The translations under genes and the position numbers were made by a program. Positions 1 through 64,000 of a stretch of 64,000 nt of DNA are shown here, one piece after another. The DNA is from a virus. The notes below the pieces were generated by a model. That model was not told the DNA's origin. It saw only the letters and a list, made by a program, of their open reading frames with translations, and did not search any database. The stretch spans positions 96,001 through 160,000 of IMG/VR virus record IMGVR_UViG_3300031857_000018; one strand, written 5' to 3'. Numbering within the stretch: position 1 is the first letter of the stretch; each line of letters starts with the position of its first letter.

Positions 1-314
1 TCTGCTTTTTGGGCAAATCTAATTATTAATCGAAAATTTTCAATTATGTTTAGCAATGTCTTGTTTTCATTGCGACCACTACAAAAAACAACAACAGCAT
101 TATAACCGTTATTAATTTCATTGCGCACGGTGTTCATCATTGATTCTGAATCAGCACCTGGTTCAATAAATTTAGCGCCATCGATTGTTTGTAATCGAAA
201 TAAACGATTCATGAAACTATATTTAGGTTTTGAGAATTGATCACCTACTAATAATACACGAGCCGTTTCTGGAGCCGGTTTGTCTTCGAATAATAAAGAT
301 TTTAATCGTATCAT
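1..314 (-). CDS. hypothetical late protein with MIRLKSLLFE N-terminal motif (runs off left edge)
   Basis: ATG at 312-314, frame open to the window edge; same N-terminal motif as neighbours. Confidence 0.75.
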   Translation of the reverse strand, partial: MIRLKSLLFEDKPAPETARVLLVGDQFSKPKYSFMNRLFRLQTIDGAKFIEPGADSESMMNTVRNEINNGYNAVVVFCSGRNENKTLLNIIENFRLIIRFAQKA

Positions 315-457
315 CTGCCTTGAGCTACATATGATTTAACGTAATTTGTGGCATTCTTGCTTGAACTGGTTTTAGTTTTTGCATGAATACCTGGACGTTT
401 AACCTTTGGTTTTTTAATGTGTACTTTTACATTACTTGTTTTTACTTTCGCTGCCAT
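311..457 (-). CDS. small basic protein (48 aa, ends KSYVAQGR)
   Basis: Manual translation MAAKVKTSNVKVHIKKPKVKRPGIHAKTK...; ATGA overlap with the next gene. Confidence 0.7.
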   Translation of the reverse strand: MAAKVKTSNVKVHIKKPKVKRPGIHAKTKTSSSKNATNYVKSYVAQGR

Positions 458-554
458 AGCTGTTACCTTTACATGTTACTAATTCATAAACTGCATATAA
501 CCCACCGATAACCATTATGGCACAACCGATAATAAAAGCAAATAACCTATTCAT
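432..554 (-). CDS. small membrane peptide (40 aa)
   Basis: Manual translation MNRLFAFIIGCAIMVIGGLYAVYEL...; directly behind an ATATTTAT motif. Confidence 0.5.
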   Translation of the reverse strand: MNRLFAFIIGCAIMVIGGLYAVYELVTCKGNSYGSESKNK

Positions 555-637
555 ATTAATAAATATCAAACAGTAAAAAAACCCGGGCCGCGATAGCCCG
601 AGTCTTAACTATATTCGCCTAAGGTAGCAGACGCTCT

Positions 638-1018
638 TTATTTCTTGAATGTTTCTCTTAAAATATAATCATTGCCTTTAAGATTGCGAAGGATTCTTTG
701 TTCTAAAGGAATTTCACGCATTTCTTGCAAACCTGATTTTTTAATTAAAGTAGATTCATTTTTTTCTTCTTTATCAGCAAAAGCTTTTTTCATTGATTCT
801 TCTTCATCACCATCATTATCGGCATCGATATAATCTGGTCTTGCTGACTCATCTACATCTGATTCTTCTGATTCATCATTGAATGGCATATTCAATTCTG
901 CTTCCTCACGCAGTTTGGCTTCGTATGCTGCGGTTGTATCTGCGAGGGTAGGAAGGGGCTTACCTTCTTCGCGTTCCCAGGCATACCCTTCGTTTAATAT
1001 TGATTTTAGTTTGATCAT
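638..1018 (-). CDS. acidic late protein, MIKLKSILNE motif, EF-hand-like PDYIDADNDGDEEE
   Basis: ORF track, start moved to the ATG after the AAAGGAAC leader. Confidence 0.8.
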   Translation of the reverse strand: MIKLKSILNEGYAWEREEGKPLPTLADTTAAYEAKLREEAELNMPFNDESEESDVDESARPDYIDADNDGDEEESMKKAFADKEEKNESTLIKKSGLQEMREIPLEQRILRNLKGNDYILRETFKK

Positions 1019-1069
1019 TTTAGTTCCTTTATTATAAATATGTAGTACGTTGTAAACCAATTACAAAAT

Positions 1070-1096
1070 AAGTGCGCCCTTCCAGGGCCGCACAAA
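1070..1096 (-). terminator. probable intrinsic terminator
   Basis: GTGCG.CCCT/AGGG.CGCAC hairpin followed by a U-rich tail on the minus strand. Confidence 0.5.
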
Positions 1097-1097
1097 G

Positions 1098-1667
1098 TTA
1101 CATGCTTGGATCGGCCGGAGTATCAATGCCAGATGCATCGGGTCGGGCTTGACCCTGTTTGCGCACCAAGTACAATTTTGTTGATCCATGCTCTACACGG
1201 AAATCGCTCAGATCCGGATTGGTTTGTAGGAAGCGGGCATATATGCGTGATTTTTGTTGCTCCTTGTCCGGGTTGTTGTCTCCTCCAGTTATATCAATCA
1301 CATCTACCGCCGCATGCGTATCCGCAAAATCGCGAATTGCAAGCCCAATAGTTTTGAAAAACCGCAGCGTGTTCGTCTCACCAGCAGCTGCGCTACTACG
1401 AGCCGATGTAGTCCAATTGGCCCGGGCGTCTCGAACAGCAGCCATTTGACGATCTTGGGTAAAGAAAGCAAATTGCCATTCTCCCGTGTCCCCGAATTGA
1501 GAACGATAGTAGTGGTCGAACTTGATCAGGATGGGGTGGGCATCGGCTTGGATCTGCGTTTCGAAACTTTTGGCATCGCCCCAACGATCACGCCACGTGA
1601 ACTGCGTTGTGTATGGTTGAACCCCAGCTAACGAGATTTCCGCAAGTAAGTTGCTTAATCGTATCAT
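1098..1667 (-). CDS. hypothetical late protein, MIRLSNLLAE motif; paralog of 2116-2577
   Basis: ORF track with corrected start; shared F/MxTI...RxY pattern. Confidence 0.8.
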   Translation of the reverse strand: MIRLSNLLAEISLAGVQPYTTQFTWRDRWGDAKSFETQIQADAHPILIKFDHYYRSQFGDTGEWQFAFFTQDRQMAAVRDARANWTTSARSSAAAGETNTLRFFKTIGLAIRDFADTHAAVDVIDITGGDNNPDKEQQKSRIYARFLQTNPDLSDFRVEHGSTKLYLVRKQGQARPDASGIDTPADPSM

Positions 1668-1668
1668 G

Positions 1669-2055
1669 TCATGATAATAGTTTTTTGCGTTGCATGTCCC
1701 GAATGCTTTGTTTGTGCCATTTAGTTGCAAGATCCATTCTACTAGCAACAAATTGAAGCAATGATTGACCTTTGCTGTTTTTTGGCGATTTCATCCACAA
1801 GTTGTTAACGCGTGTGTAAAGACCTTTTTTTCGTGACATTGCAATGAACGCTGCTTCCACAGCAGCTTCTTGCGTACCTAACAAGTTGTCAGTGAAACGC
1901 AGAATTATGCGCAGAATGTCCGCAGGATTAACTAGACCCTCAATAGTGCGATATGGAATTCCAAGATCGATTCCAGCACGTGGATCAGACCCAATAGCTC
2001 CAATGATTTTATCTAGCATTGATTGTTCTGTTAATATGTGTTTTAAACGTATCAT
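1669..2055 (-). CDS. hypothetical late protein, MIRLKHILTE motif
   Basis: ORF track, corrected start after the AAAGGAAAC leader. Confidence 0.8.
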   Translation of the reverse strand: MIRLKHILTEQSMLDKIIGAIGSDPRAGIDLGIPYRTIEGLVNPADILRIILRFTDNLLGTQEAAVEAAFIAMSRKKGLYTRVNNLWMKSPKNSKGQSLLQFVASRMDLATKWHKQSIRDMQRKKLLS

Positions 2056-2115
2056 TGTTTCCTTTATATATAAATATTGTTTCCGCATAAATGCTGGAAA
2101 CGATTCACAGCCACG

Positions 2116-2577
2116 CTATTTGTCTTTTATTCCCGTCCAATCATAACTAGTACTCGACCCACCATCACGTTCCAATTCCATGTACGATGCAGTTTCCTGT
2201 GATATAGAATACCCACGCAAAGCGCGCAGCACATAAGCCCGGTATAAACGCATTCTGCGTGGATCAGATTTGGCTACTCCGAACACCACTGTTTCAGGAC
2301 GCCACTTCTCCACTGCCTTGCGGGCAATCTCAACTATGGTGCTCATTACACGGTACACATCCGATTCCGCGGTCTCCACATCATGATCCCATCCGCCTTG
2401 TGGGTTCTTCGTAGCAAACGCAATTTCCATGACCTCATCAGATCCATATGGAAATGACACTTGATACATGGTACCACGCTCTGTTTCGAAATAGGCTTCT
2501 CCGTTGTACATGTTGTATGGGTATGGTGTCGCCGTGCCTTCCCCTATCTCTGCTAGTATGTGTTTAAGACGTATCAT
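2116..2577 (-). CDS. hypothetical late protein, MIRLKHILAE motif
   Basis: ORF track. Confidence 0.85.
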   Translation of the reverse strand: MIRLKHILAEIGEGTATPYPYNMYNGEAYFETERGTMYQVSFPYGSDEVMEIAFATKNPQGGWDHDVETAESDVYRVMSTIVEIARKAVEKWRPETVVFGVAKSDPRRMRLYRAYVLRALRGYSISQETASYMELERDGGSSTSYDWTGIKDK

Positions 2578-2580
2578 GTA

Positions 2581-2880
2581 TTACATGTTGTTTGCATTTA
2601 TAAACATGAACAATGGATTTTGTTCAACATATACATCAAATACATTGGCTGCAAAGTCAGGACGTTGTGCGATTGGATACTTTGTTTTGATTGCTTCGAG
2701 ATCTGTTTTTAAATACGAATCTAGATTTTGAAGTTTTCCTTCATTGTATAATTGCAATGCCATACCAACAATTTTAACTTTTTCTTGTGAAGTTAAAGCT
2801 TTTGGCATTTTAATATCTGCTTCATTAAGTGATGTATTATTTAAATAACGTTTCCAATTGTTTAAATATGGTTTATTCAT
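2581..2880 (-). CDS. hypothetical late protein (NWKRYL...LNEA)
   Basis: ORF track; ATATTTAT motif and AAAGGAAC leader upstream. Confidence 0.8.
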   Translation of the reverse strand: MNKPYLNNWKRYLNNTSLNEADIKMPKALTSQEKVKIVGMALQLYNEGKLQNLDSYLKTDLEAIKTKYPIAQRPDFAANVFDVYVEQNPLFMFINANNM

Positions 2881-3034
2881 GTTGTTCCTTTTTTAATAAT
2901 AAATATAGAGCATACCGAGTATATGGGCGTGTACAAGGTGTATAGGGAGGTAGAATACTTATATGCACCGCATATCCTAATAAAGAGCACCTATATAGCA
3001 AAAAAATTAACCGTGCTAGAAAAATATATATAAC

Positions 3035-3200
3035 CACCCACCGTATCAAGGGGGTGTTCTACCCCTTAACTAAACCCACCCCTACCCCCCTGTTTTGGGG
3101 GGGCTTACCGGGGGCTAAACCAGGGGGGCTGCCCCAGTAAAATAGGGGGGCTATTACACCCCCCTTCAAACCCCTAAGGGCCTCTCCTTTATATATAAGG
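3035..3200. other. non-coding G-run/C-run hairpin cluster
   Basis: CCCCCC-TGTTTT-GGGGGGG, GGGGGG-CTATTACA-CCCCCC and similar stems; four runs of 5 or more G between 3097 and 3150. Confidence 0.7.
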
Positions 3201-3217
3201 TCTATGTCGGCTGCTGC

Positions 3218-3460
3218 TTACACGGGACAAGCTATCTGCTGTGGGAACAGGTTCAATGCATGCATCTGCGCTGGCGGCATGCTCGGTATGCCTAACGCCT
3301 CGCGGAGGTCATACAATGTGGCCCACTGCGTACGGCTGCGGGTTACCTGGTCCATTGTGATGCTGCTGTCGCGGCCTGCTGCTGCATCCAAGTCGCGGTA
3401 GTGTTTCCATGCGCGGGCTTCTGCTAACTGGATGTCTTTAATCATTTGTGCTTTTGTCAT
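3218..3460 (-). CDS. hypothetical early protein
   Basis: ORF track; AAGAGAGAC leader. Confidence 0.75.
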   Translation of the reverse strand: MTKAQMIKDIQLAEARAWKHYRDLDAAAGRDSSITMDQVTRSRTQWATLYDLREALGIPSMPPAQMHALNLFPQQIACPV

Positions 3461-3511
3461 TGTCTCTCTTTTTATATTAGGTTAATTGGGTTACTTGGGT
3501 TGCTGTGTTAA

Positions 3512-3718
3512 TTAGTCTAGCATATCTGCTGCTGCGCCACCTGCCATGATGCCGGCAAACAATGTTGCTGCTGCTCCTACCGGTACTACCAATGCTGCTA
3601 CTGCTAAGCCGGCTACTGGAAGAATTGCTAGGAAGGTTAATGCGGTTGCTGCTGCGATGCTTAATACGACTGCTGCGACTGCTACTACTGCTGCGATAAC
3701 TTTGATTTCGTTTTTCAT
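3512..3718 (-). CDS. small hydrophobic (2 TM) early protein
   Basis: ORF track; own promoter cassette. Confidence 0.75.
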   Translation of the reverse strand: MKNEIKVIAAVVAVAAVVLSIAAATALTFLAILPVAGLAVAALVVPVGAAATLFAGIMAGGAAADMLD

Positions 3719-3847
3719 ATCTCTCTCTTTTAATTTTAATAAAGATAAGGTTTATTCTGATAGGATCCTAATCTTTTGTTACTTTTTTTACTGCAGAAAT
3801 CCGACGCCATTTCTGACGCCGGTTCCTTATTTGAGAGATATGTTTTC

Positions 3848-4795
3848 CTATTCTGCTGCGATGATTTGCTCTGCTACCATCATTGTGGGATCCTCAAAGC
3901 CCATTGCACATATGCGGGCTGCTTTAATAAAGCTTCTGAGGTTGATGTCAATACCCGCATATTTTTTATCCAGGTCCTTCATAATGCTGAGTGCCTGCTG
4001 CTTCGCTGCCAATGGGATGCTAGGCTCCATTGTCGACATCAATTGCTCCATGCGGGTAAACATCTGCGTGGTGTTCATTGAGATGTCTGACACAAAGCTG
4101 CGTGAGCGAATTGCTGCATCCAATTTTGATTGGTGGATGTTGCTGATGAAGATAACACGGCCGGTGAACTCAAAGTGTGCCGGGATAGGCTCGCCAAACT
4201 CATCCTTAAGCGGCTTGCTTGAGATATAAGAGATCTTGCGTGTGTCATAGCTATCCAACGCCGCCTTCAAAAGGTTCACTGCATCCTCGTCTTTGAATAC
4301 CGAGTCACAGTCATCAAAGATAACAATCTTGTCGGAGTTCTGGTAAAGGGTAATAAACAACCCGGCTGCTGTGGTGCGCCCTTTAAAGTGAACAAACTCA
4401 TATGACTCTCGCAAGCCCATTCCCTTAAGCGTCTCCTTAACCAGGTGCGTCTTACCAACACCCGCCATACCTGTGATTACCAATGACGGTTGGATTCCGC
4501 GACCCACCATCTTTGTCAGACGAGTAAGGTTGTCAAACATTACCTCAGGATCTCTGCTCTCCACCACTGACAGGAAAGACATCTTAGCCGGTGCTGCCGG
4601 TGCTACCGATACTCCTGCCGTTGCTGCTGCTACTCTAACAACACGCCCATTTGCTCCAACCATCAACACTTCGCGGTTGGCTTCTGCACTGCGCAATTGC
4701 ACGTCGCGGATTAAACCCTTTGGCGCGAACTCACCTGTGTTAACATTCTTCGCCATTAACTTCCCTTTTACTCTTACTGCTTCAAATACGTTCAT
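3848..4795 (-). CDS. AAA-family P-loop ATPase
   Basis: Walker A GMAGVGKT, Walker B IVIFDD, FISN sensor, RSR arginine finger. Confidence 0.9.
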   Translation of the reverse strand: MNVFEAVRVKGKLMAKNVNTGEFAPKGLIRDVQLRSAEANREVLMVGANGRVVRVAAATAGVSVAPAAPAKMSFLSVVESRDPEVMFDNLTRLTKMVGRGIQPSLVITGMAGVGKTHLVKETLKGMGLRESYEFVHFKGRTTAAGLFITLYQNSDKIVIFDDCDSVFKDEDAVNLLKAALDSYDTRKISYISSKPLKDEFGEPIPAHFEFTGRVIFISNIHQSKLDAAIRSRSFVSDISMNTTQMFTRMEQLMSTMEPSIPLAAKQQALSIMKDLDKKYAGIDINLRSFIKAARICAMGFEDPTMMVAEQIIAAE

Positions 4796-4929
4796 CTCTC
4801 TTATATGGTATTTAATTAAATGCTCTTAAGGCCTTTCCCTAATTGCTTACATAAAAATAAGGCAAATTCTGATAGGATCCTAATCTTTTGCAAACTTTTT
4901 TTAACTTTTTTTCCTGGTAGGATCCAGGC

Positions 4930-5472
4930 CTATTCGACCCGGAAGATTGCTAAGGCTTTGCGCTGATCTCTACCCTTTGTCAGGAACAATGCATCCAATT
5001 GGTCAGCGTTGTCATATATCTTTCCGTCTCGGATTGCTAGGGCATGCTTTGCCACTATCACAATAAAGGATCCTTTCGGATGCTGAGCTAAGAACTTGCC
5101 TACGGTGAATCCTGAGAAGGTGCCTCCTCCCTTCGGGTACTTCAGGTTAAGCAACACTCCACGCTCCTTTGCCTTAGCCGGTGTGATTGGAGTGCGGCTA
5201 AAGGTTCCTAATGGACGGATCTCTTTGCCGGCCAACTTCTCTCCAGCGGTTGCCATTGTCTTAAGCTTCATCGGTGCACCCAATGTGCCTTTACCTCTTT
5301 GGCGGCCGAATCGGCTAGCAACCAACTCGTGTGCTTCGTCATAGCTAACCTGGCATGCATTCATCACTGCTCGAACGAAGCAGTCATTGTTCTCGCCTTT
5401 AGCCTTCTTGTCTGTGTCCTGGATAGCTGCGCTTCCTACTACGAACTTCATTTTGAAATCAACCTTTTTCAT
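4930..5472 (-). CDS. hypothetical protein, possible Cys-His hydrolase fold (NDCFVRA...HALAIRDGKIYD)
   Basis: ORF track; C..H..D motif order. Confidence 0.7.
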   Translation of the reverse strand: MKKVDFKMKFVVGSAAIQDTDKKAKGENNDCFVRAVMNACQVSYDEAHELVASRFGRQRGKGTLGAPMKLKTMATAGEKLAGKEIRPLGTFSRTPITPAKAKERGVLLNLKYPKGGGTFSGFTVGKFLAQHPKGSFIVIVAKHALAIRDGKIYDNADQLDALFLTKGRDQRKALAIFRVE

Positions 5473-5519
5473 ATATCTCTCTTTTATTTGATTACGTGGG
5501 TTACTCAGTTAGTGGATTC

Positions 5520-5708
5520 TTATGCCATATCATCCGACACATCCAACACTGTCCATTTTACATTCTGCTGGATGTATTCCGTTACATCTTCCGGATCGAA
5601 TCCATCTGCTACCAATGCACGTGTAATGCTAGCCGTTGCCATTTGCAATTGCGTCATTGCCTCTGTGCTAACCAATCCATCCATTCTGTCAAACATTTCT
5701 TTTGTCAT
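5520..5708 (-). CDS. hypothetical early protein
   Basis: Start MTKEMF behind a promoter cassette. Confidence 0.75.
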   Translation of the reverse strand: MTKEMFDRMDGLVSTEAMTQLQMATASITRALVADGFDPEDVTEYIQQNVKWTVLDVSDDMA

Positions 5709-5788
5709 ATCTCTCTCTTTTAATTTTAATAAAGATAAGAAAAAAAAGAACACGTGTCAAGCATTTCGGTAACTTTTTTTAAACTTTT

Positions 5789-5995
5789 TTATAGGCCGGA
5801 AAACTCCCCATCTACGAACAATAAGGCTTCTCCAGGCTCTAGTCCGGCAACTGTGATATTGAGGTAACCGTCATTGGGATCCGAGATGTTGTCCATATCG
5901 AGGACCATATAGTCGACTCTTTGTTGATCCAATATTGTCAGGAACCCTTTTGCCTGGAAGGCTTCTGCTGTTGCGATGATGTCTTGTCTTGTCAT
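5789..5995 (-). CDS. hypothetical early protein
   Basis: ORF track. Confidence 0.7.
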   Translation of the reverse strand: MTRQDIIATAEAFQAKGFLTILDQQRVDYMVLDMDNISDPNDGYLNITVAGLEPGEALLFVDGEFSGL

Positions 5996-6068
5996 GTCTC
6001 TGTGTGTTTCTCACGTCCGCAAGGGCCGACATTTCTGCCGACCCGGGACTCATATTGAGAGACATGAT

Positions 6069-6521
6069 TTACTCTTCTTCGTCGGTCGGTGTAAACTCCG
6101 TAAACCCGATGGTTAATGTGTGGCCCATTGACCCGTCCCAACCCGGTGCTGGTTGATCGTCGTCAGCTTCCTCCTCGTCAGCTTCCTCGTCCTCCTCAAG
6201 CACAAACTCTGCTACTACTGCTTCCACGTGACTCATTATTTCATAGATGTCAATGTTAACCTCAGTGAGCTCGATGCGGTTGTCATAGTTAATCTCAAAG
6301 CACGCGCTGTCTTTGTCGATGATCGAGTCGCTATTGTAATCCAACGCTCTTTGGATCTTGTCGCCGATGGTTGCTGCGAGGTCCTCAGTGATCCCAAACA
6401 CTTTGACTGTCTTTTGCTCCGCCTCCAACTGCTGGATAAGCTCGATCACTTTGTCAATGTCAACTTGTGAAGACAACGCCTTTGCTCCTTCTAACTGTGC
6501 AATTAAATTTTCTTTTTTCAT
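6069..6521 (-). CDS. acidic early protein
   Basis: ORF track; own promoter cassette. Confidence 0.8.
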   Translation of the reverse strand: MKKENLIAQLEGAKALSSQVDIDKVIELIQQLEAEQKTVKVFGITEDLAATIGDKIQRALDYNSDSIIDKDSACFEINYDNRIELTEVNIDIYEIMSHVEAVVAEFVLEEDEEADEEEADDDQPAPGWDGSMGHTLTIGFTEFTPTDEEE

Positions 6522-6602
6522 ATCTCTTATTTTTTAATTTATATAAATTTAAGGTTAATTTTGATAGGATCCTAATCTTTTAGAAACTTTTTTGAAACTT
6601 TT

Positions 6603-6863
6603 TTAATTGAGGTTTATGCCGCGCTTAAGGTCCTCAGTTGCATTGTTTCGGTCAATCTTAGCGCTTAGCACTAGTGCTATTGCGTCTCCTAAATCATCCA
6701 AGTCACCGTCCTTTGTCTTTGCCACCAACAAGGTGATCATCAACAGACCCAACTTTTTGAACCCTTCGTCACCTGTGGTGATTGCTAGGGTGTTACACAA
6801 TTCAACTGCGCTTTCGATGTTGTCTACTAACTGCTTTGCCATTTTTTCATTCATCTCTCTCAT
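6603..6863 (-). CDS. hypothetical early protein
   Basis: ORF track; promoter cassette. Confidence 0.75.
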   Translation of the reverse strand: MREMNEKMAKQLVDNIESAVELCNTLAITTGDEGFKKLGLLMITLLVAKTKDGDLDDLGDAIALVLSAKIDRNNATEDLKRGINLN

Positions 6864-6936
6864 TTGTCTTATTTTTTAATTTATATAAAGATAAGCATTT
6901 TTTTGTTCGGTGTCAACCTTTTTGTTAACTTTTTTT

Positions 6937-7167
6937 TTACTTGCTTTTGCACGGGCAAGACTCCGAGTGCACTACTCCACTGTCATGATTGACGCCATCA
7001 AATGCTAGGTACTCATGCCCGTCGAATTTAATTACTCGGATATCAATTCCTTGTATCTTGATAGGTTGTGATGGCGCTTCACAGCTTGTCAATAATGCTA
7101 CTACGCTGCCAAACAATACTAATCCCGTTCCGGCTACTACTAAGAATGTTTTCAATCGGTTTTTCAT
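6937..7167 (-). CDS. probable lipoprotein (LLTSC lipobox; C-terminal HSESCPC)
   Basis: Signal peptide followed by a lipobox Cys. Confidence 0.75.
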   Translation of the reverse strand: MKNRLKTFLVVAGTGLVLFGSVVALLTSCEAPSQPIKIQGIDIRVIKFDGHEYLAFDGVNHDSGVVHSESCPCKSK

Positions 7168-7428
7168 ATATCTCTCTTTTTAATTTTAATAAAGATAAGC
7201 AAAATAATGCTCGGATCCTAATCTTTTTGAAACTTTTTTTATCCGAAGAATCCTCCGCTTATAAGGATCCATATAAGGATCCCGGCGTTTATCAATGCTC
7301 CGAATATATTGAATTTGCCGGTTCTGGGCTTGCCATGCAAGTAAGCGGATGCTAATAGATTAAGTCCCATTATTACTAATAAAATGATTTGTGGTGCTCC
7401 CATGTTTCTCTCTTTTTTTTAAGGTTTA

Positions 7429-7569
7429 TTATTTTCTGCTATCAACTAAAAACATCCAAAATTTCGTGTCAGGATACTTTGCTTTGTATATCATGTAATC
7501 CACTCGGATCGCCACTGCCGCAATTGCTACTACGGCTCCGATCAATAATGCTAACTTCAACTTTCTCAT
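7429..7569 (-). CDS. small membrane protein
   Basis: Start MRKLKL behind a promoter cassette. Confidence 0.7.
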   Translation of the reverse strand: MRKLKLALLIGAVVAIAAVAIRVDYMIYKAKYPDTKFWMFLVDSRK

Positions 7570-7648
7570 ATCTCTCTTTTTATAATACTTAAAGATAAGA
7601 ATAATATCAATGCGAGTCAACCTTTTTCCAAGAAAAGTTTCAACAAAG

Positions 7649-8389
7649 TTACAGGTACTGTTCTAGCAGTTGGATCCCCGGTAGCTTGGCCATTTCGGTC
7701 TCTGCCTGGCGAACCAGCTGTCGTGCTCGTTCTCCTGTCACTCCCATTTCCTCAGCAATCTGATCCATACACTGTGCATACTCACGCCCAATGCCATAGA
7801 AGCGAGTCAATGCCTCTCGTTGCTTGGGTTTAAGCTGTGTCATCGCTCTTTGTAGGTCGTATTGGAGATCTGCTGTCTCACGTGCGGATTTCACAGCATC
7901 TGCAGCCAAGTATCGATCCGCATAGGTTTCTTTGTTCTCATCATCGCCTACCGGAGTGCTGATGCTTTTGATATGTTGCTCCTCAGTTGCTGTCTTGTGG
8001 CTAGGGATCCTTACTACTCTGGATAAGTCATTCAGAGCCTTTTGGATCTCTGCTCTGACATACCATACCGCAAAGGTAATGAACTTCACACCCTTATCCG
8101 GATTGAATCGTTCTGCGGCTTCGAAGAGTCCAATGTTACCAAACGCAATGATGTCTTCCAACAAGAGTCCCATTCCTTGATACTGCCGGGCTACCTGCAT
8201 CACAAACCGAAGGTTGCTTTCAACCAGGATGTTAATGGCTTTGCGGTTACCTGCCTGAGCGGCTCTGCCTAACTCTTTCTCTTGTTCGCGGTCCAGGTAT
8301 CCAAACTTCTTAATCTCCTGCATATATTTCTGCGTGCTAGCAACATCCGTTACTATTGCTCCATTACTTACGTGAATCTTTTTTCCCAT
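7649..8389 (-). CDS. RNA polymerase sigma factor, sigma70 family (regions 1.2, 2, 4)
   Basis: LVESNLRFV, GNIGLFEAAERFNPDKGVKFITFAVWYVR, C-terminal HTH IAEEMGVTGERARQL. Confidence 0.93.
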   Translation of the reverse strand: MGKKIHVSNGAIVTDVASTQKYMQEIKKFGYLDREQEKELGRAAQAGNRKAINILVESNLRFVMQVARQYQGMGLLLEDIIAFGNIGLFEAAERFNPDKGVKFITFAVWYVRAEIQKALNDLSRVVRIPSHKTATEEQHIKSISTPVGDDENKETYADRYLAADAVKSARETADLQYDLQRAMTQLKPKQREALTRFYGIGREYAQCMDQIAEEMGVTGERARQLVRQAETEMAKLPGIQLLEQYL

Positions 8390-8494
8390 AACCTCTTTGT
8401 CTATCTCTTGTTAATTCGTTTGCTTCTTGCCACATTATCTTGATACAAGCGACGCACACTAACCCGAATGTCGTCGCCACTAAAACACCGGATA

Positions 8495-8692
8495 TCATTT
8501 CCCGGTGCTTAAGAATTTGAAACTTACTCGGATCGGCTTCTCAACCTTTGCGCGGTACTCTGCGTTGCGCTCTCCTTGCTTCTTTGCTTGTGCTACAGTG
8601 GTAGTGTTACCTCCTGCCTTTGCATCTCTCTGGAACTGACCCATTACCGCTCCTTGTCTTTCGAATCCTGAATTTCTGTCTTTCTTTGCCAT
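8495..8692 (-). CDS. small basic early protein
   Basis: ORF track; promoter cassette. Confidence 0.7.
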   Translation of the reverse strand: MAKKDRNSGFERQGAVMGQFQRDAKAGGNTTTVAQAKKQGERNAEYRAKVEKPIRVSFKFLSTGK

Positions 8693-8757
8693 CTCTCTTA
8701 TTATTTAATTTCTATACTTAAAGATAATGAATTAAACCATGCGTGTCAACCTTTTTG

Positions 8758-8997
8758 TTAACTTTTTTTAAACTTTTCTAAAACTTTTTTTGCAGTGGGA
8801 GGCGCTATGCTGTTAGTGAGTGCTTTGTATTGCACTATATCTAATCTAGCTTCCACATTTGCTAATGCAACTCCCACTTCGTCATCCTGCTGAAATAAAT
8901 CAAATGATTCCATAGCCTTCCTCAATTCCGTAACGGTTGTTCTTAAGCTTCTAATTTCATTTCGCAAATCGTTGATTTCTTTAACTTCTTTTTTCAT
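8758..8997 (-). CDS. coiled-coil early protein
   Basis: ORF track; promoter cassette. Confidence 0.7.
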   Translation of the reverse strand: MKKEVKEINDLRNEIRSLRTTVTELRKAMESFDLFQQDDEVGVALANVEARLDIVQYKALTNSIAPPTAKKVLEKFKKS

Positions 8998-9079
8998 ATC
9001 TCTCTTTTAAATTAATACTTAAATATAAGGAATAAATCAATGCGTGTCAACCTTTTTCCAAGAAAAGTTTAAACTTTTT

Positions 9080-9454
9080 TTACTCGAATACTCGCACTCG
9101 GCCGGATTGGAATCCATTACCAGCCTTTGTTGTTTTAAACTGACACCATATTGAAAACTCATTTCCGTCTTCCACCCACTCCACGATAGCATCCAATCTG
9201 TCAATGATGCGCTGCAGCTTAGCTTCGGTTAGCAATCCACTTTCCAATAAAGGTCGGCAACCAAACGATGCACAACCTCTAGCTTCATTCGCCGCAATCC
9301 GGATCTTTTGTGGGACTAGCTCTTCAATCGCAGCATCTAGTGCCTCATCATCAACCTGGAATGTATCATATCCGGTTAATAGTTTCGTGTACTGTGCTAC
9401 TGCATACTCTGCCATTGCTTCAACGGCTCCTGGAATAAATTGTGTCTTTTTCAT
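9080..9454 (-). CDS. hypothetical early protein
   Basis: ORF track; promoter cassette. Confidence 0.8.
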   Translation of the reverse strand: MKKTQFIPGAVEAMAEYAVAQYTKLLTGYDTFQVDDEALDAAIEELVPQKIRIAANEARGCASFGCRPLLESGLLTEAKLQRIIDRLDAIVEWVEDGNEFSIWCQFKTTKAGNGFQSGRVRVFE

Positions 9455-9515
9455 ATCTCTTATTTTAATACTTAAAGATAAGCAAAATAATGTTCGGTGT
9501 CAACCTTTTTGCAAA

Positions 9516-9704
9516 CTATTTTTCAGGAATCTCATCTGAGTCATACATCTCGAATTCTCCCGGACCACCTTCTTCGACAAATGATTCCTGGAACCCGTGC
9601 CCGTTTTGCACCAATGCCAATGCTTCCTCTTCGGTCTCAGCAAAGATCTCATAATACTGGATTACCGTTGTTTTGATGCGCTCTTCGAATCTAAATACTT
9701 TCAT
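9516..9704 (-). CDS. small acidic protein (AETEEEA), related to 13285-13467
   Basis: Start MKVFRF; A-[ST]-EE-[EA]-A motif. Confidence 0.7.
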   Translation of the reverse strand: MKVFRFEERIKTTVIQYYEIFAETEEEALALVQNGHGFQESFVEEGGPGEFEMYDSDEIPEK

Positions 9705-9779
9705 TGGTTTATTTTTTAAAGTCCTGATTATAAATGTTGCTGATGCTAACAATCAGCGCTAAAACTAAAACTATTCCTA

Positions 9780-9944
9780 CTACCTCCATGACTCGTCGTT
9801 TGGTGGCCAAAATGATATTTGCCACCACCCACCTGCGATTCGAGTAAGCGGTCCTGCTGTGTACCCACCCGATGGGTATTTGTTCATTTCGCGGGTAAGA
9901 TCCCGGAACAACTCGGCTCTGTCATTTGATTGTAATACTATCAT
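9780..9944 (-). CDS. hypothetical protein (54 aa)
   Basis: Manual translation MIVLQSNDRAELFR...; AATAAGAGAC leader. Confidence 0.6.
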   Translation of the reverse strand: MIVLQSNDRAELFRDLTREMNKYPSGGYTAGPLTRIAGGWWQISFWPPNDESWR

Positions 9945-9956
9945 TGTCTCTTATTT

Positions 9957-10205
9957 TTAGTTTATTACCTCAGCCCAACTGCGTGTGAATCCACCCTCAA
10001 TCTCATTGTATGACTTGTTTAAAGCCGTTACCAATGCTGTGATGCTTTTCGGCTTCCGATTGATTTTATGATTCCAACTGTTGCCACATTCCAGGGTGTA
10101 TCCAAACACATTGCCTACTAGGTACTCAACAGTACCCTCATAAATCGTTTCCCGGGATCCTGACATCCCTGACTTCGTAATCTTAACTTTAAATGATTTT
10201 GCCAT
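9957..10205 (-). CDS. hypothetical early protein (YTLECG...INRKPKSI)
   Basis: ORF track; promoter cassette. Confidence 0.8.
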   Translation of the reverse strand: MAKSFKVKITKSGMSGSRETIYEGTVEYLVGNVFGYTLECGNSWNHKINRKPKSITALVTALNKSYNEIEGGFTRSWAEVIN

Positions 10206-10265
10206 ATTTCTCTCTTTTTAATTTTATTAAAGATAAGCATTTTTAGATTAGGATCCTAATCTTTT

Positions 10266-10475
10266 TTAAACTTTTTTTACAATTCCTGCTGCTAAAAGTG
10301 CCTGGATAAGCTCCTCATTCGGCACAAAGCCATTCGGCATAAATTGATCCAGGTAAGTGTCGGTTACTGGTGCCTCCGCATCCAATTCCTCATTAAACTC
10401 GGCTTCCAGGATCCCTTCCAGGAACTGCGCTAGCTCTGCGGCTAGGGTAATGTCAATCTTAAATTCTCTTTCCAT
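10266..10475 (-). CDS. acidic early protein
   Basis: ORF track; promoter cassette. Confidence 0.75.
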   Translation of the reverse strand: MEREFKIDITLAAELAQFLEGILEAEFNEELDAEAPVTDTYLDQFMPNGFVPNEELIQALLAAGIVKKV

Positions 10476-10529
10476 TTCTCTCTTTTAATTTATATAAAGA
10501 TAAGCAAAATAACCATGCGTGTCAACCGT

Positions 10530-10739
10530 TTAGGCAACTTTTTTCAAAAAATATTTCAACTCATATTGAGCTGAGATCGGATCCTCATCATATGCTCCTC
10601 CGGCCCACTCGGCTACAAATGCACGAAACCCATTGGAATTCTTTGTGTTGATGTCAGATGCTTTAGCTGCTGCTAATTCTTCCGCGGAAAAAGTAACCCA
10701 TGTACTCAATTCCAAAAACATGTCATTCAATGTTGTCAT
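10530..10739 (-). CDS. hypothetical early protein
   Basis: ORF track; promoter cassette. Confidence 0.75.
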   Translation of the reverse strand: MTTLNDMFLELSTWVTFSAEELAAAKASDINTKNSNGFRAFVAEWAGGAYDEDPISAQYELKYFLKKVA

Positions 10740-10790
10740 ATATCTCTCTTTTTAATGATACTTAAATATAAGAATAATTCTGATAGGATC

Positions 10791-10985
10791 CTAATTTTTA
10801 GGCAACTTTTTTAATAAAGTTCTTCGCTTTGCTTTTAGCTTGCGGATCTCTAAACGGCGCAGGTATGGTCCGTGGTTATAGGTGCTTCCTGCCCAAGCCA
10901 TCGTCCAAACCGTGTTGTCGCGCTGAAGGCATTCAATGTGATGATCGATGCGGTCTATTGCATCCTGGATCTCTTTTGGTGTCAT
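10791..10985 (-). CDS. small basic early protein
   Basis: ORF track; promoter cassette. Confidence 0.7.
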   Translation of the reverse strand: MTPKEIQDAIDRIDHHIECLQRDNTVWTMAWAGSTYNHGPYLRRLEIRKLKAKRRTLLKKLPKN

Positions 10986-11066
10986 ATCTCTTATTTTTTA
11001 TAATACTTAAAGATAAGCAAAATAACCATGCGAGTCAAGCATTTTGCAAGAAAAGTTTAAACTTTT

Positions 11067-11372
11067 TTAATAATCATTTTCCAACAAAAATGCCTTGACG
11101 GATCCGGATTTATTTGCAATTAAATTTTCCATTTCTGCAACACTGCCGCGGAAATAAAATATTCTCGACTTCAAGCCCGGCACTCGGATTTCAATGCGCT
11201 GATATAATTTCTTCCACCACCCGCGTCTCAGCATATCCGCATATTTTTTATTTGGATCCTTTGATGTGTTTCGGTCATACCCAAAAACTTCGCGCTGGAT
11301 CCTGGTCTCGGATGCTAACACGGTTAGGTCCAAAAAATCAACAATCTGGTTCACTGAATTTCTTTTTGTCAT
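11067..11372 (-). CDS. hypothetical early protein (possible winged helix)
   Basis: ORF track; promoter cassette. Confidence 0.75.
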   Translation of the reverse strand: MTKRNSVNQIVDFLDLTVLASETRIQREVFGYDRNTSKDPNKKYADMLRRGWWKKLYQRIEIRVPGLKSRIFYFRGSVAEMENLIANKSGSVKAFLLENDY

Positions 11373-11450
11373 ATATCTCTCTTTTTAATTTTATTAAAGA
11401 TAAGCAAAATAATATTAGGATCCTAATCTTTTAGCAAAAAAGTTTGCTGG

Positions 11451-11849
11451 CTAATTAAAGCCAACAAACCCTTTCTCTAACACAATATCTAATTCCTCTG
11501 CAATCTCTTTGAGGCGGTAATAAGCAGCCTCCTCAATCTCATCCTCAACCGTTTCTGCCACTTGGCCAATTGAATAGCCAAATCCAAATCCATAACAGGT
11601 AACAGCTTTCTGGATGCGGATCATTTCCTCAGATGCAGCGTTCTCCCAATCCATTACTAAAAAGTCTGCTTCATAAAAGTCATCCTCATCCGTTTCTTGT
11701 GAGCGCTCACATTCATCAAATGCTGTGGCCCACAATGTGTGCACTTTAGCCTTTACTACCTCAGCCACCTCATCATTGTGGTCATACATTTCGCGGCTCC
11801 ATGGTTTTGTGATTTGGATCCCGTACTCTACTTTTGCTGCTTTTTTCAT
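11451..11849 (-). CDS. highly acidic early protein
   Basis: ORF track; promoter cassette. Confidence 0.8.
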   Translation of the reverse strand: MKKAAKVEYGIQITKPWSREMYDHNDEVAEVVKAKVHTLWATAFDECERSQETDEDDFYEADFLVMDWENAASEEMIRIQKAVTCYGFGFGYSIGQVAETVEDEIEEAAYYRLKEIAEELDIVLEKGFVGFN

Positions 11850-11929
11850 ATTCTCCCTTTTTAATTTATATAAAGATAAGGTTTATTTCCGTGCGTGTCA
11901 ACCTTTTTGGTAACTTTGTTTGAACTTTT

Positions 11930-12172
11930 TTAATCCTCATCCTCATATTCGCCAAACTCAAATTCACATTCATCAATTACTTCTTCGAAGCACTGTGCTA
12001 GCCGATCGGCTTCAGCATCACTTAATTCTGCCTCATCCAAAAAACGATCAAACACTCCTATTAATCCTTCGCTTTCAATAAAGGAATCCATTAATTCTAA
12101 TGCCGAGTCTCCAGCTACATCTGTAAAGTTGTAAATTCTCCCGTACAAGTCTTGCAATTCTTCTCTTTTCAT
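11930..12172 (-). CDS. highly acidic early protein
   Basis: ORF track; promoter cassette. Confidence 0.8.
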   Translation of the reverse strand: MKREELQDLYGRIYNFTDVAGDSALELMDSFIESEGLIGVFDRFLDEAELSDAEADRLAQCFEEVIDECEFEFGEYEDED

Positions 12173-12246
12173 ATTTCTCTCTTTTTTTTAATTTTAATAA
12201 AGATAAGGAAAAGATCAACGCGAGTCAACCTTTTCCCAAAGTTTTT

Positions 12247-12375
12247 TTACATATTTTTTAAATGCTTCAAAAACAATTTTTTAACTTCGGCGTCTGACAT
12301 TGCGCTAAGCGTGTCAAAACTAATTCCGCATACATAGTGCAACATGTGCTCGTGCTTTTCTCTTGGTGTTTGCAT
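12247..12375 (-). CDS. small early protein (42 aa)
   Basis: Manual translation MQTPREKHEH...; promoter cassette. Confidence 0.65.
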   Translation of the reverse strand: MQTPREKHEHMLHYVCGISFDTLSAMSDAEVKKLFLKHLKNM

Positions 12376-12473
12376 ATCTCTTATTTTTTAATTTATATAA
12401 AGATAAGAATAAAAACCATGCGTGTCAACCTTTTTGCAAGAAAAGTTTAAAAAAAGTTTCTGAGGAATATTAT

Positions 12474-12845
12474 AAAGAAAAAGGATCCCAGGAATAAGAG
12501 AGAGAAACCCGGGATCCATTCTAACACAGAGACTAGCTCTGCCTTACCTAATGCGGCCGATCCGCCGGGAGTGTCTTTCGAGCACTAGGATCCCGGACCC
12601 TGTCAGCCTTTGAGAGATATGTTGTTGGCACGTCTGATTTGTATTGCTACATCACAACCAGATTAAGATGCTACTTGATCACGTGCCTAAGTTGATTCTA
12701 AATAAAGAGCCGGAGGTGTTAGCTTAGTGCTGTCCCTGAGGAGTGCGAAGCTTGTGGTTACCGGCTCTTAATATTATGTCGTGATCCTTGCGGTCGCCTC
12801 TCTTACGGCATTTGGTTGGATCAACCTTCCTTCTTATTTACTTTT
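12474..12845 (-). ncRNA. candidate ~370-nt structured RNA with anti-leader segments
   Basis: TTGGA-type promoter at 12845-12877, no ORF of 60 aa or more, serial hairpins, terminal hairpin followed by a U tract. Confidence 0.55.
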
Positions 12846-12895
12846 ATATTATATGAAATCTAAATCTAGATTCCAACCTCGATCTAAATATTATT

Positions 12896-13779
12896 CTAAA
12901 AATCAATCTAAATATACATGTATATCGGTCTAAAAATAGACTAGGTGGTTACTCTGTATAAGTACAGAACCGAACTAAAACCCGTCTAAAAGCACTTTTC
13001 TTCTAAAAATAGGACTAAAAATAGAACCGGATTCGATCTAAAAATAACCTAGAATTGGACTAAAAATAGCGGGGAGGAGCTGGATCCTTCTAAAAATAAG
13101 AGGTATTGGTCTAAAAATAGAACCGGTTCCTTCTAAAAATAAACGCCCCTAATACGCGTGATCGAACATATACACACTATATGCACGGATCCTTCTAAAA
13201 ATAAGGTACTCCGTATAGCTAGTGATCTGAACGATCGATCTAAAAATAGCGGGGAGGAGAAGCGGATATCGATCTAAAAATAGCCTATTCGTCCTCAGTC
13301 TCTTGCACATCAACTTCCATGTCCCCATGGGACTGTTCTAATTCCAATTCGCCCGAGCTAAGCTGTTCCCAGGCTATATCCTCAGCCGCTTCTTCCGACT
13401 CTGCCTCAATCTCAGTCTCTGCATACGCATATGAAACGCTCGACACTCTAATTATATACTTTGCCATATTCTAATTATATACTCTAAATATAAGAATAAT
13501 AATTCATATATCCTAGCATTTTGTTCTAAAAATAACACGATATTGGTCTAAAAATAAACCGGAAAAGGTTGGATATTCGAATAACCTTTTTACGCACTTC
13601 TAACGAGGTCTGCGTCGTTACTGGTAACTGTATATGCCTGGTGCCGCGATATAGAGCCTATGCCCCCCGTACTTGTTGTATTGGGAGGGAGATATATATA
13701 ACCATCTTCCTTTCTGGATACTAGACACCATTTCGTCTAAAAATAAACGGGTGCGTCTGCGTATTTTAATCTAAAAATA
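12896..13779 (+). repeat. array of 15 exact CTAAAAATA direct repeats plus variants
   Basis: Copies at 12930, 13003, 13015, 13038, 13060, 13090, 13111, 13133, 13195, 13240, 13274, 13526, 13548, 13737, 13771. Confidence 0.92.
13285..13467 (-). CDS. small acidic protein (EAESEEAA) inside the repeat array
   Basis: ORF track; own TAGGAT-N17-TATATT promoter. Confidence 0.75.
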   Translation of the reverse strand: MAKYIIRVSSVSYAYAETEIEAESEEAAEDIAWEQLSSGELELEQSHGDMEVDVQETEDE

Positions 13780-13845
13780 ACAAGGGGATGCTGAGGAAGC
13801 TGTAGTGCTAGACACTGGGCTCACACTCTGACAGGCTACTACTAA

Positions 13846-14088
13846 TTACTGCATATAGCTTGTGATCACTTCTCCTACCATGTATGCTGCTACTCCTATC
13901 ATGCCTATCACGCATATAGCTATATAGCCTAAGAATCCTGCTAACATGTACAGTTCCCAGCTAGTTGGTTCACGTCGCGTGTCTGGATCTATTAAGGGCA
14001 TCATTACTCTGCCTACCAGGTACGTGATGCTTAATATTAAAGCTATCGTTGTTATTCCTAGTATTGTCTTCATTATTATCATTTGCAT
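13846..14088 (-). CDS. small membrane protein (2 TM)
   Basis: ORF track. Confidence 0.65.
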   Translation of the reverse strand: MQMIIMKTILGITTIALILSITYLVGRVMMPLIDPDTRREPTSWELYMLAGFLGYIAICVIGMIGVAAYMVGEVITSYMQ

Positions 14089-14156
14089 TATTTTTCGTTA
14101 GAAGCTTATCCGTAACCGTACTGCTTTACTAATTAGTTTGACAACCGGTTATCATT

Positions 14157-15245
14157 TTATTCATAGTTCCTGATTGCCGTTACCTTCGGGAAGCGTGGCT
14201 TTCCATCCGGTGTGATTTGAAAATACTTAACCGTTGCTTGCTGACCAACCAACGTGTCTCGCTCTGCCCACAATTCTTTGAGATACTCCCAACCGCCATT
14301 AACCGATGCTGTGAAGCGATCTCCGATGGCTGTTTCAAATACTAAGGCACCTACCATTCCTGACAGGTTGCCGTTGCCTTCTTCATATCCGACAATAGTA
14401 TACTCTTCGTCTGTGAATGATTTGTGTTTCATCAGTGACTTGGATCTTTTGTTTTCATAAGGTGCATCTAACCGTACCATTTGTCCTTCATATCCTGCAG
14501 ACATATACTCATTGTATAATTCCATTAACTCAGTTTCAGATTCAACAAAGTCTGTAAACACAACCACACAACACGCCGGCAATGACATTTTATTCAATGC
14601 TCCGTTCCTAACGGAAAATGGTGTATGGTGTGATGGTAGATCATATACATGATATTGGATAACCGCGGCGCTGTCAATAAGATCCTGAGCCGTTGGTTTT
14701 GTCTTTTTAACTAGGGACACAATGGCATTAAAATCATTTGCATACTTATCCGCATACAACTCTCCGTCTAGGATCAACTCCGGATCGGCTTCAAACAATG
14801 GCTTTAGGCCTTCGAAGATGTGTGGTGCTGAAATGATAGGTTTACCTGCTCTGGTCCACATACCATCGGCACGAACAATGCAACGAATGCCATCCAGCTT
14901 AGGTTGTGAATACACAGGGTATTGTACTTTGTCTGCGAAGTCTTCCCATTTGTGGGCAAGCATTGGCTTGAACATTGTGCCGCTATCTACTGCTGCAGCA
15001 TCGGCAAAGTAGCCACGCTCGGTGCGCTTCTTCCATTCTGCTTTGGCTTCTGTTAAGGCTTGTTCCTCCGGTGAGGACTCATTCACTTTGCCAATGTTCT
15101 TGGCTTGGCAGAAGGTCCATTCGGTTGTGGTGATTGCTCCGTCAACATATCCGGAGTGAGTGCGGTAAGCATCGCCCATTACTTCGATGGTGTGCTCGAG
15201 TAATTTACCTGTGGTTGCTCTTTTGTACAAGGTCTGTAATTTCAT
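14157..15245 (-). CDS. ATP-dependent DNA ligase
   Basis: PKLDGIR (motif I), LDGELY (III), YEGQMVR (IV), OB-fold C-terminus KPRFP. Confidence 0.95.
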   Translation of the reverse strand: MKLQTLYKRATTGKLLEHTIEVMGDAYRTHSGYVDGAITTTEWTFCQAKNIGKVNESSPEEQALTEAKAEWKKRTERGYFADAAAVDSGTMFKPMLAHKWEDFADKVQYPVYSQPKLDGIRCIVRADGMWTRAGKPIISAPHIFEGLKPLFEADPELILDGELYADKYANDFNAIVSLVKKTKPTAQDLIDSAAVIQYHVYDLPSHHTPFSVRNGALNKMSLPACCVVVFTDFVESETELMELYNEYMSAGYEGQMVRLDAPYENKRSKSLMKHKSFTDEEYTIVGYEEGNGNLSGMVGALVFETAIGDRFTASVNGGWEYLKELWAERDTLVGQQATVKYFQITPDGKPRFPKVTAIRNYE

Positions 15246-15308
15246 GTCTCTTATTTTTATACTTTAAATATAAGAATTATTTTTCATATATCCTAGTATT
15301 ATTCTAAT

Positions 15309-15962
15309 TTAAATCCACATAGCATGTTCTGTATATAACCGTAGTTGATGTTGATTAATGTATGGAGCTAATACGTGTTGCGATGTCGGCGTAAGCCTAA
15401 AAGTCCATGTTCTCCATACACGTTCATAATGAAAATGAATATCAACAGGAATGTGGGTTCGTTGTGGTTTATATTCTAATTCAACCGGATAGTATGTATC
15501 AGGTGTTGCATTACTAGGAAACAAAGTAAACCATCGATACGTGCACGGAACTCCTGCAGTAATACCCATCAAACCTTTTGATATCTTCAAGCAAATTAAT
15601 CGTTTCTGATCGAACGATTCCATTGGTATATCAATATTCCTATCCGCAATATTTAATCGACCATGTTTTTCAAACTGCGTAACATCTAATACCATTGAAT
15701 CTCGCGCCGGCTTGGATACACTTAAAAAATGTGAAATGATTCGATGGTTTGGTAATATGTCATCGAATAAAATCTGTTGCACCTTAGGGTACGTCGACGT
15801 TTGCATCGATTGTTCAACCTTTGAATACAGATCCGGATAGAATGCAGAAATAAACCGTTCAGCACCCTCGAACACAACTGGTTCTAACATCTCAATTTCT
15901 TTATGCTTTGCATCAAATGTCGCCGGATCATATACCGGTACTCTGAATTTCATTGAACTCAT
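15309..15962 (-). CDS. hypothetical protein
   Basis: ORF track. Confidence 0.7.
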   Translation of the reverse strand: MSSMKFRVPVYDPATFDAKHKEIEMLEPVVFEGAERFISAFYPDLYSKVEQSMQTSTYPKVQQILFDDILPNHRIISHFLSVSKPARDSMVLDVTQFEKHGRLNIADRNIDIPMESFDQKRLICLKISKGLMGITAGVPCTYRWFTLFPSNATPDTYYPVELEYKPQRTHIPVDIHFHYERVWRTWTFRLTPTSQHVLAPYINQHQLRLYTEHAMWI

Positions 15963-16157
15963 CTATTTGCTATTAAACCATTTTTTATAAACCTTGTTGT
16001 CTTTAATTGCAGGTGGTCGGTGACGGAGGTTAGGATCCGCCTTCATTATGCGATTGTATGCATCTTGCATATTCAGCGCCGCTTTGTTCTGATATGGCAC
16101 ATGTTCTTGCCGCTCATTATCAAAATTCTTATTTGGCTGAATTGCACTCATACTCAA
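15963..16157 (-). CDS. hypothetical protein
   Basis: ORF track. Confidence 0.6.
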   Translation of the reverse strand: MSMSAIQPNKNFDNERQEHVPYQNKAALNMQDAYNRIMKADPNLRHRPPAIKDNKVYKKWFNSK

Positions 16158-16608
16158 CTCCTAATGCATCGATCAATGCTTTAATTGCTTCAAATTCAGT
16201 GAAGTGCAGTGATATCATTTTGCTATCTGAAATTGCAATATCCCATCCTTCGCCGTTAGTCCATTCAGTAACCTCGACATAGTCATGTTTCTTGTGCCAT
16301 GCATCATGCAGATTCACAAAGGCTGATGCTCGTTTACTTAGTTCAATTTTCTTGCTATCGATCCATTCTTCGGCAGCTTCTAATCCTTCTTCTACCTTAC
16401 GTTGTTTCTCAATATGCGCTCGGATATCACCAATAGTATGAATACCTTGTGCTGAGTTATCAGTTGGATACACTTCAGTAGCATCGGGTAATAGTTCTGC
16501 TATCAAATCCGTAAACCACATTTCGGCTCCCAATACACCGCCTCCTACTCTGCGCGCGATGTCGCGGGACTCGCCATCTTTTAGTAATACTGCAAATGTT
16601 GTGCTCAT
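16129..16608 (-). CDS. hypothetical protein (C-terminal EVTEWTNGEGWDI domain)
   Basis: ORF track with corrected start. Confidence 0.75.
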   Translation of the reverse strand: MSTTFAVLLKDGESRDIARRVGGGVLGAEMWFTDLIAELLPDATEVYPTDNSAQGIHTIGDIRAHIEKQRKVEEGLEAAEEWIDSKKIELSKRASAFVNLHDAWHKKHDYVEVTEWTNGEGWDIAISDSKMISLHFTEFEAIKALIDALGVEYECNSAK

Positions 16609-16612
16609 AGTC

Positions 16613-16879
16613 TTATTTTTTATCTTCAAATATATCATCGACGCCTAACAGGTTGTTGTAGGTTTCTCTCCAATTGGTAATTACTGGTTGCAACACAAAA
16701 AAAGAAACGGCACCTGCAGGAGCCCAAACCCACCACAAATGCAATGGAGCTACTACTACGATGATAGTTGCTAATAGTCCGGTTGCTAATGTCATCACCG
16801 TAAACAAAGTTACTAGGAATCTTTTAAACATTGTCTTCATTGTTTTCATTTTCTTGTTGTTTTTGTTGTTCATATTCAT
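16613..16879 (-). CDS. membrane protein (2 TM)
   Basis: ORF track. Confidence 0.65.
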   Translation of the reverse strand: MNMNNKNNKKMKTMKTMFKRFLVTLFTVMTLATGLLATIIVVVAPLHLWWVWAPAGAVSFFVLQPVITNWRETYNNLLGVDDIFEDKK

Positions 16880-17096
16880 AACGACTAACGATCAATTCTC
16901 TTTGCATTCTGCCTCGATTGCTTTCTCTGGCTTGCACCTGCTGATAGGCTTCTTCTAATTCTTCAGTGGTCATGTATGCAATCTCTCTTTGAGTTGGTGT
17001 CATGAAATCACGTGGATCAATAGACTGCTGTAATTGTTTTAACAATGCATCAAACTGCTCTTGTTCTGACATTTCTGTGTTTTGTTCTTCAGACAT
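16824..17096 (-). CDS. hypothetical protein
   Basis: ORF track. Confidence 0.7.
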   Translation of the reverse strand: MSEEQNTEMSEQEQFDALLKQLQQSIDPRDFMTPTQREIAYMTTEELEEAYQQVQARESNRGRMQRELIVSRYEYEQQKQQENENNEDNV

Positions 17097-17126
17097 ATTT
17101 TTATTTTATTATATGAAATTATTAGT

Positions 17127-17660
17127 TTATTTCCAATTGATTCGGTGTGCATATACACGATTAGCATATCCGTTAACACACGGTCTTCCTGTGTTATAAC
17201 AGCCAAACACTGTCTTCCAATCTCCGTATTTGTTATACAACTTGCGAAGCACTTTCATTGATGTCATAACATTGTATTCAATATCATTGCGTAATCTTTC
17301 ACGCGAAACATTGTCATGATTATTGCTACGAGCAGTTGGTAACATGATTTGCATAGGTCCTAAGGCTCCTGCTGATGATCCTTGTGCGTGATTATAGTTC
17401 CAATGAAAAGGACCATTGTAGCCTGTTTCTGCTGCAGCAATGCCATATGCATAACGCTTTGGAATGTTAAACGAATCTGCATATCGTTCAATATGAAAAT
17501 ACATTTGCATACACGGAGGATCCTGTGTGGTAACTGCTTTATATTCTCGAATTGTTTCTGTTTGAATTGGTACCGACTCGGTGTTATCAAATGAAACGAT
17601 AGCAGCCGCACCTCCGGCTACTATCATTAGAATCTTAAATCTAATCATTTGACTTAGCAT
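17127..17660 (-). CDS. SLT-family lytic transglycosylase with N-terminal anchor
   Basis: Catalytic AAAET, SSAGALGPMQIM, GCYNTG motifs. Confidence 0.9.
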   Translation of the reverse strand: MLSQMIRFKILMIVAGGAAAIVSFDNTESVPIQTETIREYKAVTTQDPPCMQMYFHIERYADSFNIPKRYAYGIAAAETGYNGPFHWNYNHAQGSSAGALGPMQIMLPTARSNNHDNVSRERLRNDIEYNVMTSMKVLRKLYNKYGDWKTVFGCYNTGRPCVNGYANRVYAHRINWK

Positions 17661-17964
17661 TTTGATAAATACGATTCGTATACATACGGAAGATGGTCAT
17701 ACCAATCTCATCCGAGTATACAACATACTTACCAGTTTTTCTTTCAATCAGCATAAGCTCATTTGCTTCATTAACTGCAATTGAAATTTCATCCGGTGCA
17801 AATGCTTTTGCATATGGATTCGATACAAGTTCTTTCTTTGGAGGAAAGTTTTGCGTGTATCGCCCAATGGAAAATCCTAGAGCCAATGCGCCAACAATTG
17901 TTGCATAACTTAATACTCGTTTCGCAACTGTTACGAACTGTTCTTTACTTACTGGCATTTTCAT
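17641..17964 (-). CDS. membrane-anchored protein coupled to the transglycosylase
   Basis: Single TM; overlaps the SLT gene. Confidence 0.75.
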   Translation of the reverse strand: MKMPVSKEQFVTVAKRVLSYATIVGALALGFSIGRYTQNFPPKKELVSNPYAKAFAPDEISIAVNEANELMLIERKTGKYVVYSDEIGMTIFRMYTNRIYQNAKSND

Positions 17965-17981
17965 ATATATTTGTTTTTGGA

Positions 17982-18260
17982 TTACTTGTTTGTGTTGCAA
18001 CTAGCTGCAAACTGTTCAATTGTCTTAACTCCACAGGCACATGTGCGAGTGATGCTATCAAATTGACAATGCGGGCGTGCTTTGAGTTTGTTCTGAATCC
18101 ATACATGTTGCTCAGATTCAATTGGAGAAACTCGGCTGTCTGGATACGTTGTACGAGCTATTCTCAACCTTCTAGGTTCTTCTCGTTTGGGTTTACATAA
18201 CATTCCTAAGTGTCGAAGCATCAATAGGAAACTTGTGGTAAGATTTCTTTTTCGTGTCAT
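17982..18260 (-). CDS. hypothetical protein, Cys-rich C-terminus
   Basis: ORF track; middle-type promoter upstream. Confidence 0.6.
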   Translation of the reverse strand: MTRKRNLTTSFLLMLRHLGMLCKPKREEPRRLRIARTTYPDSRVSPIESEQHVWIQNKLKARPHCQFDSITRTCACGVKTIEQFAASCNTNK

Positions 18261-26974: not shown

Positions 26975-27470
26975 AGTTTAATTGATTAACGTCACTTTGA
27001 TCGTCGGGTATGCCGGTGAGTGAATATCTATCTTTATTTAGATCCGCAGCTAGTTTAGTCTTAATAAACTGCTCCTCGCCTACCGGATCATATATGTTCC
27101 CTTGCGAATCTCGTACCCAGTAATGCGGAATAAACTTCCATTGATCAGCATATTCGCTAGTCTCAATCCACTGTTTTCTATCGTTAGCATCATTCCAATT
27201 CCCACCATCCGAAATAAACTCGCGTTTCATTTCTTCAGTGAAGTCAGCTTTATCGTATACGACTGAATCCGCCTTAAAATATCCTTCTACGCGATTCAAT
27301 TCTTGCGCCCCATGTTTTGTCAAAAACTGCATAAAACTCAACGCAGCAGGACCACAATTATCTCTTTTGCAGAAGTACTTCAGTTCCTTAGGACTTACGG
27401 TTTGTTTCCACTGAGCAATAAGACTCTCTGGCGATGCTGTCTCTTTCAATAAATCTTTTAATCGTATCAT
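26967..27470 (-). CDS. late protein, MIRLKDLLKE motif, papain/transglutaminase-like C-H-D triad
   Basis: DNCGPAA...HYWV...IYDP. Confidence 0.75.
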   Translation of the reverse strand: MIRLKDLLKETASPESLIAQWKQTVSPKELKYFCKRDNCGPAALSFMQFLTKHGAQELNRVEGYFKADSVVYDKADFTEEMKREFISDGGNWNDANDRKQWIETSEYADQWKFIPHYWVRDSQGNIYDPVGEEQFIKTKLAADLNKDRYSLTGIPDDQSDVNQLNYE

Positions 27471-27485
27471 ACGTATAAATATCGA

Positions 27486-27793
27486 TTAATTTGATAACGG
27501 TGCTTTAATTGTTGGGTGTGATTGTTACTTTATACTTCATTGTTTTGTCATTCATATCCATAATACCAAATACAACAGAATCCGTATCATCAGGATTAAT
27601 TAATGTAGGTGTTACGAGATAACCTTGCAGAATTTCTAAGTCTCTACGTATTTGTTTTACTAAATCAATAGGGATTTTAGTTTCAATTTCTGATTTTTCA
27701 AATGTTTCTGGATTGTAATAATCCGCTTTGTAATTTTCCATGATTTTTATTTTTTTAATTTGATAACGGTGCTTTAATGTGTGGGTGTGATTG
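27486..27793 (+). repeat. 39-bp imperfect direct repeat of the thyA 3' end flanking a small gene
   Basis: TTAATTTGATAACGGTGCTTTAAT(nnn)TGGGTGTGATTG at 27486-27524 and 27755-27793. Confidence 0.85.
27505..27741 (-). CDS. hypothetical protein
   Basis: ORF track. Confidence 0.7.
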   Translation of the reverse strand: MENYKADYYNPETFEKSEIETKIPIDLVKQIRRDLEILQGYLVTPTLINPDDTDSVVFGIMDMNDKTMKYKVTITPNN

Positions 27794-28897
27794 GTAGTTG
27801 CCTAGTTGAAGATCCTCCTCCAACAGACACTTGCAGAAGTTATCGTTGCTGAAACCTTCTACCACTGCTACGGCATCTATAGGTCCTACTCCACATTCTC
27901 CAGATTCAGTTGGCCACCACTCTGTGTTAATGTTTAAGGTTGGTAATGGATATGGTTCTCTTGTTAGTTGTTCCTTTGCTTGTTCAATATGATTAGAATA
28001 CAAATGCGTATCACCCAAGTTACCAATCAATTCATCTGGAACCATGTTCACTGCCTTTGCAATGATTTCAAGTAGTAAACCATAAGAAGCAATATTGAAT
28101 GGTAAACCTAAGAATGTATCTACTGAACGTTGGTTCCACATTAAAGAGATTGCTCTGGTTGGTATGTTATTTCTATCCCAAGATTCAACCGTCATAGGTG
28201 ATACAAACTCAGAATCATACTTAGCTAATTTTCTTCTTTCTTCCAAACTCAACTCTCTTGTATAAACTTGAAATCCATAATGACAAGGTGGAAGTGTCAT
28301 TTGGTCTAATTCACCTACATTCCAAGCTGAAACCATTAGGCGTCTTGAGTCTGGGTTTGTTTTAAGTTGGTATATGAGCACTCCTATTTGATCGTGCCAT
28401 AAAGATCCTTTAGCTAAAGGGTGAACATCAGGAATACTCAACCATCCTTGCCACTTTCTCCATTGTTTACCGTACACGGGACCTAAATCACCATATAGTT
28501 CTGAAAACTTATCGTTATTTTTAACCCAGTTAATAAATTCTTCTTTTGAAAAAGGTCTATTTTGGGTTTCATCGTTTTCATAAATAACACCATGAAGTTT
28601 ATCCTTTTCATATTTTTTTAAGTACGCTTTATACGCATCACCATCCCATATATGACAATCATTATCAACAAGGTATTTGATGTTCGTATCACCACGCAAG
28701 AACCACATTAGCTCTGTTGCTATAAGTCTGAATGGCATCTTTTTAGTTGTGAGCAAAGGAAACCCTTCTGACATCTTATGACGTATCTGCCTACCGAATA
28801 CAGATAGTGTTCCTGTACCTGTTCGGTCTTGTTTAGTTACTCCATTCTCTAAGATATCTTGGAGCAATGCTGTGTATTGTTTATCTAGCGTATTCAA
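27755..28897 (-). CDS. thyA: thymidylate synthase
   Basis: DRTGTGT, FPLLTTK, PDSRR, LPPCH, QRSVD.FLGLPFN, GDTHLY. Confidence 0.97.
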   Translation of the reverse strand: MNTLDKQYTALLQDILENGVTKQDRTGTGTLSVFGRQIRHKMSEGFPLLTTKKMPFRLIATELMWFLRGDTNIKYLVDNDCHIWDGDAYKAYLKKYEKDKLHGVIYENDETQNRPFSKEEFINWVKNNDKFSELYGDLGPVYGKQWRKWQGWLSIPDVHPLAKGSLWHDQIGVLIYQLKTNPDSRRLMVSAWNVGELDQMTLPPCHYGFQVYTRELSLEERRKLAKYDSEFVSPMTVESWDRNNIPTRAISLMWNQRSVDTFLGLPFNIASYGLLLEIIAKAVNMVPDELIGNLGDTHLYSNHIEQAKEQLTREPYPLPTLNINTEWWPTESGECGVGPIDAVAVVEGFSNDNFCKCLLEEDLQLGNYQSHPHIKAPLSN

Positions 28898-29241
28898 AAG
28901 TATAAGTCTTGTAATCGTTTAATTTCTGCAATTATATCTTTTAGTCGGTTGATCTCTGCAATCACATCGTCACCTAACTCAATCTTTGACATCATTGAGA
29001 TATCAACAAGCTGTGTTTCCAACAAGTGAATTAGTTGTTCTTCTGCAGATGCCGTAATCAGCTCTACTGGCTCCAATTGTCCCTCATTGAAAATATGCAA
29101 TAGACCATAGTCATCCATTTCTCCAACTACTCGAATGTCGCCACCCAATGTTTCAAACACACCTACGATTGTGCAAGGAAAATCATATCCTTTTGGTTTG
29201 TAGGCTTTGTCCCCTACCTGGAATTTTGTTTGTTTATTCAT
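28894..29241 (-). CDS. SH3-fold protein resembling type II DHFR (DfrB/R67)
   Basis: FQVGDKAYKPKG...IVG...GLLHIFNEGQLE parallels R67 FGMGDRVRKKSG...IVG...SVQIYPVAALE; overlaps thyA start. Confidence 0.5.
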   Translation of the reverse strand: MNKQTKFQVGDKAYKPKGYDFPCTIVGVFETLGGDIRVVGEMDDYGLLHIFNEGQLEPVELITASAEEQLIHLLETQLVDISMMSKIELGDDVIAEINRLKDIIAEIKRLQDLYF

Positions 29242-29506
29242 AACCTTCTACTAGTTTCATTATGTTTCGTGCTAACTCTCCTGCGGTGCGAGTGCCATCC
29301 AGGCTCCATTCAATAATCATATGCTCAACCTCAGCTGAGGTATCATACAAGCCATCAGCCTCAGCATCTGACACTAAGTCCTGTAATGCAACTTCCTGCC
29401 GTTGCTTTTTTGTCATTGTTGGTATCTCAACAGTAACATACTGTGGTGTCAATTGATCCGGTCCGATCCCAACGCACACTTCGATTGTTTTATTTCGTTT
29501 CGCCAT
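29234..29506 (-). CDS. hypothetical protein
   Basis: ORF track. Confidence 0.7.
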   Translation of the reverse strand: MAKRNKTIEVCVGIGPDQLTPQYVTVEIPTMTKKQRQEVALQDLVSDAEADGLYDTSAEVEHMIIEWSLDGTRTAGELARNIMKLVEGYE

Positions 29507-29602
29507 ATTTTTTTCTTAGGAATTCTGCGTATGCTACTCGTCGCTTAGGTTTAATGAAAACCCAACCATAAGTCATTTCAAACCATTTAATGAATCTATA
29601 TT

Positions 29603-29878
29603 TCATACTCGATGTGCTTCTAACAAGTTAATTAATGCTTGTGTTTTTGCAAAATCATAAAAACGAATAGCTGGGTCTGTTTCGAAAAATTCGGCAAACC
29701 ATTCACCATCTACAGTTTCATCTGATGCATTTGTTATGAGTTCGAATCCTCGAGCAATTGTATACGTATAATAATAAAATTCATCTTCCGTCCATGTATT
29801 GCCAAGATCGTCTTCACATTCTACACCTTCTTCGTGTTGTCGCTCAAAACCTAGTAATTGTATTTCTTTTTCTGTCAT
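29603..29878 (-). CDS. hypothetical acidic protein
   Basis: ORF track. Confidence 0.75.
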   Translation of the reverse strand: MTEKEIQLLGFERQHEEGVECEDDLGNTWTEDEFYYYTYTIARGFELITNASDETVDGEWFAEFFETDPAIRFYDFAKTQALINLLEAHRV

Positions 29879-29894
29879 AACTTATAATATAAAT

Positions 29895-30127
29895 TTATTC
29901 TATAATTTCAAAGTCTATATCGGGTATTGTTTCACAAAACATGAAATGAGTCTGTGTTCTCAGAGCATGGTCTGCCCCGACTGCTAACATGTACTGTTGC
30001 ACTATTTCCATGTTAGGTGGTTCATCTAATTTAGCAGCAAAACAGCTTACTGGCTTCTGCGTTATAATAATGTAAGCTACATCATTGTGCTTGTATACCT
30101 TCTGCATATTAACCTCATTAAAAGTGC

Positions 30128-30140
<13 letters not shown>
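29895..30140 (-). CDS. hypothetical protein
   Basis: ORF track. Confidence 0.65.
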
Positions 30141-32022
<1,882 letters not shown>

Positions 32023-32057
32023 TTATTTCCTTTTATAACTTTATTTAATATAAATAT

Positions 32058-34148
32058 TTACTGAGCCATTTCCAAGAATTTTTTGTTAATTGTTTTGGAA
32101 ACCTCGGTCATATTTTCTGGACGAATGAATTGAGCATCCTGACCATACATAGTTTTGAAACATCGCACATCAGTTTCATATGACCCGTGTGAGATGAAGT
32201 AACTAATAACATTGATACCTATCTCGCGCATTCCATCCACGCAACGCTTTGTGAACTGCACAGGATCAAACCAATAATCTGCTCCGCTAATTGCGGTAGG
32301 TGCTCCATCTGAGTAGTTAATGAAAATCAATTCATCGCCTTTAGCATCCGCTTTAATGTCATTCTCAATACTTTTGAATGCTACACCTTCCGGAGTACAA
32401 CCAAATGTGCTAAGATATTTGAACATGTTTCGGATCTTGCTAATCTTGTCGTGAGCTGAGTCATATGCATACACAGTCACACAACGCTCACTGCTTCCTG
32501 CAATATTGGATGTTCCTCGCAAAGATATTTGCACTCGGATTCCTGTGGTCATTGCTGCAGCTTGTGCGATTGCTACTGCTGAGGTAATTGCTTGTTCCAA
32601 CTTGTCGCCAGACATCGATCCGGATGCATCAATTGAAATATGAATAAAATAGTTCTTGTAACGGTCAGTTACGATGCGGTGGAACACATTAGCATTGTTA
32701 TATCCTAATTGTGATACCAATCGACGGTCAATCTTACCAGCTGTCAATCTAGTAGTTTTAAGTGTGCGGTCTGCACTACGTAGTTGCAATTTGTTTCCTA
32801 ACTGCTTGCCTAAAACAATACCTCGATTAACTGCTTCATTCATACGGACCATGTCTCGTACACCATACCCATTATCAGTGAGTTGTCGTTTTCCGTTAAT
32901 AACATCAGCCGCATTGCTAGAAAACAACTGAGGCAAACTGCATACAATAGATTGAGTTAGCTTCTTAATAACAACCGTTGTCACCGGACAGCCATCGCCT
33001 GCTTTGTTAGTATACACATCGCGGGTTTCGGTTCCTGACTCGCGAAGAGCATTAACAACTGCTGCATCACTTTTGCTAAGACGTCCTTGTTTCTTTTGCT
33101 CGCCGGACAAGAATTCTCGTTGAGCTTGGATAGCCTTTGCCAGTTTATCCAACTCTTTCATTGACATCTTAGGATGCGTTTCTTCTGATTGGTCGTCATC
33201 AGATCCATCGCCACCATCGCCAGGTTCTCCTTCGCCTTCGCTGTCAGACGGTTCGCCTTCTGAATCTGCATCTCCTGGTATTCCTGCTTGTGGAGTTCCT
33301 CCTGCTTGTGGTGTCGGCTGAGTTGTCCCGGGATTTGGTACTGATGGCAATGTGCCTACTGCGGATCTTACTATGCGGAACATATCAATAGCCAACATCA
33401 AAGCATCCTCGGTAGTCTTTAAGCGATCAATGTTGCGAAGATCTACTAGGTTCCATATATCTCGCAAAGCCTTAAGCGAATCTAATTGTCGGTTTGGATT
33501 AGTGAAGTTGATGATGTGGAACATGTACGTGTCCCAATCTTCATCGGTCTTCTCGTTTCCAATCAACGCTTTGTCAATAATTTTGTCGTTGAAGTATTTG
33601 TCATACATTGCTTCATAATACATACGGTATCCCGGAGCATTAGTATAGATTTTATAATCGATGCGACGGTCTTCAACCCAATTCAATAAGTCTTTGATTA
33701 CTGCAAAGTCGCGGTTGGTCATTGTCATTTCTGGATCCAAGCCTTGCATCTGAACAATCTTTCCCATCCTAGTACCAGATAATGAATGAGAACCTTTAAA
33801 CATGGTAAAGTCAGTGTATGCAATATGGGAACCTTCATGCAATGCTAATCCTACAGCTGGGTCAAAGTTCTTGTCCTCCAACTTGGTACCAATCACAACT
33901 TTCTCGCCATCGGTGTAACTTTGGTCGTTGCTTTGGAATACTACTGGGATCTGCTTGCCTGTAACGATATTAACAAAGTTACCGATAGCTCGTTGAGCTG
34001 CAGCCAATTTGGTAAAGTCGGTGCTTTTGCCTCGGCCAAAGTCGGTATCAAAATCTTCGTTTAACCAAAAGCTTGATGCTGCGCGTTGGTATCCGCGGAA
34101 GCCAGTGCCGGCTTGAATTGCATTGGGAAATTTAATGTCTCTTTTCAT
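32058..34148 (-). CDS. VWA-domain protein with N-terminal HExxH (CobT-like MoxR partner)
   Basis: ALHEGSH, NWVEDRRI, acidic linker, MIDAS DASGSM ... SDGAP. Confidence 0.88.
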   Translation of the reverse strand: MKRDIKFPNAIQAGTGFRGYQRAASSFWLNEDFDTDFGRGKSTDFTKLAAAQRAIGNFVNIVTGKQIPVVFQSNDQSYTDGEKVVIGTKLEDKNFDPAVGLALHEGSHIAYTDFTMFKGSHSLSGTRMGKIVQMQGLDPEMTMTNRDFAVIKDLLNWVEDRRIDYKIYTNAPGYRMYYEAMYDKYFNDKIIDKALIGNEKTDEDWDTYMFHIINFTNPNRQLDSLKALRDIWNLVDLRNIDRLKTTEDALMLAIDMFRIVRSAVGTLPSVPNPGTTQPTPQAGGTPQAGIPGDADSEGEPSDSEGEGEPGDGGDGSDDDQSEETHPKMSMKELDKLAKAIQAQREFLSGEQKKQGRLSKSDAAVVNALRESGTETRDVYTNKAGDGCPVTTVVIKKLTQSIVCSLPQLFSSNAADVINGKRQLTDNGYGVRDMVRMNEAVNRGIVLGKQLGNKLQLRSADRTLKTTRLTAGKIDRRLVSQLGYNNANVFHRIVTDRYKNYFIHISIDASGSMSGDKLEQAITSAVAIAQAAAMTTGIRVQISLRGTSNIAGSSERCVTVYAYDSAHDKISKIRNMFKYLSTFGCTPEGVAFKSIENDIKADAKGDELIFINYSDGAPTAISGADYWFDPVQFTKRCVDGMREIGINVISYFISHGSYETDVRCFKTMYGQDAQFIRPENMTEVSKTINKKFLEMAQ

Positions 34149-34296
34149 ATCAACTCTTTTTATATATTATAAATATAAGAAATTATTTGGTATTATCCAA
34201 CCAAAAAGATTAAAAAAATGGAGCTGTTTACACACTAACCGTTATGCCTATCAGGTTAAACGGGTCACTCCATTTTCTTGAGCTATGAAAAAGATC

Positions 34297-35448
34297 TTAG
34301 AATGGGATATTGTTTAAGTTATCTGTATCGGCTCCTACATTGAAAATGTCTTTCTCTGCAGTTGCCATATGTTTCTGAATAATTTGTTTCACAAAGGTTC
34401 TTTCAGAATCTGCACCTCCTGATGCATCAAAGAAAGGAAGGATTGCTACCTCAGCAGCTTCAATCAAAGTGAATCCATCTGCTAACAAGTCGCAAATACG
34501 AACCGTCATACGAGTGGATACCATGGTGCTGAGTTTACCGTCTTCAGATCTCCATTCTTTGCGAGTAGAGTCTGCAATGTCAGCCACTGCATGAATAAGC
34601 TCTGGTGTCACCTTGTTACCAAACTTATAAGTCAATAGTGCTGCTTCACGCTCCATGGAAAGGATATCAACCTCAATGATTTCGAAACGATCCATCAAGG
34701 CACGGTCAAGCACGCGTGTCGATGTATACTCGGTACCAATGTTTGCCGTAGCAATAAATGATACACCCTCAGCAACCTTAATAGTCGGAGCATCAACATC
34801 TTCGTCTAGGCGAAGGTAACGCTGACCCTCATCCAACACTGTCATAAGGATGTTCCATGCCTCAGGATGCGCACGAGACAACTCGTCAAGCAAGATTACA
34901 GCATTCTCAGTTTGGATAGCCTTCACAAACGCTGACTCGTCAAATGTGGTCTCGCCAGCTTTGAAATGCGTGTTACCAATCAGAGTAGCACGCGGATCCT
35001 GTGTAGCTCCTAAGTTAAAATAAAAGAATGCTCGGCCGGTTGCTTGTGGCAAAGCCTTTGCTGCTTGTGTCTTACCACAACCTGCAGGTCCTACCATCAT
35101 GATGTTCTTGCCACGAACTGCTGAACGAACCAAGTACTTCCATTTGATGTCAGACATTTCTAGGTCAGCCGGCTTGATGTTCTTAGCATTGTTAATGAAT
35201 GCCATCACCGGATCCATCTCTGTAGCTTCTGCTACTTGTGGGGTGCGTGGCTCTGCAGGAATATCTGCCATTGGCACTCGCTTACCGCGACACGTGTCAA
35301 AATTATACTTTAGCCCTTCCATGTTGGTTGCAGCCAAATTGATCATGTCCGCGCGGAACAAGTGCGTAATGTTTGCGCCGGTGTTTACCTCAATTACACG
35401 TACGCCTTTTGCATCGATTTCAACGATACCATAAGTTTCTTTTTTCAT
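34297..35448 (-). CDS. MoxR/CbbQ/NirQ-type AAA+ ATPase
   Basis: GPAGCGKT, LLDELSRA, IATAN, LDRALMDRF, STR. Confidence 0.92.
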   Translation of the reverse strand: MKKETYGIVEIDAKGVRVIEVNTGANITHLFRADMINLAATNMEGLKYNFDTCRGKRVPMADIPAEPRTPQVAEATEMDPVMAFINNAKNIKPADLEMSDIKWKYLVRSAVRGKNIMMVGPAGCGKTQAAKALPQATGRAFFYFNLGATQDPRATLIGNTHFKAGETTFDESAFVKAIQTENAVILLDELSRAHPEAWNILMTVLDEGQRYLRLDEDVDAPTIKVAEGVSFIATANIGTEYTSTRVLDRALMDRFEIIEVDILSMEREAALLTYKFGNKVTPELIHAVADIADSTRKEWRSEDGKLSTMVSTRMTVRICDLLADGFTLIEAAEVAILPFFDASGGADSERTFVKQIIQKHMATAEKDIFNVGADTDNLNNIPF

Positions 35449-35504
35449 AACTCTTTTGATTTTTATATATTATAAATATAAGAAATCTTTTGATAGAAAC
35501 CAAC

Positions 35505-36584
35505 CTATTTGTAAACTTTTTTCATAGTTCCGTCATTATATACTTCGAAATATATTCCGTGCATGGTGTTAAGACTGCCCGCGGATACTTCTTGACCCAT
35601 CATGTTAATTAGTTTAACAACATATTTGTCAGCTGTGTTATCAACTAGTATTGGTCCGTATATTTTAAATTTTCCGTCTTTGTCTACTTGAACTAAACGA
35701 TAATAATTCATGGTTGGCTCAAAGTCGTTGTCAATAAATGTATATGATGAAACCATAGTACTGTTTCCTACTGCTGGTTCCAGACCGATAACTGATTTTT
35801 CTGTAAACTCACTGGTCGTTGTTCGTTCAATCCAATAGTAATCTGAATTATGTTCTGAGGCTGTTTTCCATGCCAATAAGTTTCCAGATTGCGTTGGTAG
35901 TCCTTCGAAGGACATCATTTCTACCGGTAGCGGATCAATTTGAATTAGTTCAATATTATCTAACCACCATTCTTCCCCGGCTGAATTAACTCGACAATAA
36001 AAATCTACAGCAACTGATGTTAAGTTTGATGCTAACATCAATGTGTATGTTGCTGGAGTTGCGGTTGATGCTCCTGCTGCTGCTTGGTAAACATCGCCGG
36101 TTGGTGCTGCTGAATTTGTAAATGTTCCGTTTGCTGTATGTATAACTACACCGGTGTTGGTATAAGGCCATGTTGCATTTGAATTGCCTGTAATTCTCAT
36201 TTCATTTACATATGTGCCACCGTTTGCTGATACTTGCACACTTAAATAATCAGCAGCATCTAAACCGCGTGTTGCAGAAGCTGATGAGTATGTATAGGAT
36301 GCTACTCGGAATCTAAGTTCATACATTTTGGTTGGATCCAAAGTTACAGTTGGTAGTGAATACCAATCTTGTTCTATTCCAGATGAACCATTACCTACGC
36401 CAAGAATTGCTGCAGATGTGGATGGAGATACAGATGCATTAGTAAACCAACCTGATGTTGCACCAAACAACCAACCTGCTGACAGATAAGTTGTTGAAGA
36501 AGTTTCCATGTTATCGAATTCAATAACGGTTTGTGTTCTAGCAAATCCTGCTAAAAATACAAATGCTAATAATAGTTTATTCAT
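35505..36584 (-). CDS. secreted Bacteroidota-type protein with PLPVE Ig-like module and T9SS-like tail
   Basis: Signal peptide; PLPVEMMSF...WKTASEHNSDYY...YYRLVQVDKDG; NMMGQEV. Confidence 0.8.
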   Translation of the reverse strand: MNKLLLAFVFLAGFARTQTVIEFDNMETSSTTYLSAGWLFGATSGWFTNASVSPSTSAAILGVGNGSSGIEQDWYSLPTVTLDPTKMYELRFRVASYTYSSASATRGLDAADYLSVQVSANGGTYVNEMRITGNSNATWPYTNTGVVIHTANGTFTNSAAPTGDVYQAAAGASTATPATYTLMLASNLTSVAVDFYCRVNSAGEEWWLDNIELIQIDPLPVEMMSFEGLPTQSGNLLAWKTASEHNSDYYWIERTTTSEFTEKSVIGLEPAVGNSTMVSSYTFIDNDFEPTMNYYRLVQVDKDGKFKIYGPILVDNTADKYVVKLINMMGQEVSAGSLNTMHGIYFEVYNDGTMKKVYK

Positions 36585-36914
36585 GTGATTTGTTTTTGTG
36601 TTTTGTTTTACGGGTATATGTTTTTTTAGATTGTTCCGTTCTAGAAACAAATCGTCCATCAAAGAAGCCTTGTTGTTTTTGTGATTCTCGGGAAGCACCT
36701 AAATTAATTTTTAGTATCTGGTTGTTCATAACGTGACATTGTTTGTTCGAATGCTACTTCGTAGGCTCGAGCTAAATCAAATCGATGGTCATATTTTAGT
36801 TTGTCTACTAGTTCAAATACTTGTTCGTGCACACCTTGTTTGTATGCCTTCATCATTATCTCTTCAATTCGATCTGCCATTACTACACTCCAAATATAAT
36901 AAATAAAACTTTAA

Positions 36915-37382
36915 TTACCAAGCTCGGCAAGACCAATATCTTGCTTTTGTGCGAGGGCCTGGATTTTCACAATTATGTCTAGCTCTGAATGATTTTCTAC
37001 GAGCTGGATTAGATTTCTTTATGCGCATTGTTTTTTGACCAGCACGTTTTGCTGAGGTACCTCCGTGACCAAAGTTAACTTTAACTACATTGCCTTCTGC
37101 ATTGCGTACATACACTTTGAACTTCTTGACATCGCCACGCATTGGTTTGCCCAATTTAACTTTGCGTCCTTGGTACTCAGCTTCATTAAGACCAGGTTCA
37201 ATCAGATTAATATGTTCTGATTCATTAACACTGCGTTCAATGTATTCTACAAGACATTGAGCACAATATCCTTCTGCTTCTTTAATTGGAACACAGTTCG
37301 GAACTTTGCGTCCTCCTTTTTTCTTCATTCCAATCATTTCATATCCGGACCAGCATGGTGCAGATTCATCAATATAATTCAT
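36915..37382 (-). CDS. phage late protein (CWxGY...VPNCVP; RRKSFRARHNC...YWSC)
   Basis: ORF track; motifs recurrent in large-phage proteins. Confidence 0.85.
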   Translation of the reverse strand: MNYIDESAPCWSGYEMIGMKKKGGRKVPNCVPIKEAEGYCAQCLVEYIERSVNESEHINLIEPGLNEAEYQGRKVKLGKPMRGDVKKFKVYVRNAEGNVVKVNFGHGGTSAKRAGQKTMRIKKSNPARRKSFRARHNCENPGPRTKARYWSCRAW

Positions 37383-38129
37383 TTACAACTCCTGTCGTAT
37401 TGCTAATTTAGGTAAATATGATTTCCAAGTTGCCAACACCTTTTGCATTTCTGCATCAGTGATAGCACCACTTTCCACAAAGCCTTGCAAGAATGTTGTT
37501 ACTGCTTCGCGGAATGGTGTACGAGTCTTTTTTGCTTTAAGATATAGTCCATGTATCATTGCCGGAATTTCTTTTGGCAACATGAAGTATTTGAATGGTG
37601 GCACTTGTCCAGCCTCAATCTTCTTTCGCAGTGGCATATCCGATGCAATGTATTTGCCATCAATAGTATTCCATCCTGATTGAGTGATATGTTCGATTTC
37701 ATGTCGTAGCACATCTCGCAATTGCATTGCAACCTCACTTAAAACCTTAGGATACTCTGCAGGATCAATTTCGAATCGTACTTCAATTAATGGTGGTTCA
37801 TCAGAATCTCGTTTAGTGCTATTATAAGCATCGCCTCCATAATTAAAATTATTTAGGCCATCGATCCATTGCACTTTAAGTGAAAGATAAAACTCTAATG
37901 GAATAGTTTCGTTTGAAACCTCTTCAAAATATATCTCTTCAAGCTCATCACTAGTAATCTGTGGTGCAGTGGCTGCATCTGTAAAATATATCTTCTTGCC
38001 AGCAAACTCACCATTAGGATCCTTAGTTGATGCAAAACTATCTTTAACAACTGATAACAATGTACGCGATAAACTAGTAACTAACGCGTCATAGCGTCCT
38101 TCTGTAATAAGTGTTTTCATTGATATCAT
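37383..38129 (-). CDS. late protein, MISMKTLITE motif, HExxH metallopeptidase-like
   Basis: LRHEIEHITQ ... KEIPA. Confidence 0.8.
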   Translation of the reverse strand: MISMKTLITEGRYDALVTSLSRTLLSVVKDSFASTKDPNGEFAGKKIYFTDAATAPQITSDELEEIYFEEVSNETIPLEFYLSLKVQWIDGLNNFNYGGDAYNSTKRDSDEPPLIEVRFEIDPAEYPKVLSEVAMQLRDVLRHEIEHITQSGWNTIDGKYIASDMPLRKKIEAGQVPPFKYFMLPKEIPAMIHGLYLKAKKTRTPFREAVTTFLQGFVESGAITDAEMQKVLATWKSYLPKLAIRQEL

Positions 38130-38140
38130 ATTAATAAATA

Positions 38141-38698
38141 TCAGCCTAATAAATTATAGTTCCAGAATGTTTCTTTGTCTTTGTTGAATGGATTACCGGT
38201 TTGTTGATAGTAACAGTTCAAGCAAAGCATCTGCAAATTTTCTATGCGATGATTGGTTTCATCCCCATCCATATGATCTAATAACAACGGCACTGTGTCG
38301 TCTGTTACCCTGCGTTCAGCATATCCACAACATGCACATTGCTCCGGCATAATGTTCAAGGCGAAGAGTCTGTTGCGAAGTTTCCAACCCGGATAATTTG
38401 GATAATGTCCTTCTAGTATTTTATCAATTGAATATATACCTGCTGTGGCTCGTTGTGAGTCTTTGGTAATGCCTAAGCCGGCTTGGTTGGTATGCAGATC
38501 ATAAAGTGTCTTACCTGTTTCCCGATCCACATACATTTTTGCATATTTCTTCCAGGTAGTGAAAGACACTTTGAGAAAGCGTGCCGCTTCTGCATTTGAT
38601 TTGGTGTTGGACATAGCATAACGAATATCTGACTCTGGCAGGTTAAAAGATTCCCTGCCTCGTCCATATACATATTTATACTGCTTGTCCATAATCAA
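38141..38698 (-). CDS. HNH endonuclease with N-terminal HTH
   Basis: CACCG...LDHMDGDETNHRIENLQMLCLNC; EAARFLKVSFTTWKK. Confidence 0.85.
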   Translation of the reverse strand: MIMDKQYKYVYGRGRESFNLPESDIRYAMSNTKSNAEAARFLKVSFTTWKKYAKMYVDRETGKTLYDLHTNQAGLGITKDSQRATAGIYSIDKILEGHYPNYPGWKLRNRLFALNIMPEQCACCGYAERRVTDDTVPLLLDHMDGDETNHRIENLQMLCLNCYYQQTGNPFNKDKETFWNYNLLG

Positions 38699-39081
38699 TA
38701 AACACCCTTTTTACGAAGCTCTAATACCGCGGTTTTAGGCAGTGTCTTGCGTTCCCACATTTCACGCATCTCAGGCTTTAAGTTTCTGGTAAAGTCGAGG
38801 AACGTGGCCGGATATACCCCACTACGACGCTTTACTTCATCATACCAAGTAGAATAGGTTGAATACAATTCATCAAAGCGTTCTGCATCTGACATTGTAT
38901 CTTGATGTTCGAGTTGATCCTTAAGTGGCCACAAATCAATTGGCACATTTGGATCTTTGCGACGTGCTGGTAGGCGTGGTTGATTCTTTTCTCGATTTAT
39001 ATTTCGTGTGATGAATTTATCCATCATATTAATACTACGATCTTTCGGGGACATCCCGGAGTGTGCAGATTTTTTACCCAT
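38695..39081 (-). CDS. hypothetical protein
   Basis: ORF track. Confidence 0.75.
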   Translation of the reverse strand: MGKKSAHSGMSPKDRSINMMDKFITRNINREKNQPRLPARRKDPNVPIDLWPLKDQLEHQDTMSDAERFDELYSTYSTWYDEVKRRSGVYPATFLDFTRNLKPEMREMWERKTLPKTAVLELRKKGVY

Positions 39082-39258
39082 AACCTTATTTCATTTTTTC
39101 TGTTAATACAACTATTCGTCTCCAAACATCTTCTGCTTGGTATATATACTTTTTGAACTCAACTACATTTTGTATAGTTCGTGCCTGATCTGCTTTGCGC
39201 AGGATTCGATGATATCGGGCGTGTAAAAACCCAATGCGAATTTTTCTTATCCAATTAA

Positions 39259-39522
39259 TCATTTTGATTGTTTTATAACTGTTACGTTTAACCCTTGATC
39301 TCGCAAGTCATCACATATATCAAGACATAAATCATATGCATCTACAAATACCGAACATTGCTTGTTGTTATGTGTAATTGTAGCACACTGAACTGCTTGA
39401 TAATAATTGTGGCCGCAGATTTCAATTAGGCAATCGACTACATGCTCGACTGTATTTACGGCATCATCCATCAATACTACTTGATACTGGCCCCGTCTCT
39501 TTGTTAATTTTTTCTGTGACAT
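39259..39522 (-). CDS. clpS: ClpS-like adaptor protein
   Basis: YQVVLMDDAVNTVEHVVDCL...QAVQCATITHNNK. Confidence 0.75.
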   Translation of the reverse strand: MSQKKLTKRRGQYQVVLMDDAVNTVEHVVDCLIEICGHNYYQAVQCATITHNNKQCSVFVDAYDLCLDICDDLRDQGLNVTVIKQSK

Positions 39523-39697
39523 CTCTGATGATTGCTGCTTGTTCCCAAAACTCATTTTCTTTTGCATAATTTAAAGAATCGTTTAAAAATCTTAGTTTCC
39601 GATCCATGTTCCATTGGCCTGGCCATTCCCACTTGTTTGTGGACATGACGTTAATAGATTTAATGAATACTGTGTCTATAAAATTCTTTGTTTCCAT
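39464..39697 (-). CDS. small protein with UVR-like coiled coil (ENEFWEQAAIIRD)
   Basis: ORF track; middle-type promoter. Confidence 0.65.
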   Translation of the reverse strand: METKNFIDTVFIKSINVMSTNKWEWPGQWNMDRKLRFLNDSLNYAKENEFWEQAAIIRDVTEKINKETGPVSSSIDG

Positions 39698-39748
39698 ACT
39701 ATATTATATGAAATTATTTTGTGGTATCCAAATTGATAACTAATCAGA

Positions 39749-40075
39749 TTATTTGCTGTTCCGAATGATCAACTCACCTAAAACTTCTAATCGACCTACT
39801 TCTCGTTGAAACTCGATTTGAGTCATGGAAGTAGATATTTTCTTGTAGGTAGCATCATATTCTTTTTTTGCGGCTTCTAAATCAAATTTACCTTCTGCAG
39901 CCCGTTTGTAGTATGGCAGTTTTACTTTGAAATGGTGCCATGTTAGTAGAGCTAACCCGCCTTTCTTTTTTGCATTGTCAGAAATCTTTTCTGCACCAGA
40001 CTCGCGGGTGTCAGCAAATGATTCAAAAGTATCTGGTTTGTCTTTTGCTTCAAAAAGTAAATTACGTAGTTTCAT
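39749..40075 (-). CDS. late protein, MKLRNLLFE motif
   Basis: ORF track; ATATTTAT upstream. Confidence 0.8.
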   Translation of the reverse strand: MKLRNLLFEAKDKPDTFESFADTRESGAEKISDNAKKKGGLALLTWHHFKVKLPYYKRAAEGKFDLEAAKKEYDATYKKISTSMTQIEFQREVGRLEVLGELIIRNSK

Positions 40076-40087
40076 ATTAATAAATAT

Positions 40088-40726
40088 TTACTTGTTTGGT
40101 TTCTCCGGTTTGAATTCAGTTATATATGAATAATCTGTTTCATATCCAGATTTACCTTCAACTGAATAAACTGTCATATCAATTTTATATCCTGGATTTT
40201 TGTCAATTCGTTTATACGTCCAAGCAGTATCGATCCATATGATGCGGTTGTTAGGATATATAAAGTAGTTGCCATTATCCATTTTGAATACATGTCCACA
40301 TTTGTGTTCTGGAGTTTCAGAGAAGTTTGTGTCTAACACGTTTCGATTTTCATGTGACCAATCCAGAGTGAATAAATATACACCCTGGCGTTTTACACCT
40401 GTTATGGAAATTAAATCTGCTCGTAACCCGGATAATCGCTCTCGTACTTGCACATCAATGTATGATGAAAAACAGTCCCAATAAACATGTTCTGTTAGTG
40501 GTAATCGTTCTGCATCTTTTCGCCATGCAAATGCATTAATGGGCCTTCTAGTCCAATTGACTCCATTTTCTAAGAATGCCTCAAATAATGGAGTTCTTTT
40601 TTGAATAGATGCAACACTGTGCACATCTGCGGCTGTGAATTCACCATGACCTTTTTCATGGTTAAATAAAAACTCATTTCGTATATAACATGTTAGAGTT
40701 GGAACATTTGCGTTTAAATACGCCAT
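40088..40726 (-). CDS. conserved phage hypothetical protein (MAYLNANVP...EHKC...YPNNR)
   Basis: ORF track. Confidence 0.85.
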   Translation of the reverse strand: MAYLNANVPTLTCYIRNEFLFNHEKGHGEFTAADVHSVASIQKRTPLFEAFLENGVNWTRRPINAFAWRKDAERLPLTEHVYWDCFSSYIDVQVRERLSGLRADLISITGVKRQGVYLFTLDWSHENRNVLDTNFSETPEHKCGHVFKMDNGNYFIYPNNRIIWIDTAWTYKRIDKNPGYKIDMTVYSVEGKSGYETDYSYITEFKPEKPNK

Positions 40727-40731
40727 ATAAC

Positions 40732-41211
40732 TTATTTTTTATGTTTAAAATATTGAACTTCCCGTTCATGTTCCTCCGCGGCTGATTTAGAATCAAATGT
40801 TCCTAAGTTTTTACCTGCGTGGCTGTATAAGCGATATCCGGATTTTACTTTGCGAATAATCTCACGAATAAAGTTTTTCATTTCAGCTTGATTGTTAAGC
40901 GTAACTGGTACGAATTGTGGTTGCTGTGAATTGTATGCATCATCATTGCTATGTTGCATTCCCTTAGGACTTGTTTGCAACGAATTCATGATGAATCCAC
41001 CAACTTCTTCTACATCGTCTTTGGATGTTGCAATATGATCTACTGCCCACCCATGTCCATTAGAAAGAATTCGATCTACCTGAGCCGGATCCATTTGCAA
41101 CAATGCATCTACCGATTTTTTGATAGTCTTTAAGTTTTCAAAAAACATGTAATTGCTAGTGTTGGTATAATCCATTTCAGAGTTACAACCACATTCGTTC
41201 AGTCGTTTCAT
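40732..41211 (-). CDS. late protein (NYMFF, HGWAVDHI, EREVQYFK)
   Basis: Start MKRLNE. Confidence 0.8.
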   Translation of the reverse strand: MKRLNECGCNSEMDYTNTSNYMFFENLKTIKKSVDALLQMDPAQVDRILSNGHGWAVDHIATSKDDVEEVGGFIMNSLQTSPKGMQHSNDDAYNSQQPQFVPVTLNNQAEMKNFIREIIRKVKSGYRLYSHAGKNLGTFDSKSAAEEHEREVQYFKHKK

Positions 41212-41212
41212 G

Positions 41213-41383
41213 TTATGCCTTTTTAGCAACGATAGACCAAATTGCACCCGTAAGTGTCATTGCTCCACCAACAATCTCAGTTACTACAGTTTCGTCAACT
41301 AAACCTTTCATCACGAAGATACCTCCGACAAAAGTTAATGCGTGACGAACAATTCCTAGAATTTGTTCTTTTGTAAGTTTCAT
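41213..41383 (-). CDS. small 2-TM holin-like protein (56 aa)
   Basis: Manual translation MKLTKEQILGIVRHALTFVGG...GAIWSIVAKKA. Confidence 0.7.
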   Translation of the reverse strand: MKLTKEQILGIVRHALTFVGGIFVMKGLVDETVVTEIVGGAMTLTGAIWSIVAKKA

Positions 41384-41407
41384 ATTGTTCCTTTATTATA
41401 AATATCA

Positions 41408-42007
41408 TTATGATTTCTTTAGCTGCAATACAACGTTAATACCATATACTGCAGACGTAGTTGCACTTTCTCGAAGTTGAATATTAATTAAATCACCGAG
41501 TAATACATCTATTGCCGAATTGCTTACAGCTTTATCGACAAATGAGGTAAGATCTAAACCAGCAGCAACTTGACCTACAACAGTACCATTTTTTGCTATA
41601 CTAACTTTGACATCTGCAGCGCCTTGAGTCGTAGTATATGATGTAGCGCTACCCGACACAATAACACCAGTAAATGGTGCAAATATTCCTATTCGGTTAG
41701 CAGTTGGATATGGCGCTGTTGGAACGCCTCCTATATAGTTAATGCTACCAGAAGTAGTATTTGTTTTCATTGAATGAAAAAATGTAAGAGTCATATACTC
41801 TGCAGCCCCAGCTGCATTCACTGCATATGATGCAGTTGTTGCAAATGATGCTGTGCCTAACAATGTCCCGGTAAATGATCCTGTAAATGATCCGCTAGCT
41901 ATAACGGTATCAGTGCTACCTCCACTTAATGCATCAATCGATCTAGTTACATGTGCTGCTTGTATAGTACCACCGTCGGTAATACCTGTTTTATTTATTA
42001 TCGCCAT
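41408..42007 (-). CDS. tail-fibre-like structural protein
   Basis: SGSFTGSFTG, TASFATTASYA repeats. Confidence 0.7.
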   Translation of the reverse strand: MAIINKTGITDGGTIQAAHVTRSIDALSGGSTDTVIASGSFTGSFTGTLLGTASFATTASYAVNAAGAAEYMTLTFFHSMKTNTTSGSINYIGGVPTAPYPTANRIGIFAPFTGVIVSGSATSYTTTQGAADVKVSIAKNGTVVGQVAAGLDLTSFVDKAVSNSAIDVLLGDLINIQLRESATTSAVYGINVVLQLKKS

Positions 42008-42197
42008 TGTCTATGTTCCTTTTTTTATATATCGGCCAATTTTTTGTTTGTTCGTTTAACCAGGCCTGTCGATCATCACACCCACAATCTTCATCTAGTA
42101 TCTGTGCAATTCGTTTTGCTAGCTGATCTAATCCTGTTGCAACAGTTATTTTTTTAATATCGTCGCCTAAGCCTTTACTTTGCATCAATTCCTCCAT
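41991..42197 (-). CDS. small phage protein (GLGD...DCGCDDRQAWLN)
   Basis: ORF track. Confidence 0.75.
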   Translation of the reverse strand: MEELMQSKGLGDDIKKITVATGLDQLAKRIAQILDEDCGCDDRQAWLNEQTKNWPIYKKRNIDNGDNK

Positions 42198-43533
42198 TGT
42201 TCATTGAGTTTCTAAGTTGCATGATCATTGTTTGATACTGAGCCGTTTGTGGTATTTCAAACACAGTTCGTCCTGGAAACTGATAATCATGTTCTGGATG
42301 CATCATTAGCATATGACCCGTTTCATCAATTCCTAACACAGGATGTGCTACTTCACGCATTGTGATCGCCCCGGTTGGAGTTGGTATCATGGTGCAGAAG
42401 CCTGGATGTTTCCATTGTCCTTCTGGATCAATTACTCCGCCTGTTTTTCGTATAACATTGGCCCAACCTTTAAGGTCTAATGGTCGTTTGCGCGTAACAT
42501 GCAAAACCAATGATTCTGTTATTTCTTTTTCATCGTCTGATTTTAGGAAGGCAGATGGCATAATATGTTTATCCATTTTGAGTGCCTTTGCTAGTATTGC
42601 TACTAAACTACCACCTGGCATAATTGCTACTGTAGTTAGTCCTAACAGTTTCACCACATCTTTCATTTGGTTACGAACCCATGCCCATTCTTCCGAAGTT
42701 AGTTTCTCACCGTTAATATGACGAAGCAGCATCACCATGGCTTGTTTGGTTTCATCTTTCTCAGTACGCATTGCCGAAATAAAGTGTTTTACTTTATCCT
42801 TTGCTTTGTTAACTGTGTCAGCCATATTGATTTCATTTAAAGAACTTTCTAACGCAAGTTGACCCATTGTAATCTTTTTTTCAAGGTTCTTTAAACGTTC
42901 GATATATCCTTTATTACGTAGATGTTTGAATGCCATGTTTTCCACCGAATACTCGCCTTCTGCTTCTAAACCAGTTTGGCGAAGATGCTGGAGTCGTTGT
43001 GTGATGTTTTTAATTTTTTGTTCTATGTGTGGATCCGTCTCTTTGAGTGAATCAATATCGTATTCGTATGGTTCTGCTTTTTGTTGAATGGCTCCATCAT
43101 CTACAGTAACAGTGTCGGAGGCTGGTTTGCGTATCCATTTATCACGTAGCACGGAATATATTCCTACTGATGAATGCAAGTCCTCATTTGAATCTTGGGC
43201 ATACAACTCAATGTTCATGCCTTTATATGTTAAAGGGTGTGTAGTGTTCCATATGCTTTTCTTTGCATGCATATAATTTTTAACTATGTGTAGATTGTCT
43301 CCAATTTCTAAATAGTTAATAACAACATGCAAATCAATATCACTATGTTCCGTCCAATTGTAATTAGCACTACTACCGATGATTATAACATCATGGATAT
43401 CACAACGTACTTCTAAGAAATTGTAAAATGCTTTTGCAATTTTCATGAACCCAACACGAAGCTTGGGATGAAGTTTGTCTCCATCCCAAAGCTTTGGATT
43501 AAGTGTGCTATGTGTTTGATATTCGGTTATCAT
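42175..43533 (-). CDS. Pol-beta-type nucleotidyltransferase domain protein with extra C-terminal domains
   Basis: IGSSANYNWTEHSDIDLH (GS...DxD), IELYAQD. Confidence 0.8.
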   Translation of the reverse strand: MITEYQTHSTLNPKLWDGDKLHPKLRVGFMKIAKAFYNFLEVRCDIHDVIIIGSSANYNWTEHSDIDLHVVINYLEIGDNLHIVKNYMHAKKSIWNTTHPLTYKGMNIELYAQDSNEDLHSSVGIYSVLRDKWIRKPASDTVTVDDGAIQQKAEPYEYDIDSLKETDPHIEQKIKNITQRLQHLRQTGLEAEGEYSVENMAFKHLRNKGYIERLKNLEKKITMGQLALESSLNEINMADTVNKAKDKVKHFISAMRTEKDETKQAMVMLLRHINGEKLTSEEWAWVRNQMKDVVKLLGLTTVAIMPGGSLVAILAKALKMDKHIMPSAFLKSDDEKEITESLVLHVTRKRPLDLKGWANVIRKTGGVIDPEGQWKHPGFCTMIPTPTGAITMREVAHPVLGIDETGHMLMMHPEHDYQFPGRTVFEIPQTAQYQTMIMQLRNSMNNGGIDAK

Positions 43534-43535
43534 TG

Positions 43536-46049
43536 TTATTTCGTATTAGTAGCAGTCGGTGTAGCAAACTTAACTTTTTCAACATTACCTTTTTCATCTC
43601 GTGTTACAAAATCATAATCGCCTGGATCAGATTTATATACTGGTAATGTTTTTGATGCTATTTTATCCGTTCCTTCTACGGCGCCTTTTATTACTGGTTT
43701 AACATATGAGTTATACATGTTTCGTACCGCATTAAATGATCCAAATGCCCATGCTAATAATGATACAATGAATCCTTGTCGCTGGTCTCGGTTTTCGGTA
43801 TACACGCCAGTTTTTTCTAGTAAATCTTGAAATTCATTGTAAATTACATCTAATGCTTTTGGTCTAGCAAACAATCGTTTTATAACATACAACATCATCT
43901 CAATTGCTTTAAAGAGCCAACTCAGCCACGCACCGCCATTCGTACTTAGCCATTTCATTGGTGATTCAAACAGTGGATCTAAAATCCCGGAAGATCTCCA
44001 ATCATACTTGAATGTTCCAAGTACGCGGCCGGCATCATATGTACGGTGAATTGCGTTTGGTAACAGTGCACAGAATCTAGCCCAAAACGTTTTTGTATAT
44101 TCGACAAAAATTAAATTACCTGTATTAATTGTTTCTTTAATAAATTGGTTGGTCCAAAGTCGTTGTGCTTCTTTACCTACTACGCTACCGCCTACTGTTT
44201 TTGTAGCCATGAACAATGGAACGATTATTTTCTTGTAAATTTCATCACCTTTACCAGAGTTGATAGTTTTTGCAATTGCACCCCAAATCTCAGCATCGAT
44301 ATTTTTAGTAGTAGTATTCAATAAATCTGCAGGTAGTCCCAATGTTCGAAGCATGTTTATATTTACAGCACCGCCTGGTAATCTAAATGCTGCCGTTTTA
44401 ATCCATGTTGTTATAGAATCTCTGTTTTTATTTAAAATATTAAACAATATCGTTCTACCGCCAGGCGTATTTAACACTGATGCTAAGAATACATCCGGAC
44501 GTTTTCTACATAAAACCGTAAATGAGTTTACCATGTTCGAGGCTACCGAATCCCATACTTTTTTTGGAAGCATTGCAACAACATTTCCCCATACTTTTCC
44601 TAACATGGTTGGGGCAGTGTTTTTGAAGAATTTAGATGTAGCAAGTAAAATTTCTTTTTTATTTTTTTTGCTATATGTTTTAACCGCAGTAGCTAAAAAT
44701 ACTTCATCCGCACCTTCTTCTGCAATTTTTAATAATCGTTCTGATTTAGCTGCGTTAATAAGAGCCCAGTTTTGGAATGCATCGCCATACCGTAATACCA
44801 ACTGTTCTCCAATTCTCGATAACGCAGCATTTGTTGCCCGAAAACCTTTTACAAAATTTAATAATAATTGTTTTAAGTTTTTTATTTTAGCTAGTTTGCT
44901 AAACTTTTTAATAAATTCTTTTACATTTTTACGTTGGCGTGCATTTGTTCTCCACATTTCTAGGAATGCTTCTTCTGATTTCATTGCTGCTTGTATCGCT
45001 TCTGGTCCAACTTTACCACCAAATTTTACCGCTGCTATAAGTCGTTTACTACCTAACTTAATGATACTACCAGCAAATGGAATAACCGCAATCATTGATA
45101 AGCATCCTTCTAATTTGCGGCCGCGAATGAAATAAGCAATTCCATTAAGTAAATCAATTATATCACCATATCCTGGAATTAATCCTGCCCAATCCAATAT
45201 AGACTGTATGGTATCTTTTACTTGTTCTAATGGTTTATCGGATATATCTTCAAATCCACGTGCTGAACGCTTATATAAATTTGGATCTTTAAGTCCATGT
45301 CCTGCTATTAAAAAGAATCTTTTAATCCACCCGGATTCCTTATACACATCAAATTCACCAGATTTTACATCATCGGTTAAGTTAAATATTAAATTTTTAC
45401 CTTTTTTATAAATGTATCCGAATACTTGTCCGCCTGGATTACTTATTTGAATTTTATTTCCAGTTAGCTTCCATTTGAATTTAGTACTAGTACTTAAATC
45501 TGGTCGCATATAAACATATCCGTCAGATTGGAAATGAAACAATGTTCCTGATTTTAAATCTGCGGCATACACCGGGACTTGCCAGTTATACGAGTTTACC
45601 GCAGCATTCGTTAAACGTCCTGCATTGTTTGGAGATAATTTATCTGTACGGAATACTTGGGTTTTAAACAATTGCTCTGCTGGGGCTAAATTCTCTGGCC
45701 ATGGTTTTAACTTTTTACTCGCAATTATCTTATCCATTTCTTTTTCGTTTTTCGTTAAGAATGAATTAGGCCCCATTTGTGTAGGGAATACTCGTAAATT
45801 TGGATCTGGCTTTAACGGATCAAATGTTGTTTTTTGTGTTACAAGTTTTGTTAGTGAATCTTCTTCCCGGGCAGTTAATAATTGTTCACTTAAAACTGCA
45901 TCTTTTTGAAAAGCTTCGCGGAGCACTGCTTCTATAGTTAACTCATTCTGAAGAGCTGATGTATTAGTGTCTGTCGGTGTAGGTTTGATATCACGAAGTA
46001 TCGCTTCTCGCAATACAACATCTAACGTAATGTTTGTAGATTGATTCAT
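43536..46049 (-). CDS. large late protein with pre-toxin TG-like domain
   Basis: LDWAGLIPGYGDIIDLLNGIAYFIRG...LSMIAVIPFAG. Confidence 0.75.
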   Translation of the reverse strand: MNQSTNITLDVVLREAILRDIKPTPTDTNTSALQNELTIEAVLREAFQKDAVLSEQLLTAREEDSLTKLVTQKTTFDPLKPDPNLRVFPTQMGPNSFLTKNEKEMDKIIASKKLKPWPENLAPAEQLFKTQVFRTDKLSPNNAGRLTNAAVNSYNWQVPVYAADLKSGTLFHFQSDGYVYMRPDLSTSTKFKWKLTGNKIQISNPGGQVFGYIYKKGKNLIFNLTDDVKSGEFDVYKESGWIKRFFLIAGHGLKDPNLYKRSARGFEDISDKPLEQVKDTIQSILDWAGLIPGYGDIIDLLNGIAYFIRGRKLEGCLSMIAVIPFAGSIIKLGSKRLIAAVKFGGKVGPEAIQAAMKSEEAFLEMWRTNARQRKNVKEFIKKFSKLAKIKNLKQLLLNFVKGFRATNAALSRIGEQLVLRYGDAFQNWALINAAKSERLLKIAEEGADEVFLATAVKTYSKKNKKEILLATSKFFKNTAPTMLGKVWGNVVAMLPKKVWDSVASNMVNSFTVLCRKRPDVFLASVLNTPGGRTILFNILNKNRDSITTWIKTAAFRLPGGAVNINMLRTLGLPADLLNTTTKNIDAEIWGAIAKTINSGKGDEIYKKIIVPLFMATKTVGGSVVGKEAQRLWTNQFIKETINTGNLIFVEYTKTFWARFCALLPNAIHRTYDAGRVLGTFKYDWRSSGILDPLFESPMKWLSTNGGAWLSWLFKAIEMMLYVIKRLFARPKALDVIYNEFQDLLEKTGVYTENRDQRQGFIVSLLAWAFGSFNAVRNMYNSYVKPVIKGAVEGTDKIASKTLPVYKSDPGDYDFVTRDEKGNVEKVKFATPTATNTK

Positions 46050-46079
46050 ATTATAATTTCCTATTTATTATAAATATCA

Positions 46080-46427
46080 TCATTTCCAAAAGAGCTGTAT
46101 TAAAATCAATGCAAATGCTAATCCGAGAGACACTGCTGTTTTTAAATTGATGGCTTCATCCCGGAATACCCAGGTCATGATGGCAAACATAGTAATACCA
46201 GTAACAAATGAAACAAATCGACCCGGCCAAAATGCACCGTCAAACCCGGTAACTGCAAATCGTGTTGCTTCCATAAACAACCAAGTGATTGGAACACCCA
46301 TTAGCATAAGTGCCCATCGGTATGTTTTAGCCCATGGCCATATTAATGGTCCATTTGTTTGTATCCAAACGAAGCTTTGTCCTACTAAAAAAATTAATAT
46401 GGAAAATATAATGTATTTATAGTTCAT
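46080..46427 (-). CDS. 4-TM small membrane protein (SMR/DMT-like)
   Basis: Four hydrophobic helices; middle-type promoter. Confidence 0.75.
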   Translation of the reverse strand: MNYKYIIFSILIFLVGQSFVWIQTNGPLIWPWAKTYRWALMLMGVPITWLFMEATRFAVTGFDGAFWPGRFVSFVTGITMFAIMTWVFRDEAINLKTAVSLGLAFALILIQLFWK

Positions 46428-46465
46428 ATCATATAATATGAAATTTACTACAGAATTCAAAGTAA

Positions 46466-47038
46466 TTATTTATTAGAGTCAGATGCGTATTTAACACCCA
46501 TGATAGTGCCGATGATACTAAAAGCATTTGTTAGCAATATACCAAACATATTACTCCACGTGCTACCAATGATCTGAGTATCTTTATTAACAAACAATGC
46601 AACCATATATATAACGGTAGTTGTGACACCTACTCCGATTATGATAATAAGTGATATACGAACAATTAGATTGATTAACTCGAACTGAGTTCGTTTTTGT
46701 ATCATGTCTAAACTGTCCATGGCGGCATCGCGGGCTGTTTCAGCATCACATTTGGATTGTTCTGCATCCGTTGCTGCTTGTTGAAGTTCTATCATCAACT
46801 GTTGATTTTGTTCGTTTGATTCAACTAGTTGTTTGTTTTGATCTTGTATTTGTTTGGTTATTTCTAATCGTTTTCGTCGATTTTCTTTATCGCGGGTTGT
46901 GCATGTTTTTATATATGCATCAAACTCAATATCATCGGTTGAATCAATTAACTTTAGAATGTTGCCTTCTAGAGCTATATTTTTACGGGCATATAACTCA
47001 ATTAATTTTTGTTTAGTATTATCATCTAATACTATCAT
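46466..47038 (-). CDS. coiled-coil plus 2-TM membrane protein coupled to the response regulator
   Basis: ATGA overlap with the RR; FSIIGTIMGVKY. Confidence 0.8.
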   Translation of the reverse strand: MIVLDDNTKQKLIELYARKNIALEGNILKLIDSTDDIEFDAYIKTCTTRDKENRRKRLEITKQIQDQNKQLVESNEQNQQLMIELQQAATDAEQSKCDAETARDAAMDSLDMIQKRTQFELINLIVRISLIIIIGVGVTTTVIYMVALFVNKDTQIIGSTWSNMFGILLTNAFSIIGTIMGVKYASDSNK

Positions 47039-47472
47039 CGATACACTTTAAATGGGGCAGTGCGTGCTTTATACCCGTCATAGTCTGCGCGGAATTGTTC
47101 TAAACGAGGTTCGATATCATCTGACTTAATTATCCAAAACTGTGCGCCGGCTTGAATTGCCTTTGCTTGTTCTTCTGGTTCATTTGATGATGAGATGATT
47201 CCAATAACCACGTTATTACCATACTCAAAATTAATTTTTCTGATAAGTTCGATACCATCAAACGAACTACCAATAATATTCAAGTCAACAAATACACATT
47301 CGGGTTTATCGTTAGCATCGCCACTTTGAAACCATTTTTGAAACAGTTTTGCTGCTTCGTCGGAACTATTTAATGAGTTTAAAGACAAACTTATATCGAG
47401 CAATGAACATGCATCTTCAAATACTAAGTGGAATAAATCTTCATCATCTACCAATAAAATTGAATCAATCAT
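47035..47472 (-). CDS. single-domain response regulator (receiver)
   Basis: ILLVDDE, FVDLN (phospho-Asp), DGIEL, IISSS, AGAQFWIIK. Confidence 0.92.
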   Translation of the reverse strand: MIDSILLVDDEDLFHLVFEDACSLLDISLSLNSLNSSDEAAKLFQKWFQSGDANDKPECVFVDLNIIGSSFDGIELIRKINFEYGNNVVIGIISSSNEPEEQAKAIQAGAQFWIIKSDDIEPRLEQFRADYDGYKARTAPFKVYR

Positions 47473-49078
47473 TTTTGCTTTCCTTTATTTTTATTTTCAT
47501 TTTTGTGCCTGTTTCATTTTTTTCACAGGTAATATTAAATCCATGTTCTTCTAAAATAGCAACACAAATATTTAAACCCAAACCAGTTCCAGCTTCAGTT
47601 TGGCCTTCTTTCCGAGTATATGGTTTTGATAAATGATCAAAATCTTTTTGTGTAATACCTCTACCATTATCTTGAACGTAAATGGTATCATCATCGGAAT
47701 ATATTTTAACAAACTTAGTGTCAGAATCATTATACTTTAAACCGTTTCTAATCAAGTTATCCAATGCTGTACAGAACAATGCTTCGTTTACTTCGATGGT
47801 TGGTAACTGGTCGATAATAACTTGACTACTGTATGCAGTTGATGACAAGTAATCGGATAATATCATTTTCAAATCACATTCAGCTTTATTTAGTACAACA
47901 TCTTTTTTTACGAGATTGGTAAATTCATATACACCTTTATACACTTTTTGTGAATGTTTCAATCCTTCTTTAATCATGCGGATTGGGGCTTCAATTTTTA
48001 ATGAACTAATATCATCAGAACTTAATCTTCTTTCTAACGAACTAAGTCCCCTAGGCATATACGTATTAATACCTGAATGCATATCGTGTCTTAATATCTT
48101 AGCTGCGTGTTCTAGATACGTATTTTTCTTTTCAATCTCTTTCTTTTGTTCATATGAATCGGTAATATTAGTAGCAATTTTCAATATGCGATATATCTTG
48201 CCGTCCATTCCGATAATTGGATTATAAGTTGATTGTAAATACACTAAAGAGCCATCTTTTTTAACTCTTGTAATTTCACCGGTAAATAATATACCGTCAT
48301 TTAGTTTTTTCCAAAAAAGAGCATATTCTTCACTGTTAAAATGTGTGTCGTCTATAAATATTCTGTGGTGTTTTCCGACTAGTTCATCAGCTGAATCATA
48401 TCCCATGGTTGTTAAAAACAAGTCATTAGCAAAAATAATGTTACCTTCTAAATCAAATTCAATAACTGCGTTAGATTTATTTATGGCATTCATTCTATTA
48501 CGAATTTCTACTTCTTTTTTCTTAAGCTCCGTAACGTCTTGTCGTATTGATGAAAACCCTTCTAAATTGCCATGTTTATCAAATCGGGCTCTAATGTATG
48601 TGTCGACATAATATAGGTCACCTGTTTTTGTTTTGTTGGTGACAATTGCATTCCATATCTCACCTTTCATCACTGTTTCATACATCTTACCCCAGTACCC
48701 ATCGGGTTGTAGACCAGAGTTTACGATGATATGATCTTTACCGATAACCTCATCTAAAGACCATCCTGATACTTCTTCAAATTTTTTATTAACGTATGTT
48801 ATTTTACCAGTTTTATCAGCAATTGAAATAATTGCAGCTGTGTCAATAAACTCATCAGTATCTTTTATTTTTTTTAATAAAGTACTTGTTATATCAGCTG
48901 CGTGTGATTTCATTAAAAAATAAAATAGTGGTAAGAACACTAAAAAACACACAATTTCAATTCCGCGTGTAATGTAACTAGAATCTAATACTGAAAAGAA
49001 TACTAAACCTTTTGTTATAGCAAAAACTACTAATGTTACTATGGTAATACCTTTAAGTATTTTATGTAAACTAATCAT
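47465..49078 (-). CDS. membrane sensor histidine kinase with two PAS/PAC domains
   Basis: 2 TM; two PAS-PAC; H-box LRHDM; N-box NLIRNGLKY; DNGRGI; GTGLGL. Confidence 0.95.
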   Translation of the reverse strand: MISLHKILKGITIVTLVVFAITKGLVFFSVLDSSYITRGIEIVCFLVFLPLFYFLMKSHAADITSTLLKKIKDTDEFIDTAAIISIADKTGKITYVNKKFEEVSGWSLDEVIGKDHIIVNSGLQPDGYWGKMYETVMKGEIWNAIVTNKTKTGDLYYVDTYIRARFDKHGNLEGFSSIRQDVTELKKKEVEIRNRMNAINKSNAVIEFDLEGNIIFANDLFLTTMGYDSADELVGKHHRIFIDDTHFNSEEYALFWKKLNDGILFTGEITRVKKDGSLVYLQSTYNPIIGMDGKIYRILKIATNITDSYEQKKEIEKKNTYLEHAAKILRHDMHSGINTYMPRGLSSLERRLSSDDISSLKIEAPIRMIKEGLKHSQKVYKGVYEFTNLVKKDVVLNKAECDLKMILSDYLSSTAYSSQVIIDQLPTIEVNEALFCTALDNLIRNGLKYNDSDTKFVKIYSDDDTIYVQDNGRGITQKDFDHLSKPYTRKEGQTEAGTGLGLNICVAILEEHGFNITCEKNETGTKMKIKIKESKND

Positions 49079-49495
49079 TTATCGTATACCTTTATGCTTA
49101 TCTAATGCATCTAGAATTTGATTAAGAACTGGTGCTTTTATAAACCCTGCCATCGATGCATTTTTAAGTGTACTGATAATTTGTAATATAATGAATGGAA
49201 TTAAAATTGTTTCACTTAACCAAGAAGTTCCTGGATATCCTTTTTCTACAGACAGCAACACCGTTAAAATTATAATCCATGTTGCGGCTGTTCGAAGTAC
49301 TTTGATTGCTTTACATGTTTGAAAACCTTCTCGCTTTATTCCAGCAATTACACCAAAAAACCCATCGACAAACACTACTGCAATTAATGCTAGATATTGC
49401 TCGTAATAGTCGATAGATAGATTAAAAAAATACGAACATATAAATGATATCATGGTCGTTGTGGATAATATTATTGCTAGAGCGGTTGTTTTCAT
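49079..49495 (-). CDS. phage holin-like protein
   Basis: TM helices, VFVDGFFGV, ISTLKNA; next to endolysins. Confidence 0.7.
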   Translation of the reverse strand: MKTTALAIILSTTTMISFICSYFFNLSIDYYEQYLALIAVVFVDGFFGVIAGIKREGFQTCKAIKVLRTAATWIIILTVLLSVEKGYPGTSWLSETILIPFIILQIISTLKNASMAGFIKAPVLNQILDALDKHKGIR

Positions 49496-50286
49496 TTTAT
49501 ATCTGAAGATTCAATTAAAGTATATGAAAATTTATTACCATTTGCTGTTTTAGCTTTGCGACAAATTGACATAAACTCTTCAAAATCAGCAGAACGTTTA
49601 AATACCTGGCAGCCTTCCGACCAATTTTCTACATATGTTGAATCAGCGCCGGCTTTATGAATGTTGATTCCAAATACACCTTCTTGAATTGATTTTTCAT
49701 CATATACCATATCTTTGTTTGGATCGCGGAACACTTTAACTGGTTTGTTTTGTCCTAATGCTTCATACTTCCCGGCATGCAAACGCATTATGTGTGAATC
49801 GATATATTGTCCTTCTACTAAACGAGCAACACCAGCTTTGTTTCCATACTGCATTACGCCTTTTGTTCCTGGATCGGTTGTTGCTGACCAACAATGGAAT
49901 TTTTCTTCTCCGTTTACGGTGTAAGATACTGTAATGTGATCATCGAATAGATTGGTTACTTTCTGTCCAGTTGCTGAATTACGAACTCCGATTATATTTA
50001 AAACATAATCGTTGCCATCAAACCATTTATATCCTTTTGCTTTTACTGCTGACTCAATTTGGTCTTTTGTGTATTTTGAAACCGATGCTGGTTTTGCTTC
50101 TACAACGATTCCCATCTTAGCTAATGTTGCTGGGCCGACTACTCCATCTGCAGTTAATCCATTTTTAGTTTGCCACGCTTTAACTGCTTCTTCTGTTTTA
50201 GGTCCAAAATTTCCTACTGGATCTACACCTAATACTACTTGAATTTTTTTAACCGTCTCGTTGTTATCACCTTTTTTTAGTATCAT
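49492..50286 (-). CDS. peptidoglycan-binding domain protein with probable cell-wall peptidase domain
   Basis: PG_binding_1 (FGPKTEEAVKAWQ...ADGVVGPAT); GINIH...WSEGCQV. Confidence 0.85.
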   Translation of the reverse strand: MILKKGDNNETVKKIQVVLGVDPVGNFGPKTEEAVKAWQTKNGLTADGVVGPATLAKMGIVVEAKPASVSKYTKDQIESAVKAKGYKWFDGNDYVLNIIGVRNSATGQKVTNLFDDHITVSYTVNGEEKFHCWSATTDPGTKGVMQYGNKAGVARLVEGQYIDSHIMRLHAGKYEALGQNKPVKVFRDPNKDMVYDEKSIQEGVFGINIHKAGADSTYVENWSEGCQVFKRSADFEEFMSICRKAKTANGNKFSYTLIESSDIK

Positions 50287-50313
50287 AAAACTATCCTTAT
50301 TCGTAATTGTTGT

Positions 50314-50775
50314 TTAATCTTTCTTAAAATATAAATTTGCTTCTGCTTCGCGGCGACGAACTAGACCCCTTAACACGCGGCCTCCTGCCTTTGTCCATTT
50401 CATGAACTCAGCTCGGATAGTTTCGTCTGACGGATCAGCATTAACTTTTTTTAATAATGTTGATGATTTTAGGTTTGCTGGACCTAGATTGTAGGCAAAT
50501 GATACTAATGCATCGAATTGATTCTGATTGATGTCATCTCGACAATATGAATCTACATACTGCTCAAAACTTGCTAACATGCTTTTCAATAAGTCTGTGC
50601 CATGGACTTCCGTGATTGGAGTATCGGACATTGTTACTTTTTTACCACCTGGATAAAAAGTTGCGCCGTAACCAATAGTAGGAATTCCTGCAGGGCACTT
50701 ATAAGGTGCTGCGCGGAACCCTTCCATTGTTTTGATTATTTCAATTCCGGCCGTTCCTGTTTTTGTAATTTTCAT
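50314..50775 (-). CDS. lysozyme (GH24) endolysin
   Basis: EGFR..PYKCPAGIPTIGYG, QFDALVSFAYNLG, GLVRRREAE. Confidence 0.93.
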   Translation of the reverse strand: MKITKTGTAGIEIIKTMEGFRAAPYKCPAGIPTIGYGATFYPGGKKVTMSDTPITEVHGTDLLKSMLASFEQYVDSYCRDDINQNQFDALVSFAYNLGPANLKSSTLLKKVNADPSDETIRAEFMKWTKAGGRVLRGLVRRREAEANLYFKKD

Positions 50776-50793
50776 GACTGTTTAAACCTTTAT

Positions 50794-51012
50794 TTATTTT
50801 TTCATTAAAAACTTTTCAGCTACATTACCAGCAATACAGATAATTACAATAGTTTTAACTGCGTCTACTAGGTCTGTAGATGGTTTAATTGATTCATGTG
50901 AATATGAATTTAACACCATGGTAACAGAAATAAATAGGAATCCTAAAAATGCAATAACTCGTTTCATTGAGGTGTCTCCACCGGTAAACATTTCTTTGAT
51001 AAAATTTTTCAT
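50794..51012 (-). CDS. small 2-TM holin-like protein
   Basis: SMKRVI, two TM; first gene after a late motif. Confidence 0.65.
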   Translation of the reverse strand: MKNFIKEMFTGGDTSMKRVIAFLGFLFISVTMVLNSYSHESIKPSTDLVDAVKTIVIICIAGNVAEKFLMKK

Positions 51013-51070
51013 GTAGCTACTTTCTTATACTTCAAGTATAAATATCAGTAACTAGAATTTAATTGCAGTA

Positions 51071-51925
51071 TTATTCTTCAGAAACTGCTCGACCTATTTG
51101 TCTAGTCCAATCTAGGTCTGTGCGCACTATAACATTTTTAGTCATTGCGGCTACTAACATTGTTCTGTCGACACCTAGTTGGTTTGCAAGATATGCTAAC
51201 GCAGCTATGTCTTTAGGAAAACAATGCCCCCCAAAACCAAAATCGCCATCATGGCCAGGAACTGACCAATGTGAATTGCCCAATCGATCATCATAACGGG
51301 CATATTCGATTACTTTATCATAATCAATGTTTAAACCTTGGCAGATCTGATACATTTCGTTTGCAAATGAAATTTTTGTGGCTAAGAATGTATTAGTTAC
51401 ATACTTGATCATTTCAGCAATGGTACTGCTTGTTTTAATGATTGGCACTTTAGGAAATGCCTTTTCAAAATATCGTTTAACAATTGTAGTAGCAGAGTTA
51501 GGTCCTCCGAGTATGATTCGATTTTGATTTTTATAATCATCAACTGCGTTAGACTCTGTTAAGAACTCTGGATTAAACACAATATCCAATTCAGTGTATA
51601 ATTTATTTAATCGATCTGTTGTTCCTGGTGGAATAGTAGACTTAACAACTACAATATAATTTTTCTTATTGTATGCAATTACGTTGTTTTGAATTTCTGT
51701 TAGTGCAACATTTAAAATTTTTAAATCACATTCACCAGATTTCATCATCGGAGTAGGAACACATACAAATGCAATATCAGTGTTTAAAACTACATCTTCG
51801 ATGCCGTTAACATTGCGAAATTTGTTTCCATCTTTATCATATGCTTTAATATCAAATACATGTTGCATTCCTAATCGCACAGCATTTCCTACAAACCCCT
51901 GGCCAATAATTCCTAATGTATTCAT
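51071..51925 (-). CDS. UDP-glucose/GDP-mannose dehydrogenase family protein (no C-terminal domain)
   Basis: GQGFVG, VPTP, KST, NPEFL, GFGGHCFPKD. Confidence 0.9.
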   Translation of the reverse strand: MNTLGIIGQGFVGNAVRLGMQHVFDIKAYDKDGNKFRNVNGIEDVVLNTDIAFVCVPTPMMKSGECDLKILNVALTEIQNNVIAYNKKNYIVVVKSTIPPGTTDRLNKLYTELDIVFNPEFLTESNAVDDYKNQNRIILGGPNSATTIVKRYFEKAFPKVPIIKTSSTIAEMIKYVTNTFLATKISFANEMYQICQGLNIDYDKVIEYARYDDRLGNSHWSVPGHDGDFGFGGHCFPKDIAALAYLANQLGVDRTMLVAAMTKNVIVRTDLDWTRQIGRAVSEE

Positions 51926-51926
51926 A

Positions 51927-52784
51927 TTACAATCCGTTAATATATTGCTTTAATTTATCTGTCGGTGTCCAATTTAATAATTCTAACGCTACATCTCGTT
52001 CACGTAATGTTATACGATAGTTTCCTTTTTGATCTGGTAAATATGTTGTTGTGCAATTGAACTTCTCTATAAACATGGCTGCTACTTCATTCATTGAATA
52101 ATTTACTCCAGTACCCAATTCCCACGCATCCTCGATATAATGTTCAGTTTCCATGATTCGAATCAATCCATCAACAATGTGGTCTACATGTGTGAAATCT
52201 CTGCGCTGTTCGCCATCACCAATAATAGTAATTGGTTGTCCGTCTCGTACTTGTTTTCTCCAAATTCCAATCACAGCTGCATAGTCGCCATCCACAATTT
52301 CATTTGGTCCATACACATTGTAAAATCTTGCAATCTGCACTTTAAGTCCATAACACTCTTCATACATCTTACAAATTTCTTCTCCTAAGAACTTGCTTAA
52401 AGCATATGGTGAAATCCTAGGATTATGCCAACGGGATGATGATCCTGCATACACAACCTTTGCATCCGTATGTCTAGCATATTCTAAAACTTTGAAAGTT
52501 CCTGTTGTGTTTGCGTCATATGTTTCTAATGGTAGTTTAAATGATATTTGAATACGTGCAACTGCAGCAATATGGAATATAACATCAAATTTATCAACTG
52601 CTGGATTAAATATATTATCAATGTTATTAACATCATCTATAATGTATTTAACATTCTCTATTTTATTGTCCAATGTGCCGCAAGATAAATTGTCAATACA
52701 TGTTACGCCATGTCCTAATGCAACCAATTGTTTACATAAGTTTGAGCCAATAAAGCCTAGCCCACCTGTTACTAAAATTTTCAT
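51927..52784 (-). CDS. NAD-dependent epimerase/dehydratase
   Basis: TGGLGFIG, YALSK, RFYNVYGP, RDFTHV. Confidence 0.93.
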   Translation of the reverse strand: MKILVTGGLGFIGSNLCKQLVALGHGVTCIDNLSCGTLDNKIENVKYIIDDVNNIDNIFNPAVDKFDVIFHIAAVARIQISFKLPLETYDANTTGTFKVLEYARHTDAKVVYAGSSSRWHNPRISPYALSKFLGEEICKMYEECYGLKVQIARFYNVYGPNEIVDGDYAAVIGIWRKQVRDGQPITIIGDGEQRRDFTHVDHIVDGLIRIMETEHYIEDAWELGTGVNYSMNEVAAMFIEKFNCTTTYLPDQKGNYRITLRERDVALELLNWTPTDKLKQYINGL

Positions 52785-52794
52785 ATTCTAATTT

Positions 52795-53559
52795 CTATTT
52801 GTTTGTTATAAATTTTTTGTTTGTTAATGGATCGTGTCCTATGTATCCACCCCATTTGTATCGGGCATATTCATGGCCGGCTTGTTCTGCCAAGTTACGT
52901 TTCTCTCCATTTGCAGAAACTGCCGCAAAGTGATAAAAATGACAGTTCCATGTTCTTAGCATACGTAGTCCTGATAGTTGACATTTTAAAAAAAAGTCCC
53001 AATCGGCTACCATACCCATTTCATAATTTTCATCCCATCCGCCAACTCGAAGATAATCAAGCTTTGACATAAAGATAGGAAGTGTGGATCCACATTCCTC
53101 AGTTTTATCCCCAGATGCATAATGATAATCAAACAACCAAAATGCTTCAAGATCGAATGATGCAATGTCAGTTCCTAAATTTTCTATAATAAACTGAGGA
53201 AACATACTAGGAAACGGTTCTACTTGATTAGGTGTTATTACAGCACCTTCTTGCCATTCTTCTTCCAATGTAGAATCCCAAAATCTTGGAAACACGTTAT
53301 CGTCATTAACAATAAGTATTTTATCATATCGCGAATTGTATACACCTAGATTAGTTCCCCGACATTGACCTGCATTTTGTTCTAAGTTCAATATATCAAT
53401 TGAATCTTTCCAACGGTCTAAGACCTCTTTATTCAAGTCATAGTACCCGTCTACAACAACGATAATCTGATTTTTATTGCATTGTCCTTCAATTGCAGAA
53501 CGCAAACAAAGATCCAATGCGTCTGGACTTTTATATGTAGGAATTATTACTGATATCAT
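52795..53559 (-). CDS. GT2 glycosyltransferase
   Basis: ISVIIPTY, VVVDG, VNDD, VGGWDE. Confidence 0.9.
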   Translation of the reverse strand: MISVIIPTYKSPDALDLCLRSAIEGQCNKNQIIVVVDGYYDLNKEVLDRWKDSIDILNLEQNAGQCRGTNLGVYNSRYDKILIVNDDNVFPRFWDSTLEEEWQEGAVITPNQVEPFPSMFPQFIIENLGTDIASFDLEAFWLFDYHYASGDKTEECGSTLPIFMSKLDYLRVGGWDENYEMGMVADWDFFLKCQLSGLRMLRTWNCHFYHFAAVSANGEKRNLAEQAGHEYARYKWGGYIGHDPLTNKKFITNK

Positions 53560-54251
53560 AGTGTTGACCAATCTGTTAATGGTGATAACCAAGCTGTTTC
53601 ACCATGGGTAGCATAACCAGGAATCGGTGTTATTAACAATTGGTTTTGTTTTCTCAATTCTAAAAACATATGAAAATCATTAGGATGTGTACCGGCTGTG
53701 TGTGTTCTCAGAATTGTTTCTGTAAATTTCAATGTTGATACTTTGCTAGCAAATGTCATCGTAGTTGAATTAGTAATTTTCCAATGGCATGAATCCGTTA
53801 AGTAAATACGGGTATCTTCAGCACCGCCTTCACAGTATGGATTTCCGCCGCGGCTTGGATCTAAGTACTTGTCTGGATGATCGTATAGTGCAACGAATGA
53901 TGCACCTAAGTCAAATCCTTGTTTCAATACATCTGGAGAACCTTGCTTATGTAAATAATCATTTTCTACAAAATACACAATTTCATCATCTGCATAGGTT
54001 AATGCTTTATCTAACGCTAAATTGAATGTGCCGGCACCATTACCAACCGATACCTGAATGATATTTGCTGGGTCAATGTATCGTTTAATCATTGCTAACG
54101 TAGCATCACTACAATTGTCCGCAATAATTAGAATGTCATAAATATGATTAAAAAATACATTGCAGAAATTTTTTAAACATGATTCATTGTTGATGTAGTC
54201 TGGCTTTACTTTATTGTAACCAGCATCTGATATTCTATATATTATTTTCAT
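53556..54251 (-). CDS. GT-A glycosyltransferase
   Basis: ADNCSD, YFVENDYLH. Confidence 0.75.
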   Translation of the reverse strand: MKIIYRISDAGYNKVKPDYINNESCLKNFCNVFFNHIYDILIIADNCSDATLAMIKRYIDPANIIQVSVGNGAGTFNLALDKALTYADDEIVYFVENDYLHKQGSPDVLKQGFDLGASFVALYDHPDKYLDPSRGGNPYCEGGAEDTRIYLTDSCHWKITNSTTMTFASKVSTLKFTETILRTHTAGTHPNDFHMFLELRKQNQLLITPIPGYATHGETAWLSPLTDWSTL

Positions 54252-55204
54252 TTTAAAAATACGTTGTTAAACTGTTTCATTACCAACTCTGGTGAATACA
54301 TTGAATATGCATTCCAATTTTCATGTTTATTTATAATATCCGGAAAATTTGTTAAAATTCCAATTAATTCGTCATAGTTGTTATAGATTATTGATTTATC
54401 TCCTAGCATTTCAATATGTGCTAAATCATTGAATCCGGAATCACACCACGATGTTGTTATAATTGGTTTATTTTTTACAGAAAATTCAGCTACAGTTAAA
54501 CCAAATGATTCTCCTCCATTTCTTGCGTGTATACACGCATCACATGTATTAATAAATCCAATCTTTGTAGTCATATCAGATGTGCCACTTATAAAAAATA
54601 CATTTGACTCATCGCAAAATTGATTAGAATTCATAAACAAAAAATACATATTTTTGTTAGCTCGTGCAACATTTATAACAGCTTCGCGAGCAAATGGAAT
54701 ATTAAATGAATCCGGGCCGCCATAATATCCAAATACTAGTGCATCTGTTGGTATATTAAAAAATTGACGATAGTTTTCCATATGGTCGTATTTTAAAATA
54801 TCAACAATATGCGGGACAAATGGCAATGTACCGCCTGACATTTGTGTTGATAACCATTTAGATACATATGCATATACATCTCCGTGTGGATCATGTAACT
54901 GAAAAACGGAATGTACTAAATTTTTAGCATTCGGTACTAGTTTGCCATCATTCATACCAGCTTTTATATAATAAACGGCATCAATTTGATTTTGATCGAT
55001 ATAAGATATAACATCATCAAATTTGTCATATAAAAATACATTAAACTGTTTTTGAAATTTATCCAATGCAGCTAAATCTGAGTTTCGATTTGATATAATT
55101 ACTGAATCATTGTTTAATAATTCTTGATTATAATATGCATAATCAAATAAGGCAATTTCAGTTCCTCGAAGGCCTAGTTGTTCACTATGAAATGCAATTT
55201 TCAT
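54248..55204 (-). CDS. GT4-like glycosyltransferase
   Basis: RGTE, HARNGGESFGLTVAE. Confidence 0.8.
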   Translation of the reverse strand: MKIAFHSEQLGLRGTEIALFDYAYYNQELLNNDSVIISNRNSDLAALDKFQKQFNVFLYDKFDDVISYIDQNQIDAVYYIKAGMNDGKLVPNAKNLVHSVFQLHDPHGDVYAYVSKWLSTQMSGGTLPFVPHIVDILKYDHMENYRQFFNIPTDALVFGYYGGPDSFNIPFAREAVINVARANKNMYFLFMNSNQFCDESNVFFISGTSDMTTKIGFINTCDACIHARNGGESFGLTVAEFSVKNKPIITTSWCDSGFNDLAHIEMLGDKSIIYNNYDELIGILTNFPDIINKHENWNAYSMYSPELVMKQFNNVFLK

Positions 55205-55890
55205 ATATTTAAAAAGTTGTTTAATTTGTTAATGTTCATTGTAATATCACCAGGTACCCGATCAGGCTTATACGATGGTTTAACTCGATCATTGGTTTTT
55301 ATTGCTAAGTCGTATATAGTTTTAGAATCTGTACCAACATTGTAGACTCCAGTTGCTTGTTGATGAATCAGTTTAACAATTAAATTGCTAATAACATCTA
55401 CAGAATCACAATTTGTATGTATATCTACCCAAGCAGTATCATACGGAAATGGATTAGGTTTATGTGATAATCGACAAATTAAATAGTTGTTACTTCGTAA
55501 TTGAACTAATGCATCGCCAACTAATTTTGTGTAACCATACCAAGTTGGTATGTGAACTGGGACATCGGTTTCTGATGCTACTGGTACAGAGCCGGCATAG
55601 ATATAATCGGTAGAAATATGAATTAATTTTTTGTTAGTCGAATTGCATACATCAATTAAATCGTTGAGAGCTTGAAGATTAACGTCCCACGCTGTTTGCA
55701 TATCTACGCCGTATGTATCAGTATATGCAATACAGTTAACTACAGTATCGTATGAATCATTTAGTAAATGTGACCATTCTGATAACTGAGTAATATCAAT
55801 ATTGTTATGTGTTCTGGAAATATAGTCCCAATTGGTTTGCCGAATTAATTCTTGTCCCAATAAGCCTTGTCCGAGTACAACTACGTTCAA
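55201..55890 (-). CDS. RmlD-like sugar-nucleotide reductase
   Basis: GQGLLG, IAYT, HISTDY, YGYTK. Confidence 0.85.
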   Translation of the reverse strand: MNVVVLGQGLLGQELIRQTNWDYISRTHNNIDITQLSEWSHLLNDSYDTVVNCIAYTDTYGVDMQTAWDVNLQALNDLIDVCNSTNKKLIHISTDYIYAGSVPVASETDVPVHIPTWYGYTKLVGDALVQLRSNNYLICRLSHKPNPFPYDTAWVDIHTNCDSVDVISNLIVKLIHQQATGVYNVGTDSKTIYDLAIKTNDRVKPSYKPDRVPGDITMNINKLNNFLNI

Positions 55891-57176
55891 AATTTAAAAT
55901 CCTTTATAACTTGTTCTATATACATAAATACCTCATCCGTATAATGTGGTGCTGCTCCAATAAAGAACACTGAATCTAAAACTTTGTTAGCTTCTGGATA
56001 TTTAGATGAATCATCTAAAAAACTATAACCTGGATGTAGTAATATGTTCCCGGCAAAATAGTTTCTTGTTTGTATTTTATTCTTTTCTAGATGTTCTACT
56101 AGTTTATGTTTCAGCCCCGGTGTTTCGCATATGAATGGAGTTCCAAACCAACATGGTTCTGCTGATTCTAAGGTTACCGGAGTTCGTAAATTTGGTATAT
56201 GCTTTAAAAATATATCACTAATTACAGTTTTTGATCTTTTTCGTTTTGATTCAATATCATCTAGTTTTTTCAACTGTTCGATGCCGATGGCTCCTTGTAA
56301 ATCTAATGGCTTAAGATTATACCCCATTTCTGAAAATACATACTTATGATCAATTACGCCATCGTAATTATCTAACCACTTATCAAAACGATTACCGCAT
56401 GTGCCACACGCTAATAGATTTGCTGATCCTATACAATAGCAGTCGCGACCCCACCAACTAATTGACACAAATAACTTTTTTAATTCATCATCATTTGTAC
56501 AAATCATTCCGCCTTCTCCGGTGGATATATGATGTGCTGGGTAGAATGAATTTGAAAATGCAACGTAATATTCATTTAAATATTTGCCATTCCATTTAGA
56601 TCCTAAACTATCACAATTATCCCCAACAAGTTTCAAATTGTATTTTTCACATAGTTCTAGTAATCTATCAATGTTCGGTGGATTACCTAGTACTGGAGAA
56701 ACAAAGATTGCTTTTGTTTTTGGAGTAATTTTTTGTTCAAGTAAATCCAAATCAAAATTCAAGGTGTCCCATTCAATATCAACAAAAATTGGTTTTAATC
56801 GATGTTGATAAATTACTGATATTGTAGTTGCAAACCCAACAGGCGACACTATAATTTCATCATCATCAGCCCAATTAAATCTACGCTTCAATGCAGCAAT
56901 CAAAACCAAATTGGCTGAACTACCTGAGTTTACCATGTGTGAATGTTTAACATTGAACTTTTTACTAAACTCGAGTTCAAACTTATAAACTCGTTCTCCG
57001 GTAGTAATCCATTTACCATTCAAAAATGAATGAATTGCAGCTTCGGTTTCTTTTTCATCCCAATATGGTCCTGAGTAATATATTGGAGTAGTGCCCGGTA
57101 TAAAATTTTTATTATTGTAAATATATGGAGCTACGTGATTGCCAATTAATGTTTGTATGTCGCTTTTTTGTATCAT
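55887..57176 (-). CDS. rfbH: RfbH/DdhC-type NDP-4-keto-6-deoxyglucose 3-dehydratase (DegT family)
   Basis: SFYPAHHISTGEGG (His in place of PLP Lys), GRDCYC...TCG Fe-S motif, DHKY. Confidence 0.85.
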   Translation of the reverse strand: MIQKSDIQTLIGNHVAPYIYNNKNFIPGTTPIYYSGPYWDEKETEAAIHSFLNGKWITTGERVYKFELEFSKKFNVKHSHMVNSGSSANLVLIAALKRRFNWADDDEIIVSPVGFATTISVIYQHRLKPIFVDIEWDTLNFDLDLLEQKITPKTKAIFVSPVLGNPPNIDRLLELCEKYNLKLVGDNCDSLGSKWNGKYLNEYYVAFSNSFYPAHHISTGEGGMICTNDDELKKLFVSISWWGRDCYCIGSANLLACGTCGNRFDKWLDNYDGVIDHKYVFSEMGYNLKPLDLQGAIGIEQLKKLDDIESKRKRSKTVISDIFLKHIPNLRTPVTLESAEPCWFGTPFICETPGLKHKLVEHLEKNKIQTRNYFAGNILLHPGYSFLDDSSKYPEANKVLDSVFFIGAAPHYTDEVFMYIEQVIKDFKF

Positions 57177-57886
57177 TGTTGTGTATAATTTTTAAATTCA
57201 GTAACTGATGGAAATTCTGTTAACTTGCCAAAATGTTGTTCTAACAATGGATCAAATTCAAACGGCGGTGTGCCATTAAATGGTGTTGTATACTGATAGT
57301 TTCCCCATTTATGTTTAACGTATTCTGCATTATGTTGACCAACCTTTAAGCTAGGAGAATTTGGATCAGTAGATGTGGAATTTCCGTTAAACATACTAGG
57401 AACATTTAGATTTATGTTTTGTACATTATGCAATTTACAGCGATGGTCATAATCGTTATCTTCACACCCAGCCCATAGTATATTTTCATCAAATCTACCA
57501 ACCGTATTAAATATGTCTCGATGCATGCAATATAGTGCATATCCAAATCCGTTATTGTATGTGGTAGCTAATGATGTGGCAGTTGAATTATCCCACAATG
57601 CATCCAGAATTTCCAAACTGAATCTGGAATCTTCTTCACTAACAATAACTTTTTCTAGTCCCATATGGTTGAATGCGATATCACATATAAAATTCCATCC
57701 TCCTGCGCAGCCAATATTGGTTGTGGTTGTATAGACATCAAAATTATCAGTTATATACGAATTTAGTTGCTGTCGCCCGTTATCGATAAAGTAAAATTGA
57801 TATTCATCAGAATAATTGGCTAAATTGAACCATTCAGTAAAATAATCATTTGCATTATATCCTAATACAAAAACATGTTTTTTCAT
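57173..57886 (-). CDS. GT2-like glycosyltransferase
   Basis: IDNG, NIGCAGGWN, VGRFDE, EDNDY. Confidence 0.8.
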   Translation of the reverse strand: MKKHVFVLGYNANDYFTEWFNLANYSDEYQFYFIDNGRQQLNSYITDNFDVYTTTTNIGCAGGWNFICDIAFNHMGLEKVIVSEEDSRFSLEILDALWDNSTATSLATTYNNGFGYALYCMHRDIFNTVGRFDENILWAGCEDNDYDHRCKLHNVQNINLNVPSMFNGNSTSTDPNSPSLKVGQHNAEYVKHKWGNYQYTTPFNGTPPFEFDPLLEQHFGKLTEFPSVTEFKNYTQQ

Positions 57887-58767
57887 AATAAACTTTCTAT
57901 AATTTGTTCTATAACTTCACTATCTGTATAATAAGGATTCATCATCAAATGTCCAACCGTTTCAAAATATTTATCTGGTCCTAGTTGTGGAGACTCTATC
58001 TTTTTTAATACTCCGTTAGGTCCGTATAATTGATATATGAAATCTCCAGTTAAAATAGTGCGACACCCTACCCCGGCAGCTAAATTTGCTAACCCGCCTT
58101 CAGTTCCTATAAATGCATCGCAATGCTTTAAAACAGACGCTTCAAACAAAATTGACTTTGTATCAGTATCTGCTACATGTATAGTTTGTTGTTGATTTGC
58201 TGAATCAAACCCAATTGGATACAATGTAAAATGTTCCTGTAAGCCATCAATTATATATTGAATATCGCGATGACTACCACCGTAACCTAAATTAGGAACA
58301 TCGACTCCGGCTTCATACTGTTCCGGTGTAAATAAATAGGTTTTTGGTTGCCAATTGGACATTACTCCTATAACCGGCTTACCTGTTTCTTGTCGAATAT
58401 CGTTTATATATTTTTCTGCTACAACATCGTATTCTGGTGTAGTGTATATTTGATATGATTTTGAAACAACATCAAACCCTGCTTGTTGTTGATATTCTTC
58501 ACATGGCGTAATTTCATAATGTAACTCACTTAATTCAATAACACGATCATATCCAGATAATTCCAAAACCGGTCTAGGTCCAGGAATACTAGAAACAAAT
58601 ACTTGGTTGATAAATGGATTATTAGCAACAAGCTGTTGCATTTGTGGAAATCCAATTAAATAATCAACTTGTGTATATTGTGTTGATAATGTTTCTGCTA
58701 ATGATGTAGCAAACATAATGTCACCAAAGAAACCATATGTAACTACTAAACATTTAGTATTTTGCAT
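57883..58767 (-). CDS. GT9-like glycosyltransferase
   Basis: FGDIMFAT, NNPFI, FIGTEGGLANLAAGVG. Confidence 0.8.
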   Translation of the reverse strand: MQNTKCLVVTYGFFGDIMFATSLAETLSTQYTQVDYLIGFPQMQQLVANNPFINQVFVSSIPGPRPVLELSGYDRVIELSELHYEITPCEEYQQQAGFDVVSKSYQIYTTPEYDVVAEKYINDIRQETGKPVIGVMSNWQPKTYLFTPEQYEAGVDVPNLGYGGSHRDIQYIIDGLQEHFTLYPIGFDSANQQQTIHVADTDTKSILFEASVLKHCDAFIGTEGGLANLAAGVGCRTILTGDFIYQLYGPNGVLKKIESPQLGPDKYFETVGHLMMNPYYTDSEVIEQIIESLL

Positions 58768-59125
58768 AACTTTTTTCTTCTATAAATGTAGACCCATATT
58801 TCAAGTTGATTTGTTTTTTAATATCAGCTCTGAGGTCGTTTGTAATGTATACTTGTCGAGCATATTCCACAAACATGTCATCAAACTGTTTTCTGGATTC
58901 CATTTCTCGTAAAACATCTTCAATATCCCACAGTTTAACATTTATTGCAACTAACTGCTCATAATCAGACATTGCAATATTCAAATCCGCAAAAACTATT
59001 TCATGCAAATACAAGTATTCGCGATTAACATTTTCCAACTTGGCAGAATCGGTTATCTTTTGTCGTTTAATGTCTAAGATTGAAAGCTTATCAACAATCT
59101 CCCCTACTGATACTTCTATATTCAT
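58754..59125 (-). CDS. DUF6165-like protein
   Basis: SVGEIVDKLSILDIK...LWDIED...ARQVYITND.R...EEKSY. Confidence 0.8.
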   Translation of the reverse strand: MNIEVSVGEIVDKLSILDIKRQKITDSAKLENVNREYLYLHEIVFADLNIAMSDYEQLVAINVKLWDIEDVLREMESRKQFDDMFVEYARQVYITNDLRADIKKQINLKYGSTFIEEKSYAKY

Positions 59126-59871
59126 TGTTCAACACGATAATTAGTACTTTTAATCCAACGCACATTGGGCAGGCCTGCGACGAATTCTTCAATATCTGCT
59201 TTCACATTACGATACCCTAAATGTCGATATTCATATGCCCGAGCAAATAATTGTCGACCTTCAACAAAGTCTTTTTGATGTTCCACGGTCTTTTTTGACA
59301 TATCTCCGTTGTCAGCATGATATAGGCATAAGAATGTACCTGTTTCATTTCTTACAGGTGTGTATCCAGCCCATTTAAAACGTTCTCTGAGATCTTCATC
59401 TTCATTTCCCCATCCTTTGTATAATGGATTCAATCCGTTAATTGCATCCCATTGTTCTTTGCGGATTACAACTACGCCACCATAAAAGTTTTCATCGATA
59501 CCATCTTCCCATTTACGATACCCACCTGGAATATCATAATAGTCTCGTTTGGTTAGATCTGGATTCACAAAAATTCCTTTGCGAGCTGGCAATACTGGTT
59601 GGTCTGCAATTGCATAACTAACATCGTCAGTTGGACAATAATCAACTTGATGCAACACAATGATGTTACCGGTTGCAACTTGTGCTGCTACATTCTGTGT
59701 GTTTGCTAAATTGAAATTGTCTGTATCGTTTTGTTCAGACACAATAATTTCAAAATCCATTCCTTCAAAATGTTTAAATAGTGCCGGAATCAATGTTTCT
59801 AAATGTTCTTTACGGTCACGATAAGGAATAATAATTGAATACTTATCGTTTGAAATTTGCGATTCTGTCAT
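59122..59871 (-). CDS. GT7-like galactosyltransferase
   Basis: IIPYRDRKEHL, FN, YGGV, GWGNEDED. Confidence 0.85.
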   Translation of the reverse strand: MTESQISNDKYSIIIPYRDRKEHLETLIPALFKHFEGMDFEIIVSEQNDTDNFNLANTQNVAAQVATGNIIVLHQVDYCPTDDVSYAIADQPVLPARKGIFVNPDLTKRDYYDIPGGYRKWEDGIDENFYGGVVVIRKEQWDAINGLNPLYKGWGNEDEDLRERFKWAGYTPVRNETGTFLCLYHADNGDMSKKTVEHQKDFVEGRQLFARAYEYRHLGYRNVKADIEEFVAGLPNVRWIKSTNYRVEQ

Positions 59872-60616
59872 ATTGATGTACTACTTTATATTGTGAAACT
59901 GTGTTTAAATCAAATGCAACTAACCCTGCGTTAATTACATGTAAATGCACTGCAAACTTATCTTCTAATGTGGTAAATTTGGTTTGCTCTTTGTATTTGG
60001 TTTGTATGAGGTAATTAAATGATGTTTGATCTGCTACTTTAAGTTTACCGGCAGATAACAAATAAATATCCATACACATTTCTTGAACTAATGCCAAAGG
60101 ACCTCCCCATACACCGACATTATGTACTTGTTTATCTGACAATACATCTATTCCAATCAAGCCTAAGTTCACATATACATGTTCTTTGTTCCATGCTTCT
60201 TGGTTGTAAGTAATAATTTCGCTCGTTGCTGTGATCTTATCTGGATCTAGTCCGTCAAATGGATTTGAGTTAAAATATACATCTCGTACATCCGTAATAA
60301 TAACGTGTGCATGATCTGCTGTTTTTAGATAGGACCATATATGGAAGAAACGAACATTGTGAATCAGATTATATGATGATTCAACTGTCATTGTTCCGGT
60401 ATTGGTGGTAAATTCTGGCAATTCTCTGCCCCAGCAGTCAAATGTAGGATTCATGATCGATACATTGTTTTCTTTGAGATATTCTACCAATGTGTCTGTT
60501 GCATTATAAATAAGCAACATTCTTTCTACATTCTCAAAATTAGATGTCTCAACCCAACCCTGCACATCTGCGACTGTATAATTGCCTGAGATAGCTCCTA
60601 TTAATAAATTTTTCAT
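59843..60616 (-). CDS. putative glycosyltransferase
   Basis: ITDVRDVYFNSNPF, DQTSFN, VHQYDR. Confidence 0.7.
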   Translation of the reverse strand: MKNLLIGAISGNYTVADVQGWVETSNFENVERMLLIYNATDTLVEYLKENNVSIMNPTFDCWGRELPEFTTNTGTMTVESSYNLIHNVRFFHIWSYLKTADHAHVIITDVRDVYFNSNPFDGLDPDKITATSEIITYNQEAWNKEHVYVNLGLIGIDVLSDKQVHNVGVWGGPLALVQEMCMDIYLLSAGKLKVADQTSFNYLIQTKYKEQTKFTTLEDKFAVHLHVINAGLVAFDLNTVSQYKVVHQYDRIANFKR

Positions 60617-61569
60617 AAGTTTAATAACTTTAATATATTATAAGTAATTTTTGGATAGGATATATTATTTTCGTACCAGTTTTTTGCATTATTTTTTACA
60701 AATTCTAGCAATTCTTTGTTTCCAATAACTTCATGATATCTTGCTGCAATTCTTTTAGACAATTCATCCGGGTTTGCATATCGATATTCGGCATCGTATT
60801 CTGCATCTACTGCTACGTAATGAAAATCTGGTATCAATGGGTCAGATGTCTCAACAATAAGTGTAGGCCGCATTAAAGGTATGCCTATTCCAAACATTTC
60901 GATATCACGAAAACACAAATCGCCACATAGTGCACCACCTCCACCGCCGATTGATAATGCTAATTCAAACTGAAATGATTCTTGTAAATAATGTTCAAAC
61001 GGAATCGGGCCGGCGCCAAAGTATAATTCGGATTCATTTAAATGATTTGGTAGAAGTTCCAATGATTTTCTAACTCCTAGATATCGGGTGTCGACGCCTG
61101 AATTATACAAACTACCGCGCCAATATAATCTAGAATCTAGTTTAATGCTTTGACGGTGTGTTTGTATCATATCATAGTTTGTGCCTAGTTGCCACACAGT
61201 ATCTGGGTATGGTCCGGCTACTATATTTTTACGAATTACTGGATCTGTACATATGGTATCCCAAAACGCTGAATTATATTGTCCAATCACAGCGCCAACA
61301 AATCCAGGCTTTGATGATAATTCTACAGTTAATGATGGATGATCTCCAAAGTCGAATGTTTTAAACGTATCATCATATTCAAATATGAGTATGGATCCTT
61401 GGTTAATTGCAACGCCGGCATACACCGTGTTTCCATCACCAACGTGCTCATTCCATTCAACATCATATCCGCGAGTATGTAATTCATTAACAATTCCAAT
61501 TGTATTGTTATGATCAAAACGGTGTTCTGCAATTCCTTTATGAAAACTGTGTAATTTTATTTTTGTCAT
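60613..61569 (-). CDS. putative glycosyltransferase (GT-B/exostosin-like)
   Basis: LYWRG, LSIGG...CFRDIE, LIPDFHYV. Confidence 0.6.
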   Translation of the reverse strand: MTKIKLHSFHKGIAEHRFDHNNTIGIVNELHTRGYDVEWNEHVGDGNTVYAGVAINQGSILIFEYDDTFKTFDFGDHPSLTVELSSKPGFVGAVIGQYNSAFWDTICTDPVIRKNIVAGPYPDTVWQLGTNYDMIQTHRQSIKLDSRLYWRGSLYNSGVDTRYLGVRKSLELLPNHLNESELYFGAGPIPFEHYLQESFQFELALSIGGGGGALCGDLCFRDIEMFGIGIPLMRPTLIVETSDPLIPDFHYVAVDAEYDAEYRYANPDELSKRIAARYHEVIGNKELLEFVKNNAKNWYENNISYPKITYNILKLLNL

Positions 61570-62123
61570 GATCGTATAAATCTAATATCTTCCTGTAAAT
61601 TATTTATCTCAGATAACACTTCATACGTTGTAAATCCAGCTTTATACATCACATCAAAATACATTTCTCGATCTGGCGCGCCAATATTATATACAACACC
61701 TGGTTTAGGTACTTCTAATATTATTTCTGATGCACGACGTATTAAGTTTTGTCCGCCGTTAATTATATCAACTTCAGATCCTTGCACATCTAGTTTAATA
61801 ATGTCAAATGTTTCAGTTGGGAATAATAAATCTAATGTCGTAGTCGTTAAATTTAAAATTTGAATATTTGATTCATTAAAATGTTCTGTATTTTCTAAGT
61901 AATATGATGCACCTGTTGTAGTAGGAGAATCCGTAGTTATATAAAATTCTACTTGTTTAACAATATCACTTAAACATACTATATGATATGGTACATTTAA
62001 TAATTTAAGTGTTGGCTCGTTATTTGGATTAGCTTCGATTAGTACAAACTTTGCGCCTGGATATTGTAGTTGCGTTTGTTTGTACCACCACCCATCATTT
62101 GCTCCGATATCTAGTATATTCAT
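61566..62123 (-). CDS. FkbM family methyltransferase
   Basis: LDIGANDG, EAN, TTLD, KLDVQGSE. Confidence 0.9.
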   Translation of the reverse strand: MNILDIGANDGWWYKQTQLQYPGAKFVLIEANPNNEPTLKLLNVPYHIVCLSDIVKQVEFYITTDSPTTTGASYYLENTEHFNESNIQILNLTTTTLDLLFPTETFDIIKLDVQGSEVDIINGGQNLIRRASEIILEVPKPGVVYNIGAPDREMYFDVMYKAGFTTYEVLSEINNLQEDIRFIRS

Positions 62124-62126
62124 AAA

Positions 62127-62723
62127 TTAACTAATTTTTTTATAAACTTTTTTATCAGGTCCGGTTAGATGCAATGAATATTTTTTAGTTTTCAATATAA
62201 TAGGTTCTACTTCGGTATCGTGATCATAATGATTATGATTATCAAAAACTATTTGACCATTAACATTAATTTTATCTTTAAAATAATTGAATGCATCTAA
62301 AACTGCTTGAGTATGATGTGGGCCGTCGATAAACACTAACGAAAATTTTGATTCAATTCGTTTATCATTTTCATATATCGGGACGCCATCTGCAAATCTA
62401 TTAAAAAATTCAGTATCTTCTAAATTATAAAATATAAAGTTATAATCATGTTCATATGCCCATTGGAATAAACTTGACATAGTTTGTGTTTTCATATGAT
62501 TGGTGTAATCACTTTTATGTATCCCAGCAATATCATGATAATCGATGTTACCATATGGATCTATAGAAATATGTGGTTTGTTTGTACCAATATTACCTTC
62601 CATGATTAATACGCTACTACCGCCTCGTCTCGTTCCTATTTCAATTGTAGCACCAGAAACATCTTTAGTTTCTATTATTGCTTGTTTTAATTCTTCGTAA
62701 TGTGCTCCGTCTAGTTCAATCAT
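62127..62723 (-). CDS. class I SAM O-methyltransferase (TylF/Methyltransf_24-like)
   Basis: EIGTRRGGS, SIDPY, FIDGPH. Confidence 0.85.
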   Translation of the reverse strand: MIELDGAHYEELKQAIIETKDVSGATIEIGTRRGGSSVLIMEGNIGTNKPHISIDPYGNIDYHDIAGIHKSDYTNHMKTQTMSSLFQWAYEHDYNFIFYNLEDTEFFNRFADGVPIYENDKRIESKFSLVFIDGPHHTQAVLDAFNYFKDKINVNGQIVFDNHNHYDHDTEVEPIILKTKKYSLHLTGPDKKVYKKIS

Positions 62724-62729
62724 AATAAA

Positions 62730-63524
62730 TTAATTTCTGTGTTTTGGGTGTATTAAATGTTGATATTGATCAATATTATTGATTATGTAATTTGGTAATG
62801 GAATTTCATTAACCGGGAGTATATATCCGCCTCCTCGATTAAAGATATCAGCACCGGTGTTTAAACATGAATCAATATGCGTATCAGTTTTAAATTGTGG
62901 TTGATTAAATTCATAATGTGAGTATGATTCTAGTTTTTTAACTATACGTTCTTTTCCGCCCATCCAACTCCAATGCCAACCTCCGTTAGGTACAAGTGTT
63001 CCAACAATTTTTTTACGGATGTTTTCTTGTGGCGAACCACCTATATCTAATAGTGTCTGAAAGTTAAAAACTTTGAATTGAGTCCATGTTTTTTCAAATG
63101 ATACACAATTAATCCAGTAGTTGCAAAAAATCATTTCCAAAGCGTATATATCACCTGTTTTTACATACGGTATTAATGCTTTAACTGTTTCAGTGTATGG
63201 AATTTCATCTGAGTCGCCATATAGCAATATATCTTCTGGTTGAACTCCAATTTCAGTTAAAATATCAATGTATTTACCTGTAACTAGTTCTTCAATTTTA
63301 TCGGCTTTTAATTCAAATGCATTTTCCGGATAATCGGTAAATGTTCTATGAAATATCTTATCTCCTTTAAACGGGAAAGCTGGAAATTCTGGTCTAGGAT
63401 CCATTTGATATGTATGTGATGCTTCGAGAAAAATAAAACCATCTACTACACTATCTAATTCATTCATAATGATATCCGTTAGTTCGGACTCATCTGTATA
63501 TGTACTTACTTTATAAACTTTCAT
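62730..63524 (-). CDS. GT17-like GlcNAc transferase
   Basis: DSDEIP, GGWHWSWMG, KLESYSH. Confidence 0.85.
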   Translation of the reverse strand: MKVYKVSTYTDESELTDIIMNELDSVVDGFIFLEASHTYQMDPRPEFPAFPFKGDKIFHRTFTDYPENAFELKADKIEELVTGKYIDILTEIGVQPEDILLYGDSDEIPYTETVKALIPYVKTGDIYALEMIFCNYWINCVSFEKTWTQFKVFNFQTLLDIGGSPQENIRKKIVGTLVPNGGWHWSWMGGKERIVKKLESYSHYEFNQPQFKTDTHIDSCLNTGADIFNRGGGYILPVNEIPLPNYIINNIDQYQHLIHPKHRN

Positions 63525-64000
63525 AATACTCGTTTTGTTTTACTTGCCGATCAATTGTTTTAGGATGATACAAAGAAAATGCCTCTGTGTCAGCTGGTAG
63601 CATTGAATATGACGTAAACCCATCTAAACGTTCATGCACTTTGTTAATCCATTTAATCTCAGATTTATTCTTCCAGATGCGCCATTGATAGTCTGGCCAA
63701 TTAACCCAGCCGGCTGCATTAACATTCCATCCCCATTGTTTTATATGATCCGGAGTAAGTCCTTCTACAGTATTAATTCTAGGTACTAAATATACATCAT
63801 TATCAGGATTCATTTCTAAAAGAGCTGGTAAATGTTTAATAAACAACTCATTTGGAATTTCATCAGCATCTATCTGAAAAATATAATCTCCTGTACAATG
63901 TTGGGTAAGATGATTCTTAAATGCTCCAAAATCATTATTCAATGGATAAAATGCAACTCGAATATTACCTTGTGTATTATGCTTCATAAGATAAACATGT
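63511..64000 (-). CDS. GT2 glycosyltransferase (5' truncated by window)
   Basis: FQIDADE, PRIN, WPDYQWR, VHE. Confidence 0.85.
   Translation of the reverse strand, partial: HVYLMKHNTQGNIRVAFYPLNNDFGAFKNHLTQHCTGDYIFQIDADEIPNELFIKHLPALLEMNPDNDVYLVPRINTVEGLTPDHIKQWGWNVNAAGWVNWPDYQWRIWKNKSEIKWINKVHERLDGFTSYSMLPADTEAFSLYHPKTIDRQVKQNEYYESL

Follow-up and report, generated by a model that had tools for sequence, protein, structure and literature searches.

We consider it fairly probable that eight genes on the minus strand of the window (the whole stretch of viral DNA analysed, 64,000 nt long) form a lysis cassette with a built-in signal path, in which a histidine kinase (HK) and a response regulator (RR) relay a signal into an output protein, CC, that carries a coiled coil and a transmembrane (TM) hairpin. 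Comparison with relatives identifies the coiled coil and hairpin of CC as an output module that receives sensory input, via HK and RR here and via fused PAS-PAS or GAF domains in relatives, and places this module among endolysin and holin genes. Because the sensor feeds CC, these phages probably time the bursting of the host by its internal state. The features of the unit are listed in Table 1.

Table 1. Features of the lysis cassette, in gene order, with positions in the window
Feature	Position	Strand	Basis or remark
ATATTTATA, virion-class ('late-type') promoter-like motif	51037..51045	-	24 nt ahead of h72 start
h72, 72-aa small hydrophobic membrane protein, holin candidate	50794..51012	-	hydrophobicity, neighbours
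GH24 phage lysozyme (endolysin)	50314..50775	-	PF00959 E 8.6e-43; phrog_7 endolysin E 1.9e-51
PGB, PG_binding_1 plus C-terminal domain of unnamed family	49492..50286	-	PF01471 E 8.3e-14
hol4, family-4 holin	49079..49495	-	PF05105 Phage_holin_4_1, 27.4 bits vs cut-off 22.2
HK, membrane PAS-PAS sensor histidine kinase	47465..49078	-	Pfam: two PAS plus HATPase_c
RR, receiver-only response regulator, 145 aa	47035..47472	-	PF00072 E 1.6e-8
CC, coiled coil plus C-terminal TM hairpin	46466..47038	-	sequence, AF2 model
m126, four hydrophobic segments, last gene of unit	46080..46460	-	sequence reading
Next ATATTTATA motif, heads 837-aa gene, bounds unit	46069..46077	-	motif scan

All eight genes are co-oriented and follow one virion-class motif, ATATTTATA. 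Genome-wide, 37 copies of this motif lie on the coding strand and 3 on the opposite strand, mostly 12-30 nt upstream of a start codon, and the portal, sheath, tube, baseplate-hub and adaptor genes are also headed by it. No convincing minus-strand terminator was found between the copies at 51045 and 46077; in scans for terminators and sigma-70 sites, hits were no commoner than in shuffled sequence, and nothing convincing lay on the minus strand within the unit. There is a 4-nt overlap between the PGB and hol4 genes and none between hol4 and HK, which abut; HK overlaps RR by 8 nt, and RR overlaps CC by 4 nt. By the lysis-gene queries used, the genome contains only this one lysis cluster. An earlier, sequence-only reading had described seven open reading frames behind a single late-type motif, the last of them abutting or overlapping. 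All seven are present on the minus strand at the positions it gave, the junctions hol4-HK, HK-RR and RR-CC agree with the coordinates, and the motif is the one common to virion genes. Its account of the cassette's content holds for the seven named genes and stops short of the eighth, m126, to which the unit extends.

The GH24 lysozyme possesses neither a signal nor a SAR segment. The C-terminal domain of PGB, known solely as phrog_3000 (E 1.5e-33), also matches phrog_33083, an endolysin family (E 2.2e-8), and PGB is probably a second endolysin. Assignment of hol4 to phage holin family 4 follows from a score above the gathering cut-off and from the overlap with the PGB gene; its nucleotide sequence is about 68% identical to that of a gene annotated as a holin in Flavobacterium phage immuto, next to a GH19 'chitinase'. 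No family match was obtained for h72 in profile searches of Pfam and PHROGs. Its homologues (71-92% identity) directly adjoin sensor-CC genes and endolysins in relatives; the label 'holin-like' given to it by the earlier reading stands on its hydrophobicity and on these neighbours and has no other basis. The protein m126, which has no family match, probably starts at the in-frame ATG at 46427, giving 115 aa; in close relatives its gene accompanies hol4 and the sensor-CC gene.

HK begins with two TM helices joined by a very short loop, followed by PAS1 (residues 78-190), PAS2 (204-307), a DHp domain with H331 and a CA domain (435-533). Its HATPase_c match has an E value of 5.7e-16, and its DHp-CA region aligns to HK853 (3dge) at E 3.8e-10; no Pfam match to HisKA was obtained. 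The phospho-accepting histidine in the DHp domain, together with the N, G1 and G2 boxes of the CA domain, places it among HisKA-type kinases. H331, in the motif RHDMHSGINTY, is kept in all 99 aligned sequences, and N445 and D470 are each kept in 98 of the 99, so the catalytic motifs are intact, as had been claimed, and conserved in relatives.

PAS1 matches the PAS-A domain of MmoS (E 1.8e-26) and Aer (E 8e-16). Its residues H116, N148 and R179 are the equivalents of Aer H53, N85 and R115, and the position of MmoS T103 is occupied by alanine. In Aer, the pocket residues His, Asn and Arg have been linked to low-potential FAD sensing (PMC9668731). Judged by its sequence, PAS1 is of the Aer/MmoS flavin redox type. 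The three residues, kept in 58-60 of 99 aligned kinases, many of them without PAS1, suggest that PAS1 binds a flavin, and the input is probably the redox or respiratory state, read through it. Of the flavin-binding PAS redox sensors Aer, MmoS PAS-A and NifL (PDB 8DIK, 3EWK, 2GJ3), the first two resemble PAS1 in the domain match and Aer also in the His/Asn/Arg set; what the putative flavin domain feeds in the phage, however, is a viral kinase, and neither a chemoreceptor nor a regulator of methane or nitrogen genes.

RR shows what is expected of a receiver: the acidic pair D9 and D10, the phospho-Asp D63, S94 at the Ser/Thr position and the lysine K116, all invariant in 47 sequences, and a score of 35.2 bits for Response_reg (PF00072), whose cut-off is 30.2. 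About 25 aa at its C-terminus form a conserved extension. The Pfam search gave Response_reg only, with no DNA-binding or output domain, in agreement with its earlier description as a receiver-only protein with an intact phospho-Asp. With a median identity to relatives of 86%, it is the best-conserved gene of the HK-RR-CC trio. The adjacency of the two genes, with their 8-nt overlap, and their conservation speak for phosphotransfer from HK to RR.

CC consists of a small N-terminal domain (residues 1-50), a coiled coil (51-118), a TM hairpin (119-184) and a short charged tail. In the AF2 model (pLDDT 83), one helix from 37 to 149 runs into TM1, and TM2 comprises residues 155-188. The coiled coil is placed in the cytoplasm because relatives fuse the same coiled coil to cytoplasmic PAS or GAF domains. 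No meaningful family was found in Pfam, PHROGs or NCBIfam, and Foldseek against the PDB gave nothing at E <=0.001, as expected for a long helix plus a hairpin. A phmmer search with residues 96-190 against 1.84 billion representatives gave no link to a known holin family; it retrieved only 100 clusters, in which the hairpin is always C-terminal and short matches are indistinguishable from gene fragments. Of holin-like traits, CC has the TM hairpin, a short charged tail and the position in a lysis cassette; its larger size, its cytoplasmic domain of about 118 aa and the lack of a holin family match are unlike a classical holin. Identification of CC as a spanin was rejected on topology, as the protein has no signal sequence or N-terminal TM helix and its hairpin is C-terminal. 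Median identity is 89% in the segment comprising the loop and TM2 and about 50% elsewhere in the protein. TM2 is far more conserved than is usual for holins, which could point to a conserved membrane target in the host.

Among 107 distinct IMG/VR loci, every one that spans the trio keeps the order HK-RR-CC, and in 75 of 84 distinct RR-CC pairs the two genes overlap, by 1 or 4 nt; CC is, on this evidence, genetically locked to HK and RR. A second arrangement is found in 799 longer relatives, in which PAS-PAS or GAF domains are joined directly to the coiled coil and hairpin, with neither kinase nor receiver. CC and this fused family align with a probability of 100 and E 1.4e-49 over CC residues 96-190 (hhalign), and in the AF2 model of a fusion the last PAS strand continues into a single helix that becomes TM1. 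The two arrangements are also found at one and the same site: one related phage, L187, about 90-92% identical in nucleotide sequence to the window in both flanks, has a PAS-PAS-CC gene plus hol4 where the window has hol4, HK, RR and CC, a natural swap. The fusions and the swap lend strong backing to the earlier proposal that the downstream membrane protein is the output.

Another explanation is that HK and RR are auxiliary genes tapping the two-component networks of the host, much as has been proposed for the pho-regulon genes of phages, with CC a mere membrane anchor or an unrelated neighbour. Kinase and regulator genes of phages have been reported as auxiliary genes (PMC9599517, PMC10987575), and the position of RR as the most conserved member of the trio would suit a fit to conserved host partners. 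We regard this as very unlikely, as RR has no DNA-binding domain, RR and CC are translationally coupled in most pairs, no NCBIfam equivalog was reached, and the fusions drop kinase and receiver while keeping sensor and CC, which makes CC the constant output.

The lysis context was followed in relatives as well. Among the fused loci, an endolysin lies within 1 kb in 39 of 40 distinct loci and a holin-like small TM gene is present in 34 of 40; of the 58 distinct relay-type loci with enough flank, 34 have an endolysin no more than 3 genes away, all these counts coming from related phages whose loci are not independent of one another. The endolysins of the relay type belong to five enzyme types: GH19, GH24, M15, Amidase_2 and phrog_3000. 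No recognised endolysin was found within 8 kb in 18 of the 58 relay-type loci, and the link to lysis genes is therefore loose in that branch. The constant order of the trio and its stay beside lysis genes in relatives give a positive outcome to the synteny check that the sequence-only reading had proposed, and do not fit a trio placed at unrelated loci. Around fused CC genes there are mostly two or three other small TM genes, counted with a crude hydrophobicity filter that missed some genes found by tblastn. With that many other small TM proteins in most cassettes, hole formation can be explained without CC.

The module is carried by an abundant group of large lake-water phages, represented by thousands of 90%-identity clusters on contigs of 90-320 kb. 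CC sequences form 6793 clusters, none with an informative source name and mostly called 'hypothetical protein', and identity within the family is 55-91%. A search for cellular homologues of CC, covering 185,579 prokaryotic species with one genome per species, found none: its only matches were 8 MAG contigs, each assigned to a different phylum, of which five carry the whole relay and four are fusion-like (L160-L163). These 'bacterial' contigs look like mis-binned phage DNA. In a tblastn search of INPHARED no cultured phage with the module was found; the kinase gave generic PAS and ATPase-domain matches only, the receiver gave none, and hol4 alone was matched, in phage immuto. By this distribution CC is a phage-only membrane protein and HK-RR-CC an old phage module. 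A recent host-derived insertion, or a decaying passenger without a role, is hardly credible. The G+C of the trio (about 0.33) is similar to that of the adjoining DNA, so that composition neither supports nor excludes such an insertion; it was rejected for the thousands of diverged copies, found on viral contigs up to 322 kb with the catalytic residues all intact, and for the near-absence from prokaryotic genomes. The recent acquisition that would have told against the earlier reading was thus not encountered.

A direct contact between RR and CC was addressed by complex prediction. RR with CC residues 1-118 scored 0.32, against 0.00 for the best control; of 80 solved complexes, 58 reached that mark, as did 2 of 110 mismatched pairs, and at scores <=0.60 it was reached by only 7 of the 80 and by both mismatched pairs. 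Contacts agree between the runs to at least 87%, and the partner pLDDT is at least 87. The model thus weakly suggests that RR contacts CC.

The proposed path would run as follows. HK, anchored in the membrane and possessing no periplasmic domain, would read a cytoplasmic or membrane cue, autophosphorylate on H331 and pass the phosphate to D63 of RR. Phosphorylated RR would bind the N-terminal domain of CC, and the continuous helix of CC would transmit the change to the hairpin. The hairpin would then either form the lethal hole itself or restrain and release the other holin candidates, h72 and hol4, and in doing so set the time at which the two signal-less endolysins reach the wall. On this path the output would change lysis timing, and CC may be a modulator of holins rather than a holin. 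We hold only tentatively that the hairpin may belong to a novel type of holin, whose opening is controlled from the cytoplasmic side either by a fused sensor (PAS-PAS, GAF) or through a phage-encoded kinase-receiver phosphorelay.

The module might instead sit in the lysis cassette and do another job at the membrane late in infection, such as superinfection exclusion or the maintenance or dissipation of the host's membrane potential or ion balance; the target of the sensor-controlled CC would then be a conserved membrane protein of the host instead of a holin. Such a partner would fit the conservation of the loop and TM2, as holins are usually variable, and CC stays constant while the neighbouring small TM genes vary (h72, cl26, hol4). 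Some relatives also add a second kinase with a signal peptide and a secreted protein, which fits extracytoplasmic sensing. However, the placement directly between endolysin and holin genes in 39 of 40 fused loci and the same-site swap are most simply explained by a function in lysis, and no host partner is known; genes for superinfection exclusion are usually early, whereas this unit has the virion-gene motif ATATTTATA. We therefore consider this explanation unlikely and retain the cassette with a built-in signal path.

The nearest functional parallel is LytSR, a staphylococcal kinase-regulator pair that controls the holin/antiholin-like proteins LrgAB and CidAB and has been reported to sense the collapse of membrane potential (PMC2996381, PMC5717393). 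In both systems a kinase-regulator pair would lead to holin/antiholin-like membrane proteins and thereby to murein hydrolase access. LytSR is cellular, however, and LytR acts in transcription through a DNA-binding domain, whereas the phage RR has no output domain and the phage output, also a membrane protein, comes from an unrelated family confined to phages. In HK, RR and CC, Pfam gave neither a LytS-type or LytTR domain nor an LrgA/LrgB-family target, and the resemblance would be one of function only.

Clostridioides phage phiCDHM1 carries an agrC kinase without its cognate regulator (PMC6127314), and pho-type auxiliary genes are known in phages (PMC9599517, PMC10987575). These are phage-borne histidine kinases, as here, but for none of them has a place among lysis genes or a coupling to an output protein in the membrane been reported. 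Searches of the literature for phage holins or endolysins with histidine kinases, and for lysis timing with PAS domains, found no description of such a system.

Single-domain receivers that act by protein contact are familiar from CheA-CheY-FliM. There, too, a receiver without an output domain is phosphorylated by a kinase and binds a partner rather than DNA. By contrast, the phage HK is of the dimeric HisKA type, as is HK853, and not a CheA; the receiver is presumed to bind a hairpin protein of the membrane, and the phage system includes no components of chemotaxis. In T4 lysis inhibition, the antiholin RI, with RIII, acts on the holin T. This is likewise a phage-encoded, signal-responsive timing of holin triggering via protein contacts, but the T4 sensor is a periplasmic antiholin, T4 has no kinase, receiver, PAS or GAF in this role, and the two systems are unrelated in sequence.

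The timing of lysis in phages is understood in terms of a holin 'clock', which antiholins at most adjust, and we know of no phage in which a sensory phosphorelay leads into the lysis machinery. If the hairpin were indeed a gated holin, the virus would compute its lysis time from the redox or energy state of the host, relatives with a second periplasmic kinase and a secreted partner would also use extracytoplasmic cues, and a lysis clock under phosphorelay control would for the first time be known in a virus. If the signal path as such is real, burst timing in nature would depend on host physiology via a defined, portable sensor-output module, which would bear on the modelling of viral lysis in lakes, and CC would represent a new family of signal-gated membrane effectors. 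The relay and the fusion at the same locus would provide a natural design pair for studying how cells and viruses choose between one- and two-component signalling.

The source contig encodes portal, tail sheath, tail tube and baseplate-hub proteins and is thus assigned to a large tailed phage; all long ORFs of the window lie on the minus strand. The probable host belongs to the Bacteroidota, as hol4 is ~68% identical at the DNA level to the holin gene of Flavobacterium phage immuto. The lysis unit is headed by the promoter-like motif ATATTTATA, which has 37 copies on the coding strand genome-wide versus 3 on the other, usually 12-30 nt upstream of a start codon. It is common to the portal, sheath, tube, baseplate-hub and adaptor genes, standing 5' of each. 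Since it also heads GroEL, CobS-like and CobT-like genes, the motif class is wider than structural and lysis genes, and "late" is a class label by association rather than a measured timing.

The next copy of the motif lies at 46077, with no convincing minus-strand terminator in between, and the unit is therefore taken to comprise eight genes, the last encoding the small protein m126. The other seven, already recognized in the sequence-only reading, are real ORFs, and the abutment or overlap described there for the last four runs from PGB onward. The C-terminal domain of PGB matches phrog_3000 and, weakly, an endolysin phrog, has no Pfam family, and occurs in relatives also as a stand-alone 202-aa gene adjoining the module; it may represent a type of peptidoglycan hydrolase domain not described before. 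A perfect copy of the motif lies on the coding strand inside the kinase gene, and may be fortuitous or mark an internal start giving a shorter product. Directly upstream of the unit is a run of sugar-nucleotide and glycosyltransferase-like genes, and homologues of two of its ORFs (285 and 265 aa) recur beside the cassette in relatives (tblastn).

Features of the lysis unit in the window and of related loci (L-numbers denote loci of relatives)
Feature	Position	Strand	Description
Source contig	window = bases 96001-160000		169,328 bp, single contig
GroEL, CobS-like, CobT-like genes	30391-35448		ATATTTATA 5' of genes
Sugar-nucleotide / glycosyltransferase-like run	51071-57176		
h72	50794-51012	-	72 aa, hydrophobic, no family match
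GH24 lysozyme	50314-50775	-	PF00959, E 8.6e-43
PGB	49492-50286	-	PG_binding_1 + C-terminal domain known only as phrog_3000
PGB C-terminal domain	49492-50070	-	~190 aa
hol4	49079-49495	-	Phage_holin_4_1, exceeds gathering score
Kinase	47465-49078	-	two PAS domains + HATPase_c
Kinase-internal motif copy	48353-48361	-	within PAS2
Receiver	47035-47472	-	no output domain
CC	46466-47038	-	no family match
m126	likely start ATG at 46427	-	four hydrophobic segments
Fused gene, L161	1947-3104		PAS-PAS-CC, MAG contig
Fused gene, L163	7218-8333		PAS-PAS-CC, MAG contig
Expanded module, L049	6632-12000		
Expanded module, L028	7485-12540		
Homing endonuclease, L049	10161-10883		GIY-YIG/NUMOD3
Hsp70/DnaK, L011	10166-12031		PF00012, E 3.7e-254
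L187 flank 1	1-1546		= window 51049-49508
L187 flank 2	3226-6824		= window 46443-42844
Fused gene order 1			h72 / sensor-CC / GH24 / M15 / hol4 / m126
Fused gene order 2			small TM / sensor-CC / PGB / hol4 / m126
Fused gene order 3			GAF-CC / h72 / 80-aa protein / GH19

The catalytic motifs of the kinase and receiver are intact, as first read, and are conserved in relatives. H331 of the kinase is invariant in 99 family members and N445 and D470 are each retained in 98, while D9, D10, D63, S94 and K116 of the receiver are invariant across 47 diverse sequences, as is much of its 25-residue C-terminal extension. The DHp-CA part of the kinase aligns to HK853 of Thermotoga (E 3.8e-10). Its N-terminus consists of a pair of TM helices with a connecting loop of about ten residues, leaving no periplasmic sensor, so that its input must come from the cytoplasm or the membrane; the cytoplasmic part spans about residues 60-537. 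PAS1 (residues 78-190) has matches to PAS-A of MmoS, which binds FAD (3EWK, E 1.8e-26), and to Aer (E 8e-16) and NifL. The Aer structure paper (PMC9668731) ties low-potential flavin sensing to the pocket residues H53, N85 and R115 and gives their counterparts in MmoS; H116, N148 and R179 occupy these columns in the phage kinase and are kept in most relatives having PAS1. This type of match, together with the retained pocket, makes it reasonable to infer that PAS1 binds flavin.

The third gene of the relay encodes CC, a coiled-coil protein ending in a two-helix TM hairpin, which had been guessed to be the output. This guess is backed by gene fusions. Among the longer relatives of CC are 799 fused proteins in which PAS-PAS (~370 aa in all) or GAF (~350 aa), both confirmed by Pfam, is joined to the CC coiled coil and hairpin; on two MAG contigs, L161 and L163, PAS-PAS likewise runs straight into them within a single gene. 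Profile-profile comparison of CC with the fused family gives a probability of 100 (E 1.4e-49) over CC residues 96-190. The fusions possess no kinase transmitter, no receiver and not the first 60-95 residues of CC. CC would thus be the output of the relay, and its N-terminal domain, because it takes the place held by the sensor domain in the fusions, is the likely docking site of the receiver. AF2 models agree with this placement: in CC a single helix (37-149) runs from the N-terminal domain into TM1, and in the fusion one helix (246-327) leads on from the final PAS strand and becomes TM1. A predicted complex of the receiver with CC 1-118 scored 0.32 (best control 0.00); 58 of 80 solved complexes attain this mark, as do 2 of 110 mismatched pairs, although at scores of 0.60 or below only seven of the solved complexes and both mismatches do. 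Agreement between runs is at least 87% of contacts and partner pLDDT at least 87; the prediction hints at contact between the two. P0241, a 458-aa protein of a relative, carries full-length CC after an N-terminal stretch of ~230 aa of no family, and could represent another kind of fusion or an error of gene calling.

In IMG/VR the kinase is present in 78 loci (57-91% identity) and CC in 246 stretches. The order kinase, receiver, CC is the same in all loci spanning them. In 75 of 84 distinct receiver-CC pairs the stop of the first gene overlaps the start of the second by 4 or 1 nt, as is characteristic of translationally coupled genes. At the level of 90%-identity clusters CC has 6793 relatives, none of them informatively named or assigned a Pfam domain. 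For the kinase transmitter there are 4965 relatives; transmitter identity is 88% or higher in each of the best 120, and their sensor part varies (TM-PAS-PAS, GAF-PAS-PAS and shorter forms). Among 185,579 prokaryotic species, each represented by one genome, the module is found only on eight MAG contigs (L157-L164), five with the whole relay and four fusion-like (L160-L163). Their eight assigned phyla are Verrucomicrobia, Bdellovibrionota, Gemmatimonadota, Saccharibacteria, Flavobacteriales, Ignavibacteria, Saprospira and Alphaproteobacteria, and they are probably phage DNA binned with the wrong genomes. Recent insertion from a host, which the sequence-only reading had named as an alternative, is set aside given thousands of CC and kinase relatives and only these scattered contigs.

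In many relatives the module is enlarged and consists of kinase 1 (TM- or GAF-PAS-PAS), a ~205-aa secreted protein without identifiable family, kinase 2 with a signal peptide and an unassigned N-terminal domain of ~220 aa, receiver and CC. This suggests that cytoplasmic and periplasmic inputs converge on one receiver; the window's own genome has kinase 1 only. Several relatives, such as L049, have a homing endonuclease between kinase 2 and the receiver. A full-length Hsp70/DnaK gene lies a few genes from the module in L011 and other relatives, and a class II aminoacyl-tRNA-synthetase-like gene recurs likewise.

The association with lysis genes is also found in relatives. Of 58 relay-type loci having four or more genes to either side, an endolysin is the next gene in 23 and lies within three genes in 34. 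These endolysins are of five types (GH19, GH24, M15, Amidase_2 and the phrog_3000 type), on either side and either strand. Of 40 fused-type loci flanked on both sides by 2 kb or more, an endolysin lies no further than 1 kb away in 39, and 34 have a holin-like small TM gene; three typical gene orders are listed in the table. Two flanks of L187 align collinearly with the window at ~90-92% nucleotide identity; between them L187 carries PAS-PAS-CC and hol4 (1.68 kb), whereas the window carries hol4, kinase, receiver and CC (3.06 kb). A three-gene relay has thus been exchanged for a one-gene sensor at one spot of the same cassette.

Lysis inhibition in T4 is signal-dependent and is not known to involve a kinase. 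The nearest functional analogue is LytSR with LrgAB/CidAB, which is cellular and acts via transcription (PMC2996381); none of the defining domains of LytSR is present in the window's module. Phage-borne kinases include agrC of phiCDHM1, which has no regulator (PMC6127314), and pho-type auxiliary genes (PMC9599517, PMC10987575). The literature searched for phage lysis with a sensor kinase or PAS contained no description of this arrangement and no report of a phage-borne kinase within a lysis cassette.

Median identity to the CC of the window is 89% in the loop and TM2 and ~50% in the rest of the protein, and TM2 bears a stripe of small and polar residues. Neither endolysin has a signal or SAR segment, which makes a hole-forming holin necessary. 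Since the neighbouring small TM genes vary and CC is constant, CC is favoured as a gated holin or as a part common to all cassettes. Such strong TM conservation could equally reflect a conserved host target, and CC matches no holin family while most cassettes hold two or three other small TM genes, which argues against CC as the holin. Holin and regulator are about evenly balanced as roles for CC. With either role, we consider it somewhat probable that the module is a sensor-controlled membrane effector of lysis.
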